A stretch of 56,626 nt of DNA from positions 1-56,626 of the forward strand of contig JAIDRX010000123.1 in the NCBI GenBank assembly GCA_029061495.1, given 5' to 3'. Below are positions 1 through 56,626 of this stretch, piece by piece. Made by a program: the position numbers and the translations under genes. This stretch comes from Clostridia bacterium (GTDB taxonomy: Bacteria > Bacillota > Clostridia > Christensenellales > Borkfalkiaceae). Below the pieces are notes generated by a model. That model made no database searches. It was not told where the DNA came from and saw nothing but the letters and a program-made list of their open reading frames with translations. Numbering within the stretch: position 1 is the stretch's first letter; every line of letters starts with the position of its first letter.

Positions 1-417
1 GCCATTTCTTCGGGCAAGATTAAAAAGGGCGACGTCGTCGTAATCCGCTATGAGGGTCCCAAGGGCGGACCCGGTATGCGCGAGATGCTTACCCCCACTT
101 CCGCTATCGTCGGCGCGGGTCTGGGCGCGGACGTAGCGTTGATTACGGACGGTAGATTTTCGGGCGCGACGCGCGGCGCGGCTATAGGACACGTCTGTCC
201 CGAAGCGGCAGTCGGCGGCGTTATCGGAATAGTTGAGGACGGAGACATCATAGATATAGATATAACAAACTGCAAAATTAACATGCGCTTAACAGACAAA
301 GAAATTTCAAAAAGGCTTAAACACTTTAAGCCGCTTGTAAAGCCTGTTGACGGTTACCTTGCAAGATACCGCGAGAGCGTAACCTCGGCTTCAAAGGGCG
401 CGATCAGAAAGAAATAG
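1..417 (+). CDS. ilvD: dihydroxy-acid dehydratase, C-terminal fragment (5' end outside window)
   Basis: Frame 1 is open from base 1. Translation [30 protein letters not shown]...[11 protein letters not shown]...GHVCPEAA matches the conserved IlvD C-terminus. Stop at 415-417. Confidence 0.93.
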
Positions 418-433
418 AATTAAAGGAAAAAAA

Positions 434-1207
434 TTGAAAACCAAGACCATTACTTTTAAAACCAAAAACGATATTATAAAAATAGACTGCGAGCTTATAT
501 CCTGCGCCGTTGAAATATGCGGCTCGGACGATTGTCTGCACATTGAAAAAAGCAAACACTCTCACATAAGGGTAAGCGAAAACGGCGGCATAGTAAAAAT
601 AAGACAGACGCGCAAACCGTTTTTTAAGAAAGCCGAATTGAAAATTTACATACCCGCGTTCTGCGTGCCAGATTTAGCGGTTGTATTGAACGGCGGAACG
701 GTTTCAATTACGCGCGGAATTTACGGCGATTTGTGCATAAAGTCACACGAGGCAGATATTAACCTTTCGCACTGCTCCTTCGTTAATGCGGATTTGAACT
801 GTGAAAATATCCGTCTGCACTGCAAAGACGTTTCCGTAAGAAACGCTCTCGACTGCACCGCAGTAAACGGCGAAGCTATAGTCGACGACAGCTTTTGCAT
901 GCAGCCCGACCTGCGCTTTAAAAGCGGAGCTATGGGAATTACCCGCCTTAAGTGCCGCAACGGATACTTTTCCGCAGACTGCGGCAGTATCAGTTTAAAT
1001 TTAAAGGGTTATAAAGAGGACTATTCAATAAGCTCGTTTACAAAATACGGAACGTGCAACTGCCCAGATACAAACGGCGGCAAGTACGGCGTTAAGGTCT
1101 ATACGGGAACGGGAAACATAATTATAGATTTTACCGATAAGAAGGAGACTGCGTTATATGGGAATGACTATGTCGCAGAAGATACTTGCCTCGCACGCGA
1201 AGCTTAA
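434..1207 (+). CDS. hypothetical Cys-rich protein, DUF4097-like repetitive beta-strand pattern (putative adhesin-fold protein)
   Basis: 257-aa ORF with TTG start 6-7 nt after AAGGA. Repeated 'G.v.I...' strand pattern and 19 Cys. Overlaps the leuC start by 50 nt. No family recognised with certainty. Confidence 0.45.
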
Positions 1208-2411
1208 AGAGGTCAAGGCAGGACAGCTTATAAACGCAAAGCTCGATTTAGTGCTTGCAAACGACATTACGGGGCCCGTTGCCATAAACGAATTTAAAAA
1301 GGCGGGCGCAAAGCAAGTTGCGGACAATAAAAAAATTGCCCTCGTTATGGACCATTTTGCGCCAAACAAGGACATTAAAAGCGCGCAGCAGTGCAAAGCC
1401 TGCCGCGAATTTGCTTCCGAGCAAAAAATTGAAAACTTTTTCGATGTAGGAAAAATGGGCATAGAACACGCCCTCCTACCCGAGCAGGGACTTGTGGGCG
1501 CGGGCGACCTTGTAATAGGTGCGGACAGCCACACTTGTACTTACGGTGCTTTGGGCGCCTTTTCGACGGGTGTCGGCTCTACGGACATGTGCGCGGGAAT
1601 GATTAGCGGCGAGTGCTGGTTCAAGGTCCCCTCCGCCATTAAATTCGTACTTAAAGGAAAGCCAGCAAAATACATATGCGGCAAGGATATTATTTTACAT
1701 ATCATAGGGCTTATCGGCGTTGACGGCGCTCTCTATAAATCGATGGAGTTTACGGGCGACGGAATTAAATATCTTACTATCGACGACAGATTTACAATAT
1801 GTAATATGGCAATTGAAGCAGGCGCCAAAAACGGCATATTCCCCGTGGACGAAGTAACGCTCGATTATATGAAAAACCGCTTCAAGCGCGAGCCCGAAAT
1901 TTTCACGGCGGACGACGACGCGGAATACGAAGCCGTTTACGAGATAGACCTCTCTGCATTAAAGCCCACCGTCGCCTTCCCCCACCTTCCCGAAAACACG
2001 AAAACGGAATGGGGCGACATTAAAATCGACCAGGTTGTAATAGGCTCGTGCACAAACGGACATATATCAGATTTGCGCATTGCCGCGCAAATTTTGAAGG
2101 GCAGAAAGGTTGCCAAGAACGTGCGCGCTATTATTATCCCCGCCACTAACGAAATCTATTTGCAGGCGATTCACGAGGGTCTTGTGGATACATTCATTAA
2201 CGCGGGAGCGATAGTTTCGACCCCCACCTGCGGACCCTGCCTCGGCGGTTATATGGGTATACTTGCCGAAAACGAAAGGGCTGTTTCAACCACAAACCGC
2301 AACTTCGTCGGCAGAATGGGGCACACATCGAGCGAGGTGTACCTCGCCTCCCCCTACGTTGCGGCGGCTTCGGCTGTTACAGGTAAGCTTACAAGTCCGG
2401 AGGGGCTTTAA
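1158..2411 (+). CDS. leuC: 3-isopropylmalate dehydratase large subunit (short, archaeal/clostridial type)
   Basis: [14 protein letters not shown]... N-terminus and aconitase-family Cys motifs (GSCTNG, CGPCLG). GAAGGAG lies upstream. Confidence 0.95.
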
Positions 2412-2897
2412 ATGTTAAAAGGAAAAGTTTTTAAATACGGAAACGACGTCGACACCGACGTTATAATACCCGCAAGATACCTGAACACCTCTTCCGAAAA
2501 AGAGCTCGCCTCCCACTGTATGGAGGATATCGACGCGAAGTTCGTAAAAGAAGTTAAATGCGGCGATATAATCGTTGCGGGAGATAACTTTGGGTGCGGC
2601 TCCTCGCGCGAGCATGCGCCTATTGCCATAAAGGCGAGCGGAGTTTCGATAGTTATCGCAAACTCGTTTGCGCGCATTTTTTACCGCAATTCCATAAATA
2701 TAGGACTGCCTATTTTGGAGTGCCCCGAAGCGGTTGCGGCGATAAACGCGGGCGACACGGTAAGCGTAGAGCTTTCAAGCGGAGTTATCCGTAACGAAAC
2801 GACGGGGCAAAGCTTTAAGGCGCAGCCCTTCCCCAAATTTATTCAAAGTATTATCCGCGACGGCGGACTTTTAAAGCATCTGGCAAAAGGAAATTAA
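2412..2897 (+). CDS. leuD: 3-isopropylmalate dehydratase small subunit
   Basis: 161 aa with [16 protein letters not shown] and [13 protein letters not shown] motifs. Starts immediately after the leuC stop. Confidence 0.95.
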
Positions 2898-2899
2898 TT

Positions 2900-3961
2900 A
2901 TGAATTACAATATAACCGTTCTCGACGGCGACGGAATAGGCCCCGAAATTTGCGCAGGGGCAATTAAAGTTTTACAAAAGATCGGGGAAAAGTTCGGACA
3001 CAAATTCAACTTTACGCATCTGCCCATAGGCGGCTGTGCGATAGACGAATGCGGCGTTCCCCTCCCCGAAAAAACTGTGGAAGGCTGCCTTAAGAGCGAC
3101 AGTGTGCTTTTGGGCGCGGTGGGCGGTCCCAAGTGGGACAACCTTGCCGTTGACGTCCGCCCCGAAAAAGGGCTTTTGGGAATAAGAAAGGCTATGGGGC
3201 TGTACTCCAACATCCGCCCCGCAAAGCTTTGGAAAAGCCTTGCAAACGCCTCTCCCCTTAAATACGAGCTTGTAAAGGACGGCATCGAAATTATAATCGT
3301 GCGCGAGCTGACGGGCGGAATTTACTTCGGCGAGAGGGCAAGCGGCGATAACTGGGCTACGGATACCGAAAAGTACTCGGTTGCGGAAATAGAGCGTATA
3401 ACAAAAATTGCGTGCGAACTTGCTTTAAAGCGCAAAAAGCAAATAGTTTCCGTGGATAAAGCTAACGTTTTAGCCTCCTCTCGCCTTTGGAGAAAGACCG
3501 TGCACGAGTACTGCGAAAAGAACTACCCCGAAATCGAAGTCAAAGACGTGCTTGTGGACAATATGGCTATGCAGATAGTAAAAGACCCCGCGCAGTTTGA
3601 CGTCGTTGTAACGAGCAACCTTTTCGGCGACATTCTCTCTGACGAGGCGGCGCAAGTTACGGGCTCTATCGGCATGCTGGCTTCTTCCTCTTTAGGCGAC
3701 ACTAAGTGCGGTCTATACGAGCCTATTCACGGCTCCGCCCCCGACATCGCGGGCAAAGATATCGCAAACCCGATTGCAACTATTCTTGCCGCGGCAATGA
3801 TGCTTAGGGACAGCTTTAACCTTTCAAAAGAGTACACGGCGATAGAAAGCGCTATTCAAGGCGTTTTAGACGAAAACTACCGTACCGCAGACATTATGGA
3901 GGACGGCAAAATTAAGGTAAGCGGCAGTAAAATGGCGCAGCTTATAGCGGAAAAAATATGA
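2900..3961 (+). CDS. leuB: 3-isopropylmalate dehydrogenase
   Basis: 353 aa with the GDGIGPE N-terminal motif and NLFGDILSDEAA signature of isocitrate/isopropylmalate dehydrogenases. Confidence 0.95.
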   Translation: MNYNITVLDGDGIGPEICAGAIKVLQKIGEKFGHKFNFTHLPIGGCAIDECGVPLPEKTVEGCLKSDSVLLGAVGGPKWDNLAVDVRPEKGLLGIRKAMGLYSNIRPAKLWKSLANASPLKYELVKDGIEIIIVRELTGGIYFGERASGDNWATDTEKYSVAEIERITKIACELALKRKKQIVSVDKANVLASSRLWRKTVHEYCEKNYPEIEVKDVLVDNMAMQIVKDPAQFDVVVTSNLFGDILSDEAAQVTGSIGMLASSSLGDTKCGLYEPIHGSAPDIAGKDIANPIATILAAAMMLRDSFNLSKEYTAIESAIQGVLDENYRTADIMEDGKIKVSGSKMAQLIAEKI

Positions 3962-4629
3962 TAGAACAAAACGTAAAAAATTTACTTACCGAAATTCCAG
4001 ATAAAAACCCCTTCGGCGAAAAGGTAACTTTGGTTGCGGCGATAAAATTGCAACAACCAGACGACATAAACCGCGCAATTGCCGCAGGGATAACCGATAT
4101 AGGCGACAACCACGTTCAGGAATTTAAGGACAAGTACGACTTTATAAACGGCACACCCCGCCGCCACTTTATAGGGCATTTGCAGACCAATAAAATTAAG
4201 TACATTTTGGGAAAGGTTGACCTTTACCACTCCGTGGACAGGCTTAACCTTGCCGAGGAGCTTTCAAAGCGGAGCGAAAACGCTCAAATTACTTCAAATA
4301 TCTTATTGCAGATAAATATCGGCAACGAGGAGACAAAGGGCGGCTTCGGGTTTGACGAGGCGGAAAGCGCGTATGAAAGTGTAAAAAAATTGCCTGCGCT
4401 CAAAATTAAGGGGCTTATGGCAATGCTCCCTTTTACGGACGATACGGCTTTGCTCAAAAGCCTTGCAAGCCATATGCGCGGACTATACGACAAGCTGAAA
4501 CAAAAGGACGGTAACTTCGAGTACCTTTCAATGGGAATGAGCGGAGATTGGAAGCTCTGCGTAGAGTGCGGAAGCAATATGATAAGGTTGGGGACTTGCA
4601 TTTTCGGTGCAAGAAATTATAATAAATAA
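3958..4629 (+). CDS. yggS: YggS-family pyridoxal-phosphate homeostasis protein
   Basis: 223 aa. ATGA overlap with leuB. HFIGHLQTNK and MGMSGD motifs are typical of YggS/PROSC. Confidence 0.85.
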   Translation: MIEQNVKNLLTEIPDKNPFGEKVTLVAAIKLQQPDDINRAIAAGITDIGDNHVQEFKDKYDFINGTPRRHFIGHLQTNKIKYILGKVDLYHSVDRLNLAEELSKRSENAQITSNILLQINIGNEETKGGFGFDEAESAYESVKKLPALKIKGLMAMLPFTDDTALLKSLASHMRGLYDKLKQKDGNFEYLSMGMSGDWKLCVECGSNMIRLGTCIFGARNYNK

Positions 4630-4633
4630 ATTA

Positions 4634-4660
4634 AAGCCGTGGCTTTTGCTACGGCTTTTT
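4634..4660 (+). terminator. rho-independent terminator of the leu-yggS operon
   Basis: AGCCGT...ACGGCT stem followed by TTTTTT. Confidence 0.7.
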
Positions 4661-4692
4661 TGTGCGCCGCAGAGCATATGTTCTGCGGCGCA
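4661..4692. repeat. 32-bp near-perfect palindrome GTGCGCCGCAGA-GCATATGT-TCTGCGGCGCAC
   Basis: 12-bp perfect arms around a CATATG core. Related in design to the palindrome at 19163-19194. Confidence 0.8.
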
Positions 4693-4768
4693 CTTTGGTA
4701 GATTTTGACAAAATACGAAAGCAATTTTCAATTTTGTGCAGGTTGCACAAGTGTTTTTGTTCTGTGTT

Positions 4769-4797
4769 ATTTACTTTGCAAAATTACGGGTGTATAA
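4769..4797 (+). promoter_or_regulatory. putative sigma-A promoter of the pectate-lyase-like gene
   Basis: TTTACT-17 nt-TATAAT, about 55 nt upstream of the ATG at 4852. Confidence 0.5.
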
Positions 4798-4851
4798 TAA
4801 TTATATAATAATGTTATGAAGTGGCATTATGGCCGCTTCAAAGGGGTAGAA

Positions 4852-7800
4852 ATGAAAATTCTGAAAAAGACTTTCAGATTTTTTGCGGTTGCTCTGCTGA
4901 TTGCAATTCTTGCATTCTCCTTTACTGCCTGCAAAAAAGATGATAAAAGCGGCTCCGGAAAAGGACCCGAAACTCCCAGCGATCAGCAGCCGGGTGAACA
5001 GAAACCTGGCGAGCAGAAACCCTCCACTCCCCCCGACGAGGGCAAAGATCCCGTAGATACTACGGTACAGTACACCGTAACGTTTGCAAACGTTGAAGGC
5101 GATACATACGCTCCCATTAAGGTAAACAAAAACGGCACTGTAACGGTAAAGGCGCCCGAGCGCAGCGACGCAATCTTTTTAGGTTGGTACATGGACGCAG
5201 GGTTTACCGCACCGTTTACAGTAGGCGCGACGAAAATCACCGCGGACACCACGCTTTACGCTAAGTGGAAAAACAAAAGCTCGAGCGGCGAAACCGTAAA
5301 ATATACGGTATCGTTCAACTCCGACGGCGGTAGCGAAGTTGCACAGCAGTCCGTTGAAGAGGGAAAATGCGCTTTCAATCCCGTTGCTCCCGTACGCGGA
5401 GGCTATCAGTTTAAGGGCTGGTACCTTAACGGCGCTAAATACGACTTTAACAACGTTATTACCGGAAATATAACGCTTGTTGCAACGTGGGAAAAACTCG
5501 ACGCTAAAGTTCAGGCATACGGCGGATATAACGAGAGCCTGTATGTTGAATGGTCGGAAGGTGCTCCTTCTCAAGCTTCCGTACAGTATAAATTGTCAGA
5601 CGCGAACACTTGGATAAACGTTGACAGCGAGCTTATCCGCTCGGTAGGCAGCGGCGTTGCAAGAGTTGACGCGGTAGGTCTTAAAGCGGGCGATTACGAC
5701 GTAAAAATTCAGCCTTCGGGCGGCGCAAGCGCTATCGAGCTTAATGAAATTTCAGTTACCGCATACGACCGTTCGGGTTATGCGCACTTTAAATACACCG
5801 ACGGTGTCGGTGCGTACAACGACGACGGTACACTTAAAGACAACGCTATCGTAATTTACGTAACAGAAGAAAATAAAGATTACGTTATGCGCGACGCAGT
5901 TGCAAAGTATCCCGAATTAAATATGTTCCAGATTCCCACCTATCCCGGCACTACCGGTAAAGACTGGGGACACAAAGACGCTGACGGCATAGGCTGGTGG
6001 CTAAACAACGCCCAGTATATGATGAGCAATAACGGCAGCAAAAAGAACAAGCGTCCCAGTAACACGTATGATGCGGCTAACGGAAAGAATTTGGCATTTA
6101 TGCAGGTAAACGATACTCACCCCATCGCTATAAGATTTATCGGTAAAGTTACAGTTCCTGAAGGCTGCACGGCTTCCAACAATGAAGACGAAGGCGGATT
6201 AGTTGGTGACGGCGGCTATATGGCACGTATGAAGAATATGAAGAACGTTACCCTCGAAGGAATTGGCGACGACGCCGAAATTTTCGGCTGGGGCTTCCAC
6301 TTCCTTGCAGGTTCGGACGCAGTCAACGGTCAGGGCAAGAGCTTCGAAGTAAGAAACCTTTTGTTCAACAAATACGTTGAAGACGCTGTCGGAATGGAAG
6401 GCGTTCAAGAAGGCGGTAAAATCACCGGTTCTGTTGACAGGTGCTGGATACACAACAACTCCTTCCTCCCCGGTGACGGTACAGCAGGCGGAACACAGTC
6501 GGCGACGGAAAGTGACAAGAAAGAAGGCGACGGCAGTATCGACTTCAAGCGCGGCGAGTACTTAACAAGCTCATACAACTACTTCGCCGACTGTCATAAG
6601 ACCGGACTTATCGGTTCGAGCGACAGCAGCTTACAGTACAACATAACAATGCATCATAACTGGTGGCATAACTGCGGTTCGCGTACTCCTCTTGCAAGAC
6701 AGGCAAACATCCACTTCTACAACAACTATATATCCACGGACTGCGTTGACGGTAAACCCGATATAAGCTACGTTCACTCGGTAAGAGCAAACTCGTATAT
6801 ATTCAGTGAAAGCAACTACTATTTCGGATGCAAAGCAGTTACAAGTGAATCTTCTACAACAAGTAAATCCTGGAACAATGCTTTCGTCGGATGTACGGGA
6901 AATAACGGTTTTGTAATTGCTAAAACGCGTACTGAAGCAACTTCAAATAATTGTACGCATTTCAGCGGAACGAGTTATAAAACCTTCGATACAAATCCCG
7001 ATTTGTTCTACTACGATACCGTTTCGGGTCAAAGCAAATGCCTTATGGATACCCCCGTTGCGGCAAGGCAAAAAGCATTACAATATGCAGGCAGAAACGG
7101 TTGGGGCAAAAATAACCCTAAAAAGCAAAGCTCGTCAATGGCAAGAAACGACCAGATGAACCTTTCTACCCCCACCGCGGCAATTCCGGTTCCCGACGAA
7201 GGAACCTTAACGGTAGACTTCAGTAACCCTCCCGCAGGTTTAAAACTCGGAGGCAAATTAACTAAAGGTGAAATGAAAGCCAACGGAGAACAGTTAGCCG
7301 TATTTATGTTGGCGGAAGAAGCTGAAGTAACTTTCTCCTCGTCAACCTCCGGCGAAAACGCTCCCAGCCTTATAGATTCATACGGAACACCCTACGCAAT
7401 TCAAGTTTCAAACGAAACGACCGTGGTTCTTCCTGCAGGAATATATATCATATTCGGCAGAATGGATTTCGAGTATAAAGATTGCACTTTGTCTACCCTC
7501 TCGTTTAAATCGACCGGTAATACACAGGCTAAGTTTGATAATTTGAACGAAGCTATCAATGCGATAGGCACGGTAACCCTTTCGAGCCAAGCGGCAATTG
7601 ATAATGCTCAAACGCTGTTAGACGCCTTGAAGGTTGATGAAATTGCAGAGTTCGACGCGGCTTACCCCGGTCAGCGCGATAAGATTGCAGCTGCGCAAAG
7701 CACCTACAACGACCTTAAGGTTCAAAACGTAATAACGCTTATTAACAATATCGGAACCGTTGACGATAACAGCTACCCCGCTATTGAAGCGGCGCGCACC

Positions 7801-8622
7801 GCTTACAACGCACTTAACGCGACGTTGCAGAGCAGAGTTACAAACTACTCTACCCTCACCGCTGCGGAAGATGCTTGGGCTAACAGAGCTGTTACCGCAA
7901 TAAACAACCAGATCAGCGCCCTTGCAGATCCTTCTACGGTAAGCAGTGAAAGCGATATAAACGCATTGCTTGCAAATTATAACAGCGTTAAGTCGGCATA
8001 CGATAAATTGACCGCCGAACAGCAGAACTCAGTTACAAATTATAGTAAAGTAACTTCAGGTATCACCCAGCTCAATGCAGCGCTTGTACCTTACAGCGTA
8101 AGAGATATGATTGCGGCGCTCCCCGCAAAAGCAAACGTAACGCTTGCAGACGCAAGCAACGTAACTGCGGCGCGTACCGCTTACGATAACCTTACCGCAG
8201 ATCAGAAAACGCTTGTAGGTGACATAACAAAGCTTACCGAAGCTGAAGAGGCTATTCAAGCCCTACAAGAAGCTACTACCGTTGCAATATTTACAAAGGA
8301 TGACACCTCGCTTGCCGGAGACTTTACTGTAAGCGGTAAGTACAACTCTAACGGAACCTTTGAATATAACGGAGAAACGTATAATGCACCGTTAAAATTA
8401 GAGTCAAGCACAAGCGTAACGTTTAATACCGCTGGTACCCAGAAGCTGACGCTTAAAATAGGTACGAAGGGCGGTCAGTTAAAAGTAGACGGCACAGTTT
8501 ATAAAGACGACGACGGCGACGGGTTTATTGTAATAAACAACCTTGCCGCAGGCAGCCACGAGATTACCAAAGCCAGCGGAGACCCCAACCTCTGCTACGC
8601 TGTACTTGAAGCTGCTTCATAA
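4852..8622 (+). CDS. large secreted lipoprotein: Listeria-Bacteroides repeats, PL1-like pectate lyase beta-helix, C-terminal helical repeats and a CBM-like domain
   Basis: The ORF is open from 4816, but AAGGGG lies 5 nt before the ATG at 4852. Lipobox LAFSFTAC. Two 'YTVTF...GW(Y)...FxxxITxDxTLYAKW' repeats. Pectate-lyase motifs CWIHNNSF, DGSIDFKRG and HHNWWHNCGSRTPLARQANIHFYNNY. Confidence 0.85.
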   Translation: MKILKKTFRFFAVALLIAILAFSFTACKKDDKSGSGKGPETPSDQQPGEQKPGEQKPSTPPDEGKDPVDTTVQYTVTFANVEGDTYAPIKVNKNGTVTVKAPERSDAIFLGWYMDAGFTAPFTVGATKITADTTLYAKWKNKSSSGETVKYTVSFNSDGGSEVAQQSVEEGKCAFNPVAPVRGGYQFKGWYLNGAKYDFNNVITGNITLVATWEKLDAKVQAYGGYNESLYVEWSEGAPSQASVQYKLSDANTWINVDSELIRSVGSGVARVDAVGLKAGDYDVKIQPSGGASAIELNEISVTAYDRSGYAHFKYTDGVGAYNDDGTLKDNAIVIYVTEENKDYVMRDAVAKYPELNMFQIPTYPGTTGKDWGHKDADGIGWWLNNAQYMMSNNGSKKNKRPSNTYDAANGKNLAFMQVNDTHPIAIRFIGKVTVPEGCTASNNEDEGGLVGDGGYMARMKNMKNVTLEGIGDDAEIFGWGFHFLAGSDAVNGQGKSFEVRNLLFNKYVEDAVGMEGVQEGGKITGSVDRCWIHNNSFLPGDGTAGGTQSATESDKKEGDGSIDFKRGEYLTSSYNYFADCHKTGLIGSSDSSLQYNITMHHNWWHNCGSRTPLARQANIHFYNNYISTDCVDGKPDISYVHSVRANSYIFSESNYYFGCKAVTSESSTTSKSWNNAFVGCTGNNGFVIAKTRTEATSNNCTHFSGTSYKTFDTNPDLFYYDTVSGQSKCLMDTPVAARQKALQYAGRNGWGKNNPKKQSSSMARNDQMNLSTPTAAIPVPDEGTLTVDFSNPPAGLKLGGKLTKGEMKANGEQLAVFMLAEEAEVTFSSSTSGENAPSLIDSYGTPYAIQVSNETTVVLPAGIYIIFGRMDFEYKDCTLSTLSFKSTGNTQAKFDNLNEAINAIGTVTLSSQAAIDNAQTLLDALKVDEIAEFDAAYPGQRDKIAAAQSTYNDLKVQNVITLINNIGTVDDNSYPAIEAARTAYNALNATLQSRVTNYSTLTAAEDAWANRAVTAINNQISALADPSTVSSESDINALLANYNSVKSAYDKLTAEQQNSVTNYSKVTSGITQLNAALVPYSVRDMIAALPAKANVTLADASNVTAARTAYDNLTADQKTLVGDITKLTEAEEAIQALQEATTVAIFTKDDTSLAGDFTVSGKYNSNGTFEYNGETYNAPLKLESSTSVTFNTAGTQKLTLKIGTKGGQLKVDGTVYKDDDGDGFIVINNLAAGSHEITKASGDPNLCYAVLEAAS

Positions 8623-8646
8623 GTAAACAAATGCTATAACACAAAA

Positions 8647-8676
8647 CAGGCTTCCCTTATGGGAAGCCTGTTTTTT
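8647..8676 (+). terminator. rho-independent terminator
   Basis: CAGGCTTCCC-TTAT-GGGAAGCCTG followed by TTTTTT. Confidence 0.85.
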
Positions 8677-8754
8677 AGTGCATATGATTTTAAACGCATA
8701 TAGCGCAAAACCTTTATAAATAAGTGCGCGGTACATATGTATAAAAGCGCATAA

Positions 8755-8785
8755 AAAAACAGCCCCGATAAAGGGCTGTTTTTAT
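8755..8785 (-). terminator. terminator of the rpsF-ssb-rpsR operon
   Basis: CAGCCC...GGGCTG hairpin flanked by A/T runs, just downstream of the rpsR stop. Confidence 0.75.
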
Positions 8786-8792
8786 TTTTAAT

Positions 8793-9050
8793 TTACTCTG
8801 CTTTAAAAGGAAGCAGCGCAGCTATTCTTGCGCGCTTGATTGCCGTAGACAATTCGCGCTGATGCTTTGCGCAAGTACCGGTCATTCTGCGGGGCATAAT
8901 TTTGCCGCTTTCCGCTACGAACTTCTTTAAACGGGCTACGTCCTTGAAGTCGATTTCGGCTACCTTTTCCTGACAGAATACGCAAACCTTTTTGCGGGGT
9001 ACTCTTTTATAGCTCTTTTTAGCGGGAGCTGCTGTTTTATTTTCTTCCAT
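8793..9050 (-). CDS. rpsR: 30S ribosomal protein S18
   Basis: 85 aa with the CVFCQ...IDFKDV..LKKF..E.GKI.PRR.TG.CAKHQR signature. Confidence 0.97.
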
Positions 9051-9067
9051 ATTATAAACTCCTTAAA

Positions 9068-9481
9068 TTAGAAGGGTATATCGCTGTCGTCGTCAAACGC
9101 CTGCAAACTTGCCCTCTTCTTTTCTGCGGGTGCGGGAGCGTCATAATTTCCGTCCCCCTGCGTACCCTTCGGCGTAAGGAACTCTACGTCCTGCGCCACA
9201 ACGTCTATACCCGTGCGCTTAACGCCCTGGCTGTCCTCGTAATTTCTAAGCTCAATAGAGCCGCTTACGGCGACCTTGTTGCCCTTTTTAGCGTAACGCG
9301 CAACCGTTTCGCCAAGACCGCGCCATGCAACTATGTTGAAAAAGTCGGTCTTTCTTTCACCGTCCGCTCCTGCGTAGTTTCTGTTAACCGCAATTGCAAA
9401 GCGGCAAACGGATACGCCTGAGGTGGTTTCGGTCAATTCGGGATCACGGGTTAAATTACCTATTAAAAATACTTTGTTCAT
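9068..9481 (-). CDS. ssb: single-stranded DNA-binding protein
   Basis: MNKVFLIGNLTRDPEL... OB fold and acidic C-terminal tail DDDSDIPF. Confidence 0.97.
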   Translation of the reverse strand: MNKVFLIGNLTRDPELTETTSGVSVCRFAIAVNRNYAGADGERKTDFFNIVAWRGLGETVARYAKKGNKVAVSGSIELRNYEDSQGVKRTGIDVVAQDVEFLTPKGTQGDGNYDAPAPAEKKRASLQAFDDDSDIPF

Positions 9482-9496
9482 CTTTTCATTCGTTCC

Positions 9497-9781
9497 TTAA
9501 TCTTTTACGGTTATCATTCTTCTTAAAACTTCGGACGAAAGACCTGCAACTCTGTCAAGCTCTTTCACTACCGCAGCTTCCGCTTCGAAAGTCATTAATA
9601 CGTAATAGCCGTCGTTTTTATAGTTGATAGGATACGCCAGCTTTTTTACGCCCCACTTGTCAGTGGAAACGACTTTACCGTTTGCAGCCGTAACAACGTC
9701 TTCAAACTTTTTTACGAACGCGTCCTTTGCCTCGTCGGTTGCGGCTGCGTCCAAAACGTAAAGCATTTCGTAAGTTTTCAT
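9497..9781 (-). CDS. rpsF: 30S ribosomal protein S6
   Basis: MKTYEMLYVL... 94 aa, in the conserved rpsF-ssb-rpsR order. Confidence 0.96.
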   Translation of the reverse strand: MKTYEMLYVLDAAATDEAKDAFVKKFEDVVTAANGKVVSTDKWGVKKLAYPINYKNDGYYVLMTFEAEAAVVKELDRVAGLSSEVLRRMITVKD

Positions 9782-9805
9782 AAATTCACCTCCCGGACTT
9801 AATCG

Positions 9806-9825
9806 GCATACCTCCTACGGTATGC
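9806..9825 (-). promoter_or_regulatory. 5'-UTR hairpin of rpsF, a possible S6:S18 autoregulatory leader
   Basis: GCATACC-GTAGGA-GGTATGC hairpin between the predicted transcription start and the SD (GGGAGG). The functional assignment is inference only. Confidence 0.3.
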
Positions 9826-9836
9826 AAGGTTATTTT

Positions 9837-9865
9837 ATTATAAAATATTTGCCCCCATATGTCAA
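9837..9865 (-). promoter_or_regulatory. consensus sigma-A promoter of rpsF-ssb-rpsR
   Basis: Minus strand reads TTGACA-17 nt-TATAAT. The -35 box sits inside the hairpin TTGCCCCC...GGGGGCAA (9849-9887), which follows the upstream gene. Confidence 0.8.
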
Positions 9866-9905
9866 ACGATTTGACCGTCGGGGGCAATACAATTTTTTAT
9901 TAGCT

Positions 9906-11462
9906 CTAAGAAATCAACGCCAACGGATCTTTCATTATCAAAACCATAACGCTTATAACCTCGGTCAACTCCATCTCGCCGAGAACTTCGTCGTGGGGGT
10001 CGCCGTTCTCTCTCCACTTAACGTGCGTATCCAAATCGGACTTCGTGGGGAACGTAAGTATACCCGCGGCGTCAAGCTCGCGCATCGAAGTATGCTGAGT
10101 GTTTTTGCTGACGTTGGTTATCATAACGCTGATGTTGTTTACAGCGTAAACCTTCTCTTCCTTTACTCCGCTTCCCTCGCTCGTTTCTGCGTATAAAAGA
10201 AGCTTCCACAGCGCGGAAGGCGCACCGTAAGAGTAATACGTATCGTCCTTGTAATCACTGCGTGAAAGCCTGCCCGCGTCTTCTTTGCCCGCTTTAACCA
10301 TAGTGTAGCTTTCGTCCTCGTTTTGCGTATAGTACACGAACGCAGGATCGTATAAAATTTGGCCTTCGCCCAAAGTATAATAGGTTGCGTCTGGGTCGTA
10401 GCAGTTTGTTAAAACTTTATTGTTTTCATCTCTTTCGGTAGGCTTCAGCTTGCCGCAGCTGCCGACAAGCGAATAATCGGTACCGTCAAACGTGTAATAA
10501 ATCCAGTTCTTATGCCAGCCTGCCGCTCCGGTTACAGTGCTTAACTGCGTAGTATCGTCAACAACCTCGTATATAGGGGCTTTGTAAGCCTCTCCGCCTT
10601 CCGCCGCAGCCTCGGACGAATCTATGCAATAAATTTCGTCAACGAAAAGCTGCTGAACGCTGAGCTTGCCTATGTCGCCGGAAAGCGAGTTTATGGTAGA
10701 GTTTTTAACCGAGCCGAGCAGTCTGTCGTCGTCGGCAATATTGACAACGTCGCCGATAGTCAAATCGTTCGTAACACCGTTAATTCTTTGCTTGGAGTTA
10801 CCGAAGGTAAGGTGCGGTACCTCTTGCTTTTCCTCGCCGTCCATATAGTACGCGCCGTCCATTCTGCCTTCGTCGTCAAATTCGACTATGCAGTCATAAA
10901 CGTTGCCTTCTTCGTCCTTGTATTTTGCAACGTACTGATCGTTTTCTTCGTCGTACGTAACTTTTGTAATGCCGTAGCTGAGGTAGCAAAGTATCGCGTT
11001 ATCGGGCGTAGCTGAGACCATATTGCTTATATCTATTCTGTCCTGAAGACTTGAAATAAACGAGCTGAGTTCGCCGAATTTGACTGCGCGCAGTTCTCCG
11101 TCTTCAAGTTTTACGTAATTTGAAAGCGCCGCGTCGAGCTTTTCTACAAGCTTTGCGACCACGGGCAGAAGCTTTTCAACATCTCCGACCGTACGAGAAG
11201 AAAAGTCCGTGGTAAGCTCCGTTATCTTTTTAACAAGCCCCAAAACGTTATTTGCGCCGCCGTTTGACGAGTCGCCGTTTATGTAAACGTAATTGCCGTC
11301 ACTGTCCCTGTTGCCGGGAATTTTAGATATTTTGTAATTTAAAGCGTAGATTACAACGCCCGCTATAGCTCCGCCGAGAATTATCAGCGCAAGTAAAAAC
11401 CCGAGTATAAAAGCGAGTATAGGGTGCATTCCGTGCCGTCTTGAACTGTTTGCCATATTCAT
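9906..11462 (-). CDS. hypothetical membrane-anchored protein (N-terminal TM, large extracytoplasmic domain)
   Basis: 518-aa ORF. GGAG abuts the first ATG, so the ATG at 11456 (M3) is the more likely start. One TM (ILAFILGFLLALIILGGAIAGVVIYAL). No recognisable domain. Confidence 0.7.
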   Translation of the reverse strand: MNMANSSRRHGMHPILAFILGFLLALIILGGAIAGVVIYALNYKISKIPGNRDSDGNYVYINGDSSNGGANNVLGLVKKITELTTDFSSRTVGDVEKLLPVVAKLVEKLDAALSNYVKLEDGELRAVKFGELSSFISSLQDRIDISNMVSATPDNAILCYLSYGITKVTYDEENDQYVAKYKDEEGNVYDCIVEFDDEGRMDGAYYMDGEEKQEVPHLTFGNSKQRINGVTNDLTIGDVVNIADDDRLLGSVKNSTINSLSGDIGKLSVQQLFVDEIYCIDSSEAAAEGGEAYKAPIYEVVDDTTQLSTVTGAAGWHKNWIYYTFDGTDYSLVGSCGKLKPTERDENNKVLTNCYDPDATYYTLGEGQILYDPAFVYYTQNEDESYTMVKAGKEDAGRLSRSDYKDDTYYSYGAPSALWKLLLYAETSEGSGVKEEKVYAVNNISVMITNVSKNTQHTSMRELDAAGILTFPTKSDLDTHVKWRENGDPHDEVLGEMELTEVISVMVLIMKDPLALIS

Positions 11463-11504
11463 CTCCGCGCTTTAAAAATTTAAGCGCATTTTTTTCTATA
11501 TTAT

Positions 11505-11513
11505 ATTATAACA
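11505..11513 (-). promoter_or_regulatory. extended -10 element (TGTTATAAT) upstream of the 518-aa gene
   Basis: Minus strand reads TGnTATAAT about 45 nt upstream of the start. No good -35 box. Confidence 0.35.
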
Positions 11514-11547
11514 TACCGCAAAAATCAACCTTTTACGGCAGTCAATA

Positions 11548-12900
11548 TTATCCTTTAACCGCACACAAAGACAATGCGCGTTTTATTAAAAATTGCTTTT
11601 CATTGTACGAAGGATTTACCGCGCACTCCTCTAAAAGGAATTGCAAAACCTCTCCCGTCTTTGCCGCGGGAACGCCCGCCTCTATCAGCTCGTTTCCGCG
11701 CACGTCGAGCCCCTTTAAATCTAAGGGCGCGCCCTCGTCCTGCATTTTTTTATATATCGCCTTCCACTTGGTTACGGTAGGGGCTTCGGTCAAATCGTCG
11801 CGGCAAGCCGAAAAGTCTGCCTGCTTTAAAAAAAGCAGTTTTTCTAAGTACGACAGATTTCTCACTATAAACCTTCGTACCTTTATCTCGCGTGCGTCGA
11901 GACTGAAATCGTACATATGAAGTGCGGCAAGCTTTGCAACTTCGTCCGCAAGCTTTTTAGGCGCTTTTAGCCTGTGCAGAACATCCGCGCTTATTCTCTC
12001 GCTTTCAACCTCGTGTCCGTGATAGTTGCCGTTCGTTTTCATGCAGTACGGCTTTCCTATATCGTGCATAAGCGCGGCAAGACGGACAGAACCGTCCGCG
12101 TATTTTACGGCGCGTAAAGAGTGCTCTAAAACGTCATGATAGTGAAACTCCGCTCTCTGCGCCATTCCCCTGCCAAGGGTAAGCTCTGGTAAAATTACAT
12201 CTAAAACGCGCGTATCGTCCAAAATTTTAAACCCTGCGTACTGCGCATATTTTACGCCGTATTTTTCGTCGGAGTGCAAAATTGCGTTAAGCTCCGCATA
12301 CACCCTTTCAGCCGAGCAGTCGGCAATGAGCTTTGCATTTCTCTTTGCACCGTCAAGGCAGTCGGCAGTCGGAATAAACCCCGTCTGCGCGGACTGGCGC
12401 GCAAGCCGCATTAATCTGAGTCCGTCCTCACCGAAAACTTTTTCTGCCTCCGCAACTGTAGATATTCGCTTATTTTGGATATCGTCAATTCCGCCGAGGG
12501 GGTCGGAAAAGCTTTCCCCCTTTATATCGTAATAGACCGCGTTGCACTTAAAATCGCGGCGGCGTGCGTCAAGGTAAATGTCGTCCGTGAAAAAGGTTTT
12601 AACGGGATTATGAACTCCGCGGACGTACTCGTCAGAGCGGAAAGAGGCAAACTCGTACTCCTCGCCCTCTAACGAAAGTTTAACCGTACCCGTGTTGCGG
12701 TAAACCGCGTTTACGGTTGCACCGCACTTTTTTGCCGCTGAACAGAACTCGTCCGCTGAAACGGGCGCGCAGATATCTATATCGCAGTTTTCAGACTTTA
12801 ACCCAGCAAGCGCGTCGCGGACGTACCCCCCCACGACGTACAGCGGAAAGGGGCAGCTATTAGCTAAGTTTTTAAGTTTTTCGGGCAAAGTTATTTTCAT
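11548..12900 (-). CDS. cca: CCA-adding tRNA nucleotidyltransferase with HD domain
   Basis: N-terminal GG.VRD...DIDI polymerase-beta motif and a central HD domain (HDIGK). Confidence 0.85.
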   Translation of the reverse strand: MKITLPEKLKNLANSCPFPLYVVGGYVRDALAGLKSENCDIDICAPVSADEFCSAAKKCGATVNAVYRNTGTVKLSLEGEEYEFASFRSDEYVRGVHNPVKTFFTDDIYLDARRRDFKCNAVYYDIKGESFSDPLGGIDDIQNKRISTVAEAEKVFGEDGLRLMRLARQSAQTGFIPTADCLDGAKRNAKLIADCSAERVYAELNAILHSDEKYGVKYAQYAGFKILDDTRVLDVILPELTLGRGMAQRAEFHYHDVLEHSLRAVKYADGSVRLAALMHDIGKPYCMKTNGNYHGHEVESERISADVLHRLKAPKKLADEVAKLAALHMYDFSLDAREIKVRRFIVRNLSYLEKLLFLKQADFSACRDDLTEAPTVTKWKAIYKKMQDEGAPLDLKGLDVRGNELIEAGVPAAKTGEVLQFLLEECAVNPSYNEKQFLIKRALSLCAVKG

Positions 12901-12976
12901 TTATTTTATTATACCAACTTTTTAAATTATTTGCAATTATTAAAGAAATGATATATAATGATTTAAAATTTACCTT

Positions 12977-14044
12977 ATGATAGAAAAGTATTACAGGCGC
13001 ATAATCGATAGCGTCCCTTCGGCTGTTATAGTCGTAGACCAAAACTTTAAAGCCGTGTTTACCAACGCGGCGTTCCGCGCGCTTTTCCCCGCGAACAAGT
13101 CGAAGCTTTCCCTCGGCGGCGCAACCTGCTGCGAGGCGGCGGCTTCGCGCTGCGGCGGAGAAAATTGCCGCGGCTGTTTTCTGTACGACGCATTTGACGA
13201 CGCGTTCTGCTCAAACAAGCCAGTAAGCCGCAGAATTTACCAGAAGGTCCGCACCGACGGACTTTGCCACGACGTATCTTACTCGATAACGGTTACCCCC
13301 CTCGGCGGCGGACTGTGTATGGGGACGATAGACGACGCGTACGAGCTTGAAATTGCAAAAGAGTTGCAAACGGCAAAGAGCATACAGCAAAAGCTTTTGC
13401 CCGCGGGTAACTGGGCGGGAGGCAAAAGATACTCCTACACATACATTCCCTGCCGCGACATCGGCGGAGATTTGCCCGACGTTTACACGGTTGACGGCTC
13501 TGCATGCGGTATGATAGCCGACGTTTCGGGCAAGGGGATTTCGGCGGGAATGCTTTCGGCTTTCGTAAAAGCCGCGTACGATAAAAAGCAGTATTCGCCC
13601 GCAAAGGCTATAAGTAATTTAAGCGCGAAGTTTTCCGAGCTTAACCTTGACGAAAGAAATTACGTTACTGTTGCCGCCGTGAGAATAGATAAAGACAGCA
13701 TCACCTACTCTATGGCCGGACACAACGTACCCATACTTTTAAAGACGGACAGCGGAATTACGCGAATAGTTTTAAACTCCCCTCCCGTATCGAACTGGTT
13801 TGACAACCCCTCGTACTTCGAGGACGTTATACCCTACAAGCCGGGCGACATTCTCGTGCTGTTGACCGACGGCGTTACGGAGTGTAAAAACGCGAAGGGC
13901 GAAATGTTCGGCGCGGACGGCGCGATAAAGACCCTTTCAGTATCGCGCACGGCGGAAGAGTTTATTAAAAACTTAGAGGACAATTTAAAAGCCTTCGGCC
14001 GCGATCTGGACGACGATATCACGGCGATAGCATTCGATTTATAA
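12977..14044 (+). CDS. PAS-like sensor domain fused to a PP2C/SpoIIE-family serine phosphatase
   Basis: C-terminal GGDLPDVY...DVSGKGISAGMLSAF...LLTDGVTE...DDITAIAF motifs of SpoIIE/RsbU phosphatases. The N-terminal PAS-like region carries a Cys cluster. Confidence 0.85.
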   Translation: MIEKYYRRIIDSVPSAVIVVDQNFKAVFTNAAFRALFPANKSKLSLGGATCCEAAASRCGGENCRGCFLYDAFDDAFCSNKPVSRRIYQKVRTDGLCHDVSYSITVTPLGGGLCMGTIDDAYELEIAKELQTAKSIQQKLLPAGNWAGGKRYSYTYIPCRDIGGDLPDVYTVDGSACGMIADVSGKGISAGMLSAFVKAAYDKKQYSPAKAISNLSAKFSELNLDERNYVTVAAVRIDKDSITYSMAGHNVPILLKTDSGITRIVLNSPPVSNWFDNPSYFEDVIPYKPGDILVLLTDGVTECKNAKGEMFGADGAIKTLSVSRTAEEFIKNLEDNLKAFGRDLDDDITAIAFDL

Positions 14045-14053
14045 AACAATATA

Positions 14054-14086
14054 AAACGCCCTTGGACAGTAAGTCCAAGGGCGTTT
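14054..14086. terminator. bidirectional terminator between convergent genes
   Basis: AAACGCCCTTGGAC-AGTAA-GTCCAAGGGCGTTT with T-rich flanks. Confidence 0.8.
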
Positions 14087-14091
14087 AGTTT

Positions 14092-14295
14092 TTAATCAAT
14101 TAATCCCAATAAATAATCCGAGCGGACGTTTAATGCTTTGCAAATGGAAAACAATACTTCCAAAGAAGGTTCTCTTTTGCCTGTACAATAATTGTTTATC
14201 GCCCCTTGCGACATTGATATTTTTTGTGCAAGCGCTGTTTGTGATAAATTGTTTTCTTTTAACGCTTCGGTTAATCTGTCTTTGAATTCGTCCAT
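14092..14295 (-). CDS. XRE-family helix-turn-helix transcriptional regulator
   Basis: 67 aa with LSQTALAQKISMSQGAINNYCTGKREPSLEVL, typical of HTH_3. Confidence 0.85.
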   Translation of the reverse strand: MDEFKDRLTEALKENNLSQTALAQKISMSQGAINNYCTGKREPSLEVLFSICKALNVRSDYLLGLID

Positions 14296-14368
14296 AAGTC
14301 CATTATAAGACCTATGACAATATTTGTCTTAACAAGCGGCTAAAAGCCGTATGTAATAAACAAATTTT

Positions 14369-15007
14369 TTATATCAACTCTTTTATTTTAACAACCGCGG
14401 CGGCGCGGCTTTCCACTCCCATTTTAGAGTAAATTGAGCTTATGTAATTTCTCGCCGTTCCGTCGGAAAGCTTCATTGCCGAAGCTATCTGCCTGTTGGT
14501 AAACCCGTCGCAAAGCATAAGCGCAATTTCAACTTCCCTGTCGGAAAGGTTGAAAGATTTTTTGAGCTTTATTTCCTTGTCGGACGAAACCATCATTGCC
14601 GCGTCCGTAATTTTTTTTGCGATTTTTGAGGGAAGAATAGTATCTCCCGCGTACGCGTTTTTAACCGCGTCTATAAGCGCGTTTGCGCCTATATCCTTTA
14701 AGAGATATCCGCTTGCGCCGTTATTTATCGCGCTTAAAATATAGTCGCTGTCGTCGAAGGTAGTTAAAATTATAATCTTGATATTTTCGTCAATTTCCTT
14801 AATGCGCTTGGTTGCGACAACGCCGTTCATATTGGGCATACGGATATCCATTAAAACGACGTCGGGCTTTGTCTTTTCAACGAGCGAAACCGCCTCTATA
14901 CCGTCCGCCGCAATACCGCATATTTTAAAGTCGTCGCACGTTTCAAGCACGCTTTTAATTCCTTCCGCCAAAATCATCTGGTCGTCAACAAGTAAAATTT
15001 TTATCAT
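14369..15007 (-). CDS. response regulator, NarL/LuxR family
   Basis: Receiver domain (LLVDDQ...DVVLMDIRMP) plus a LuxR-type HTH (LSDREVEIALMLCDGFTNRQIA). Confidence 0.93.
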   Translation of the reverse strand: MIKILLVDDQMILAEGIKSVLETCDDFKICGIAADGIEAVSLVEKTKPDVVLMDIRMPNMNGVVATKRIKEIDENIKIIILTTFDDSDYILSAINNGASGYLLKDIGANALIDAVKNAYAGDTILPSKIAKKITDAAMMVSSDKEIKLKKSFNLSDREVEIALMLCDGFTNRQIASAMKLSDGTARNYISSIYSKMGVESRAAAVVKIKELI

Positions 15008-15010
15008 AAA

Positions 15011-16246
15011 TTACTCCTTATCCTTTTTCTGCGGAAGGGTTATTTCAACCTCGAAGCCCTCTCCCGCCTCGCTTGAAAAATCGCATCTGCCGCCGAACGC
15101 TTCCGCCTTCTCTCTCATTCCTTTAAGTCCGAAGCCCTCGTGCAATTCGCCCTCGGCGCCGCTTCCGTTATCGGAGATAAGAAGGCTTACGTTTGAAAAA
15201 ACCTCTTTAAGCTCTATATAAAAGGCGGTCGCCCTGCCGTGGCGGATACCGTTTGCAAGGCACTCCTTTACGCTGTTGCAAAGATACAGTGCTTCCTCGC
15301 TCCCCACGGTTACGTCCTCTAAATCGCAACGGATTTTAAGCTCGGTACCGTCTATGGTCTGGGCGATAATTTCCTCTATCTCCTCGCGCAAGGGTCTGTT
15401 TTGCTTACGCCCTGCAAGCAGGTGAACGCTGTGCCGCATTTGCTCTAACGCGCTCTTTGCCTGAATGTTTGCGGAAATAATTCTGTTTTTAGCTTCCTCG
15501 GGGTCGCTGTCTATTAAAAGCTTGGCGGCTTCCGTCTGCATTATTACGGTGGTCATCGAGTGTCCCGCGTTGTCGTGTATGTCCTTTGCAATGCGGTTAC
15601 GCTCTTCGAATACCGCCGTCTGCGAAAGCTGTTCGTAAACCTCTTTAAGCTGGGCTTTACTTTCGTCCGCTTCCTTTAAAGCGTTACGAAGCTGTTTGTT
15701 GTTGCTGTAAAAGGCGAGCAAAAAGTTTATTATCGCAAAGTGAACGCCCAAAATAAACACGCCCAAAATACAGTCGCCGAGAATTTGTACAATACTTTGC
15801 ATAAGCGACGCGCCTTTATTTACGGCAACCCAGCCTATGACGTAGGATACGATATAAAGTCCGCAGCTTACTATAAAGAGTATTGTGTTTGACTTTGCTT
15901 CGTCAACCGACAGATAATACTGCGTTAAAACTATGCAGTACATAGTGGACAGGTACGAGTTACCCGTAAGTACGCATATTGCAAGCAGAAGCGCGGACTC
16001 TACCGCAAAGAAAATCATTTTGCCAGCAAAGCTTTTAACTGCGAAAGAGCTTACCGTTTCAAACGCGGCAAGCACTAAGCAGCACGCCACTATAGAAACG
16101 AGCATAGCCGTATCGTGCTTTACGAGATATACGGGAGTATACTGCGCGCAGACGAGTATTTCCATTACAAGCAAAACGCCGATAAGTATTAGCCTGATGT
16201 ACTTTACAAGCTGTTTGTTAAAGTTCAGTTTAAATCCTTTATCCAT
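15011..16246 (-). CDS. sensor histidine kinase (HisKA_3/NarX-DesK type), polytopic N-terminus
   Basis: About 5-6 TM helices, H-box RNRIAKDIHDNAGH and a HATPase_c region (NGIRH...DNGSG...GFGLKGM). Confidence 0.92.
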   Translation of the reverse strand: MDKGFKLNFNKQLVKYIRLILIGVLLVMEILVCAQYTPVYLVKHDTAMLVSIVACCLVLAAFETVSSFAVKSFAGKMIFFAVESALLLAICVLTGNSYLSTMYCIVLTQYYLSVDEAKSNTILFIVSCGLYIVSYVIGWVAVNKGASLMQSIVQILGDCILGVFILGVHFAIINFLLAFYSNNKQLRNALKEADESKAQLKEVYEQLSQTAVFEERNRIAKDIHDNAGHSMTTVIMQTEAAKLLIDSDPEEAKNRIISANIQAKSALEQMRHSVHLLAGRKQNRPLREEIEEIIAQTIDGTELKIRCDLEDVTVGSEEALYLCNSVKECLANGIRHGRATAFYIELKEVFSNVSLLISDNGSGAEGELHEGFGLKGMREKAEAFGGRCDFSSEAGEGFEVEITLPQKKDKE

Positions 16247-16947
16247 TTTATCACGTTTTCAAGCCCGAGTTCTGTGCGGAGCCTGTCTATTACGCCCGCC
16301 ATCTGATAGCTGAAAATATTATCGTCGCCGGCGTAAATTATGTGGTCTAAAAGTTGTACGTTATTGAAGCAGCAGATAAGCTGCATTTCCTTAGTAAAAA
16401 CGTCGTCCTCGTCCGAGGGATAATGATTACCGTTTAAGTGGTTGTGCGCGACGAGTATTCCGTGCGGCTTTGCAAGGGCAATGGCGCGGACAATTTCGTC
16501 CGCGGTTGCGGTAACCCTGTTTCTTTCCGCAGTAGTGAAAGAGTGTACGCGGAAAACCCTGCCGCTCTTTTCGGTAAAGTAAAGCTCTAAATGCTCTTCA
16601 CTCTTTCCGCGAAGGCGCATAGATACAAGCTTTTTGCAGTCGCCGAAGTTTTTTAAGAGGGCAAGCCCTTCCACTTCCTTTATGCGCTTTAAACACTGCC
16701 CGACGACGCGGATATAGTAAGCCGTCTGCTCGCCGATACCCTCGACGGTCATCAGCTCTTCAACGCTTGCGTTTACTATGTTGTGGATAGTACAGAACCT
16801 GTCTAAAAGCGCGTGGGCAAGCGGGTTGGTGTTTTTGCGCTGAAACGCGTTGAATAAAAGCATTTCCACGACTTCGTGGTCGTACAGAACGGAATTTTCG
16901 TCCTCGAGCCGCGCGCAAATGCGTTTTCTGTGTCCGTCGTGCAACAT
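16225..16947 (-). CDS. radC: RadC-family JAB/MPN domain protein
   Basis: HhH region (VEGIGEQTA) and JAMM motif HNHLNGNHYPSDED. The 3' end overlaps the kinase start by 22 nt. Confidence 0.85.
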   Translation of the reverse strand: MLHDGHRKRICARLEDENSVLYDHEVVEMLLFNAFQRKNTNPLAHALLDRFCTIHNIVNASVEELMTVEGIGEQTAYYIRVVGQCLKRIKEVEGLALLKNFGDCKKLVSMRLRGKSEEHLELYFTEKSGRVFRVHSFTTAERNRVTATADEIVRAIALAKPHGILVAHNHLNGNHYPSDEDDVFTKEMQLICCFNNVQLLDHIIYAGDDNIFSYQMAGVIDRLRTELGLENVIKWIKDLN

Positions 16948-16981
16948 TTTATCACCAAATAAATTTTTTTGCTGATTTTAT

Positions 16982-17010
16982 TTTACCATAAAAAATAAAA
17001 AGTGTATAAT
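16982..17010 (+). promoter_or_regulatory. putative promoter of the M20 peptidase gene
   Basis: TTTACC-17 nt-TATAAT. The -10 box overlaps the GTG at 17002, which argues for the ATG at 17044 as the true start. Confidence 0.5.
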
Positions 17011-17043
17011 GATTTTGATAACAATTTTAAATCGGGTAAATTT

Positions 17044-18294
17044 ATGGATATTTTAAACGATATAAAAAAGACTATTTCTGATATAGTGAAGTACGACTCT
17101 TCGCAATATCCCCCCGTTAAAAGCATGCCCTTCGGAAAGGGCGCGGCGGACTGCCTTAAATACTTTTTATCGCTTGCCTCGTCGTTCGGGTTTGAAGTAA
17201 AAAATTACGACAACTACGCGGGCGAGGTTATTTTCGGCAGCGGCGAGGAATTTGCAATTCTTGCGCACCTCGACGTAGTTCCCGCGGGCAGCGGCTGGAC
17301 GCACGAGCCCTTCGGCGGAGAAATAGATTCGGCACACGGCAGAATCTGGGGCAGGGGAACTATGGACGACAAGGGCCCCGCCGTTATCGCGCTGTATTGC
17401 CTTAAAGCCTTGAAGGACGAGGGATTCGTGCCCAAGAAAAAAATTAAACTTATCGTGGGCTGTAACGAGGAAAACGGTTGGGAGTGCATTAAGTACTACA
17501 CCTCTCACGCGCATATGCCCGAGGTCGGTTTTTCGCCCGACGCGGACTTCCCCGTAATTTACGCCGAAAAAGGAATTTTACAGCTTGCGCTTAAATTTAA
17601 TGTAAACGCAGACTTTACGGGACTTTGCGGCGGCGAACGCGCAAATATGGTCTGCGACTATTGCGAAGTAGTTGCGCCCGGGGATAAGGCAAAGCTTAAA
17701 AAATATAATCTTGCCTATGCGGACGGTAAAGTTATATCCAAGGGAAAAAGCGCGCACGGCTCCACGCCCGAGCTCGGTAAAAACGCTATCGCGTCCGTGC
17801 TCGAATATCTCGGTCTGACTCAAATGCACTCGCTTTTATTTTGCGACGGATTTAATCTTTGCAAATTGCAGGACGTTACAGGCAAGCTTACATTCTCCCC
17901 CGACGTAATCACTCAAAGCGGAAACGAAATTTTGGTTATATGCGATATACGTTACCCCGCAACTTTTGAAAGGGCGCAGGTTTTAAGCGCGATAGAAAAG
18001 CGGGGCGTGCCGTATGAAATTTTACACGAGCAGTTGCCCCTTTACAACAACAAGGACTGTGAGCTTATAAGTACGCTTTGCGCCGTTTATAACGAAGTTA
18101 CGGGCAAACATATGCAGCCGGTTGCAATCGGCGGCGGAACGTATGCGCGCGCGCTCAAATGCGGCGCGGCTTTCGGTCCCGAGGAAGACGGCGAGGAAAG
18201 CACCATTCACAAACCCGACGAATATATCACGTTTGAAAAAATAGAAAAGTGCTTTAAAATTTACAAGCTTGCAATAGAGAGACTTTGTAAATAA
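17044..18294 (+). CDS. M20-family dipeptidase (PepV/Sapep-like)
   Basis: HLDVVPAG...W..PF, GRGTMDDKGP and CNEENG motifs of M20 metallopeptidases. The ORF is open from the GTG at 17002. Confidence 0.88.
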   Translation: MDILNDIKKTISDIVKYDSSQYPPVKSMPFGKGAADCLKYFLSLASSFGFEVKNYDNYAGEVIFGSGEEFAILAHLDVVPAGSGWTHEPFGGEIDSAHGRIWGRGTMDDKGPAVIALYCLKALKDEGFVPKKKIKLIVGCNEENGWECIKYYTSHAHMPEVGFSPDADFPVIYAEKGILQLALKFNVNADFTGLCGGERANMVCDYCEVVAPGDKAKLKKYNLAYADGKVISKGKSAHGSTPELGKNAIASVLEYLGLTQMHSLLFCDGFNLCKLQDVTGKLTFSPDVITQSGNEILVICDIRYPATFERAQVLSAIEKRGVPYEILHEQLPLYNNKDCELISTLCAVYNEVTGKHMQPVAIGGGTYARALKCGAAFGPEEDGEESTIHKPDEYITFEKIEKCFKIYKLAIERLCK

Positions 18295-18301
18295 TATTGT
18301 T

Positions 18302-19156
18302 ATGAAAAGACGCAGGAACCGCAAAATCGTAATAACATCGGTAATTGCCGCGATAATGAGCGTGGTTTTTATCGTATGCACTTTTATGCAGCTTGCGTAC
18401 GTCGTTGCGGATAATATAGAGTGCTGGCGTCCTTCATATGCAAAAATTGACAACTTATCTGAAATATTAGACAAAGCCGAGCTTACGGAAAACGACTATC
18501 AAACGCTTTACGAACAGACGGGTTTAACTCAAATAGGCGTTGACAGAATGTTGCAGCACGGACAGACGGGCAAAGATAAAATCAAAGCGTTGCAAACGCA
18601 GTACTTTGCAGAGCATACCGTTTTGAACGAGCAGTTTGCCCCCTTTACCTGCACCGACTATATTGACGAATTTATCGTGCACTGCTACCTTGAGGAAGGT
18701 GATATACTCGTTACCTCTTCCACCCACTTTTCGGGCTCGCGTATAGGGCATGCGGGACTTGTTACAAGCGCCGCATATTACGGCAATGAAAAAATTCTGC
18801 AATCCAACGCGTACGGCGTACCCTCCTCCCTAGGAGATATAAGGGACTTTAACAACCGCGTAAACTTTATGATATTGCGGCCCAAAGCCGACGCGGAAAC
18901 GAAAAAGCAAGTCGTGCAATACGCCTTGCAAAACCTCGTAGGTTTGAAGTACGACATTGCCGTCGGAGTTTTATCGAACAAAAACAAAATTTCGAAAACT
19001 CACTGCTCACACCTCGTATGGTATGCGTACAAACAGTTCGGCATAGATCTGGACAGTAACGGCGGTTTGGTGGTAACGCCCAAAAATCTAGCAAACTCGC
19101 CTAATGTGGAAATCGTTCAGATTTTCGGCTTCGACCCCGATAAACGTTGGAAATAA
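18302..19156 (+). CDS. membrane-anchored permuted papain-like (NlpC/P60 superfamily, YiiX/C92-like) hydrolase
   Basis: N-terminal TM. 'SRIGHAGLV' followed later by 'THCSHLVWYAY' fits the His-before-Cys permuted arrangement. Family call is tentative. Confidence 0.55.
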   Translation: MKRRRNRKIVITSVIAAIMSVVFIVCTFMQLAYVVADNIECWRPSYAKIDNLSEILDKAELTENDYQTLYEQTGLTQIGVDRMLQHGQTGKDKIKALQTQYFAEHTVLNEQFAPFTCTDYIDEFIVHCYLEEGDILVTSSTHFSGSRIGHAGLVTSAAYYGNEKILQSNAYGVPSSLGDIRDFNNRVNFMILRPKADAETKKQVVQYALQNLVGLKYDIAVGVLSNKNKISKTHCSHLVWYAYKQFGIDLDSNGGLVVTPKNLANSPNVEIVQIFGFDPDKRWK

Positions 19157-19162
19157 AATAAA

Positions 19163-19194
19163 GTGCGGCGGAACGCATATGCGTTCCGCCGCAC
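19163..19194. terminator. perfect 32-bp palindrome, bidirectional terminator
   Basis: GTGCGGCGGAACGCATATGCGTTCCGCCGCAC between convergent genes, with A/T-rich flanks. Confidence 0.8.
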
Positions 19195-19197
19195 CTT

Positions 19198-19956
19198 TTA
19201 TTTTACGCAAAAGCGCGTAAGCACCTTTGTAACAGGTAAAAACAAAGTCGTAATGCAAACTATCGTGCAGGCCGTCTGCGGTAGCATCGCCGCAAACGAA
19301 GCGTAAAAATAGCTCAGTGCGGAAAGGCGGTTCATACCTAAAAACAGCGGTGAAATCACGTCGTCTAAAAGCGTAAAGCACACCGTGCAGACCGCGCCTA
19401 TCGCGGCGTAGGCAATGAGGCGTAAAATTTGCGCGTTGCCTTTTTTAAACTTCCTTTGCGCGATAAAAAGAAAATCGAACGCAATTAAAAGCACGGCGCA
19501 AAGCGAAAAAATTACCCAAAGCAAAATTTGAAGCGTAACCTTGTACAGGCGGGAAATTTTAATTATATCCAGCGCGTAACCAAGTACGCACGCAACACAG
19601 ACGGATATAAGCAAAATATTTACGGCAACGGCAAATTTAACCTTGCTGAAGTCCTCGCTTTTAAAACGTCCTAATCCGCCGAAAAGCGCGGCAAGCGCGG
19701 GATAATAGATTAAGTATAAAACCAAAACCGCAGGCGTAAAGCCGAAAATTACGCACCGTAAAATGCTGAAAGCGGTTGCAAGAATCACTCCCCGCTTTAC
19801 GCCGAATACGCTTGCAAAGCATACCAAAATAAGCGTTACTATTTCAACGCCGACTACGAAAGAAAAGACGTACTGCCCGCCTATTAAAAGGGCGCACGCA
19901 ACCGCGATATAAGCCGCCTCCTTAGAGGGCGAAATTTTTCCGCCGCCCCCTTTCAT
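19198..19956 (-). CDS. polytopic membrane protein, candidate cobalamin/corrinoid transporter component
   Basis: 252 aa, about 7 hydrophobic helices. Start overlaps the DUF4430 stop (TAATG). Sits in the B12-riboswitch-controlled transcript. Confidence 0.6.
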   Translation of the reverse strand: MKGGGGKISPSKEAAYIAVACALLIGGQYVFSFVVGVEIVTLILVCFASVFGVKRGVILATAFSILRCVIFGFTPAVLVLYLIYYPALAALFGGLGRFKSEDFSKVKFAVAVNILLISVCVACVLGYALDIIKISRLYKVTLQILLWVIFSLCAVLLIAFDFLFIAQRKFKKGNAQILRLIAYAAIGAVCTVCFTLLDDVISPLFLGMNRLSALSYFYASFAAMLPQTACTIVCITTLFLPVTKVLTRFCVK

Positions 19957-20462
19957 TACCAGGAATAGTTATAGTATTCGTACACAAAAGCATAGGTATG
20001 TCCTGCCACGCAAGGAATACCAGACACTCCGTAGGAGGCGGAATACAGCGTTTTGCCGTTAAAATCGTAAGTTGCATAATCTGAAGCGTAAACCGCGTCG
20101 TCCCCGTCCAAAGTTATAAAGTCGATATAGAAGGACCAGCTGTAACCTTCCGACGAGGTTGCCGTAGAAGAAATCAATTTTTCTTCGGTGGCGTAAAAGC
20201 TTGTAATATAGTAGCCGTAACTACCGTCATTGCCGTCAAAAACAAGTTCGCCGTTTTCCTTTAAAGCGTCCATATAGTCCTTGACTGAGGTCGTATCGTT
20301 AAGCGTGATAATATCATCCTTTGCGGTGAACGCTACGCTCTGCACGCCGAGAACTACTTCTCCGCTTTTGCCGCTGTTATCGCCGCCGTTATCACAGCCT
20401 GCAAATACGAAAGCTGCTAACGACGCACATAAAGCCAAGAAGACAGTTAAAAGCTTTTTCAT
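19956..20462 (-). CDS. DUF4430 (transcobalamin-like) lipoprotein
   Basis: Lipobox FVFAGC. Overall pattern is typical of DUF4430 proteins. AAGGAG RBS. Immediately downstream of the cobalamin riboswitch. Confidence 0.7.
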   Translation of the reverse strand: MKKLLTVFLALCASLAAFVFAGCDNGGDNSGKSGEVVLGVQSVAFTAKDDIITLNDTTSVKDYMDALKENGELVFDGNDGSYGYYITSFYATEEKLISSTATSSEGYSWSFYIDFITLDGDDAVYASDYATYDFNGKTLYSASYGVSGIPCVAGHTYAFVYEYYNYSW

Positions 20463-20490
20463 AAGTTTCTCCTTAAAAAATTTTTATATA

Positions 20491-20700
20491 TAAAAACGGA
20501 CGCGCTTAAAAACCTTACGAATCCGTAAGGACAAACGCGTCCGTGCGCGTTTGATTTAATCCGAATCAAACGTTATATGCAATGCAGGTCTGGCGTTCGG
20601 ACTTGTCCGCTCGAAGCGGCTTACCGTTGCGGTACAGTTACGGAATTTAACCGTATTCCCCGTTTAATGCACATACTTTTTAGCCGTGCAGCCTGCAAGG
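20491..20700 (-). promoter_or_regulatory. cobalamin (B12) riboswitch with intrinsic-terminator expression platform
   Basis: Minus strand has P1 TGCAGG...CCTGCA, the core AAACGGGGAATACGGTTAAATTCCGTAACTGTACCGCAACGGTAAGCC and a B12-box-like AAGTCCGAACGCCAGACCTGC. This is followed by the terminator ACGGACGCG...CGCGTCCGT-TTTTTA (20491-20544). Confidence 0.85.
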
Positions 20701-20708
20701 ATTAAGTT

Positions 20709-23036
20709 TTAAATTATTTTATCAAGCGTTTTGACTAATTCAAGCGCGTCGCGCGTGTAATAGTCTGCGCCGATTTCTTTCGCTATTTCGGGGTTAAGAA
20801 CTGCTCCCCCCACGAAAATTTTGCTTTGTATCCCCGCGGTCTTTAACGCGGAAACAGTCTGCTCCATACTCTTAACAGTCGTGGTCATAAGCGCGGAAAG
20901 CCCCACCGCCTGCGGTCTGTGCGTTTTGCACGCTTCTACAACTGCCTCAGGGTCTACGTCCTTGCCGAGGTCTATCACCTCGTAACCGTAGGACTGCAGG
21001 ACGACTTTTACTATATTTTTGCCTATGTCGTGAACGTCGCCTTTAACCGTTGCAAGCGCAATTTTCGCCTTTTTTGCCGCACCCTTCGGAAGCCGCGTTC
21101 CCACGACGTCAAACGCGCACTTTGCCGCCTCCGCGGATGATACGAGCTGAGGTAAAAACAATTTTCCGCTGTCGTACTCTCTGCCGACTTCTTCCAAAGC
21201 TTTTATCAATATATCGTTTACAACAGTCATAGGCTCGCGTGTTTCAAGCTCTCTTTCGCACAGCTCCGCCGCCTGCTTTTTTATACCTTTTTTAATGCAG
21301 TCGTACAAATTAGCCGCCGCGGCATGTTCTGTCTGCGCAGGCTTTAACGCGCTGACCGTACCCGTAAAGTCCTTGTAAATATCGATATAATTTTCAGAAT
21401 TTTTATCCTCACCCGAAAGCACGGCAAACGCCTTGACCGCGTCCGTCATCTCTCCGTCCATAGGGTTCATAATGGGCATATTGAGTCCGCACGTCATTGC
21501 CATGGTAAGGAAGGTTTTGTTGAGTAGTCCCCTGTTTGGAAGCCCGAATGAAACGTTAGAGACCCCAAGCGCAGTTTTAACGCCCAGCTTTTTAACAAGT
21601 CTCAAAGCCTCGACTGTCTCTTTAACTAACTCCTGTTCGGCGGAGGCCGTCAAAACGAGGGTGTCTATCATTATTTTGTGTTTGGGTATACCGTAGCTTT
21701 CCGCGCGGTTTATAATGCGCTTTGCTATCTCCAAGCGTTCCTTTGCCGTTTTGGGAACGCCGCCTTTATCCATCGTAAGCCCCAAAACTACCGCGCCGTA
21801 TTTTTTTGCGACGGGGAAAATTTTGTCCATTACTTCGCTATCGCCGTTCACGCTGTTTATAAGCGGTATGCCGTTGTAGTAGCGCGCTGCGCGCCCGATA
21901 GCCTGCGCGTCGGACGAGTCTATCTGTAATGGCAGATTTACGTATTCCTGAATTTTTTTGACGGCTTTGACCATTACCGCCTTTTCGTCAAGCTGGGGCA
22001 GCCCCACGTTCAAATCGAGAATGTCCGCCCCCGCTTCCTGCTGTGCGACAGCCTCGTCTATTAAAAAGTCGTAATTTTCGGCAAGCAAGGCTTCTTTCAG
22101 CTTTTTCTTGCCCGTGGGGTTAAGCCGTTCGCCGCAGATTTTTACTCCGTCAATTACTACGGCTTTCGTTGCCGAGTTTACAACCGTCTGCTTTGCGACC
22201 CTGCGCCTTTTAACTTTGCGGCCCGAGTACTTACTTATCCTCTCTATAAATTCGGGGTTGGTGCCGCAGCAGCCGCCGACTATGCTTACGCCGCTTTTTA
22301 TAAACTTATTTATATAGTAGTCGAACTCATCTATGCCGAGGACGTACTCGGTTTTTCCGTCCTTTAAAACGGGCAAGCCGCGGTTGGGCTTTACCATTAC
22401 GGGAACGCTTGTACAGGCAAGAAACGCGTTTACAACCCATTCAAGCTCCTTAGGACCTGCCGAACAGTTTACGCCCAGCGCGTCAACGCCAAGGCCTTCC
22501 AAGGTGTTTGCAACTATTTCGGGCGTGGAGCCCGTAAGCGTTCTGCCGGTAGAGTCGAAGGTCATAGTCGCAAAAACGGGCTTATCGCTGTGCTCTTTTA
22601 TAGCGAGTATGCAAGCCTTAATTTCGTACAAGTCGGAAAATGTTTCGGCGATATATCCGTCAACCAAATCTTTGGTGTAATCAACCACTTCGGCAAAGGC
22701 TTCGTATGCCTCGTCGAAAGTGAGCGTGCCCAAAGGCTCTATCATTGCGCCCGTGGGACCTATATCGAAAATTACTTTTTTACCCGCGGCGCGCGCGTTT
22801 TCAACGGCTTTTAAGGCAAGCTCTTTTATAGAGTATTTTCCCTTGTATTTGATTTTGTTGAGACCGAAGGTATTCGTCATTATGCAGTCCGCGCACGAAT
22901 ACGAGCGGTGAATAGACTTTATAACTTCGGGGTGGGTGATATTCAGCTCTTCGGGAACGCCATCAAAGCCAAGCTTTTCAAGCTCGCTGCCCATTCCGCC
23001 GTCGAAAACTAAGACTATTTCTCTGAGTCGTAGCAT
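20709..23036 (-). CDS. metH: cobalamin-dependent methionine synthase lacking the reactivation domain (Hcy-MT, pterin-binding, B12-cap and B12-binding modules)
   Basis: 775 aa. N-terminal homocysteine S-methyltransferase domain, pterin-binding barrel and the DxHxxG motif (GDVHDIGKN). Confidence 0.92.
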   Translation of the reverse strand: MLRLREIVLVFDGGMGSELEKLGFDGVPEELNITHPEVIKSIHRSYSCADCIMTNTFGLNKIKYKGKYSIKELALKAVENARAAGKKVIFDIGPTGAMIEPLGTLTFDEAYEAFAEVVDYTKDLVDGYIAETFSDLYEIKACILAIKEHSDKPVFATMTFDSTGRTLTGSTPEIVANTLEGLGVDALGVNCSAGPKELEWVVNAFLACTSVPVMVKPNRGLPVLKDGKTEYVLGIDEFDYYINKFIKSGVSIVGGCCGTNPEFIERISKYSGRKVKRRRVAKQTVVNSATKAVVIDGVKICGERLNPTGKKKLKEALLAENYDFLIDEAVAQQEAGADILDLNVGLPQLDEKAVMVKAVKKIQEYVNLPLQIDSSDAQAIGRAARYYNGIPLINSVNGDSEVMDKIFPVAKKYGAVVLGLTMDKGGVPKTAKERLEIAKRIINRAESYGIPKHKIMIDTLVLTASAEQELVKETVEALRLVKKLGVKTALGVSNVSFGLPNRGLLNKTFLTMAMTCGLNMPIMNPMDGEMTDAVKAFAVLSGEDKNSENYIDIYKDFTGTVSALKPAQTEHAAAANLYDCIKKGIKKQAAELCERELETREPMTVVNDILIKALEEVGREYDSGKLFLPQLVSSAEAAKCAFDVVGTRLPKGAAKKAKIALATVKGDVHDIGKNIVKVVLQSYGYEVIDLGKDVDPEAVVEACKTHRPQAVGLSALMTTTVKSMEQTVSALKTAGIQSKIFVGGAVLNPEIAKEIGADYYTRDALELVKTLDKII

Positions 23037-23626
23037 TTTGCACCCCCCTTTTTATATACGCAGTGCGCGGCGACGATACAGTTTTTGCACGTCTTCTGCG
23101 CCTTGCCGCCCACAGCTATTACGCCCGCCATCGATTTTGACGGCAACATATAATTTGTCTCAGACAGCGTTACCCCTATCTTTTCGGGCTTTAAAATTTC
23201 AAAAATATATTTTATATCGCTTATATCGCTTCCGCCGTAGCCGGGGCAGAACCTGTACGAAAGCTCACCCAAAGTCTTTTCGTAATCGTCGGAAAGGAAC
23301 TCTAAATACGCGCTTGCGCACGCGTCGAAAACTATCGCCTTAGCCGCGTGCGTACGCTCCAAAAATTTTATCCTCGCATCCACTTCGCCGCCCAAAGTCA
23401 TTACGGAAAGTATTACCCCCTTGCTTGCGCCGAGGTAAGAAAGATACGGCTCTTTAAGTAAAAACGCGGGCGGTGAATTAAAAAATTTGTATTTATAACG
23501 GAAGTGCGCAATCTCTTGCAACTCGTCAAGGCACTTTAAAATTGCCGCGTCGGTTTCGTCGGTCTTTTCAACCAAACGGAAACCCAAGTACGAATAAATT
23601 TGTTTAATCAGCTTTGAAGAATTCAT
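23015..23626 (-). CDS. stand-alone methionine synthase activation (AdoMet-binding) domain protein
   Basis: 203 aa with RFCPGYGG and LPSKSMAGVI motifs of the MetH reactivation domain. Overlaps metH by 22 nt. Confidence 0.8.
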   Translation of the reverse strand: MNSSKLIKQIYSYLGFRLVEKTDETDAAILKCLDELQEIAHFRYKYKFFNSPPAFLLKEPYLSYLGASKGVILSVMTLGGEVDARIKFLERTHAAKAIVFDACASAYLEFLSDDYEKTLGELSYRFCPGYGGSDISDIKYIFEILKPEKIGVTLSETNYMLPSKSMAGVIAVGGKAQKTCKNCIVAAHCVYKKGGAKCYDSEK

Positions 23627-24485
23627 TTACAACGTTATTAAGTCTTGATACTATTTCCGCCGCGGTGTCCGCGCGGTTCATTGTGTAGATATGTACGCCG
23701 GGCGCGCCCTTTGCAATTAAATCGCAAATCTGATACACCGCATAGTTTATCCCCACTTCCCTGAAAGATGCAGGCGATTTAGAATACACCTCTATCATAT
23801 TTCTTAGCTCTATGGGAACGGTGCTTCCGCACATCGATTTTATTTTATTTAAGTTTTTTGAAGCGGTAAGAGGCATTATGCCCGGTATTATGGGAATGGT
23901 TATCCCCTCTTTTCTCGCCTCGTTTACAAGCCTGTAATAGTACGCGTTGTCGTAAAACAGCTGGGTTATGAAAAACGCCGCGCCGCACTCGACCTTCTTT
24001 TTTAAATTTTGCAAATCGCTGTAAAGCGTTTCACTCTCAACGTGCCCCTCGGGATAGCAAGCTGCGCCCATGCAAAAGCCGTACTTTGAAATGTAGCTTT
24101 CGAGATCGGAAGCGTGCTTGAAGTACTTGCAATAATCGCTATCGTACTCTAAGGGTTTATCTCCGCGAAGTGCTAAAACGTTTTCAACCTTTAATTCTTT
24201 AATCCTTTTTGAAAGCGCGTCTATATCCTCAGGCGACGAAGGTCCGCCCGTGATATGCGCCAAAGGCTCTATCCCTAAGCTTTTTATATGCCCCGCAATT
24301 TCCGCCGAGCCGCGAGCCGAAGAGCCGCTTGCGCCGTAGGTTACGCTAATAAAGTCTGGGTTTAAAGCTTTTAAACTGTCTATTGTTTCAAACAGCTTTT
24401 GTTTATCATCCGCACCGTCCTTTTTGGGAGGAAACACCTCGAAGGAAAGCGTTCTTTTTTTGCTTAAAATTTCGTCTATTCTCAT
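23604..24485 (-). CDS. metF: 5,10-methylenetetrahydrofolate reductase
   Basis: 293 aa with SFEVFPPK, FISVTYGA and TQLFYD motifs. Confidence 0.93.
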   Translation of the reverse strand: MRIDEILSKKRTLSFEVFPPKKDGADDKQKLFETIDSLKALNPDFISVTYGASGSSARGSAEIAGHIKSLGIEPLAHITGGPSSPEDIDALSKRIKELKVENVLALRGDKPLEYDSDYCKYFKHASDLESYISKYGFCMGAACYPEGHVESETLYSDLQNLKKKVECGAAFFITQLFYDNAYYYRLVNEARKEGITIPIIPGIMPLTASKNLNKIKSMCGSTVPIELRNMIEVYSKSPASFREVGINYAVYQICDLIAKGAPGVHIYTMNRADTAAEIVSRLNNVVNEFFKAD

Positions 24486-24489
24486 AATG

Positions 24490-25662
24490 CTAAATGCCTT
24501 TAACCGCCGCGTCCAGCCTTTCTAACGCAGTGCGTAAAACCGAGCGCGGACAAGCTATGTTTATCCTCTCGAAGCCGCTTCCGCCCTGCCCGAAAATATA
24601 ACCGTCGTCAACCCAAAGCTTTGCCTTGTTTTCAAAGAGGTCGGCTAGCTGATTATCGCTTAAATTCAAACCGCGGCAATCAAGCCAGACGAGGTAAGTA
24701 CCCTGCGGCTCTATAAGAGACACACCGCGCATATCCTTTACAAATTCACGCACAAGCTGTAAATTTTGCGTGAGGTATTCTTTTAACTGTTCAAGCCAGC
24801 TTTCGCCGAACTCATACGCCGCCTGACACGCGACAAGCCCCGCAATATTTGGCTGCGAATAGCCCTGCTTGTCCAGCTCCTTTATAAATTTTTTGCGTAC
24901 TGAATCGTTTTCAATATACGTGTTTGCTATGTGCAGACCCGCAATATTGAACGTCTTTGTCGGTGCGGTGCATATAGCGCAGTTTTGCACAAATTCGTCT
25001 TTCACGGTTGAAAATACTATATGCTTATTTTCGCCGTAAACGAAGTCCGAATGTATCTCGTCCGAGATAACGAAAACTCCGTGCTTTAAGCAGATATCGC
25101 CAAGCCTTTCAAGCTCGTCCTTCATCCACACTCTACCGACCGGGTTGTGCGGGTTGCATAAAATAAAAAGCTTAACTTTGTTTTTAATTATCTTGTTTTC
25201 AAAGTCGGCAAAGTCTACGGTATAGTTACCGTTATCATTTTTAAGCTCGCTGACAATAAGCTTTCTGCCGTTGTCCGTAACGCTTTCGGCAAACGGATAA
25301 TATACGGGCTGACAGATTATAACCGCATCGCCCTCTTTCGTCAGTGCGCGTATAAGCGCGCAAATCGAGAAAACGACTCCGCAGGTCAAAACAAATTTTT
25401 CGCTTTGAGTTTTCCAGCCGTGCCTCTTTAAAAACCAGTCGTGCAAAACCGAATAATATTTTTCGTCGGGTGCGGAATATCCGAAAATCCCGTGCTCGGC
25501 TTTTTCTTTAAGCGCGGAAATCACCTCGTCGGGGGCGCGGAAGTCCATATCCGCAACCCATAAAGGAAGCAGGTCCTCCGCCTTCCCTCTGCGCGTTGCA
25601 AAGTCGTATTTTAAACTGTTGGTGCCCTTTCGGTTATATACCCTGTCAAAGTCGTATTTCAT
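24490..25662 (-). CDS. patB: MalY/PatB-family PLP-dependent cystathionine beta-lyase
   Basis: 390 aa class-I aminotransferase fold with LPLWVADMDF and CNPHNPVGRVW motifs. Confidence 0.85.
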   Translation of the reverse strand: MKYDFDRVYNRKGTNSLKYDFATRRGKAEDLLPLWVADMDFRAPDEVISALKEKAEHGIFGYSAPDEKYYSVLHDWFLKRHGWKTQSEKFVLTCGVVFSICALIRALTKEGDAVIICQPVYYPFAESVTDNGRKLIVSELKNDNGNYTVDFADFENKIIKNKVKLFILCNPHNPVGRVWMKDELERLGDICLKHGVFVISDEIHSDFVYGENKHIVFSTVKDEFVQNCAICTAPTKTFNIAGLHIANTYIENDSVRKKFIKELDKQGYSQPNIAGLVACQAAYEFGESWLEQLKEYLTQNLQLVREFVKDMRGVSLIEPQGTYLVWLDCRGLNLSDNQLADLFENKAKLWVDDGYIFGQGGSGFERINIACPRSVLRTALERLDAAVKGI

Positions 25663-26795
25663 TTTTTAAACGCCTGCTCCAAGTCCTCGATTAAATCGTC
25701 AACGTTTTCAATTCCTACCGAAATGCGCAAAAACGCGTCGGTAATGCCGCGGGCGTTTCGCTCCTTTTCGGGAACGTCCGCATGAGTCTGCAACATAGGG
25801 TAAGTAATTAGGCTTTCAACCCCGCCAAGACTTTCGGCATACTGAAAGACTTTGACTTTGCATAAAATTTGCTCGGCAAGGGCGCGGCTTTGCAACTCGA
25901 ACGAAATCATTCCGCCGAAACCCGTAGCCTGCTTTTTTGAAACCTTGTATCCCTTGCTGTCCTTAAAGCCTGCATAATAGACCTTTTTAACTTCCTTGCG
26001 CCTGCGAAGCCACCCGGCAATTCTTTCGGCGTTCGCGCTTATTTTATCCATTCTTAAAGGCAGGGTCTTAATACCGCGCTCTATTAAAAAGCAGTCGAAG
26101 GGCGCAAGGCACGCGCCTATCGTTTTATAAATGTAGGCAAGCTTTTCCGCTAGGTCTGCGCTGTTTACTACGGCAAAGCCCGCAAGTGTATCGTTATGAC
26201 CGCCGAGATATTTCGTACCGCTGTGTATGACTATATCCGCGCCGAGCGCTATAGGTTGCTGATAGTAAGGAGTTAAAAAAGTGTTATCGACTATTAAAAG
26301 AAGTCCGTACTCCCTTGCAAGCGCAGCAAGCGCGGAAATGTCCGATACCTGCATTAAAGGGTTACTGGGCGTTTCGCAGTAAATAGCTTTTGTGTCCTTG
26401 CGGATAAGCAATTTTACTCGGTTAATATCGCCCGTATTTACGAAGTCGAAGTCTATCCCCTCAAAGGTATTTACGTTGCGGAAAAGCCTTAAACTTCCGC
26501 CGTACAAATCGTCCGAGGCGATAACGTGCGCGGGGCCCTTAATAAGCTTCATTACCGCGGTTACGGCAGACATTCCCGACGAGAACGCGAAAGCCGCTTC
26601 CCCACCCTCTAACGCGGCAACCGTATTTTCAAGATGGGCGCGCGTAGGATTTGAAAGGCGCGTATAGCTGTACTCCGAAGGCACTCCCACTCCCTTATGT
26701 ACGAAAGTCGCCGACTGGCATATGGGGGTAGTAAGCGTTCCCCACTCGTCTTTTTTGTTACCGTCCGCATGCAGACAAAGAGTTTCAAACCTCAT
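25659..26795 (-). CDS. trans-sulfuration family PLP enzyme (cystathionine gamma-synthase / beta-lyase / O-acylhomoserine sulfhydrylase)
   Basis: 378 aa with YTRLSNPT and the PLP-lysine motif HSGTKYLGGHND. ATGA-type overlap with patB. Confidence 0.88.
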   Translation of the reverse strand: MRFETLCLHADGNKKDEWGTLTTPICQSATFVHKGVGVPSEYSYTRLSNPTRAHLENTVAALEGGEAAFAFSSGMSAVTAVMKLIKGPAHVIASDDLYGGSLRLFRNVNTFEGIDFDFVNTGDINRVKLLIRKDTKAIYCETPSNPLMQVSDISALAALAREYGLLLIVDNTFLTPYYQQPIALGADIVIHSGTKYLGGHNDTLAGFAVVNSADLAEKLAYIYKTIGACLAPFDCFLIERGIKTLPLRMDKISANAERIAGWLRRRKEVKKVYYAGFKDSKGYKVSKKQATGFGGMISFELQSRALAEQILCKVKVFQYAESLGGVESLITYPMLQTHADVPEKERNARGITDAFLRISVGIENVDDLIEDLEQAFKK

Positions 26796-26823
26796 AATAA
26801 GCCTTTTGTAAATTATTACATTA

Positions 26824-26852
26824 ACTATATACTAACGCAGACTGTTTGTCAA
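26824..26852 (-). promoter_or_regulatory. sigma-A promoter of the methionine operon
   Basis: Minus strand reads TTGACA-17 nt-TATAGT. It leaves only about a 20-nt leader before the start at 26795. Confidence 0.7.
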
Positions 26853-26893
26853 CTTTATTAATTTTCCCGCGCCAAATTAAGACTTCTGGGAAT

Positions 26894-26928
26894 AAAAAGC
26901 GGAGCTTCATAAAGAAGCTCCGCTTTTT
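26894..26928. terminator. terminator of the M60 peptidase gene
   Basis: AAAAAGCGGAGCTTC-ATAAA-GAAGCTCCGCTTTTT. Confidence 0.85.
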
Positions 26929-26943
26929 AAAATATTCAAAGCA

Positions 26944-29900
26944 TTAATTCCAGCAGGCGAACGACTCAACGTTGAACGTTCCGCTCTTGCCGACGATTTT
27001 TAAAACGTGCTCACCGTCCGAAAGCGCATCGCCCGTGTATATATAGGCAAGCGGGTCCGCCACGTACTTGTAGTTGTAACGGTCGTAGAGGGTGCTTGTG
27101 GTGCCTGCGTAGTTATCTGCCGACAGGTCAACGTTTTCGGCAACTAATTTTCCGTCGATGTAGATATCAACCGTACCGTATTCCTCAGACCGATTTGCAA
27201 AGTATGCAACCCTTGATCCTGTGAAGTGATATTCTAAGCTACTGCCCGCCTTAGCAGTGTAAACAAGTCCGAAGTTGCATAGTCTGTTTTCGGTATTCCA
27301 CTCACCGATGTATCTTACGTTGAAGTCGCTGGGTGAAACAATTTTTCCGTTGGTGTAAGCTAAGTAATCAGAGAACACTATGCTGTTCATCGCGAAGTAT
27401 CTGCCGTTGTCCGTCTTGGTAACAACGAGCTTGTAATACCTTATATTGACGGTATCAAAATTGAACGTCATATTTTTTGCGTTAGCCGGCGAATCGGTAA
27501 CTTCGGTTACAAGCGAATAATTCACTCCATCTGTACTTCCGTATATTTTGAAGTCTTTAACCATCCCGTTGTTACCGGCACTGTTTTTGTATCCGTTGAA
27601 GGTAACGCGGTTTACAGTACGCGCCGAGCCGAAATCAACCACAAGCTCGAACGGTTTAGCTTCGGTGATATAATTTGCCTCGCCGCCCTTTGAATGGTAA
27701 TACGTATCCGACTTTCCGTCAAACATATTTGCAATAGGCACGGTGTTATCCCAAGACTCGTGGCTTACGGAAACAAGTTTAGTGCCTGAAGCGTAAACCT
27801 TATTTTCTCTTGCGTAACCATACGTATATTCGTTCTTGTAGAGGTATTCCGTTTCAAACTTCTTTTCGGAGTCATCCTTAAGCACTTTGTCAAATTCAAC
27901 CGTGTCTGACGTAATAGCGTTTGACGCATTGGAGAATGCAGGGTACGAGCCGTCGGTATTCTGTTTCGATGTGCCTACTCCGAAGAAGTCGCTTTCCTTG
28001 GTAACCAAAAGCACGACCTTGAAATATACATAGTTTTTACTTTCACTGAATGTGTGTTCGGAATATACGGAATTATCATATGCGTTTCCGCTCGTTCTCG
28101 ATATCGTAAGCGCATTTTCCCAGGTTTTGCCGCCATCATATGACAAGTACAGCGTAGCCACACCCCTGCCCTTTAACGTGAAGCGGTAATTGCCGGCAGA
28201 TGAAAAATACATTACGCCTTCCATCGTCTGCAAAGTGCGGTTTAGAGGCATTACTCTGTAATTCGTGCTGTTTTTATCATAGACGTCGTCGTCATAGTTC
28301 CAGCCCGCCTGCCATATCTGCGTATTTGTTTCCTGTGTGCAGACGTTCTTTCTCGTTTCGGTTTCAGCGTATTCGCCGAAATCAAACTTACCTGTTTGGG
28401 CATTGTAAACGGAATTAGTTGCGGGTACTTTTTGCGCCTCGTCGTAAACGTACGTCGTTCTGTTTAAAGTGGTATTTGCAGTACTCTGTTTAAGATTTAT
28501 AACGAGGTCAACGTCCTCTACGATAAACTCAAGGTTATTCTTTACGATTCTAAGTTTTACCCTGAAATTGCCCGAATACAGCCCGTCTTTACCGCTTTTC
28601 GGTGTGTATTTAACGAGGTTGTTTTCAAGCATTTCCACTTTGCCGTTTTCGGGCTGCGTAACTTCAACAACTTTCACGGTAAAGCCGTCGGGAATTACAA
28701 GCTCCTTGCTTACAAAACTACCCGCCGCAAAATTATTTTTATTGTTGAAGTCCATCGTTAATTCGCCGCGGCCGTAAGCGAAAGGCTGCGCGGTTGTTAT
28801 ATACTGCTTTTTACCGTCGCGTATAATACTTCTGCCGACTTGATATACCGAAGCTACAGGCACGAACATAGGATAATTTTTATCCTTTGCTTCGTTTACT
28901 TTGTCTTTCGAAATTGTGCCGTTGCTGTCGTATGCGTTGCCGATACCGAAATTCAGAACGTCCCTGAAATAATATGTCATATCGTAATGGGTCGCGTTAA
29001 CGAGGTTATCGTAATAGCTGCCGCCGTGCGCCGCTTCGATATAATTTTCCTGACCTATGTTGTGAAGAAGGGTTGCGTAAACGGATAAATCGAAACGCTT
29101 GCTCCCGTCCTTGCCTAACGATAAAAGTTCGCCAAGCGCTTTTGAAGGGTCGGTAAATCTGTTCCAGCCGCCGTTACCCCATCCGGGAGCCGAAGTTCTG
29201 CCCTGTGAAATACGGGTATAAAGCGAATATGAAACAAGCGTCGTCGCGTTGTTGGTTACTTCGCCGTTGGCTGCTAAACCGTAGCCCTGCCAGCAGTGGT
29301 TATACTCGTGCATGGTTCCCCAGTTGCCGCCGTTTACAAAGCTGTTATAATTTAACGGACCCCAACCCGAGAACCAATACAGAGGACAAACAACGCCGTT
29401 ACGTCCGGGGTTAGCAAACGCTTCGCCCGCAGCAACGTAGCAGTCGCCTATGACGTATATAGGAGCGCTCGCACCCGAAAGTCCGTTAGGTCCGACGCGT
29501 GTAGAAACTTCTGCAATCTTATCCCACAGAACCGCCGCGTCCGTACAGTCGCGGTAAGTCATCTTTGTAAGGTCATGACTTGAACTTTTTCTGGGCAGAG
29601 TGAAACGGATGGATTCGTAAACCTCCAAATCAAAGAAAGGAGCGGTAGATTTTGCGTTCTCCTTATATTCCTCCTCGGTGGTTACGCCGAGAATAAAGTG
29701 CTGATATCTCACGCCGCCGGAAATAGTTACGGAAATATTGCGTTCAACGTCGTTTTTTATAGGACGGAAATATATAGGTCCGCCGAGGAAAGAGCCTACG
29801 TAAAACGTAACGGTATCGCCGTTGACGTTTACTGCGCCGTTTTTATCATTGTACTCGAAGATGCTCAAAAGGTCGGTCATTCGGTTTAAACCTGTACCCT

Positions 29901-31191
29901 TTATTCCGTCCCCTGAAGTCTCCATTGCAACGTGCTGGTAAAGATTATAGTTCTGTCCTATAAGCACTCTCAGTCCGCCGGCAGTAGAATAATCGTTTTT
30001 AGACATCTCGATTTTAATTACTTCGCCCGCGGGTGCATATAGCCCGGTAAGCTGAGTCGACTCGAGTTTCATATGGGTATACGCCGTAATTTTTTTAACA
30101 ATACGGTGTTCGTCATCGGTAAGTCCGCCTCCGTAATTCGATACGGACGCCGTGTGAGCGTAAAGCTGTTTATATCCGCCGTTTCCGTCGGAAACCTTAT
30201 TGCCGTTCTTTAAAAGATAGCCCTCTGAATCGATTGCATTGTATATACCCTGCGACCTCCACGTAGGAGAAGGCGACAGCGACGTGCTTTCAGCAAAAAT
30301 ACCGTCCCTCTCTTCCTTCGTGTATCCTTTGAGGCTGCTGCCGTAAGTGGGGTACGTCTTAACCCCGTATTTTTCCCTTTCGTCCCGCGTTCCCTCTACG
30401 GGTTTAACTATTTCATTACTAGAAAGAGTGCGTATTACTTCCGACGTCTGGGGAGCGCGCGAAGTTCCCTTTTCGTAACCGCCGGTTACTTTGGTATATT
30501 CTACGCCTGCCCATTCATTGCGGTCAGGACCTGTTTTATTAAAGTTAGCGTCGTCGTCAAATCTGTCGTAATTGTAATTTGCGGCGTCAACGGGCTTGAA
30601 GGGCTGCGACGAATTACACTTTACGCCGAGGCACACGCTCAAAACGATAATTGCAATTAATAGCGCCGCAACACAACTGCTTACAATTGCCACCAGCTTT
30701 TTGTTTGAGAAAAAGGCCTTTACTTCATTTTTAAAGCCGCCGTTTTTATTTTTATTTTTCTTCTTATCTTTGGCGCTCTCCGCAGAAGCAGCTTTCTTTG
30801 TCTCCGCGGTAGTCTTTGCCTCTTTTGCGGGAGCCGCCTTCTTTGTCTCTGCGGCAGGCTTTACCTCTTTAGCGGGAGCGACTTTCTTTGTCTCCGCGGG
30901 GGCTTTTACCTCTTTTGCGGGAGCCACTTTCTTCGGCTCCGCGGCAGGCTTTACCTCTTTTGCTGGTGCAGCCTTCTTTGTCTCCGCGGCAGGCTTTACC
31001 TCTTTTGCGGGAGCGGCTTTTTTCGGCTCTGCGGTAGTTTTTGCCGCAACTGCCGTTTTAGAAGCGCCTGCCGCCGCCTTTGCGGACGCAGCAGGTTTTG
31101 CCGTAGTCTTTGCCGCGGGCTTTACCGCAGTATTCGTTTTTGCGGTTGTGGAAGTTGTTTTAACTTTAGGTTTGGTATCTTTTTCCGCCAT
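26944..31191 (-). CDS. type-II membrane-anchored M60 (enhancin-like) zinc metallopeptidase with PA14-like and F5/8-type-C (discoidin) domains
   Basis: 1415 aa. HEXXH is HEYNH (codons at 29296-29310). Discoidin-like region NMFDGKSDTYYHS...VKDFKIYGS. Single TM around aa 165-190, preceded by a K/A/P-rich repeat tail. Confidence 0.85.
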   Translation of the reverse strand: MAEKDTKPKVKTTSTTAKTNTAVKPAAKTTAKPAASAKAAAGASKTAVAAKTTAEPKKAAPAKEVKPAAETKKAAPAKEVKPAAEPKKVAPAKEVKAPAETKKVAPAKEVKPAAETKKAAPAKEAKTTAETKKAASAESAKDKKKNKNKNGGFKNEVKAFFSNKKLVAIVSSCVAALLIAIIVLSVCLGVKCNSSQPFKPVDAANYNYDRFDDDANFNKTGPDRNEWAGVEYTKVTGGYEKGTSRAPQTSEVIRTLSSNEIVKPVEGTRDEREKYGVKTYPTYGSSLKGYTKEERDGIFAESTSLSPSPTWRSQGIYNAIDSEGYLLKNGNKVSDGNGGYKQLYAHTASVSNYGGGLTDDEHRIVKKITAYTHMKLESTQLTGLYAPAGEVIKIEMSKNDYSTAGGLRVLIGQNYNLYQHVAMETSGDGIKGTGLNRMTDLLSIFEYNDKNGAVNVNGDTVTFYVGSFLGGPIYFRPIKNDVERNISVTISGGVRYQHFILGVTTEEEYKENAKSTAPFFDLEVYESIRFTLPRKSSSHDLTKMTYRDCTDAAVLWDKIAEVSTRVGPNGLSGASAPIYVIGDCYVAAGEAFANPGRNGVVCPLYWFSGWGPLNYNSFVNGGNWGTMHEYNHCWQGYGLAANGEVTNNATTLVSYSLYTRISQGRTSAPGWGNGGWNRFTDPSKALGELLSLGKDGSKRFDLSVYATLLHNIGQENYIEAAHGGSYYDNLVNATHYDMTYYFRDVLNFGIGNAYDSNGTISKDKVNEAKDKNYPMFVPVASVYQVGRSIIRDGKKQYITTAQPFAYGRGELTMDFNNKNNFAAGSFVSKELVIPDGFTVKVVEVTQPENGKVEMLENNLVKYTPKSGKDGLYSGNFRVKLRIVKNNLEFIVEDVDLVINLKQSTANTTLNRTTYVYDEAQKVPATNSVYNAQTGKFDFGEYAETETRKNVCTQETNTQIWQAGWNYDDDVYDKNSTNYRVMPLNRTLQTMEGVMYFSSAGNYRFTLKGRGVATLYLSYDGGKTWENALTISRTSGNAYDNSVYSEHTFSESKNYVYFKVVLLVTKESDFFGVGTSKQNTDGSYPAFSNASNAITSDTVEFDKVLKDDSEKKFETEYLYKNEYTYGYARENKVYASGTKLVSVSHESWDNTVPIANMFDGKSDTYYHSKGGEANYITEAKPFELVVDFGSARTVNRVTFNGYKNSAGNNGMVKDFKIYGSTDGVNYSLVTEVTDSPANAKNMTFNFDTVNIRYYKLVVTKTDNGRYFAMNSIVFSDYLAYTNGKIVSPSDFNVRYIGEWNTENRLCNFGLVYTAKAGSSLEYHFTGSRVAYFANRSEEYGTVDIYIDGKLVAENVDLSADNYAGTTSTLYDRYNYKYVADPLAYIYTGDALSDGEHVLKIVGKSGTFNVESFACWN
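30790..31050 (-). repeat. in-frame 45-bp tandem repeat (about 5.5 copies) encoding KKAAPAKEVKPAAET units
   Basis: Plus-strand unit CTTTGTCTCCGCGGCAGGCTTTACCTCTTTTGCGGGAGCCGCCTT recurs at about 30796, 30841, 30886, 30931, 30976 and 31021 with a few substitutions. Confidence 0.9.
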
Positions 31192-31239
31192 GCAAAATCT
31201 CCTTGATTTACTTCTTATTTCACTTGCATACTTTTTTAA

Positions 31240-31268
31240 ATTATATCACAGCAATTAAAATTCGTCAA
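31240..31268 (-). promoter_or_regulatory. sigma-A promoter (extended -10) of the M60 peptidase gene
   Basis: Minus strand reads TTGACG-17 nt-TATAAT with TG at -15/-14 (TGATATAAT). Confidence 0.7.
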
Positions 31269-31341
31269 TCGCTTGAACGTAGCGGTAATCTAATATATTC
31301 CATAGTTAAATTTACTTGATTATAAGGCTAAAACAATTAAT

Positions 31342-31379
31342 AATCCCCGAGGTGGTAAAACCGCCCCGGGGATTTTTTT
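31342..31379. terminator. hairpin terminator downstream of the DUF1273 / small-ORF pair
   Basis: AATCCCCGAGGTGG-TAAAA-CCGCCCCGGGGATT followed by TTTTTTT. Confidence 0.65.
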
Positions 31380-31418
31380 ATTTAGGTACACGCCACATTG
31401 TAAAAGTTAAATATTTAA

Positions 31419-31574
31419 TTAAATCAACAAAGTTTTGTACCAGTTCCAAGAATCTTTAAGATAATTCCATATATTATCCCCTTGGACTGCATATATCCAA
31501 CAAAATTCAATTACGACTACCGTAATATACAGAGAAATGCCGATTAATATAAACATTAATATCTTATTTTTCAT
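31419..31574 (-). CDS. unannotated 51-aa single-TM peptide, translationally coupled to the DUF1273 gene
   Basis: Not in the ORF track because it is under 60 aa. Sequence MKNKILMFILIGISLYITVVVIEFCWIYAVQGDNIWNYLKDSWNWYKTLLI. ATGA start/stop overlap with the upstream gene. GGGGGA lies 5 nt upstream. Confidence 0.5.
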   Translation of the reverse strand: MKNKILMFILIGISLYITVVVIEFCWIYAVQGDNIWNYLKDSWNWYKTLLI

Positions 31575-32080
31575 TTATCCCCCTTGCATAGGTCAATTAT
31601 CTCGATACGTTTATTTTCTTTATTTGCGTAGTTAATCGTGTACCACGTTCCGCCTTTTTGAATACCGTTAAATACGGCTATTACAAGCTCGCTTTTATCT
31701 ACCATATAGCGGTTACGCTTTAACATACATTCGGTGGTGTACCGCTTAGAAATAAGATGTATTTCGTCCGCACGTTTTAAAATATTGTCATAGCGTAATT
31801 TGTCCGCGCTGTTCCATTTTAAAGTTTGGTTTGGACAGGGAATAGCGCACTCTAACGTGATAGGGTAATAATTTCGCAGGTTCAGGACAATTTCCGCAAA
31901 GTCTAAATCCGTGCCTATAGCCATACCCGAAATAAAGTTTGTTATTCCGTATTGGGTAATTGCAAGCTCTACTTTCCCTTTAAGCATTTTTAAATATGCT
32001 TTATGCTTCTGTTTATCAACGCCGTACTTAAACGGAAAACCTTGCGGGCGGTGCCCCGTGAAACAACAAGTTTTCATCAT
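31571..32080 (-). CDS. SLOG-superfamily DUF1273 / YpsA-like protein
   Basis: 169 aa with N-terminal CCFTGHRP, GMAIGTDLDFAE and C-terminal KGGTWYT motifs typical of DUF1273. Confidence 0.8.
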   Translation of the reverse strand: MMKTCCFTGHRPQGFPFKYGVDKQKHKAYLKMLKGKVELAITQYGITNFISGMAIGTDLDFAEIVLNLRNYYPITLECAIPCPNQTLKWNSADKLRYDNILKRADEIHLISKRYTTECMLKRNRYMVDKSELVIAVFNGIQKGGTWYTINYANKENKRIEIIDLCKGDK

Positions 32081-32098
32081 TTTAATTGTATCATACCG

Positions 32099-32136
32099 TT
32101 TGGTATAAGTAAAATATTTTATTCCATTTGGTATAA
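32099..32136. promoter_or_regulatory. two 10-bp direct repeats (TTTGGTATAA) in the divergent DUF1273/XRE promoter region
   Basis: Identical 10-mers at 32099-32108 and 32127-32136. Confidence 0.5.
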
Positions 32137-32145
32137 AATAGATTT

Positions 32146-32358
32146 ATGAGTAAATATGTAAAATGCTTATCTGAAAATCTTAAAGAATTAATGGGCGAGA
32201 TGAAAGTAAGCGAGTTAGCTAAGAAAGTTAAAATTCCGCAACCGACGCTATCAAGATATTTATTATGTGAAAGGCAAATTACGTTAGATAATCTTGTTAT
32301 CCTGGCGGATTATTTTAACGTGAGTATTGATTTATTAATCGGCAGAAAAGATTATTAA
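32146..32358 (+). CDS. XRE-family HTH regulator
   Basis: 70 aa with VSELAKKVKIPQPTLSRYL...ITLDNLVILADYFNVSIDLLIG. Confidence 0.85.
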   Translation: MSKYVKCLSENLKELMGEMKVSELAKKVKIPQPTLSRYLLCERQITLDNLVILADYFNVSIDLLIGRKDY

Positions 32359-32360
32359 AT

Positions 32361-32489
32361 TCGTGGAATTCCGTAAAATATTATAGCATAAGTAAATTCA
32401 CAAGTCAATTTCGTGGAGTTCCACGAGAGAATTTTTTTAAATTCCATATAATAAATCGTGGAATAACGATAAGAAACTTCACGATTTAT
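32361..32489. promoter_or_regulatory. operator-like repeat array (three TCGTGGA[A/G]T motifs plus a 10-bp inverted repeat)
   Basis: TCGTGGAAT at 32361, palindrome TCGTGGAGTTCCACGA at 32411-32426, TCGTGGAAT at 32456. ATAAATCGTG (32451-32460) is the reverse complement of CACGATTTAT (32480-32489). Confidence 0.55.
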
Positions 32490-32490
32490 T

Positions 32491-32730
32491 ATGAGAACAA
32501 ACGAAGCAATTTTAAAGCGTATCGAGGAGATATGCAAAGAAAAAGGTAAAAATATCTGTAATGCGTGCTTAAACGGTGGCAAGTCGCCTTCGGCTCTTTA
32601 TGACTTAATGAAGGGACGGACGAAATGCCCGAAAGTAATAACTATTAAATGTTTTTGCGAGGGCGCAGGTATTACTTTGTCAGAGTTTTTCGATAGAGAT
32701 TATTTTAACGATTTAGAGGACGACGATTAA
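32491..32730 (+). CDS. helix-turn-helix (XRE-like) regulator
   Basis: 79 aa with the ...LYDLMKGRTK.P...TI..FCEGAGITLSEFF pattern of small clostridial HTH proteins and an acidic tail. Confidence 0.7.
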   Translation: MRTNEAILKRIEEICKEKGKNICNACLNGGKSPSALYDLMKGRTKCPKVITIKCFCEGAGITLSEFFDRDYFNDLEDDD

Positions 32731-32739
32731 CATAAATTA

Positions 32740-32771
32740 AAAAGCAGGAAGTTTAAAACTTCCTGCTTTTT
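32740..32771 (+). terminator. rho-independent terminator
   Basis: AAAAGCAGGAAGTT-TAAA-ACTTCCTGCTTTTT. Confidence 0.85.
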
Positions 32772-32815
32772 ATAGTGCACCATATGCGACCTAATTTTTT
32801 TGTGAGTTTTTTCGC

Positions 32816-33676
32816 TTAAAACATAACGAGAAGGAAGCCCGTTATTACACCTGCAAACAACGCAAAGGCGGGCAGCTTACTGCGCCACATTAAAATAGAT
32901 TCGGGCAAAAGTTCGCCGAAAACAACATACAGCATAGCTCCGCTGGCAAAACCGAGCGACAGCACAAGCATAATATCGTTAATACCGCCGAGCGCAAAAC
33001 CGAGCAATGCGCCGAACACCGTCGGCAAGCCGCTTAATGCGGTAAGAATTACCGCCTTGGGTTTACTCATTCCGCCCGAAATTAAGGGCACTGAAACCGC
33101 CATCCCCTCCGGCACGTTATGCAGTCCTATAACTATTGCAATAATAAATCCGCTGCCCGAAAACACGCTTGCGGCAACATCGGGCATAATTGCATACGAG
33201 GCGCCTATAACCATTCCTTCCGGAAGGTTATGAAGCGCTATTGCAAACATCATTACAAGCCCCGCAACAAACAGATTTGACTTTGAATCTTTATGGGTTT
33301 GGTAGTGGTTAGAGTGAATAAGCTCGTCCAAGTCGTCCGCCGTGGACGGGTGGTTTTTGTCAATGTGATTAACTTCGTGATTAGTCTTTTTGTCTATTAA
33401 AAGGTTTAAAAAATATACGATGAAATAACCTGCTACTACTGCGGCAACAACGATAAGCGGGGTAAGTGAAGGAAGCTTTCCGTCCTTCATCATTTCAATA
33501 GGTTCGCTCATTAAATCAAAACATACCACGGCAAGCATAACACCCGCCGCAAACGATAATAGAAGGCTGACTACTTTATTTGAGTCGCGTTTGAGCACAG
33601 AGCCGACTACACCGCCGAGTCCCGTACCGACAACGCCCGAAATGAATGTTATTAAAATTATAATCAGATAATCCAT
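32816..33676 (-). CDS. zupT: ZIP-family zinc/divalent-metal transporter (ZupT-like)
   Basis: HNLPEGMVIG and GLHNVPEGMAV motifs. The ATG at 33676 (MDYLIIILI...) is preferred over the upstream TTG at 33766. Confidence 0.85.
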   Translation of the reverse strand: MDYLIIILITFISGVVGTGLGGVVGSVLKRDSNKVVSLLLSFAAGVMLAVVCFDLMSEPIEMMKDGKLPSLTPLIVVAAVVAGYFIVYFLNLLIDKKTNHEVNHIDKNHPSTADDLDELIHSNHYQTHKDSKSNLFVAGLVMMFAIALHNLPEGMVIGASYAIMPDVAASVFSGSGFIIAIVIGLHNVPEGMAVSVPLISGGMSKPKAVILTALSGLPTVFGALLGFALGGINDIMLVLSLGFASGAMLYVVFGELLPESILMWRSKLPAFALFAGVITGFLLVMF

Positions 33677-33682
33677 AGACAC

Positions 33683-33710
33683 ATTATAGCATATATGCAC
33701 CATAAAGCAA
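33683..33710 (-). promoter_or_regulatory. promoter of zupT (extended -10), placed for a leaderless transcript
   Basis: Minus strand reads TTGCTT-16 nt-TGcTATAAT, then only 6 nt (GTGTCT) before the ATG. No SD. Confidence 0.5.
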
Positions 33711-33769
33711 GCGTATATAGCTCTTAATAAAAAATACGCCGTGAGTAGTTTTGAGCAGTATAACAAAAC

Positions 33770-33803
33770 AAAGTCCGCAAAGGCATAAACCTTTGCGGAC
33801 TTT
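33770..33803 (-). terminator. terminator of the tRNA transcription unit
   Basis: AAAGTCCGCAAAGG-loop-CCTTTGCGGACTTT directly after the tRNA CCA end, followed by GTTTTGTT on the minus strand. Confidence 0.8.
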
Positions 33804-33804
33804 G

Positions 33805-33881
33805 TGGTGCGCCATAAGGAATTCGAATCCCTAGCCTTTGGTTCCGTAGACCAACGCTCTATCCAGTTGAGCTAATGGCGC
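33805..33881 (-). tRNA. tRNA-Arg (anticodon ACG), CCA encoded
   Basis: Minus strand GCGCCATTAGCTCAACTGGATAGAGCGTTGGTCTACGGAACCAAAGGCTAGGGATTCGAATCCCTTATGGCGCACCA folds as a canonical cloverleaf with anticodon loop CTACGGA. Confidence 0.95.
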
Positions 33882-33894
33882 ATATGTTGTTTAC

Positions 33895-34082
33895 TTGTTT
33901 ATCAAGCACCAAAGGCTGCCTTTGGTTCCGTAGACCTTCTCGCCGGCGGTAAGGTAATCCGCCGCCTCGGTCAACGCGACTGCGCGTATAATGCGCAGCG
34001 CTCACCTCGCTTTGATAAAACAGTGTACTACACTGTTTTAAAAAATCAAAGCTCGTCGCTCTACAAGCTGAGCTACCGGCGC
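33895..34082 (-). ncRNA. chimeric tRNA-like / structured RNA element upstream of tRNA-Arg (function unknown, possibly a decayed tRNA gene)
   Basis: Starts with a tRNA-like acceptor and D-arm (GCGCCGGTAGCTCAGCTTGTAGAGCG) after the same 13-nt leader as tRNA-Arg. Continues into several strong hairpins. Contains a 19-nt copy of the Arg anticodon arm (33918-33936). There is no T-arm. Confidence 0.4.
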
Positions 34083-34178
34083 ATATGTTGTTTACATAAA
34101 CACGGCACACGTGAATTTAAACACATATGCTTTGTGCCTTTATACAAAACGCGGTTAGCAGTTGCTAACAGCTTAATT

Positions 34179-34207
34179 ATTATAGTAAATAACCTTTTTT
34201 TTGTCAA
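34179..34207 (-). promoter_or_regulatory. consensus sigma-A promoter driving the tRNA-like element and tRNA-Arg
   Basis: Minus strand reads TTGACA-17 nt-TATAAT, a perfect consensus. Confidence 0.8.
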
Positions 34208-34225
34208 ACGATTTATGCGCAAAAT

Positions 34226-34846
34226 TTACGCTTTGCTTTTAACCTTCATAAGGCGAACGACTGCGGCGCGCTCGTTTTCGTCAAGTTTAGATTTGATGTA
34301 TTTTATGGTTTCCTGAAGCTGAGGTATCATAACGTACTCAAGCGCGTTTACGCGCCTTTTGTTGCGCTCTATCTCCTCTGCAAGCATACGCACAGCCTTT
34401 TCCGTTGCGGCAAGTTCAACCATTTTAGGCAGAAGCGCCGCCGCCTGAATAACCGAAAAATCCGCCTCGCTCGTAATTTCGGAATACGCGTACGGGAGCC
34501 CCTCCGCCCTTTTTCCGCTTTCAAGCTTTATTTTAGGCACGTCAACGCCCATTACGCTTTCCGTTGCGCACTCAACCTTTAACGCAGTAGAAGGCATTGC
34601 AAAAGCCGCCTCCGCACTGTACGAAGGCGTAACCGAACGCGCGACGGAAAACTGCTTTAAAGTTTTTGACAACTCTTTTTCAACTTCGTCGCGCATGCGC
34701 TTATTTTCCTTAATAATTGCGGAAAAACGGCGCACCATCTCGTCCGATTTATCTTTTAAAAGTTTGTGCCCGCGCTCCGCCGTACTTAAACGGGCTTTAA
34801 GCTTTTTCAGCTCCATGCGCGTGGGGTTGACGTTTAAACGTGCCAT
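34226..34846 (-). CDS. ntpD: V-type ATP synthase subunit D
   Basis: MARLNVNPTRMELKKLKARL...GHKLLKDK, typical of V/A-ATPase D. Confidence 0.95.
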   Translation of the reverse strand: MARLNVNPTRMELKKLKARLSTAERGHKLLKDKSDEMVRRFSAIIKENKRMRDEVEKELSKTLKQFSVARSVTPSYSAEAAFAMPSTALKVECATESVMGVDVPKIKLESGKRAEGLPYAYSEITSEADFSVIQAAALLPKMVELAATEKAVRMLAEEIERNKRRVNALEYVMIPQLQETIKYIKSKLDENERAAVVRLMKVKSKA

Positions 34847-34856
34847 AAAAACCTCT

Positions 34857-35036
34857 CACAAAAATCTCGGCTATTCTGCGCCTGCGATTTTTCGTGAATT
34901 TCAGGGGCTACTCGCCCCTCGTGCCGCAATTTTTAAGGGCACACAAGCGTATAATTGCGGCACTTCATCCTCGGTCAGCCGCAAGTATGCGCAAATGCTG
35001 TGCGCTAACCCAAAAGTGTTATTTTGGGTTGCGCGG
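34857..35036 (-). repeat. structured intergenic repeat, copy 1 (between ntpB and ntpD)
   Basis: Aligns along its length with 38202-38376 (same orientation) and 55146-55320 (inverted). Four to five hairpins are conserved. Confidence 0.85.
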
Positions 35037-35045
35037 TAAAATTAT

Positions 35046-36431
35046 TTAAGAATTATTGCCTTCTTTATGAAGGTATTTATCAATATATGCTTTTCTGATA
35101 CGTTTAAGCTCGCTTTCGGGCAGAATTTTTAAAAGCTCCCAGCCCAAATCAAGCGTTTCTTCTATCGGTCTGTCCGTTTCAAAGCCCTGGTTGACGTACA
35201 CCTTTTCAAACTGTTCGGCAAACTTTGCAAACAGTTTATCCGTGTCGGAAAGCGCCGCCTCGCCCAAAATTGCGGAAAGCTCTTTACTCTCCTTACCGCT
35301 TGAATACGCGGAGAAAAGCTGGTTCATAGTATCCGCGTGGTCCTCGCGCGTTTTGCCGTTGCCTATACCCTTATCTTTAAGTCGCGAAAGAGAGGGAAGC
35401 ACGTCGATAGGCGGGTTAATGCCCTTTTTATAGAGGTCGCGCGAAAGGATAATCTGCCCCTCGGTAATGTAACCCGTAAGGTCGGGAATGGGGTGCGTTT
35501 TGTCGTCCTCGGGCATGGTCAGAATGGGAATCTGCGTTATCGAGCCTTCACTGCCGCGGATTCTGCCCGCACGCTCGTACATGGTTGCAAGGTCGGTATA
35601 CAGATAGCCGGGGTAACCGCGCCTTCCGGGGACTTCACGCCTAGCCGCCGAAACCTCGCGCAGCGCTTCTGCGTAGTTTGTAATATCCGTCATTATAACT
35701 AAGACGTGCATGCCACAGGTGAACGCAAGGTACTCCGCGCAAGTCAAAGCCATACGGGGGGTTGCGATACGCTCTACCGCGGGGTCGTTTGCAAGGTTGG
35801 TGAAAAGCACCGTCCTCTCTATCGCGCCCGTCTTTTTAAAGTCGTCTATAAAGTACTGCGCTTCCTCGAAGGTTATGCCTATCGCGGCGAAAACAACCGC
35901 GAAGTTGCTGTCCGTTCCGCGAACCTTTGCCTGACGAGCTATCTGCGCCGCAAGCTCTGCGTGCGGCAGGCCGCTCATCGAGAATACGGGAAGCTTCTGT
36001 CCTCTTACGAGGGTGTTAAGTCCGTCTATTGCGGAAATACCCGTCTGAATAAATTCGTTGGGGTAGTCGCGGGCGGCGGGGTTTATAGGCTCGCCGTTGA
36101 TGTCCATCAACTTTTCGGGAATTATCGGTGCGCCGCCGTCGCGGGGATTACCCATTCCGTCGAACACGCGCCCGAGCATATCCTTCGATACCGCGAGCTG
36201 CTGGCTGTGGCCGGTAAAGCGCGCCTTCGCCTCAGAAATTTGCAGACCCTGCGAATTTTCAAAAAGCTGAACAACGGCTTTATCAAGATTAACTTCCAGA
36301 ACCTTTCCGCGACGGATTTCGCCGTTAGAGCAGATTATATCTACAAGCTCATTATACTTTACGCCCTTGACGTTTTCAACGAGCATTAAGGGGCCTACGA
36401 CCTCGCGTATGGTTTTATATTCTTTAAACAT
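35046..36431 (-). CDS. ntpB: V-type ATP synthase subunit B
   Basis: 461 aa, [19 protein letters not shown]..., regulatory B-subunit fold. Confidence 0.96.
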
Positions 36432-38187
36432 CTTCGCCGCCTCCCTGACAGAGCGACTTTAACTCCCCGCTCATAAGCTTTAAAATATCGTCAAATTCGG
36501 CAATATCTTCTTCCTTGATATATTTTGCGCGGCCTATTTTTTCCTTGCACGAGCATGCAAGTATGTCGTTTAATGAAGCGTAATTTTCAACCGCTTCACG
36601 TGCGCGCTGATTAAATTCATATATGAGTTTAAGCATTAAAAACTGCTTATGCATCGAAGTATAAGTGTCTACGTCGTCAAATGCATTCTGGTGCAGGAAG
36701 TCTTCTCTTATAATTTTAGCCGTTTCCATCGTAAGCCTGTCCTTTGACGAAAGAGCGTCCGTTCCGACGAGTCTTACGATTTCTTCGAGAGCCGCCTCCT
36801 CCTGCAAAATCGTCGTTACAAACAGGCGGTATTTTACGAATTCCGCCCCGACGTTTTCGGAGTACCAGTCCTTCATTTTGTCGGCGTAAAGCGAATAGCT
36901 TATAAGCCAGTCTATTGCGGGGAAGTGCCTCTTGTATGCAAGAGAAGCCGAAAGTCCCCAGAAAACCTTTACGATTCTCAGCGTTGCCTGTGCTACGGGT
37001 TCGCTCAGATCGCCTCCGGGAGGGGAAACCGCGCCTATTGCCGTAACCGAGCCGGTACGCTCGCCCGAACCTAAAAGCTTGACGATACCCGCACGCTCGT
37101 AAAACTCCGCAAGTCGGCTTGCAAGGTACGCGGGGTATCCTTCGTCGCCGGGCATTTCCTCGAGTCGTCCGCTCATTTCGCGGAGAGCTTCCGCCCAGCG
37201 CGATGTCGAGTCCGCCATTATCGCGACGTTGTAGCCCATATCGCGGAAGTACTCCGCAATGGTAATACCTGTATAAATTGAAGCCTCGCGCGCCGCAACT
37301 GGCATATCGGAGGTGTTTGCTATAAGCACCGTACGCTTCATCAAAGGCTCGCCCGTTTTGGGGTCTTTAAGCGCGGGAAACTCGTTTAAAACGTCCGTCA
37401 TTTCGTTACCGCGCTCGCCGCAGCCTACGTAGACGATAATGTCTGCATCCGCCCACTTTGCAAGCTGGTGCTGAACGACGGTTTTACCGCTGCCGAAAGG
37501 ACCGGGAACTGCCGCAACTCCGCCTCGAGCTACGGGGAAAAGCGTATCTATAACTCTCTGACCCGTAACCATAGGTCTGTCGGGTGAAAGCTTTTCCTTA
37601 TAAGGTCTGCCTTTACGGACAGGCCACTTCCTCAGCATGCACACGGGCTTTTTGCCCGCGCCCGTCTGAATAACGGCAACCGTCTCCTCTATCGTAAAAT
37701 CACCTTCCGCAACGGAAACTACTTTTCCGCTTATTCCGTTGGGAACGAGAATTCTATGCTCTATAATTTCCGTTTCCTGCACGACGCCTAAAATATCACC
37801 CTCGGACACGGTATCGCCAGACTTCACGCGAGGCGAAAAATGCCACTTTTTATTTCTGTCCAAGTGGTTTACCGAAACGCCCCTCGATATACGCGAACCG
37901 TATTTAAAGAATAAATCGGTAAGCGGGCGTTGAATTCCGTCGAATATACCCGTAATAAGACCGGGTGCAAGCTCGGCGGAAAGAGGCTCTCCTGTGGATA
38001 CTACTTCCTCTCCGGGACCTAAGCCCGAAGTTTCTTCGTAAACCTGAATCGAAGCCTTGTCGCCTCTCAGCTCTATGACCTCGCCTATAAGTCCCAAATC
38101 GGAAACGCGCACGACGTCGTACATTTTACTGTCCGCCATGCCCTCCGCAATTATTAAAGGACCGGAAACTTTAACTGTTTTACCCAT
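36424..38187 (-). CDS. ntpA: V-type ATP synthase catalytic subunit A
   Basis: 587 aa with Walker A GPFGSGKT and the V-type non-homologous insert. Confidence 0.96.
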
Positions 38188-38201
38188 AAAAACTCCTATC
38201 T

Positions 38202-38376
38202 CACGAAATTCTCGACGTTCGATGATGTCGATAATTTCCGTGATTTGAGGGCTTCTCGCCCTCTGCCCGCAACGTTAGGGGCACACAAACATATAATTGC
38301 GGGCATTCACCTCGGTGAGCCGCAGGTTTGCGCAAATTGTGTGCGCTACGCAAAAAGCGTCGTTTTTGCTCGCGCC
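38202..38376 (-). repeat. structured intergenic repeat, copy 2 (between subunit F gene and ntpA)
   Basis: Same architecture as copies 1 and 3. See findings. Confidence 0.85.
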
Positions 38377-38399
38377 GTAAATAATTTTAAAAAAATCGC

Positions 38400-38717
38400 T
38401 TAGTTATTAAACAAAATATCTACGCCTAAAGCGCGCTCCATTGCGCTTTTAAGCATTTCGTCGCCATAGCCCGTGCTTCCGTTCTTTGACGGAATACTCA
38501 ACACTACGGGGTAAGGCTCCTCGTCGAAGCGTTTTAAAAATTCGCTTAAAGGGCGCGCAAGCTCTTCGGTTAAAAATATTATCTGATAGTCTTTTGCGAC
38601 TCTGCGCAAAACTTCCTTTGCCTTCGCCTCGTTTTCGGCAGGAAACGAGTCAACGCCCGCCGCCTTAAAAACGGTTATGCTGTCGCCGTCGCCGACTATC
38701 GCCATTTTACCCGTCAT
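38400..38717 (-). CDS. V-type ATP synthase subunit F
   Basis: 105 aa, MAIVGDGDSITVFKAAGVD... pattern of V-ATPase F. Confidence 0.9.
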   Translation of the reverse strand: MTGKMAIVGDGDSITVFKAAGVDSFPAENEAKAKEVLRRVAKDYQIIFLTEELARPLSEFLKRFDEEPYPVVLSIPSKNGSTGYGDEMLKSAMERALGVDILFNN

Positions 38718-38725
38718 AATATCAC

Positions 38726-39700
38726 CTATACCGCCCTGAGCCTTGCCTTAATTTCTCTCTCTCCCATTCCTGCCAAAAGGCAGACGAAAAGAATGCGAAC
38801 GTCGGCGTTTTCCGCGCGCCGCCTGAACACGTAATAGAGGAACGGTTCGCGCTTGTCCAGCTCGTACTTGCGTGCCGAAAAGAACTTTGCCTCGTAGCTT
38901 TCCATAGCGCGCTCTGCCTGCGTTAAAGGCAGATTTGCGTTTTTATCCGCAAGGCACAGCGCCAAAAAGTCGTTGTACGGCGTACCGTCTAACGCGTGCG
39001 CCCTTTTATCGGTATCGGGCTCGAACAGCTTTTCAAGCTTTACGTTTGAAAGACTTCCGCCCGAAACGTAAAACTTAGCCGCTTCCGCCGCATCCTCTGA
39101 GCGCAGCGCGACCAGAATATTGGTCATATCCGCCTTTGCCGCCAAAAGCTTTTTTAACGTGCGGTTTTTCTTGCAGACCGAAGATAAGTACTCGAACAGC
39201 GCCTTTTCAAAAATAGCGCCTATTTCCGCGCCCGCTGCTCCGCTTTCCGTATCGGTCAGCTTTTCGTACGCGGCTTTGGTTGCTCCGCCCAAAATTTCAC
39301 CGAGGGGTTCGAACTTATTTTCGCTCACGCACTGCATAATCTGCGTTATGGAGATAAGCCCTTCGGGAGCGAGCATATTTTCGACTTCAAGTCCTAAGCA
39401 GTGCGCCTTTACTACCGCCTTTGCGTTGTGGAAATCGCGCGCGGCGAAAAGGTAAATAAGCTCCGTCTGCGAAGGCGCGTACTCGCGGATAAACTCGTCT
39501 ATCGCCGCGCCGTCGGCTGAGATAAGCTTTTCAAACTCGTAGACGGAAGCCGCCTCGGCACCCTTGCCGAAGCCGCAGTCCGTCAGCGCGCGCAGAGCTT
39601 CCTCCGCGCCCGAGTCGCACAGCTTTAAAATTCTGTCAGACAACAGAAATTTTTCTTTTACGGCAATAACGCCGTTTGTGAACGTAAAGTCCTTTGCCAT
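38726..39700 (-). CDS. ntpC: V-type ATP synthase subunit C (V0 d-like)
   Basis: 324 aa helical protein in the conserved operon position. Confidence 0.85.
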   Translation of the reverse strand: MAKDFTFTNGVIAVKEKFLLSDRILKLCDSGAEEALRALTDCGFGKGAEAASVYEFEKLISADGAAIDEFIREYAPSQTELIYLFAARDFHNAKAVVKAHCLGLEVENMLAPEGLISITQIMQCVSENKFEPLGEILGGATKAAYEKLTDTESGAAGAEIGAIFEKALFEYLSSVCKKNRTLKKLLAAKADMTNILVALRSEDAAEAAKFYVSGGSLSNVKLEKLFEPDTDKRAHALDGTPYNDFLALCLADKNANLPLTQAERAMESYEAKFFSARKYELDKREPFLYYVFRRRAENADVRILFVCLLAGMGEREIKARLRAV

Positions 39701-39708
39701 CTATTACC

Positions 39709-40278
39709 TTATAAAAACAATTGAGCGGCTATTTTAGCCTGATTTTCTTCCCTGTCCGCGGCAAGTATAGCGCCGTAGGAAATATCCTTGTCGCACAGCT
39801 TTCCGCGCAGAATAAATCCGCCGTCTATCTTTACCTTTTTGGGGGAAACTTTAAGCTTCTTTTCTTTAACTACAGAAAGCTTTGCAACGTCCTGAACGCA
39901 CTTGAAATTTTCGGCAAACACTATTTCGTCGCCGTCTTCCGCATGGGCGCGCAAAAGCTTTTCGGCAAAGCGGACTGTTTCCGCGTCGCTTAAAGATACA
40001 AGCTTATTTAAAGCCTGAGCGTAAACGCTGTCGATTACTCCGCGCTTTTCGCCAAGTAGAATTTTAGCCGACTCGAGCCTTGCCTGCGCCGCCTTTCCGT
40101 CGAAAATTGCGGCGGCTTTTTCTTTTATTTCCGCTTGAGTGCCCTGTTTGTTTCTTTCGGCGCGCTCGGAAGCTTGCGCAACGGTTGCATCCGCCGCGCT
40201 TTCAGCGTCCTCTATTATTTTGCGCGCCGCCTGTTCGGCGTCGGAAATAATTCTTTCAACTATCGCCTGTTCGCTCAT
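39709..40278 (-). CDS. ntpE: V-type ATP synthase subunit E
   Basis: 189 aa with an N-terminal long helix (AEQAARKIIEDAE...), in the conserved operon position. Confidence 0.85.
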   Translation of the reverse strand: MSEQAIVERIISDAEQAARKIIEDAESAADATVAQASERAERNKQGTQAEIKEKAAAIFDGKAAQARLESAKILLGEKRGVIDSVYAQALNKLVSLSDAETVRFAEKLLRAHAEDGDEIVFAENFKCVQDVAKLSVVKEKKLKVSPKKVKIDGGFILRGKLCDKDISYGAILAADREENQAKIAAQLFL

Positions 40279-40279
40279 A

Positions 40280-40801
40280 TTAACCTACGATAGGAATAAG
40301 CATTATGGAAATAATAAGTCCCAAAATCGCGTAGAACTCTATCATTGCGGGATAGATAATAAGCTTACCGCCGAGAGAGTCCTGCTTGCCTACCGCATAG
40401 ATACAGTTAACTGCCGACTTACCCTGGAAAATACCAGTTACAAGACCTGCAATAGCCATAGGCATTACCGCGCCGAGTATCGCCCAGCCCTGAGTAAGCG
40501 TCATATCCAGACTTAACGAGCCGGAAGCTATAATTCCGATAATGAAGCCGTAAATACCCTGCGTTGCGGGAAGAAGCACGAGGACGAGCACTTTACCGAA
40601 CTTATTGGGAGCTTCGCCGAGCACGCCCGCCGCCGCGGTTCCTGTTTTGTAAAGTCCGATAGCCGAACCGATTCCGCACAGAAGCACGCACAGAGCCACG
40701 CCAATCATCGCGACGGCAAAGCCCTGATAACCGATTGCTTCCGCTTTGTCTGCAACTTTTTGGCCCGCTTCAGACAAATCCGCCAAAAGTGATAAATTCA
40801 T
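40280..40801 (-). CDS. ntpK: V-type ATP synthase proteolipid subunit K
   Basis: Hydrophobic, four-helix duplicated c-subunit. GGAGG lies 5 nt before the ATG at 40801. The track's TTG at 40813 is part of the RBS region. Confidence 0.9.
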   Translation of the reverse strand: MNLSLLADLSEAGQKVADKAEAIGYQGFAVAMIGVALCVLLCGIGSAIGLYKTGTAAAGVLGEAPNKFGKVLVLVLLPATQGIYGFIIGIIASGSLSLDMTLTQGWAILGAVMPMAIAGLVTGIFQGKSAVNCIYAVGKQDSLGGKLIIYPAMIEFYAILGLIISIMLIPIVG

Positions 40802-40852
40802 ATAAACCTCCAAAAACTAACGCTTGCGCGTCAATTGATTTTTTACTTAAAT

Positions 40853-42823
40853 TTATAACACTAAAACGTGTTTATGCTTTGAGCCGAGGGGCGTAAACAG
40901 CTCGCCCTCGCCTTCGTAAAACCTGCCGTAAAACTCAACGTACTGCAACCTTGCGTCGTGAATGTATGCGCCGAGCAAGCCTATCGCTAGGTTGAATATA
41001 TGACCTATCAGCATTATCGCCACGCCGAGAATTATAAACGCGACGTTGCCGCTTGAAATTAAATTTACCGAGTTAGACGAAACGATATCGGCTATAACCG
41101 CACCTGCGAGCATCAGTCCGTATAATCGTGCGTAGCTTAAAATATCCGATGCGTAGTTGATAACTCCGTAAGCCGCGCCGAAGCCCTTTGTGAACTTGCC
41201 TAAGATCTTTTCCTTTCTGCCTGCGGTAAGCATTGCCACAATAAGGCTTACGCCAGCCGTAGCTCCGCCGATTAATCTTAATATAGAAACGTTGAACTCC
41301 TCGACAAAGCCCGCTATTGCAAGCTCTACACCGACAGAGAATACCGTCCAGACAAGCCCGTCGAAAATTCCGTCCAAGACCTGTTTGCGCCGCCAGCACT
41401 GCACTGCTTTACAAAGATACCCCGCGCCGAGCTGAACTACGCCTATAAGCATACTGACTATTAAAAGCGCGGGTACTTTTATTCCCGCAAGCGACCAGCT
41501 CATAGCATCGCCGCGAAGGTCTGGCATTACTTTAAACGGCAAAAGCGCAAATCCGAACAGCGAGTTGAAAAGAAAGCCCCAGATAATGGTGAATATTCCG
41601 CCAATGGCGAACACTCCGCCGAGCTTACCTATCATGCCGCCCTTTTTGCCCATTTTAAGCCAAATAAAGCCACCGCCGAGTATCATTAAAAGCCCGTAAC
41701 CGATATCCGCCATTATGAACCCAATAAACACGCTGTAAAAGAAAGCCATTACCGTGTTGGGGTCAAACTCGCGCGAAGAGGGCGGCGAGTACATATTAGT
41801 AATCGCTTCAAAGTTTTCGACTACGGGGTTATTCTTTAAAAGAGTCGGGGGAACTTCGTCCTCTGAAGGCTCGGAAAACTCGAAGTAAACCGCGGACGAA
41901 ACCTCGCTTATAGCGTTTTGTACAAGCTCTTCCGCCTCTTTGGGAACGTACGCTTCGAGTAAAAAGGTTGACTGCGTTTCGCGCATTTTTTCGGACTGCT
42001 CGGCTTTTTCAAGCTCGAACGAAAGATAGTCGCAATATACTTTAAGCGTGCGGATATTTTCGCTAAGCGAATAGAACTCCTCCGCAACGGAGTTGATATC
42101 TTCGTTTATTTGCTTTTCACGGGCACACAAAGAATTATACAATTCCTCGCCCGTGTTTTCTCCGTTAAAAGGACATACAGCAAAGCCGTACTCGGGCAAA
42201 AGACTCTCCGCCTCTGTTGACGATTTATGCTCGGTTACAAGTACGAGCGCCTCTTCCGCATTTGCGGAAATTTCCGTAACACAGGCAAGCCCGCAGTTTT
42301 CAATTGCGGATAAAAAGTTGCCCTTTACCGTGGCGGGAATTACGCCAAGCTTTACTTTGACGTGAAGCGTGTCCGAAAAATAATTAAGCGGCTGTTGAAC
42401 GGCGGAATAAATCTCCGCTGTCTTTAAGGTCCTGCGCAGTTTTGAAAGCTCTGCATTCAAGTCCCTTTCCCTATCGGAAAGTTCGTTTATTTTTTCAACG
42501 AGCGAGGCAACCTCACCCTGCTTTTCGTTTGCGGCGATAAACTCGGAATAGCTTACAGAAAATCCGTCCTTTAAAATTTCGGACTTGATTTTATGCTCTT
42601 TTAAATACTCTTCCGTGCACGAGGAAAGAAGGGCAAGCGAAGACTCCACGGCGGCGAGGCTCTCGCGTAGTCCTTCGCAGTCCGCGGTCATAGGCGTAGT
42701 ATTTTCGGCATCGAAGTGATACTTAATCTCGGTTGCGCCCGTCCTCTGCAACGCGTTTAAAAGCGCATCTTTATCGTAGGACATGGCAACGAGGTTAAGT
42801 TTGCCCATTTCAACGACTGCCAC
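40853..42823 (-). CDS. ntpI: V-type ATP synthase subunit I (V0 a)
   Basis: 656 aa with a soluble coiled N-terminal half and a polytopic C-terminal half that contains the conserved Arg region (SYARLYGLM). Confidence 0.92.
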   Translation of the reverse strand: MAVVEMGKLNLVAMSYDKDALLNALQRTGATEIKYHFDAENTTPMTADCEGLRESLAAVESSLALLSSCTEEYLKEHKIKSEILKDGFSVSYSEFIAANEKQGEVASLVEKINELSDRERDLNAELSKLRRTLKTAEIYSAVQQPLNYFSDTLHVKVKLGVIPATVKGNFLSAIENCGLACVTEISANAEEALVLVTEHKSSTEAESLLPEYGFAVCPFNGENTGEELYNSLCAREKQINEDINSVAEEFYSLSENIRTLKVYCDYLSFELEKAEQSEKMRETQSTFLLEAYVPKEAEELVQNAISEVSSAVYFEFSEPSEDEVPPTLLKNNPVVENFEAITNMYSPPSSREFDPNTVMAFFYSVFIGFIMADIGYGLLMILGGGFIWLKMGKKGGMIGKLGGVFAIGGIFTIIWGFLFNSLFGFALLPFKVMPDLRGDAMSWSLAGIKVPALLIVSMLIGVVQLGAGYLCKAVQCWRRKQVLDGIFDGLVWTVFSVGVELAIAGFVEEFNVSILRLIGGATAGVSLIVAMLTAGRKEKILGKFTKGFGAAYGVINYASDILSYARLYGLMLAGAVIADIVSSNSVNLISSGNVAFIILGVAIMLIGHIFNLAIGLLGAYIHDARLQYVEFYGRFYEGEGELFTPLGSKHKHVLVL

Positions 42824-43127
42824 CCGTTACCCTCCTGACTATATCGTTAATTTGTTTATCGGCTTTCTTTAAGCATTTTTCGGCGTAGACTGAAGCCTCC
42901 GCTCTCTTTTCGGCAAGGGTTTCGTCGTACTTTCTCTGCGCCTCGTCATAAGCTGATTTTATACTCTTTTCGCGCAAGGTCTTGCACTCCGCCTGCGAAA
43001 GTTTTCCTATTTCGGCAGAGCGTTCTTCCGCCTGCGCGGCAATCTGCGCAGACTTGTCCAAAGCCTCAGCTTTTATTTGCGCGGCTTTACTTTCCGCCTC
43101 GGTTATGCTTTTAATAATTCCGTCCAT
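42810..43127 (-). CDS. V-type ATP synthase peripheral-stalk subunit (G/H-like)
   Basis: 105-aa all-helical A/E/K-rich protein. First gene of the operon. Overlaps subunit I by 14 nt. Confidence 0.75.
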   Translation of the reverse strand: MDGIIKSITEAESKAAQIKAEALDKSAQIAAQAEERSAEIGKLSQAECKTLREKSIKSAYDEAQRKYDETLAEKRAEASVYAEKCLKKADKQINDIVRRVTGGSR

Positions 43128-43176
43128 ATAAAACTCCGCTAAGCCGTAAAATCAGGTAATTTTTTCCACTTAAATT

Positions 43177-43205
43177 ATTGTAACACTTTTTTAACCGTAT
43201 TGCAA
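43177..43205 (-). promoter_or_regulatory. promoter of the V-ATPase operon
   Basis: Minus strand reads TTGCAA-17 nt-TACAAT, about 50 nt upstream of the first gene. Confidence 0.6.
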
Positions 43206-43274
43206 GCCCTAATTTAAAAATTTCATCTTTATAATAATTGACACGACGGCAAGATTATAACCGCATATAAAATA

Positions 43275-43303
43275 AGGCGGAGCCGCAAAATGCGGCTCCG
43301 CCT
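43275..43303 (-). terminator. terminator of the giant surface-protein gene
   Basis: AGGCGGAGCCGCA-AAA-TGCGGCTCCGCCT with T-rich flanks. Confidence 0.85.
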
Positions 43304-43313
43304 ATTTGTTTAT

Positions 43314-46300
43314 TTACTTGTTGCCTTCAAACTTGTCATAGAAGCCGTCGATATCGAAAATATCGTCCATACGGCTGTCACGGCTTTCGCGGCTGTCGAG
43401 ACTGTCGCGGTTTTCCGTGCGGCTTGCGGATTCCCTCGTGCGGTTAGTCGTATCTACCGTCGTAGTAGTTGTGATTACCGCATCGGGCGGATACATCGTA
43501 GGGGTGTTTACCGCACCCGACTGCGACTCCGCTTCGATTACCTGAGGGGGCTGTTCCGCGGGCTGTGCAGGCTGTTTGTTTGCCATGTTCATAGCCGAGA
43601 GTATCAACGCCCCGACAAGGTTAGCGGGAATTGCGGGCATATCTCCCGAAGCAATTGCATTTTGCAAGTCAGGTAAAACCGAAGGCTGGTTGTAACCGTA
43701 GCGCGAGTCTGCGCGCAGGCGTGCGAATTCCGTCTTCATCTTTTCAACCGCAACTTCCTGAGAAGCTTTAAGCTCTGCCTCTCTCAATACGCGCTGTTCT
43801 GAACGCATTGCGGCAAGCTCCGCTTCTATCTTTGCCAACGCGCTCGATTCTCCGCCGTAAGGTGCAGGCGAGTACGAAGGCGAAGGCGCAGCGTGCGATG
43901 CGCGTAAAGCCGCCAGTTCTGCCTTTAATTCCGCAATAACGTTTGCGTCCACATTATTTTGAGGCTGTTGCGCGGGTTGTTGAACGGGCTGCTGTACCTG
44001 CTGGGGAGCGGGTTGCTGTTGCTGAGCTTGCTGAGCTTCCATCTGCGCACGCATTTTAGCCATTTCGGCTTCCATCTTAGCGCGCTCGATTTCCATCTGA
44101 GCTTTAGCCTTTGCCGCTTCCGCTTCGGCGCGCGCCGCCCTGCCGTCGTCCGCCATAGCCATACCTGCCATAGCCGCCATGGGCATTCCTGCCGCCGCGG
44201 CCGCCGCAGCTTTAGCTTCTTCTTTCTCTTTCTTAGCTTCCTCTTCGGCTGCCTTCTTCTTTTTCTTCTTCTTTGCTACAGCGATTATTATTATCAACAG
44301 TATCAAAAGCAGAAGCGCCGCGCCGCCGATTACGAACCACAGCCAGTTATTCTTTACGAAGTTCAACGCGCTTCCGAAGAACGCCGCCGCTCCGCTCTGA
44401 GGTACGGTATACTCTACCATTTCGCTGGTAGTTTTACCATTCGCAAATACGAAGTTGTCTTTATCAGCGCCGCCTAAATAAGCCTCTACCCAGAAAGAGT
44501 TTCCACCCTTGAAATCAACGGTCTTTTCGGGTATCGCCGCTTTATCTGTACGGTAGCCATACTCCAACGAAAGGTCGATTTTTTCCTCGGCAATCATCGC
44601 CGTTACCCACTCGGGCAGGTTAACCGAAGCGCCGTCCTTTCCTTTGAGGTTCCAGAGGTTGTCGCCGTCAAGAACGAAGGGTTTAATCTCCCAGGTGTAG
44701 TTTGCATTGACGTCGTCGCCTGTAACCGCAAGCGTTTCGTCAACTACCGTGTAACGCGCAAGCGCCTTCATAGGCTCCTGTGTATTCTCAGGGTATGCCC
44801 AGACGTAGTTCGTGCTGGTAAGCGTAAGCGTTGCTTTGTAGTCATCACCTACGTTGCGCTCCTCCGTGTACGCCGTCCACTTTATGAGAGGGTCGCCCTC
44901 GTCGTTTACCATATCAAGGTACAACTTATAGTTGGCGTCAAGGTGATCCGTAAGCTTAATATTTACGCCGTTGAATATTATGTCGCCCGTAATCTGGGGA
45001 ACAGCTATCGGCTTGGGTGTAACGGTGAAGGTTGCACTGCTCTTTGCAAGCTTGTAAATTTCAAGCTCGTCTTCGTTTGTAATCTTAAACGTAAGCTTAT
45101 ACTCACCCGCGTTCTTAATGTATTCGCCGAAGTTTGCAAGCTCCGTAAATTTAAGCGTGTTTTTATCGCCGTTGGGAGCTTCGATTTCTACTTCGAGATA
45201 CTCTCTGTTGTCATACGTCTGACGGGAATCCGTCGTATCGTTGTTGATGAAGTAATAAGCGTTAAGCGCAAACTTAACATCGCCGTAAACCGAAGTTGCA
45301 TTTTCAAGGCTTATATAAATTTTAAGCTTGTTATCGCCTATCGAAGAGTTATAAGTGCTGTTTGCTCCGTCGAAAGCTATGTCGTAATTCTTTTTAGCGT
45401 CGTCGGACAAATCCGCCGTTACTTTTATAGAGATAGGCTGACCGTTTTCGTCCGCTATTGCGAACAGATCTGCTATCATTTCGTCCTTGTCAACGTCGGT
45501 TTTAGTCTCACCGCCGGGAATCGTATACGTATACTTATACTCGATAAGCTCCGCAAGCTTTTTAGCGGTTTCATCGTCGCCGACGATTTTTACACCGGGC
45601 AGATTGAACTCGTGTCCGTCGTCGTCCGAAAGAGTCTGGCCGTACTTATTCCAGCCGTTAACGGTAACCTTGGTCTTTCCGATTTCCCACTCGAAGTCGG
45701 GCAAATCGGTCGTTTTAAGCGTATAGTTCTTTGCAGATTCTCCGCTTAGCGTAGCCGAAGCCGTCGTTGTATTTTTCGGGTTTGCCGTAGTAGGTAAATT
45801 TACGCCGTAATCGCCCTCATACTCAATCTCGATATCGTCAAGGCTAATGCCTAAGCCCTTGAGATAATCGTCCGAAACCTTTACGTAAATACGCTTGCCC
45901 GTGTAGGAAGGCTTATTGGTATCCGAGTACTTCGTCCAGGTTGCGTCGGCCGCGGGTTTTTCATTGTTTTTTGAAGTATAATATACCCACTCTACAACCG
46001 AGTCGCCGCCGTCGTCAACGAAGGAAATAACCTTTTTAGCAATCTCCCACTCGAAGTCAACGTACGCCGTCTTTTTGCTGTCCGCCGTATACGTAGACTT
46101 GTCAGCCGTATCAAACTCGTAGCTCGAGCCGTCCTTTATCTTGACATAAATTCTCGTTACGTGCGTGCCTGCATTGCTGAACTTGTTGCCGTATTCCTTG
46201 CCGTCGACCGTGCCTATTTCGAAGCCGTTCGTACCCTTTGAGGTATCGAGTTCGAGATAGTCCAAATCCGACAAATCAGCCGTAATTAAAATGTTAGTTG

Positions 46301-49300
46301 CCGTCCAGACTTCACCGGATTTCGTTGCCTTATATTCGAGCTTGGTATTGTCGTCTGCGTTGTCCGCGTTTTTAACGTACTTTGCAGGGTTAACGCCCGA
46401 GTTTTCGTGCTGCCAGTTCCATATAATTCTGCTTACGTCAACCTTGCCCGCGCCGACGGTAATTTCCCTCGTCTTTACTCCCTCTAACTTAGGGGTGAAG
46501 TGGTTATCGTCAAACTTTAAGCAATAATTGTCGTTTGCGTTACCCGCAGCGCCTGCCGCAACCTGAATAAGCAAGAAATAGGTTGCCTGCTCGTCAAAGG
46601 TTGCAATATCAACGTCTAAATCGCCGTAACCGATATCGCTCTGCAATGCGGTAATATTACCTGCCGCGCCGCTCGCATACTTGTACCAGCTTACGTTAAA
46701 GGTAACGACGTCGCCTGTAATAAGACCGGTAAGCGAATTTGCTTTTGCGGTAATTCCGTCGTCCGCGGTAGTGCCTGCGTCCCAAATCCAGACCTCATTT
46801 CCGTCCTTTGTTACGGGGGAAACAAGCTCGAAATCGAGCTGAGCCTTTTTAACCGTGCAGGTTACTATCTGTGCACCCGTGGGATTGTCGTTATCGTCCC
46901 ACTTGTAGTTGCGCGTGCTGGTCAAATCGAACTTAACCGCGTAGTCGCCTGCGTTAGTCGCAGTGAACGGGGTTGTCGTCGTTTTGTTTGCGTTATTTAC
47001 AGGCGTACCCTTAGTTAAGTCTGAATAAGTTTTTGAACCGTCTACAATACTGTCGCAAGCCGTAACTTTTACAGCGTCCGTGTTGTAGGTGTAGTTAACG
47101 GTCTGCGTGCTACCGTTATACGTTCCCGAACCGGTTGCAAACGCCGCCGTGGGCACGCTAATCTTTTGAGCCTCGATTGTGAAGCTGAACGTGCTTGTGC
47201 TTGCCGTGTCAAGGATATAGTCGCTTGTAGCCATAGGGTTTAAAATTACGGTAGCAGTATACTCGCCCGCCTCTTTAGGTGCGGTTGAGCTGCCGAGACC
47301 AAGCGCGCTGTTGTCCTTATCCTTACTATCGTCATTATAAGTATCGTCCGCCGCGGTTCCGTAATTGTTATTTGTACCTACGTAGAAAATCTGTACGGGG
47401 CAATTCGTTTTGGTTGCGCCGGTAGTCGTAAACGTAATGTCTACTACAACCGCAACGTTATCAAAAGTTACTTTACCGCCCGCAGTAACGGCATCCGTGC
47501 CGTGCTTCGCACTTAAAGTGAACGAAGCTTTGGTCTTTTCGATTTCAAAGTTCCAAACGTGAACCAAAGGCTCGTGGTTGGTTGCGGTTATAAGCGTGTA
47601 AACAACGTACTTGCCCGCGCTCGTTTTGGTAACCGCGCCTGCGCTCTGCCAGAAAGTCGGGTGGTCTGCCGCAGGTGTTGAAGCAGGGATATTCGAATCG
47701 CCCTCCGTGAATACGACGTGCTTTTGCGCGCTTGTAGAAACGCCCGCTTTAAGTATTATGTAGCCGTTGGGTATAAGTACGTTTTGCGCGCTACCAGTGT
47801 ACGACTTTTTATCGTACTGGTTAGTTGTATCGGGGTCTTTAACGCTTATCGCCGCACCCGTTACGGTGAAGGTAGCCTTTGCCTCGTTTCCTGCCGTAGG
47901 AGCGGTCCCGTCGGGCTTTAAGAAGGTTACCGTATAGTTAGCGTTTGTACACTTTGCTGTTATGTCGTAAGTACCCTGCGCCGTATAGCCGCTTGATACC
48001 ACAGCGGGGCTTGAAAGCACCACGGGATAAACGCTGTTTACGATATCCACATCCGCCGCAATAAAAGTCTTGCTGGTATCCATGTAGCGCCAACCGCTCT
48101 TATACACTTTGCTTCCGTTTGCGTAAATGCGGTTTGCGGGCGCAGTTGCACTGTCTACAAGGTTGCCCTTACTGTCGTAATATTTACCGTTATCCGTGGT
48201 AATATCGCCCACGGCCATTTCATTAGTTGTTACGGGTTTTTGGTTAAGCGCAACCTTAACGCTGTACTCCGCCCAGTCGTCGTGCAAAATTATTGTAACG
48301 GGGCGCGGAGTTATGGTAAACTGTGCGTTTGTATAAGTTATATTGTAGTTTTTGTTTGTAGTTGCCGTTATGTCATTCGTAATTACGTAACCGCCGGCGT
48401 TATGGCCGTAGTACTTTGAAAGTTGTACGCCTAAATCCGAATAGTTATCCCAGCTTGCAAGCGTGCTGCTGCTATCAAGCTGCCAGCCGCCCTTCGGCGC
48501 GCCGAGGGTAGGATCTACCGTGTTGTTAAAGTTGTTGTCCAGCGTAATCGTCTCGCCGTACATTTGGTTGTCGTTGTTTATAATAACCGCTATATCTTTG
48601 GGTACGATTTCAATACTGAACGAATTATAATAAGCAACACCGGTTAGAGGTACGGGTTGTATATCGAAAAAGAAATTATAAGTACCCGTTTGGTTTAATG
48701 CGGTGCTGTTAAGCACATCGGTCTCGGTGTAACTAATGGTAGTCGCGCCTGCCGGGGCGGGATTAACCTTTTCCTCGACTAAAACAGCCTTATCAAAGTT
48801 GGTTCCGCCTTCCGTACCGTTAGGCCAGGTAAACGTTGCAGTGGTTGTGCCGTCGGTGCCAACGGCCTTTACAGCCTTAATTTTTTCACCGTATGTAAAT
48901 TTTGCGTAAAGTGAACCATCGTTAAGGTTAACCCAGTTGCTGTCAGTGCCGTCTGCATTCTCCGTCTTATAAGACCATTTAAAATAGCTTGTTCCCGTAC
49001 TATCCGCAACAAACCTTAAAGCGGTATTCACAAGATTAAATTTATAACCTTTATTCTGACTACTGAAAAACTGGGACCAGTGATATCCGCAGAGGTTATC
49101 GGACGTTACGCCTTTAACTATGTCTTGATTTGTTGCAGTGCCGCAAGAACTGTAAATTCCTACCTGAGCGGACTTACCGTTTTTATACAGAGGTCCCGTT
49201 ACCGTTAACTGACCGTATTCTTCAAGCCATAAATCGTGAGGAAGGTTGTTGCTAGCGGTGTCGGTTTTACCGTTGTTTGCTATAACTACCGGTCCGCCTA

Positions 49301-50780
49301 TTTCAATTTTGGAATATTTAGCTATGGTAACGCCTTCGCACGTATCCGCATAAGAATAGCCGGTATCACCTTTATTGTTGTCAACAATCTGTCCGCCGTT
49401 AAGATATACGTAACATTTATACGTGCCGTTGTTGCCGTATCCGGCACAAATTCCCGTAGAGCCGTATCCGTCGGGCATTGAATCGTTGCCCTTTATAATA
49501 CCGCCGTTCATTGTGAAATCGGACTTGTTGCAAAGCTTAACGCCGCCGCCTTCCATACCGTAGTTGTATGAAACTTCGCCGCCGTTCATAACTACGGTAG
49601 AGCTTGACTCTATATACATTCCGCCGCCGCCCGTACGAGCTTTGGTATTGCCCGTAGAAGAGACGTAAGAAGTTCCAAGCGCACGGTTGCGGGTAATTTT
49701 ACCGCCGTTAATTTCAACAAGGTTTGCATTAGATATATACAGTCCGCCGCCTGGACCCTGCGCTACGTTGTATGAAATTTCACCGCCGTTAATAACGGCT
49801 GTACTGTTTGCGTAAATCTGTCCGCCCGCGCCGCCGTCGGTTGTCGCGCTTGTTTGGTTGCGGGTAATTTTACCGCCATACATTGTGAAGTCTGAACCTT
49901 CAATCGCGAAACCGCCCGCCCAATCGGCAGAGTTATTTGAAATTTCGCCGCCGTACATATTGAACGTACTGCCGCCGTATACGTATACGCCGCCGCCCAG
50001 AGACTTCTTTTTGGAGTTAGTCTTTATTGTTTGGTTGTCGGTAATTTTGCCGCCGTACATATTGAAAGTACCGCCGTTACCGCCGTTATTCGTCACTACT
50101 ACGCCGCCGCCGCCGGCAGTTTGCGCAACATTAGTATCTTCAGGCTCGCCCTTGTTACCCGTAATGGTGCCGCCGTACATATTCAAAACGCCGCTGTCGT
50201 TCCAGACGCCGCCGGCGGAATAGTCGTGTCCGCCCGTGATAACGCCGCTGTCGTCACCCGAACCGTCTATAATATTAAGCGTACCGCAGTTCACCCATAT
50301 AACCATACCGTCTATTGACGACGGCAAGTCTTTCAGCCCTCTGTCAAGAGTGTGACCGTTTAAATCAAGCGTTATGGTTACGCCAGCCGGTATGTAAAGC
50401 GTACCTTGGGTTTGCGAAACGTCAGTCGGAGTTATACCGAAATCCGGACTGCCCGACGTAGAGGGCGCAGTCCAGTCGTCTTCAAGTTTTATAAGGGTGT
50501 GCTTGCCCGCATAGCGTATAGCCTCGTCCCAAGCCGCAGCCTTTTCTGCATCGCTTGAGCCCTGTTTTATCGTAATTTCGTAATCGTAATTAGTATTTAA
50601 GGTAGGCTTAATAGCCGCCGCCGCGCTTGAAGCGCTTGCGCCGGTTCCGTTGCCGTCTGCAAGTCCTTTAAGTTTGTCTGCCCTGCTGTTTAAGCCCAAA
50701 ATCGTGCCGACCGTAACCGTGCAAGCAAGAAGTATTGCGCACAGTACGCTTAGCGCCACCTTTTTAAACAGTTTTGACAT
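43314..50780 (-). CDS. giant (2488 aa) cell-surface protein: signal/anchor, parallel beta-helix repeats, many Ig-like (MBG-type) modules, C-terminal TM and about 380-aa low-complexity cytoplasmic tail
   Basis: N-terminal hydrophobic signal. More than 10 repeats of '..GGG.....G.F.MYGG.I..N..'. Repeated 'YG/YDG...T.TP.P(I/V)T' modules. TM WLWFVIGGAALLLLILLIIIIAVA, then KKKKKKK, a coiled-coil A/E/K/M segment and a Q/P-rich segment. Confidence 0.85.
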   Translation of the reverse strand: MSKLFKKVALSVLCAILLACTVTVGTILGLNSRADKLKGLADGNGTGASASSAAAAIKPTLNTNYDYEITIKQGSSDAEKAAAWDEAIRYAGKHTLIKLEDDWTAPSTSGSPDFGITPTDVSQTQGTLYIPAGVTITLDLNGHTLDRGLKDLPSSIDGMVIWVNCGTLNIIDGSGDDSGVITGGHDYSAGGVWNDSGVLNMYGGTITGNKGEPEDTNVAQTAGGGGVVVTNNGGNGGTFNMYGGKITDNQTIKTNSKKKSLGGGVYVYGGSTFNMYGGEISNNSADWAGGFAIEGSDFTMYGGKITRNQTSATTDGGAGGQIYANSTAVINGGEISYNVAQGPGGGLYISNANLVEINGGKITRNRALGTSYVSSTGNTKARTGGGGMYIESSSTVVMNGGEVSYNYGMEGGGVKLCNKSDFTMNGGIIKGNDSMPDGYGSTGICAGYGNNGTYKCYVYLNGGQIVDNNKGDTGYSYADTCEGVTIAKYSKIEIGGPVVIANNGKTDTASNNLPHDLWLEEYGQLTVTGPLYKNGKSAQVGIYSSCGTATNQDIVKGVTSDNLCGYHWSQFFSSQNKGYKFNLVNTALRFVADSTGTSYFKWSYKTENADGTDSNWVNLNDGSLYAKFTYGEKIKAVKAVGTDGTTTATFTWPNGTEGGTNFDKAVLVEEKVNPAPAGATTISYTETDVLNSTALNQTGTYNFFFDIQPVPLTGVAYYNSFSIEIVPKDIAVIINNDNQMYGETITLDNNFNNTVDPTLGAPKGGWQLDSSSTLASWDNYSDLGVQLSKYYGHNAGGYVITNDITATTNKNYNITYTNAQFTITPRPVTIILHDDWAEYSVKVALNQKPVTTNEMAVGDITTDNGKYYDSKGNLVDSATAPANRIYANGSKVYKSGWRYMDTSKTFIAADVDIVNSVYPVVLSSPAVVSSGYTAQGTYDITAKCTNANYTVTFLKPDGTAPTAGNEAKATFTVTGAAISVKDPDTTNQYDKKSYTGSAQNVLIPNGYIILKAGVSTSAQKHVVFTEGDSNIPASTPAADHPTFWQSAGAVTKTSAGKYVVYTLITATNHEPLVHVWNFEIEKTKASFTLSAKHGTDAVTAGGKVTFDNVAVVVDITFTTTGATKTNCPVQIFYVGTNNNYGTAADDTYNDDSKDKDNSALGLGSSTAPKEAGEYTATVILNPMATSDYILDTASTSTFSFTIEAQKISVPTAAFATGSGTYNGSTQTVNYTYNTDAVKVTACDSIVDGSKTYSDLTKGTPVNNANKTTTTPFTATNAGDYAVKFDLTSTRNYKWDDNDNPTGAQIVTCTVKKAQLDFELVSPVTKDGNEVWIWDAGTTADDGITAKANSLTGLITGDVVTFNVSWYKYASGAAGNITALQSDIGYGDLDVDIATFDEQATYFLLIQVAAGAAGNANDNYCLKFDDNHFTPKLEGVKTREITVGAGKVDVSRIIWNWQHENSGVNPAKYVKNADNADDNTKLEYKATKSGEVWTATNILITADLSDLDYLELDTSKGTNGFEIGTVDGKEYGNKFSNAGTHVTRIYVKIKDGSSYEFDTADKSTYTADSKKTAYVDFEWEIAKKVISFVDDGGDSVVEWVYYTSKNNEKPAADATWTKYSDTNKPSYTGKRIYVKVSDDYLKGLGISLDDIEIEYEGDYGVNLPTTANPKNTTTASATLSGESAKNYTLKTTDLPDFEWEIGKTKVTVNGWNKYGQTLSDDDGHEFNLPGVKIVGDDETAKKLAELIEYKYTYTIPGGETKTDVDKDEMIADLFAIADENGQPISIKVTADLSDDAKKNYDIAFDGANSTYNSSIGDNKLKIYISLENATSVYGDVKFALNAYYFINNDTTDSRQTYDNREYLEVEIEAPNGDKNTLKFTELANFGEYIKNAGEYKLTFKITNEDELEIYKLAKSSATFTVTPKPIAVPQITGDIIFNGVNIKLTDHLDANYKLYLDMVNDEGDPLIKWTAYTEERNVGDDYKATLTLTSTNYVWAYPENTQEPMKALARYTVVDETLAVTGDDVNANYTWEIKPFVLDGDNLWNLKGKDGASVNLPEWVTAMIAEEKIDLSLEYGYRTDKAAIPEKTVDFKGGNSFWVEAYLGGADKDNFVFANGKTTSEMVEYTVPQSGAAAFFGSALNFVKNNWLWFVIGGAALLLLILLIIIIAVAKKKKKKKAAEEEAKKEKEEAKAAAAAAAGMPMAAMAGMAMADDGRAARAEAEAAKAKAQMEIERAKMEAEMAKMRAQMEAQQAQQQQPAPQQVQQPVQQPAQQPQNNVDANVIAELKAELAALRASHAAPSPSYSPAPYGGESSALAKIEAELAAMRSEQRVLREAELKASQEVAVEKMKTEFARLRADSRYGYNQPSVLPDLQNAIASGDMPAIPANLVGALILSAMNMANKQPAQPAEQPPQVIEAESQSGAVNTPTMYPPDAVITTTTTVDTTNRTRESASRTENRDSLDSRESRDSRMDDIFDIDGFYDKFEGNK

Positions 50781-51301
50781 AATGTATCTCCTTGTTCCCT
50801 ACTTTGCCGTTCGCTAAATAAGGGTGATTTTTAAATTTTTACCACATTAACAACACGAATAAAGCGTGCATCTCCCAAAGAGATACACGCTTTTTGCTTG
50901 TCTTTTGCCCAGAGGCACACCATTACATTATATATATAATAAAAGTGTGTCCCCTGAGAGACACACCCGCAAGTAATATCTCTTCAGGTTACCACACCAT
51001 CTAATCTAATCTGCATTGGGGCAAATTGAATTGAAAACAAGAGATACAAATGCCTTGTTTTAACCCCAGTGCAGATTAAAAAAATAATCTGTTATTCTGC
51101 AGTTTAAATATTAAATTAGATAATGTGGTATGGTGATTATATCATAGCGAATTTCAAAAAACAATACTTTTTTGACAAATTTTTTAAAATTGTGGTTGCC
51201 AATTTTTACAACCACTATATATAGTGTGTCTTACTTGCGTTGGCGGCGTATTTCAATTGTTTTTGCGCAAATTTTACCCCTTTCAGGTCGATTTTAGGCA
51301 T

Positions 51302-51332
51302 AAAAAAGCCGCCCGAGCCTTGCTCGGGCGGC
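51302..51332 (-). terminator. terminator of the MATE gene
   Basis: GCCGCCCGAG-loop-CTCGGGCGGC followed by U-run on the minus strand. Confidence 0.85.
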
Positions 51333-51372
51333 GTAAAATTCATATTTATTACGATACATATGTATAAAAACG

Positions 51373-52704
51373 CTATGCGTAGCCGTATTTTTTACGGAAA
51401 CAACATATGCAAATAAGCGTAACTATAAGCGCGGCGATATCCGCAAACAGCGAGGCGCACCAAACTCCGTCAAGCCCCATAAACATAGGCAGAACCATTA
51501 CGGCGGTTATCTGGAAGGCTATCGTCCTCAAAAACGACACCAAAGCCGAAATTAGTCCGTTATTAAGCGCTGTAAACAGCGACGAGCCGTACATATTAAA
51601 GCCCACCAATATGAATATAAACGCATATATTCTGAAACCGCGCAAAGCCATTTCGTACAAGTCATGCTCGTAGCCGAATATTTTAATAAACGGACTTGCA
51701 AGCGCTTCCGAAAGCCCGAACATACAAAGCCCCGTCAGCGCCATAATTACAAGGCTTTTGCCGTACAGGTTTTTCATCTCCTCTTTGTTCTGCGCACCGT
51801 AGTTGAAGCCCATCAGCGGCGCGCACCCGACGGCGTAGCCCATAAAGACGGAAAAGAAAATCATTGCTATGTACATTATCGAGCCGTACGCCGTAACCCC
51901 TCCGTCGCCGACGAGGTTTTTTATCTGGTGGTTATACAAAATTACGACGAGCGCGCTCGATACGTTTGACAAAAACTCGGACGAGCCGTTTGTGCACGAC
52001 TTTAAAAAGGCTTTGCCGTAAAATCTGGTTTTTGTAAGCCTTAAAAGCGATTTGTTTTTGCAGAAAAAGTAAATTACGGGAAAAACTCCGCCGAAAACCT
52101 GGCTCACCGCCGTTGCAATAGCCGCGCCCGTAAGCCCCCAGCCGCAGCCTGCGACGAAAATTGCGTCCAGAACCATATTCAGAACGCCAGCCGAAGCCGT
52201 TACTATAAGACCGAGACGGGGCTTTTCCGCAGTTACGAAAAAGCTTTGGAAAATATTCTGCAATATGAAAAACGGCAGGGTTGCGAGAAGTATTCTACCG
52301 TAAATTACACAGTAGCCGTAAATAGGCTCTTCATTAGCGCCTAAAAGACGCGCAAGCGGCGGAATTGCAAACTGTCCCCCCACCGCTATTACTATACCTA
52401 TGCCCGCAGTAATGTAGACGAGCAACGAAAAGTATTTGTTTGCAAGCTCTTTATCGCCCTCGCCCAGGGTTTTGGAGACGAGCGCGCTTCCGCCCGCGCC
52501 TATCATAAAACCGATAGAGCCGAATATCATAAATACGGGGTAAATATAGTTTATGGCGGCAACCGCCTCCGACCCCGCAAAATTGGATACGAAAAGTCCG
52601 TCCACCACGCTGTAAATGCTGGTGAACACCATCATAATAATCGACGGAGCTACGAATATTAAAAGTTTTTTGTAAGTGAAATGGTCCGAAAGCTGTATTT
52701 TCAT
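51373..52704 (-). CDS. MATE-family efflux transporter
   Basis: 443 aa, 12 predicted TM helices, N-terminal pattern typical of MatE proteins. Confidence 0.92.
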   Translation of the reverse strand: MKIQLSDHFTYKKLLIFVAPSIIMMVFTSIYSVVDGLFVSNFAGSEAVAAINYIYPVFMIFGSIGFMIGAGGSALVSKTLGEGDKELANKYFSLLVYITAGIGIVIAVGGQFAIPPLARLLGANEEPIYGYCVIYGRILLATLPFFILQNIFQSFFVTAEKPRLGLIVTASAGVLNMVLDAIFVAGCGWGLTGAAIATAVSQVFGGVFPVIYFFCKNKSLLRLTKTRFYGKAFLKSCTNGSSEFLSNVSSALVVILYNHQIKNLVGDGGVTAYGSIMYIAMIFFSVFMGYAVGCAPLMGFNYGAQNKEEMKNLYGKSLVIMALTGLCMFGLSEALASPFIKIFGYEHDLYEMALRGFRIYAFIFILVGFNMYGSSLFTALNNGLISALVSFLRTIAFQITAVMVLPMFMGLDGVWCASLFADIAALIVTLICICCFRKKYGYA

Positions 52705-52711
52705 ATTCGAT

Positions 52712-52800
52712 AAAAAAAGAACGCCGTGGGTTATCTTTCAATAATCCGGGCGCACCCGACATCTTCTCCGACCGAGCCGCTGCGGCGGTCAGTCCTCCGA
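52712..52800 (-). promoter_or_regulatory. structured 5' leader of the MATE gene, candidate guanidine-IV (mepA-motif)-like riboswitch
   Basis: Hairpin 1 is CCGC-CGCA-GCGG (52777-52788, extendable to 52770-52790). Hairpin 2 is CGGG-TGCG-CCCG (52747-52758). The two tetraloops are exact reverse complements. Weak GCGCC/GGCGU stem plus U7 tract (52712-52730). Confidence 0.4.
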
Positions 52801-52824
52801 TGACAATTTATATGGTTTACGCGT

Positions 52825-52853
52825 ATTATAAATGGTTATATAATATATGTCAA
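52825..52853 (-). promoter_or_regulatory. consensus sigma-A promoter of the MATE gene
   Basis: Minus strand reads TTGACA-17 nt-TATAAT, giving about a 110-nt leader. Confidence 0.8.
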
Positions 52854-52890
52854 ATATTTTATATCACTATTTTAAACATCGGTAAATCAA

Positions 52891-53745
52891 ATGAAAAAAA
52901 TTGTAGAAAATCAGACTTTGGACGAAGAGCGCGCGCTTTACAACCTGACTGACGCAACGGTTTTAAACTGCACCTTTGCAGGACCTGCGGACGGTGAGTC
53001 CGCGCTGAAAGAGTGCCGCAATATAGAAGTTAAGAACTGTAAATTTTCCTTGCGGTACCCCCTCTGGCATGCGGAAAAGTTCAGCGTTGAAAACTGTAAT
53101 ATGGACACGCTTACCCGCGCCGCGCTTTGGTACTGCATTGACGGAAAAATTGCCGGCAGCACGCTTGACGGAATTAAGGCTTTGCGCGAGTGCGAAAATA
53201 TAACCTTGTCGGGGTGTGAGATAGACTCGCCCGAGTTCGGCTGGCGGTGCAAAAATATTGAACTTTTAAACTGCAAGGCGAAAGCCGAGTACTTTATGTT
53301 CGAGTGCGAAAATTTAAATCTTGAAAACGTTGAGATGACGGGGAAATACTCCTTCCAGTACGTCGCGGGCGCTACGGTTGAAAACTGTAAGTTCGACACA
53401 AAGGACGCCTTCTGGCACTGCAAAAACGTAACGGTAAAAAACTCGGTACTGCGCGGAGAATACCTCGGCTGGTACTCCGACGGGCTTACGCTTATTAACT
53501 GCACGATTATAGGCACCCAGCCCCTCTGCTACTGCAAAAATTTAACGCTTATAAACTGCAAGACTGAGGGGTGCGATTTGGCATTCGAGTACTCGGACGT
53601 CAACGCGACGATAGAGGGGCATATAATTTCGATTAAAAACCCCAAAAGCGGTAGAATCGAGGTCGGAAGCGTGGACGAAATTATCCGCGGCGGCTGCGTT
53701 TTGCAATGCGACGGCGAAATTATCGTAAAGGGTAATTGTGGATAA
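52891..53745 (+). CDS. DUF3737-family beta-helix repeat protein
   Basis: 284 aa. MKKIVENQTLDEERALY... and the periodic 'C.N..L.NC' repeats are typical of DUF3737. Confidence 0.75.
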   Translation: MKKIVENQTLDEERALYNLTDATVLNCTFAGPADGESALKECRNIEVKNCKFSLRYPLWHAEKFSVENCNMDTLTRAALWYCIDGKIAGSTLDGIKALRECENITLSGCEIDSPEFGWRCKNIELLNCKAKAEYFMFECENLNLENVEMTGKYSFQYVAGATVENCKFDTKDAFWHCKNVTVKNSVLRGEYLGWYSDGLTLINCTIIGTQPLCYCKNLTLINCKTEGCDLAFEYSDVNATIEGHIISIKNPKSGRIEVGSVDEIIRGGCVLQCDGEIIVKGNCG

Positions 53746-53893
53746 AATTATTCATTTGTAAAAATAAATTTGTCGAAAAACCGCCTAAATTGGCGGTTTT
53801 TTATCTTTTGTGGATAAATTGTGGAAAACTTTTTGCATAATTGTATTTTTAAACTTTCCACACCGTATATTGTGGACAACTCGCGGTGGATAA
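53737..53893 (+). promoter_or_regulatory. DnaA-box cluster (two perfect and three single-mismatch boxes, same orientation)
   Basis: TGTGGATAA at 53737-53745 and 53809-53817. TGTGGAAAA at 53820-53828, TGTGGACAA at 53871-53879, GGTGGATAA at 53885-53893. A weak opposite-strand box is near 53854-53862. Confidence 0.6.
53776..53802 (+). terminator. terminator of the DUF3737 gene
   Basis: AAAAACCGCC-TAAATT-GGCGGTTTTTT. Confidence 0.8.
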
Positions 53894-53901
53894 CTTTTTA
53901 A

Positions 53902-53936
53902 CAAAAAATGAGAACCCGAAACACTTTCGGGTTCTC
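53902..53936 (-). terminator. terminator of dnaK-dnaJ
   Basis: GAGAACCCGAAA-CAC-TTTCGGGTTCTC followed by U-run on the minus strand. Confidence 0.85.
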
Positions 53937-53941
53937 TTATT

Positions 53942-55087
53942 TTATTGCTTATCTACCTTTTTACCGTACACGGCGGAAAGGTTGTTAGAGTATCTTTGCA
54001 TGTTGTCGCACGATTTAAGCGGTACGCTGTTTTCATAATCGTTGAGCTTTTTAAGCTGATCTCGAGAGAGCTTCGAGGGGACTTCTATCTCAACCGTAAC
54101 GTACAGGTTGCCCGTGCCGTTTACCGTCCTTACACCCTTGCCGCGCATACAGAAACGCGTGCCCGACGGAGTACACTCGGGAATTGCAAGCTCTAACGTG
54201 TCGTCGATTCCGGGAACCTGAATTTTGCCGCCCTGCACCGCCGTTCTGTAAGAGATGGGAACGGTTACATACAAATCTCTGTCCTCGCGGCGGAGCATCT
54301 TGTGCGGCTCTATACGGAAGTAAACGTACAAATCGCCGCTCTCCCCTCCGTTACCCGCCGCCTGACCGTAGCCGCGCTTTCTTAAACTGCTGTCCTTATC
54401 AACGCCTGCGGGTATGTTTATTGTGAAGCGCGTCTCTCTGCGCTGATAGCCCTTGCCCTTGCAGTCGGGGCATTTGTCGGTTATCTCTTTACCCGTGCCG
54501 CCGCAGTCGGGACATGCGCCAACCTGAATTGTTCTACCGAAAATAGTATCCTGCTGAAATTTTACCTTGCCGCTTCCGCCGCAACGCCCGCATTTTTTAA
54601 ACGCGGTGCCGTCCTTTGCGCCCGTGCCGTTACACGAAGCACAGGGCTGGTTGCGCATATAGCTTATCTCTTTCGAGCAGCCTTTGATAGCATCAAGGAA
54701 GGAAAGACTGACCGTATGCTCGATATCGGCGCCGCGCGCCCTCTTGGGTTCGCCGCCTCCGAATGCTCCGCCGAACGAGCCGCCGAACATAGAACTTATT
54801 ATATCCTCGAAGCCGCCCATGCCTCCGCCCGAAAATCCGCCGGAAAAAGGATTTCCGCCGCCCATGCCGGGGTGTTCGAGCTCGAAGTCGTACTGCTTAC
54901 GCTTTTGCTCGTCCGAAAGGACTGCGTTAGCCTCGTTTATTTCCTTAAACTTTTCCGCCGCCGCTTTGTCGCCGGGGTGAAAGTCGGGGTGATACTGCTT
55001 AGCAAGCTTTCTGTAAGCCGACTTGATTTCGTCCTGCGACGCGGTTTTGGATATGCCGAGAATATCGTAATAGTTTTTATCCGCCAT
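53942..55087 (-). CDS. dnaJ: molecular chaperone DnaJ
   Basis: J domain (YYDILGISK...HPD), G/F region and four CxxCxGxG zinc-finger repeats. Confidence 0.97.
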   Translation of the reverse strand: MADKNYYDILGISKTASQDEIKSAYRKLAKQYHPDFHPGDKAAAEKFKEINEANAVLSDEQKRKQYDFELEHPGMGGGNPFSGGFSGGGMGGFEDIISSMFGGSFGGAFGGGEPKRARGADIEHTVSLSFLDAIKGCSKEISYMRNQPCASCNGTGAKDGTAFKKCGRCGGSGKVKFQQDTIFGRTIQVGACPDCGGTGKEITDKCPDCKGKGYQRRETRFTINIPAGVDKDSSLRKRGYGQAAGNGGESGDLYVYFRIEPHKMLRREDRDLYVTVPISYRTAVQGGKIQVPGIDDTLELAIPECTPSGTRFCMRGKGVRTVNGTGNLYVTVEIEVPSKLSRDQLKKLNDYENSVPLKSCDNMQRYSNNLSAVYGKKVDKQ

Positions 55088-55145
55088 AGAGATATGTCCT
55101 TAAATGCGCCTTAACTTGATGTGTGATTAATAATAAATATTTTTA

Positions 55146-55320
55146 GGCGCAAGCAAAACCACGCTTTTGCGTAGCGCACACAATTTGCACATACCTGCGC
55201 CTCAGCGAGGTGAATTCGCGCGATTATATAAGTTTTTGCCCTTACATATCGCGCGAAGAGGGCGAGTAGCCCTCAAAATCACGAAATTTTCCGTGCGCAT
55301 AATAGCACGGAAAATTTGTG
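55146..55320 (+). repeat. structured intergenic repeat, copy 3 (between dnaK and dnaJ, inverted relative to copies 1 and 2)
   Basis: The plus strand here aligns with the minus strand of copies 1 and 2. It has the same hairpin series. Confidence 0.85.
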
Positions 55321-55327
55321 AATTGTA

Positions 55328-56626
55328 TTAGTGCTGTCTGAACTCCGTATCGTCGCCGTTGCCGCCGTCGGGATTACCCTGACCGCCCGCCTGCTGATAC
55401 ATCTTAGCAACTATAGGCTGAATTTCGTTAGAGAGCGTATCGATAGCCGCCTTTATGCGGTCGTTGTCGTTTGACTCGAGTTCGGTCTTTGCCTTTGCTA
55501 CCGCATCCTCTACTACCTTCTTGTCGTCGTCGGAGAGCTTGTCGCCCGCTTCCTTTACGGTCTTTTCAAGGCTGTCTATCATGCTCTCGAGCGTGTTTTT
55601 GTTGTCAACCGCTTCCTTACGCTTTTTGTCCTCTTCCGCATACTTTTCAGCGTCCTTGACCGCCTTGTCGATATCCTCTTCGGAAAGGTTTGTAGAAGCC
55701 GTTATCGTAATGTTTGTACTCTTGCCCGTACCCAAATCCTTTGCCGTAACGTTTACAATGCCGTTAGCGTCTACGTCGAAAGTAACTTCAATCTGGGGAA
55801 CTCCGCGGGGTGCGGGGGGAATATCGGTAAGCATAAACTTACCTAACGATTTATTGTCGCGGGCGAACTTTCTTTCACCCTGCAAAACGTTGATTTCAAC
55901 GCCGGGCTGATTATCCGCCGCGGTTGAGAATACCTGACTCTTTTTAACGGGGATGGTCGTGTTTCTCTCGATTAAAGGAGTTGACACGCCGCCGAGTGTT
56001 TCGATGCCGAGAGTCAGAGGCATAACGTCAAGCAAAAGCACGTCTTTGACTTCGCCCGATAAAACGCCGCCCTGAATAGCCGCGCCGATAGCCACACACT
56101 CGTCGGGGTTGATGCCCTTGAAAGGTTCTTTGCCCGTAACACTCTTTACCTTATCGAATACGGCGGGGATACGCGTCGAGCCGCCGACCATAATAACTTT
56201 GTTTATATCGCCGTAGGAAAGTCCCGCATCCTGCATAGCCTTTTTCATGGGCTCGACAGTCCTTTCAACGAGATCTGAAGTCAAGCTGTCGAACTTCTGC
56301 TTTGAAAGGTCTATATCGAGGTGCTGGGGGGTACCGTCTACTACCGTAATGAAGGGAAGGTTGATATTTGTCGTGCTCATGCCCGAAAGCTCTATCTTAG
56401 CCTTTTCAGCCGCTTCTTTAAGCCTCTGCATAGCCGCCTTATCTTTTGAAAGGTCTACGCCCGTCTCCTTCTTAAAGGTGTCTACGAGGTAGTCCATAAT
56501 CTTGTTGTCGAAGTCGTCGCCGCCGAGGTGGGTATCGCCGTTGGTTGCCAAAACTTCGAATACGCCGTCGCCGATTTCGAGAATGGAAACGTCGAAGGTG
56601 CCGCCGCCGAGGTCGTAAATCATGAC
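55328..56626 (-). CDS. dnaK: molecular chaperone DnaK, C-terminal about 433 aa (N-terminus outside window)
   Basis: Open to the window edge. Begins ...[17 protein letters not shown], contains the substrate-binding domain, and ends with a G/D-rich tail. Confidence 0.97.

Follow-up and report, generated by a model that had tools for sequence, protein, structure and literature searches.

Repeats of the bcr type in the Bacillus cereus group are transcribed in UTRs and operon spacers, the RNA structure of bcr1 is kept by compensatory changes, and the distribution of bcr repeats varies between close strains (PMC3184786, PMC3446304). BOX elements of Streptococcus pneumoniae, with the architecture boxA-boxB-boxC, are structured and modular, occur in both orientations and have no known transposase (PMC3049150); as cited in a later article, they are co-transcribed with their neighbours and reported to modulate their expression (Knutsen et al. 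2006, in PMC3184786). REP/BIME hairpins of Enterobacteria, again as cited there, stabilise upstream mRNA segments and give differential operon expression, as at malE-malF (Stern et al. 1988, in PMC3184786). By likeness of description, these three kinds of repeat appear to be the closest known analogues of the element from uncultured Clostridia that we describe here.

Three window copies and the anatomy of the unit

We analysed a 56,626-nt stretch of Clostridia DNA (the window, meaning the whole of that stretch), in which a preliminary description made from the letters alone had noticed the same multi-hairpin element in three intergenic gaps. BLASTN and nhmmer returned exactly these three copies and no fourth above noise in the 56.6-kb window; the copies are 74-82% identical pairwise (E 1e-21 to 1e-33, BLASTN) and align over their whole length. 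Their positions, with those of the two genes that lie between copies 2 and 1, are as follows.

34854..35045, minus strand: copy 1 (covariance-model match 34854-35036, 170 bits)
38198..38399, minus strand: copy 2, the reference copy, whole unit (covariance-model match 38199-38377, 195 bits)
55125..55324, plus strand: copy 3 (covariance-model match 55145-55323, 191 bits)
36424..38187, minus strand: V-ATPase catalytic subunit A gene (Pfam ATP-synt_ab, Xtn, VA_C), directly downstream of copy 2
35046..36431, minus strand: V-ATPase subunit B gene (Pfam)

Pfam hits of the neighbouring genes agree with the V-ATPase operon context proposed at the outset, identifying V-ATPase F, A, B and D beside copies 2 and 1, and dnaK and dnaJ beside copy 3. 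The V-ATPase operon has a gene order of the G-I-K-E-C-F-A-B-D type. Copy 2 occupies the F|A junction in sense orientation, between the F stop codon (38400-38402) and the ribosome-binding site (AGGAG, 38193-38197) and ATG (38185-38187) of subunit A. Copy 1, also in sense, occupies the B|D junction, between the B stop codon (35046-35048) and the D ATG (34844-34846), and its 3' end is the ribosome-binding site of D (GTGAGAGG, GUGAGAGG); the A and B genes thus have copy 2 on one side and copy 1 on the other. Copy 3 sits between dnaK (stop codon 55328-55330, minus strand) and dnaJ (ATG 55085-55087, minus strand), antisense to that operon, with the dnaK stop codon 4 nt from its 3' end. The remaining genes of the window are ordinary chromosomal ones, among them genes for leucine/isoleucine biosynthesis, pectate lyase, SSB, an M60 peptidase and metH with a cobalamin riboswitch.

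The unit measures about 180 nt, or about 195-205 nt when an AT-rich 5' leader (...AAAWWATTTAC) is counted; in copy 2 this leader, which is common to other copies, occupies 38378-38399. The preliminary description had given a length of about 175-180 nt; the unit runs about 20 nt further 5', as the tandem period of 194 at locus L005 indicates. Five helices (P1 with hairpin A, B', C, D and terminal) are set around a near-invariant core of about 45 nt, and in copy 2 they are laid out as follows, listed in the 5' to 3' order of the element.

38343..38375, minus strand: P1 (GCGC/GCGC) enclosing hairpin A (AGCAAAAA/TTTTTGCGT), helix 1; 10 of 12 pairs with two-sided changes, 95% of cells paired
38308..38342, minus strand: near-invariant core, formed by linker ACACAATTTGCGCA and helix B' (AACCTGCGG/CCGAGGTG); the best-conserved block in both subfamilies
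38264..38305, minus strand: hairpin C (TGCCCGCAAT/GTTGCGGGCA), helix 3; 100% of cells paired, 8 of 10 pairs with two-sided changes
38247..38263, minus strand: hairpin D (GAGGGC-GAGAA-GCCCTC), helix 4; 4 of 6 pairs compensatory
38201..38243, minus strand: terminal hairpin closed by TCACG.../...CGTGA, helix 5; 14 of 17 pairs compensatory

Conservation in the element is highest in the core, that is, the linker plus B' (A-CACAAUUUGCGCAUACCUGCGGCUCACCGAGGUGAAU), whose pattern ATTTGC.CA.AC.TGCG.CT.A.CGAGGTGAA is kept even in a subfamily of about 60% identity (two copies at L003 and one at L004). The whole of this stretch had at first been called a conserved linker; its conservation stands, whereas part of it is a fifth small helix, B'. 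This helix, CCU-G-CGG-CUCA-CCG-AGG, covaries between CGG/CCG and CGC/GCG (GC in 6 sequences versus CG in 4, and CG in 6 versus UG in 5) and holds a Shine-Dalgarno-like GAGGTGA (GAGGUGA in RNA).

The remaining stems largely match their initial reading. Those of hairpin A are ACCCAAAA/TTTTGGGT, GCAAAAA/TTTTTGC and GCAAAA/TTTTGC in copies 1, 2 and 3, and those of hairpin C, as first quoted, are GTGCCGCAAT/ATTGCGGCAC, TGCCCGCAA/TTGCGGGCA and TTCGCGCGAT/ATCGCGCGAA, around a semi-conserved loop of 22 nt (UAUAU..UGUGUGCCCYUA). Hairpin D had been given as GAGGGC-GAGwA-GCCCTC, which is correct in general, with a GAGNA loop, but not for copy 1, whose stem is AGGGGC/GCCCCT and is itself compensatory. The terminal hairpin does vary in sequence while keeping its pairing: its closing TCACG.../...YGTGA is conserved and its interior differs among paralogues.

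Three further features were considered for the unit. From direct reading of the sequences we rejected an encoded small protein: the frames after GAGGTGA are open in copy 2, L006 and L001 but run into a stop within 5-11 codons in copy 1, copy 3, L005 and L007, and 1-nt indels separate the copies. A pseudoknot between GCACACAA in the linker and the motif TTGTGTGC in loop C is not supported, being perfect in copy 2 and L006 and broken, with no compensation, in copy 1, copy 3, L001, L005, L007 and L003a. As for a switch between alternative pairings of the three GCGC segments, L024 alters all of them together (GTGC/GCAC) and the third segment does not covary in the divergent subfamily; with every GCGC of L024 mutated, the changes there are probably better explained by loss of GCGC sites than by a pairing switch.

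Copies in other genomes, folding and covariation

The preliminary description had held that a lack of further copies in related genomes would count against a family; two pattern scans and look-ups of neighbouring genes yielded about ten further copies in at most about eight other genomes of uncultured Clostridia. A first pattern, with 19 specified bases drawn from the conserved linker and matching all three window copies, gave one true locus among 185,579 representative genomes (L001, from a rabbit-gut Clostridia metagenome-assembled genome), and an independent second pattern with 22 specified bases gave four contigs (L003-L006) among 241 million metagenome records. Contigs with genes for close homologues of the flanking proteins supplied orthologous junctions. 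A covariance model built from seven copies (R1) was rebuilt from thirteen matches (R2); covariance-model searching returned 13 strong matches and two weaker ones (one degenerate and one partial copy), with no further copies in 142 kb of related DNA. Copy number is low, at about 1-3 per contig with few matches in very large collections, and the element is rare in the two collections scanned. The genomes that carry it belong to a restricted group of uncultured gut Clostridia close to 'Candidatus Coproplasma'.

Copies are not always single or whole. L005 carries a head-to-tail array of 2.6 units with a period of 194, in which the units abut directly, L001 has a degenerate second copy beside its main copy, and L024 has a partial copy at a contig end. 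Incomplete pieces comprise a solo 5' module (L015, 9885-9934), the degenerate copy of L001, which is 3'-only (7745-7893), and the 5'-truncated first unit of the L005 array (7187-7306); besides these solo and truncated pieces, module order is fixed in all copies.

Each window copy folds far better than its dinucleotide shuffles (z of -3.6, -5.8 and -6.8). We aligned 12 distinct sequences, taken from the window genome and from several further uncultured Clostridia, to the covariance model; standard pairs fill 96.5% of pair cells compared to 72.1% in 500 column shuffles, none of which reaches the observed value, and sliding the pairing partner by 1-3 columns lowers the paired fraction to 36-49%. 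Two-sided changes are found in 39 of the 53 pairs of this alignment. A MAFFT-only alignment of ten sequences, which is not fitted to structure, led RNAalifold to predict P1, B', C, D and the terminal hairpin, and 25 of the 40 predicted pairs are compensatory; hairpin A is misaligned by MAFFT in the ten-sequence set and recovered in alignments of seven and eight sequences. These alignments demonstrate that the five helices have been kept by compensatory change. They favour selection on structure over recent duplication, as the preliminary description had argued, and covariation, whose absence from a larger alignment it had named as a refutation, is present with 12 sequences.

Watson-Crick pairs make up 92% of pair cells. 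The wobble pairs are biased to the element strand as read here (25 G-U versus 8 A-C cells), whatever the orientation to host genes, and in the middle of B' a C-G pair has become U-G in 5 of 11 sequences; a purely orientation-independent role as an mRNA hairpin would not predict such a bias on one element strand. Minimum free energies are approximately equal on both strands, and since the reverse complement equals or slightly exceeds the element strand in stability in 7 of 10 copies, folding energy is equivocal as to strand. The strand assignment of the element is uncertain.

Orthologous junctions, position rules and database searches

The F|A, B|D and dnaK|dnaJ junctions are variously filled, empty or different in relatives whose flanking proteins are 87-98% identical. 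At B|D, the window carries the element, the spacer is 18 nt in L007, L008 and L009 (where the D protein is 97% identical) and 2 nt in L011, and an unrelated rod-like hairpin of about 125 nt stands in L010 and L012-L014; at this junction an older spacer has been replaced by the element rather than cleanly interrupted by it. The F|A junction is filled in the window, in L021+L007 (a single F|A locus with an assembly break inside the element), in L022/L023 and partly in L024; L020 (39 nt, with a 98% identical F protein) and L011 (92 nt) have it empty. At dnaK|dnaJ, the window alone is filled, and the element is absent from L015-L019, where L015 bears the solo 5' module in opposite orientation. We also asked if the alternative spacers are homologous to the element and rejected this, since there is one weak reverse-strand similarity (L011 F|A, z 4.5) and no match to either covariance model.

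The F|A copy of L007 is a mosaic: its first 60 nt are 95% identical to window copy 1, and its last 60 positions, from hairpin D to the 3' end, show 2 mismatches against window copy 2 (97% identity). Identity between the window and L007 at third codon positions of the A gene is 81% in the first 126 nt and 64-76% beyond, and the spacer on the element's other side cannot be aligned at F|A. Since third-codon identity in the neighbouring A gene amounts to no more than 64-81%, we rejected a recombination tract as the source of the 97% conservation of the 3' half. These sequence comparisons indicate constraint in place on the 3' part of the F|A copy, with conservation above the neutral rate, and comparison of the copies demonstrates that they exchange segments and can duplicate in tandem. 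Because a very close relative (L020) has no copy at F|A, any role there would be dispensable.

Position relative to genes follows two patterns. Sense copies (window copies 1 and 2, L022 and L005) begin between a few and about 45 nt past the preceding stop codon, and 5-15 nt separate their ends from the start codon that follows, at F|A, B|D and permease|adenine deaminase junctions; no terminator-like site was found in copies 1 and 2 on the operon strand. In antisense copies (window copy 3, L001, L003b and L006), about 3-10 nt lie between the 3' end and the stop codon of a convergent or, as with dnaK, upstream gene, and at least five copies are antisense or convergent (copy 3, L001, L003a, L003b and L006). 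The terminal stem of antisense copies is long and perfect, and its reverse complement is terminator-like on the host sense strand; for copy 3, the terminator-like hairpins on the operon sense strand lie at 55317-55284 and 55178-55158. A canonical terminator (14-bp stem and U6) ends the L001 copy, and that copy only. No sigma-70-type promoter was found beside the window copies, where the scanned consensus may differ from this lineage's promoters, and no -35/-10 pair is conserved in or upstream of the element, the upstream flanks sharing only the AT-rich leader. Within the window, a complement to the core that could mark a target in trans occurs only within the elements themselves.

A scan of the whole window against Rfam 15 at gathering thresholds returned a tRNA and a cobalamin riboswitch elsewhere and nothing at the element, and at E<=10 copies 2 and 3 gave only chance matches, such as U2 (12.5 bits versus a threshold of 46) and RAGATH-7-assoc (15.6 versus 88.5 bits). 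HEARO and IS605-orfB motifs gave no Rfam 15 match, insofar as they are included in release 15. The element has no match in the plasmid collection, the phage collection or the viral contigs searched, and a limited full-text literature search found nothing like it. To Rfam 15, and to the phage, plasmid and viral collections covered here, this is a new family.

Signs of classical mobility were equally scarce. Terminal inverted repeats were absent from the three copies with their flanks, where an inverted-repeat search gives internal hairpins only. There is no complementarity between the left end, GCRAT(A/T)nTTAC, and the right end, GTGAGAT, and no end-to-end pair is common to the copies. With boundaries known to within a few nucleotides, no flank is duplicated as a target site at F|A (window/L022 versus L020) or at B|D (window versus L007 and L010), and 5-bp direct repeats were not found at the element ends. 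Hairpin A and the terminal hairpin are unrelated to each other, and both vary between copies in one genome. No transposase, reverse transcriptase or integrase was found in the window (Pfam) or in the gene tables of L007-L024, with L001-L006 inspected only as raw ORFs; tnpA, tnpB and iscB are absent from the window and from the gene tables of L007-L024, and the RAYT/Y1-transposase family is absent from the window's Pfam hits. The initial statement that the element belongs to no named RNA family, IS, MITE or REP type agrees with all of these searches: Rfam offers no family, and neither the inverted repeats nor the target-site duplications that would have marked a known mobile element were found, nor was a transposase.

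The nature of the element

Our preferred reading, to which we give a tentative probability of roughly 45%, is that the element represents a new family of dispersed, structured intercistronic repeats acting at the RNA level. The element would be transcribed within the host operon mRNA, on which its hairpins would act, with segmental mRNA stability, attenuation or translation context as candidate effects. Sense copies may set the 5' structure and ribosome-binding context of the downstream cistron and, once the polycistronic RNA is cut, may block exonucleases. The V-ATPase complex contains three copies each of A and B and one each of F and D, and DnaK is generally expected to be needed in greater amount than DnaJ. 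The occupied sites would coincide with steps in within-operon stoichiometry, from F(1) to A(3), from B(3) to D(1), and with dnaK above dnaJ, and the copies on either side of the A and B cistrons would help to keep the A-B segment stable; the presence of a different hairpin at B|D in relatives fits such a stoichiometry or segment role. In antisense copies, the reverse complement of the terminal hairpin may serve as a 3' stabiliser or partial terminator after the stop codon, which in the window is that of dnaK, in keeping with the greater need expected for DnaK. Spread would have occurred through recombination or trans-acting mobilisation, not through the cut-and-paste mechanism of a classical MITE. 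If this reading is true, the element is a covariation-supported structured intercistronic module of uncultured gut Firmicutes, and its swapping among near-identical genomes amounts to a natural experiment on the tuning of operon output. The new RNA-family model, which matches nothing current, would aid annotation and explain contig breaks in metagenome-assembled genomes of this clade.

It is possible, at clearly longer odds, that the element instead represents a new class of structured non-coding RNA with a function of its own, be it regulatory or protein-binding, as a component of an RNA-protein complex or as a self-processing ribozyme. Each genome would then hold 1-3 paralogous genes, lodged in operon spacers by chance and transcribed on their own or excised from operon mRNAs, with the core as active or binding site and the helices as scaffold. 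A near-invariant unpaired core with compensating stems is the pattern expected of functional RNAs, and the low copy number, with rarity in 185,579 genomes and 241 million metagenome records, is unlike a proliferating repeat. The excess of G-U over A-C on one element strand irrespective of orientation, the canonical terminator of the L001 copy, the tandem paralogues and the apparent purifying selection on the 3' half are also consistent with such an RNA. However, the copies have no conserved promoter upstream and the window copies none beside them, the abutting L005 units leave no space for one, and the terminal hairpin is terminator-like in some copies only. Copies 1 and 2 lie in sense within an essential operon, sites are gained and lost among near-identical relatives, the window holds no target for the core complement, and the pseudoknot that we tested lacks covariation support. 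Were this explanation nevertheless correct, the invariant core of the new RNA class would be the obvious biochemical target. The position of sense copies raises another candidate, a cis-regulatory leader (riboswitch, thermometer or protein-binding attenuator) for the next gene downstream, since four sense loci end 5-15 nt before a start codon (those of V-ATPase A, V-ATPase D, adenine deaminase and orthologous F|A copies), B' sequesters the Shine-Dalgarno-like GAGGUGA, and the core is conserved. We consider such a leader very improbable: the downstream genes (V-ATPase A, V-ATPase D and adenine deaminase) are unrelated in function, at least five copies are antisense or convergent, and there is no conserved terminator/antiterminator, no RBS-sequestering alternative and no Rfam riboswitch match. 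The occurrence of both orientations, together with polymorphism, recombination between copies and rarity, makes a dispersed repeat likelier than one dedicated cis-regulator.

The same presence/absence polymorphism, seen at three operon junctions in close relatives, would be expected of a selfish non-autonomous mobile element with no host role, whose hairpins would serve for recognition of a folded ssDNA or RNA intermediate by an enzyme encoded elsewhere, possibly one like a Y1/HUH transposase, a RAYT or a retroelement. Both orientations, truncated and solo modules, the assembly break inside the element (L021/L007) and a wobble-pair strand bias independent of host transcription point the same way, as does a TTAC-like tetranucleotide that often lies just 5' of P1 and is reminiscent of IS608 targets. 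We nonetheless judge this unlikely. The element has no terminal inverted repeats or target-site duplications; its end hairpins, being unlike each other and variable within a genome, could hardly be recognised by one sequence-specific enzyme; and no mobility gene appears in the window or in the fetched gene tables (L001-L006 as raw ORFs only). In addition, copies are few, an older spacer has given way to the element at B|D, and conservation in the 3' half of the F|A copy far exceeds the neutral rate. Least probable of all, and only marginally credible, is an element acting at the DNA level, as a cluster of protein sites (the palindromic TTTGCGCAAA and several GCGC motifs), a cruciform or a recombination site, with stems maintained by hairpin-templated repair. 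Double-stranded DNA would not preferentially tolerate the C-G to U-G change in the middle of B' (5 of 11 sequences) or a three-to-one ratio of G-U to A-C, five separate hairpins with loops of conserved sequence are atypical of operator sites, and no candidate binding protein or recombinase is linked to the element, even though folding energy is equal on both strands, Watson-Crick pairs occupy 92% of pair cells, palindromic motifs occur in the core and the neighbouring spacers are replacement hot spots. A selfish element, a riboswitch-like leader and a DNA-level site are each less likely than an intercistronic repeat, and the most probable nature of the element lies within a known kind, that of structured intergenic repeats acting on mRNA.

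Set beside the classes that those alternatives invoke, the element differs from each in a definable way. It shares with MITEs an insertion polymorphism among related genomes but has neither terminal inverted repeats nor target-site duplications. IS200/IS605-derived elements (PATE) need similar subterminal end hairpins for a single TnpA, whereas the end hairpins here are unrelated. TnpB/IscB guide RNAs adjoin or derive from the end of a tnpB or iscB gene, none of which occurs here (window and L007-L024). Riboswitches and other leaders need a constant sense position, a coherent gene set and an expression platform, all of which the element lacks. With orphan structured-RNA motifs it has in common a conserved unpaired core and covarying helices, but it lacks a consistent gene association or orientation, its sites are polymorphic, and it has no Rfam 15 match.

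The intergenic repeats offer closer parallels. REP/BIME sequences resemble the element in their intercistronic and 3' positions, with a preference for places that follow stop codons or separate convergent genes; they are GC-rich palindromes of 20-40 nt mobilised by RAYTs, whereas the present element is about five times longer, has five different hairpins and a conserved non-palindromic core, and shows no RAYT in the window. BOX is likewise a structured intergenic repeat found in both orientations, and its modular build may have a counterpart in the element, but it reaches more than 100 copies per genome with a variable number of boxB modules, compared to few copies, a fixed module order and occasional solo or truncated modules here. 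The bcr repeats, among them bcr1 and a structured-RNA group such as bcr10 and bcr18, share with the element an intergenic location in Firmicutes and a length of 150-300 nt (about 155 bp for bcr1), and bcr1 also has a structure kept by compensation. Set against it by description, bcr1 has 5-bp terminal direct repeats, a high copy number and a two-stem 'cruciform-like' fold, whereas the present element combines five helices, a 45-nt core and a low copy number in another lineage.

Features near metH and the V-ATPase operon

The stop codon of metH (20709-23036) is followed directly by a cobalamin riboswitch, and the two ORFs downstream of the riboswitch, neither of which has a Pfam match, may be B12-related genes. 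The long ORF beside the V-ATPase operon carries no Pfam domain at E≤0.001.

Additional features of the window
43314-50780, minus strand: 2488-residue ORF, directly upstream of the V-ATPase operon
20570-20711, minus strand: cobalamin riboswitch (50 bits)
19956-20462, minus strand: ORF downstream of the riboswitch
19198-19956, minus strand: ORF downstream of the riboswitch

V-ATPase junctions in related Clostridia

The junction between the V-ATPase B and D genes is occupied by the five-helix element in the window and spans only 18 nt in two other loci (L007 and L009). In several close relatives, the same junction holds a different element of about 125 nt that folds into a single long rod-like hairpin, with ends TAAATGCA...TGCATTTA and a consensus fold of -37 kcal/mol.

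Rod-like hairpin element at the B-D junction
449-595 of contig L010
566-712 of contig L012
467-606 of contig L014

At the F-A junction, an element-free spacer (5602-5693 of contig L011) is similar on its reverse strand to the terminal hairpin found in copies 1 and 3 of the window, with a z of about 4.5 in local alignment; this spacer may be a remnant. A partial F-A copy in another relative (L024, 2194-2300) has every GCGC of the element changed to GTGC or GCAC, and its P1, the outer stem enclosing hairpin A, is still paired as GTGC/GCAC. These changes may represent a loss of GCGC sites, either by restriction avoidance or by deamination of 5-methylcytosine in that host.

Tandem, solo and interrupted copies

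One contig (L005, 7187-7695) contains 2.6 near-identical units arranged head-to-tail with a period of 194, in the gap that separates the genes for a permease and an adenine deaminase; the 5' truncation of the first unit falls inside helix B'. The spacer between dnaK and dnaJ in a relative (L015, 9885-9934) contains a solo 5' module, consisting of the AT-rich leader, a GCGCAA/TTGCGC stem and a small hairpin, which lies in the sense orientation, whereas the full window copy at this junction is antisense. A 15-nt identity to the element core (TGCGCATACCTGCGG) within a phosphatase coding region (L017, 3340-3362) is probably due to chance. Finally, the end of L021 and the start of L007, contigs of one sample (ERZ14208509), join inside the element; the break in the assembly at this point implies that the 5' part has one or more further near-identical copies elsewhere in that genome.
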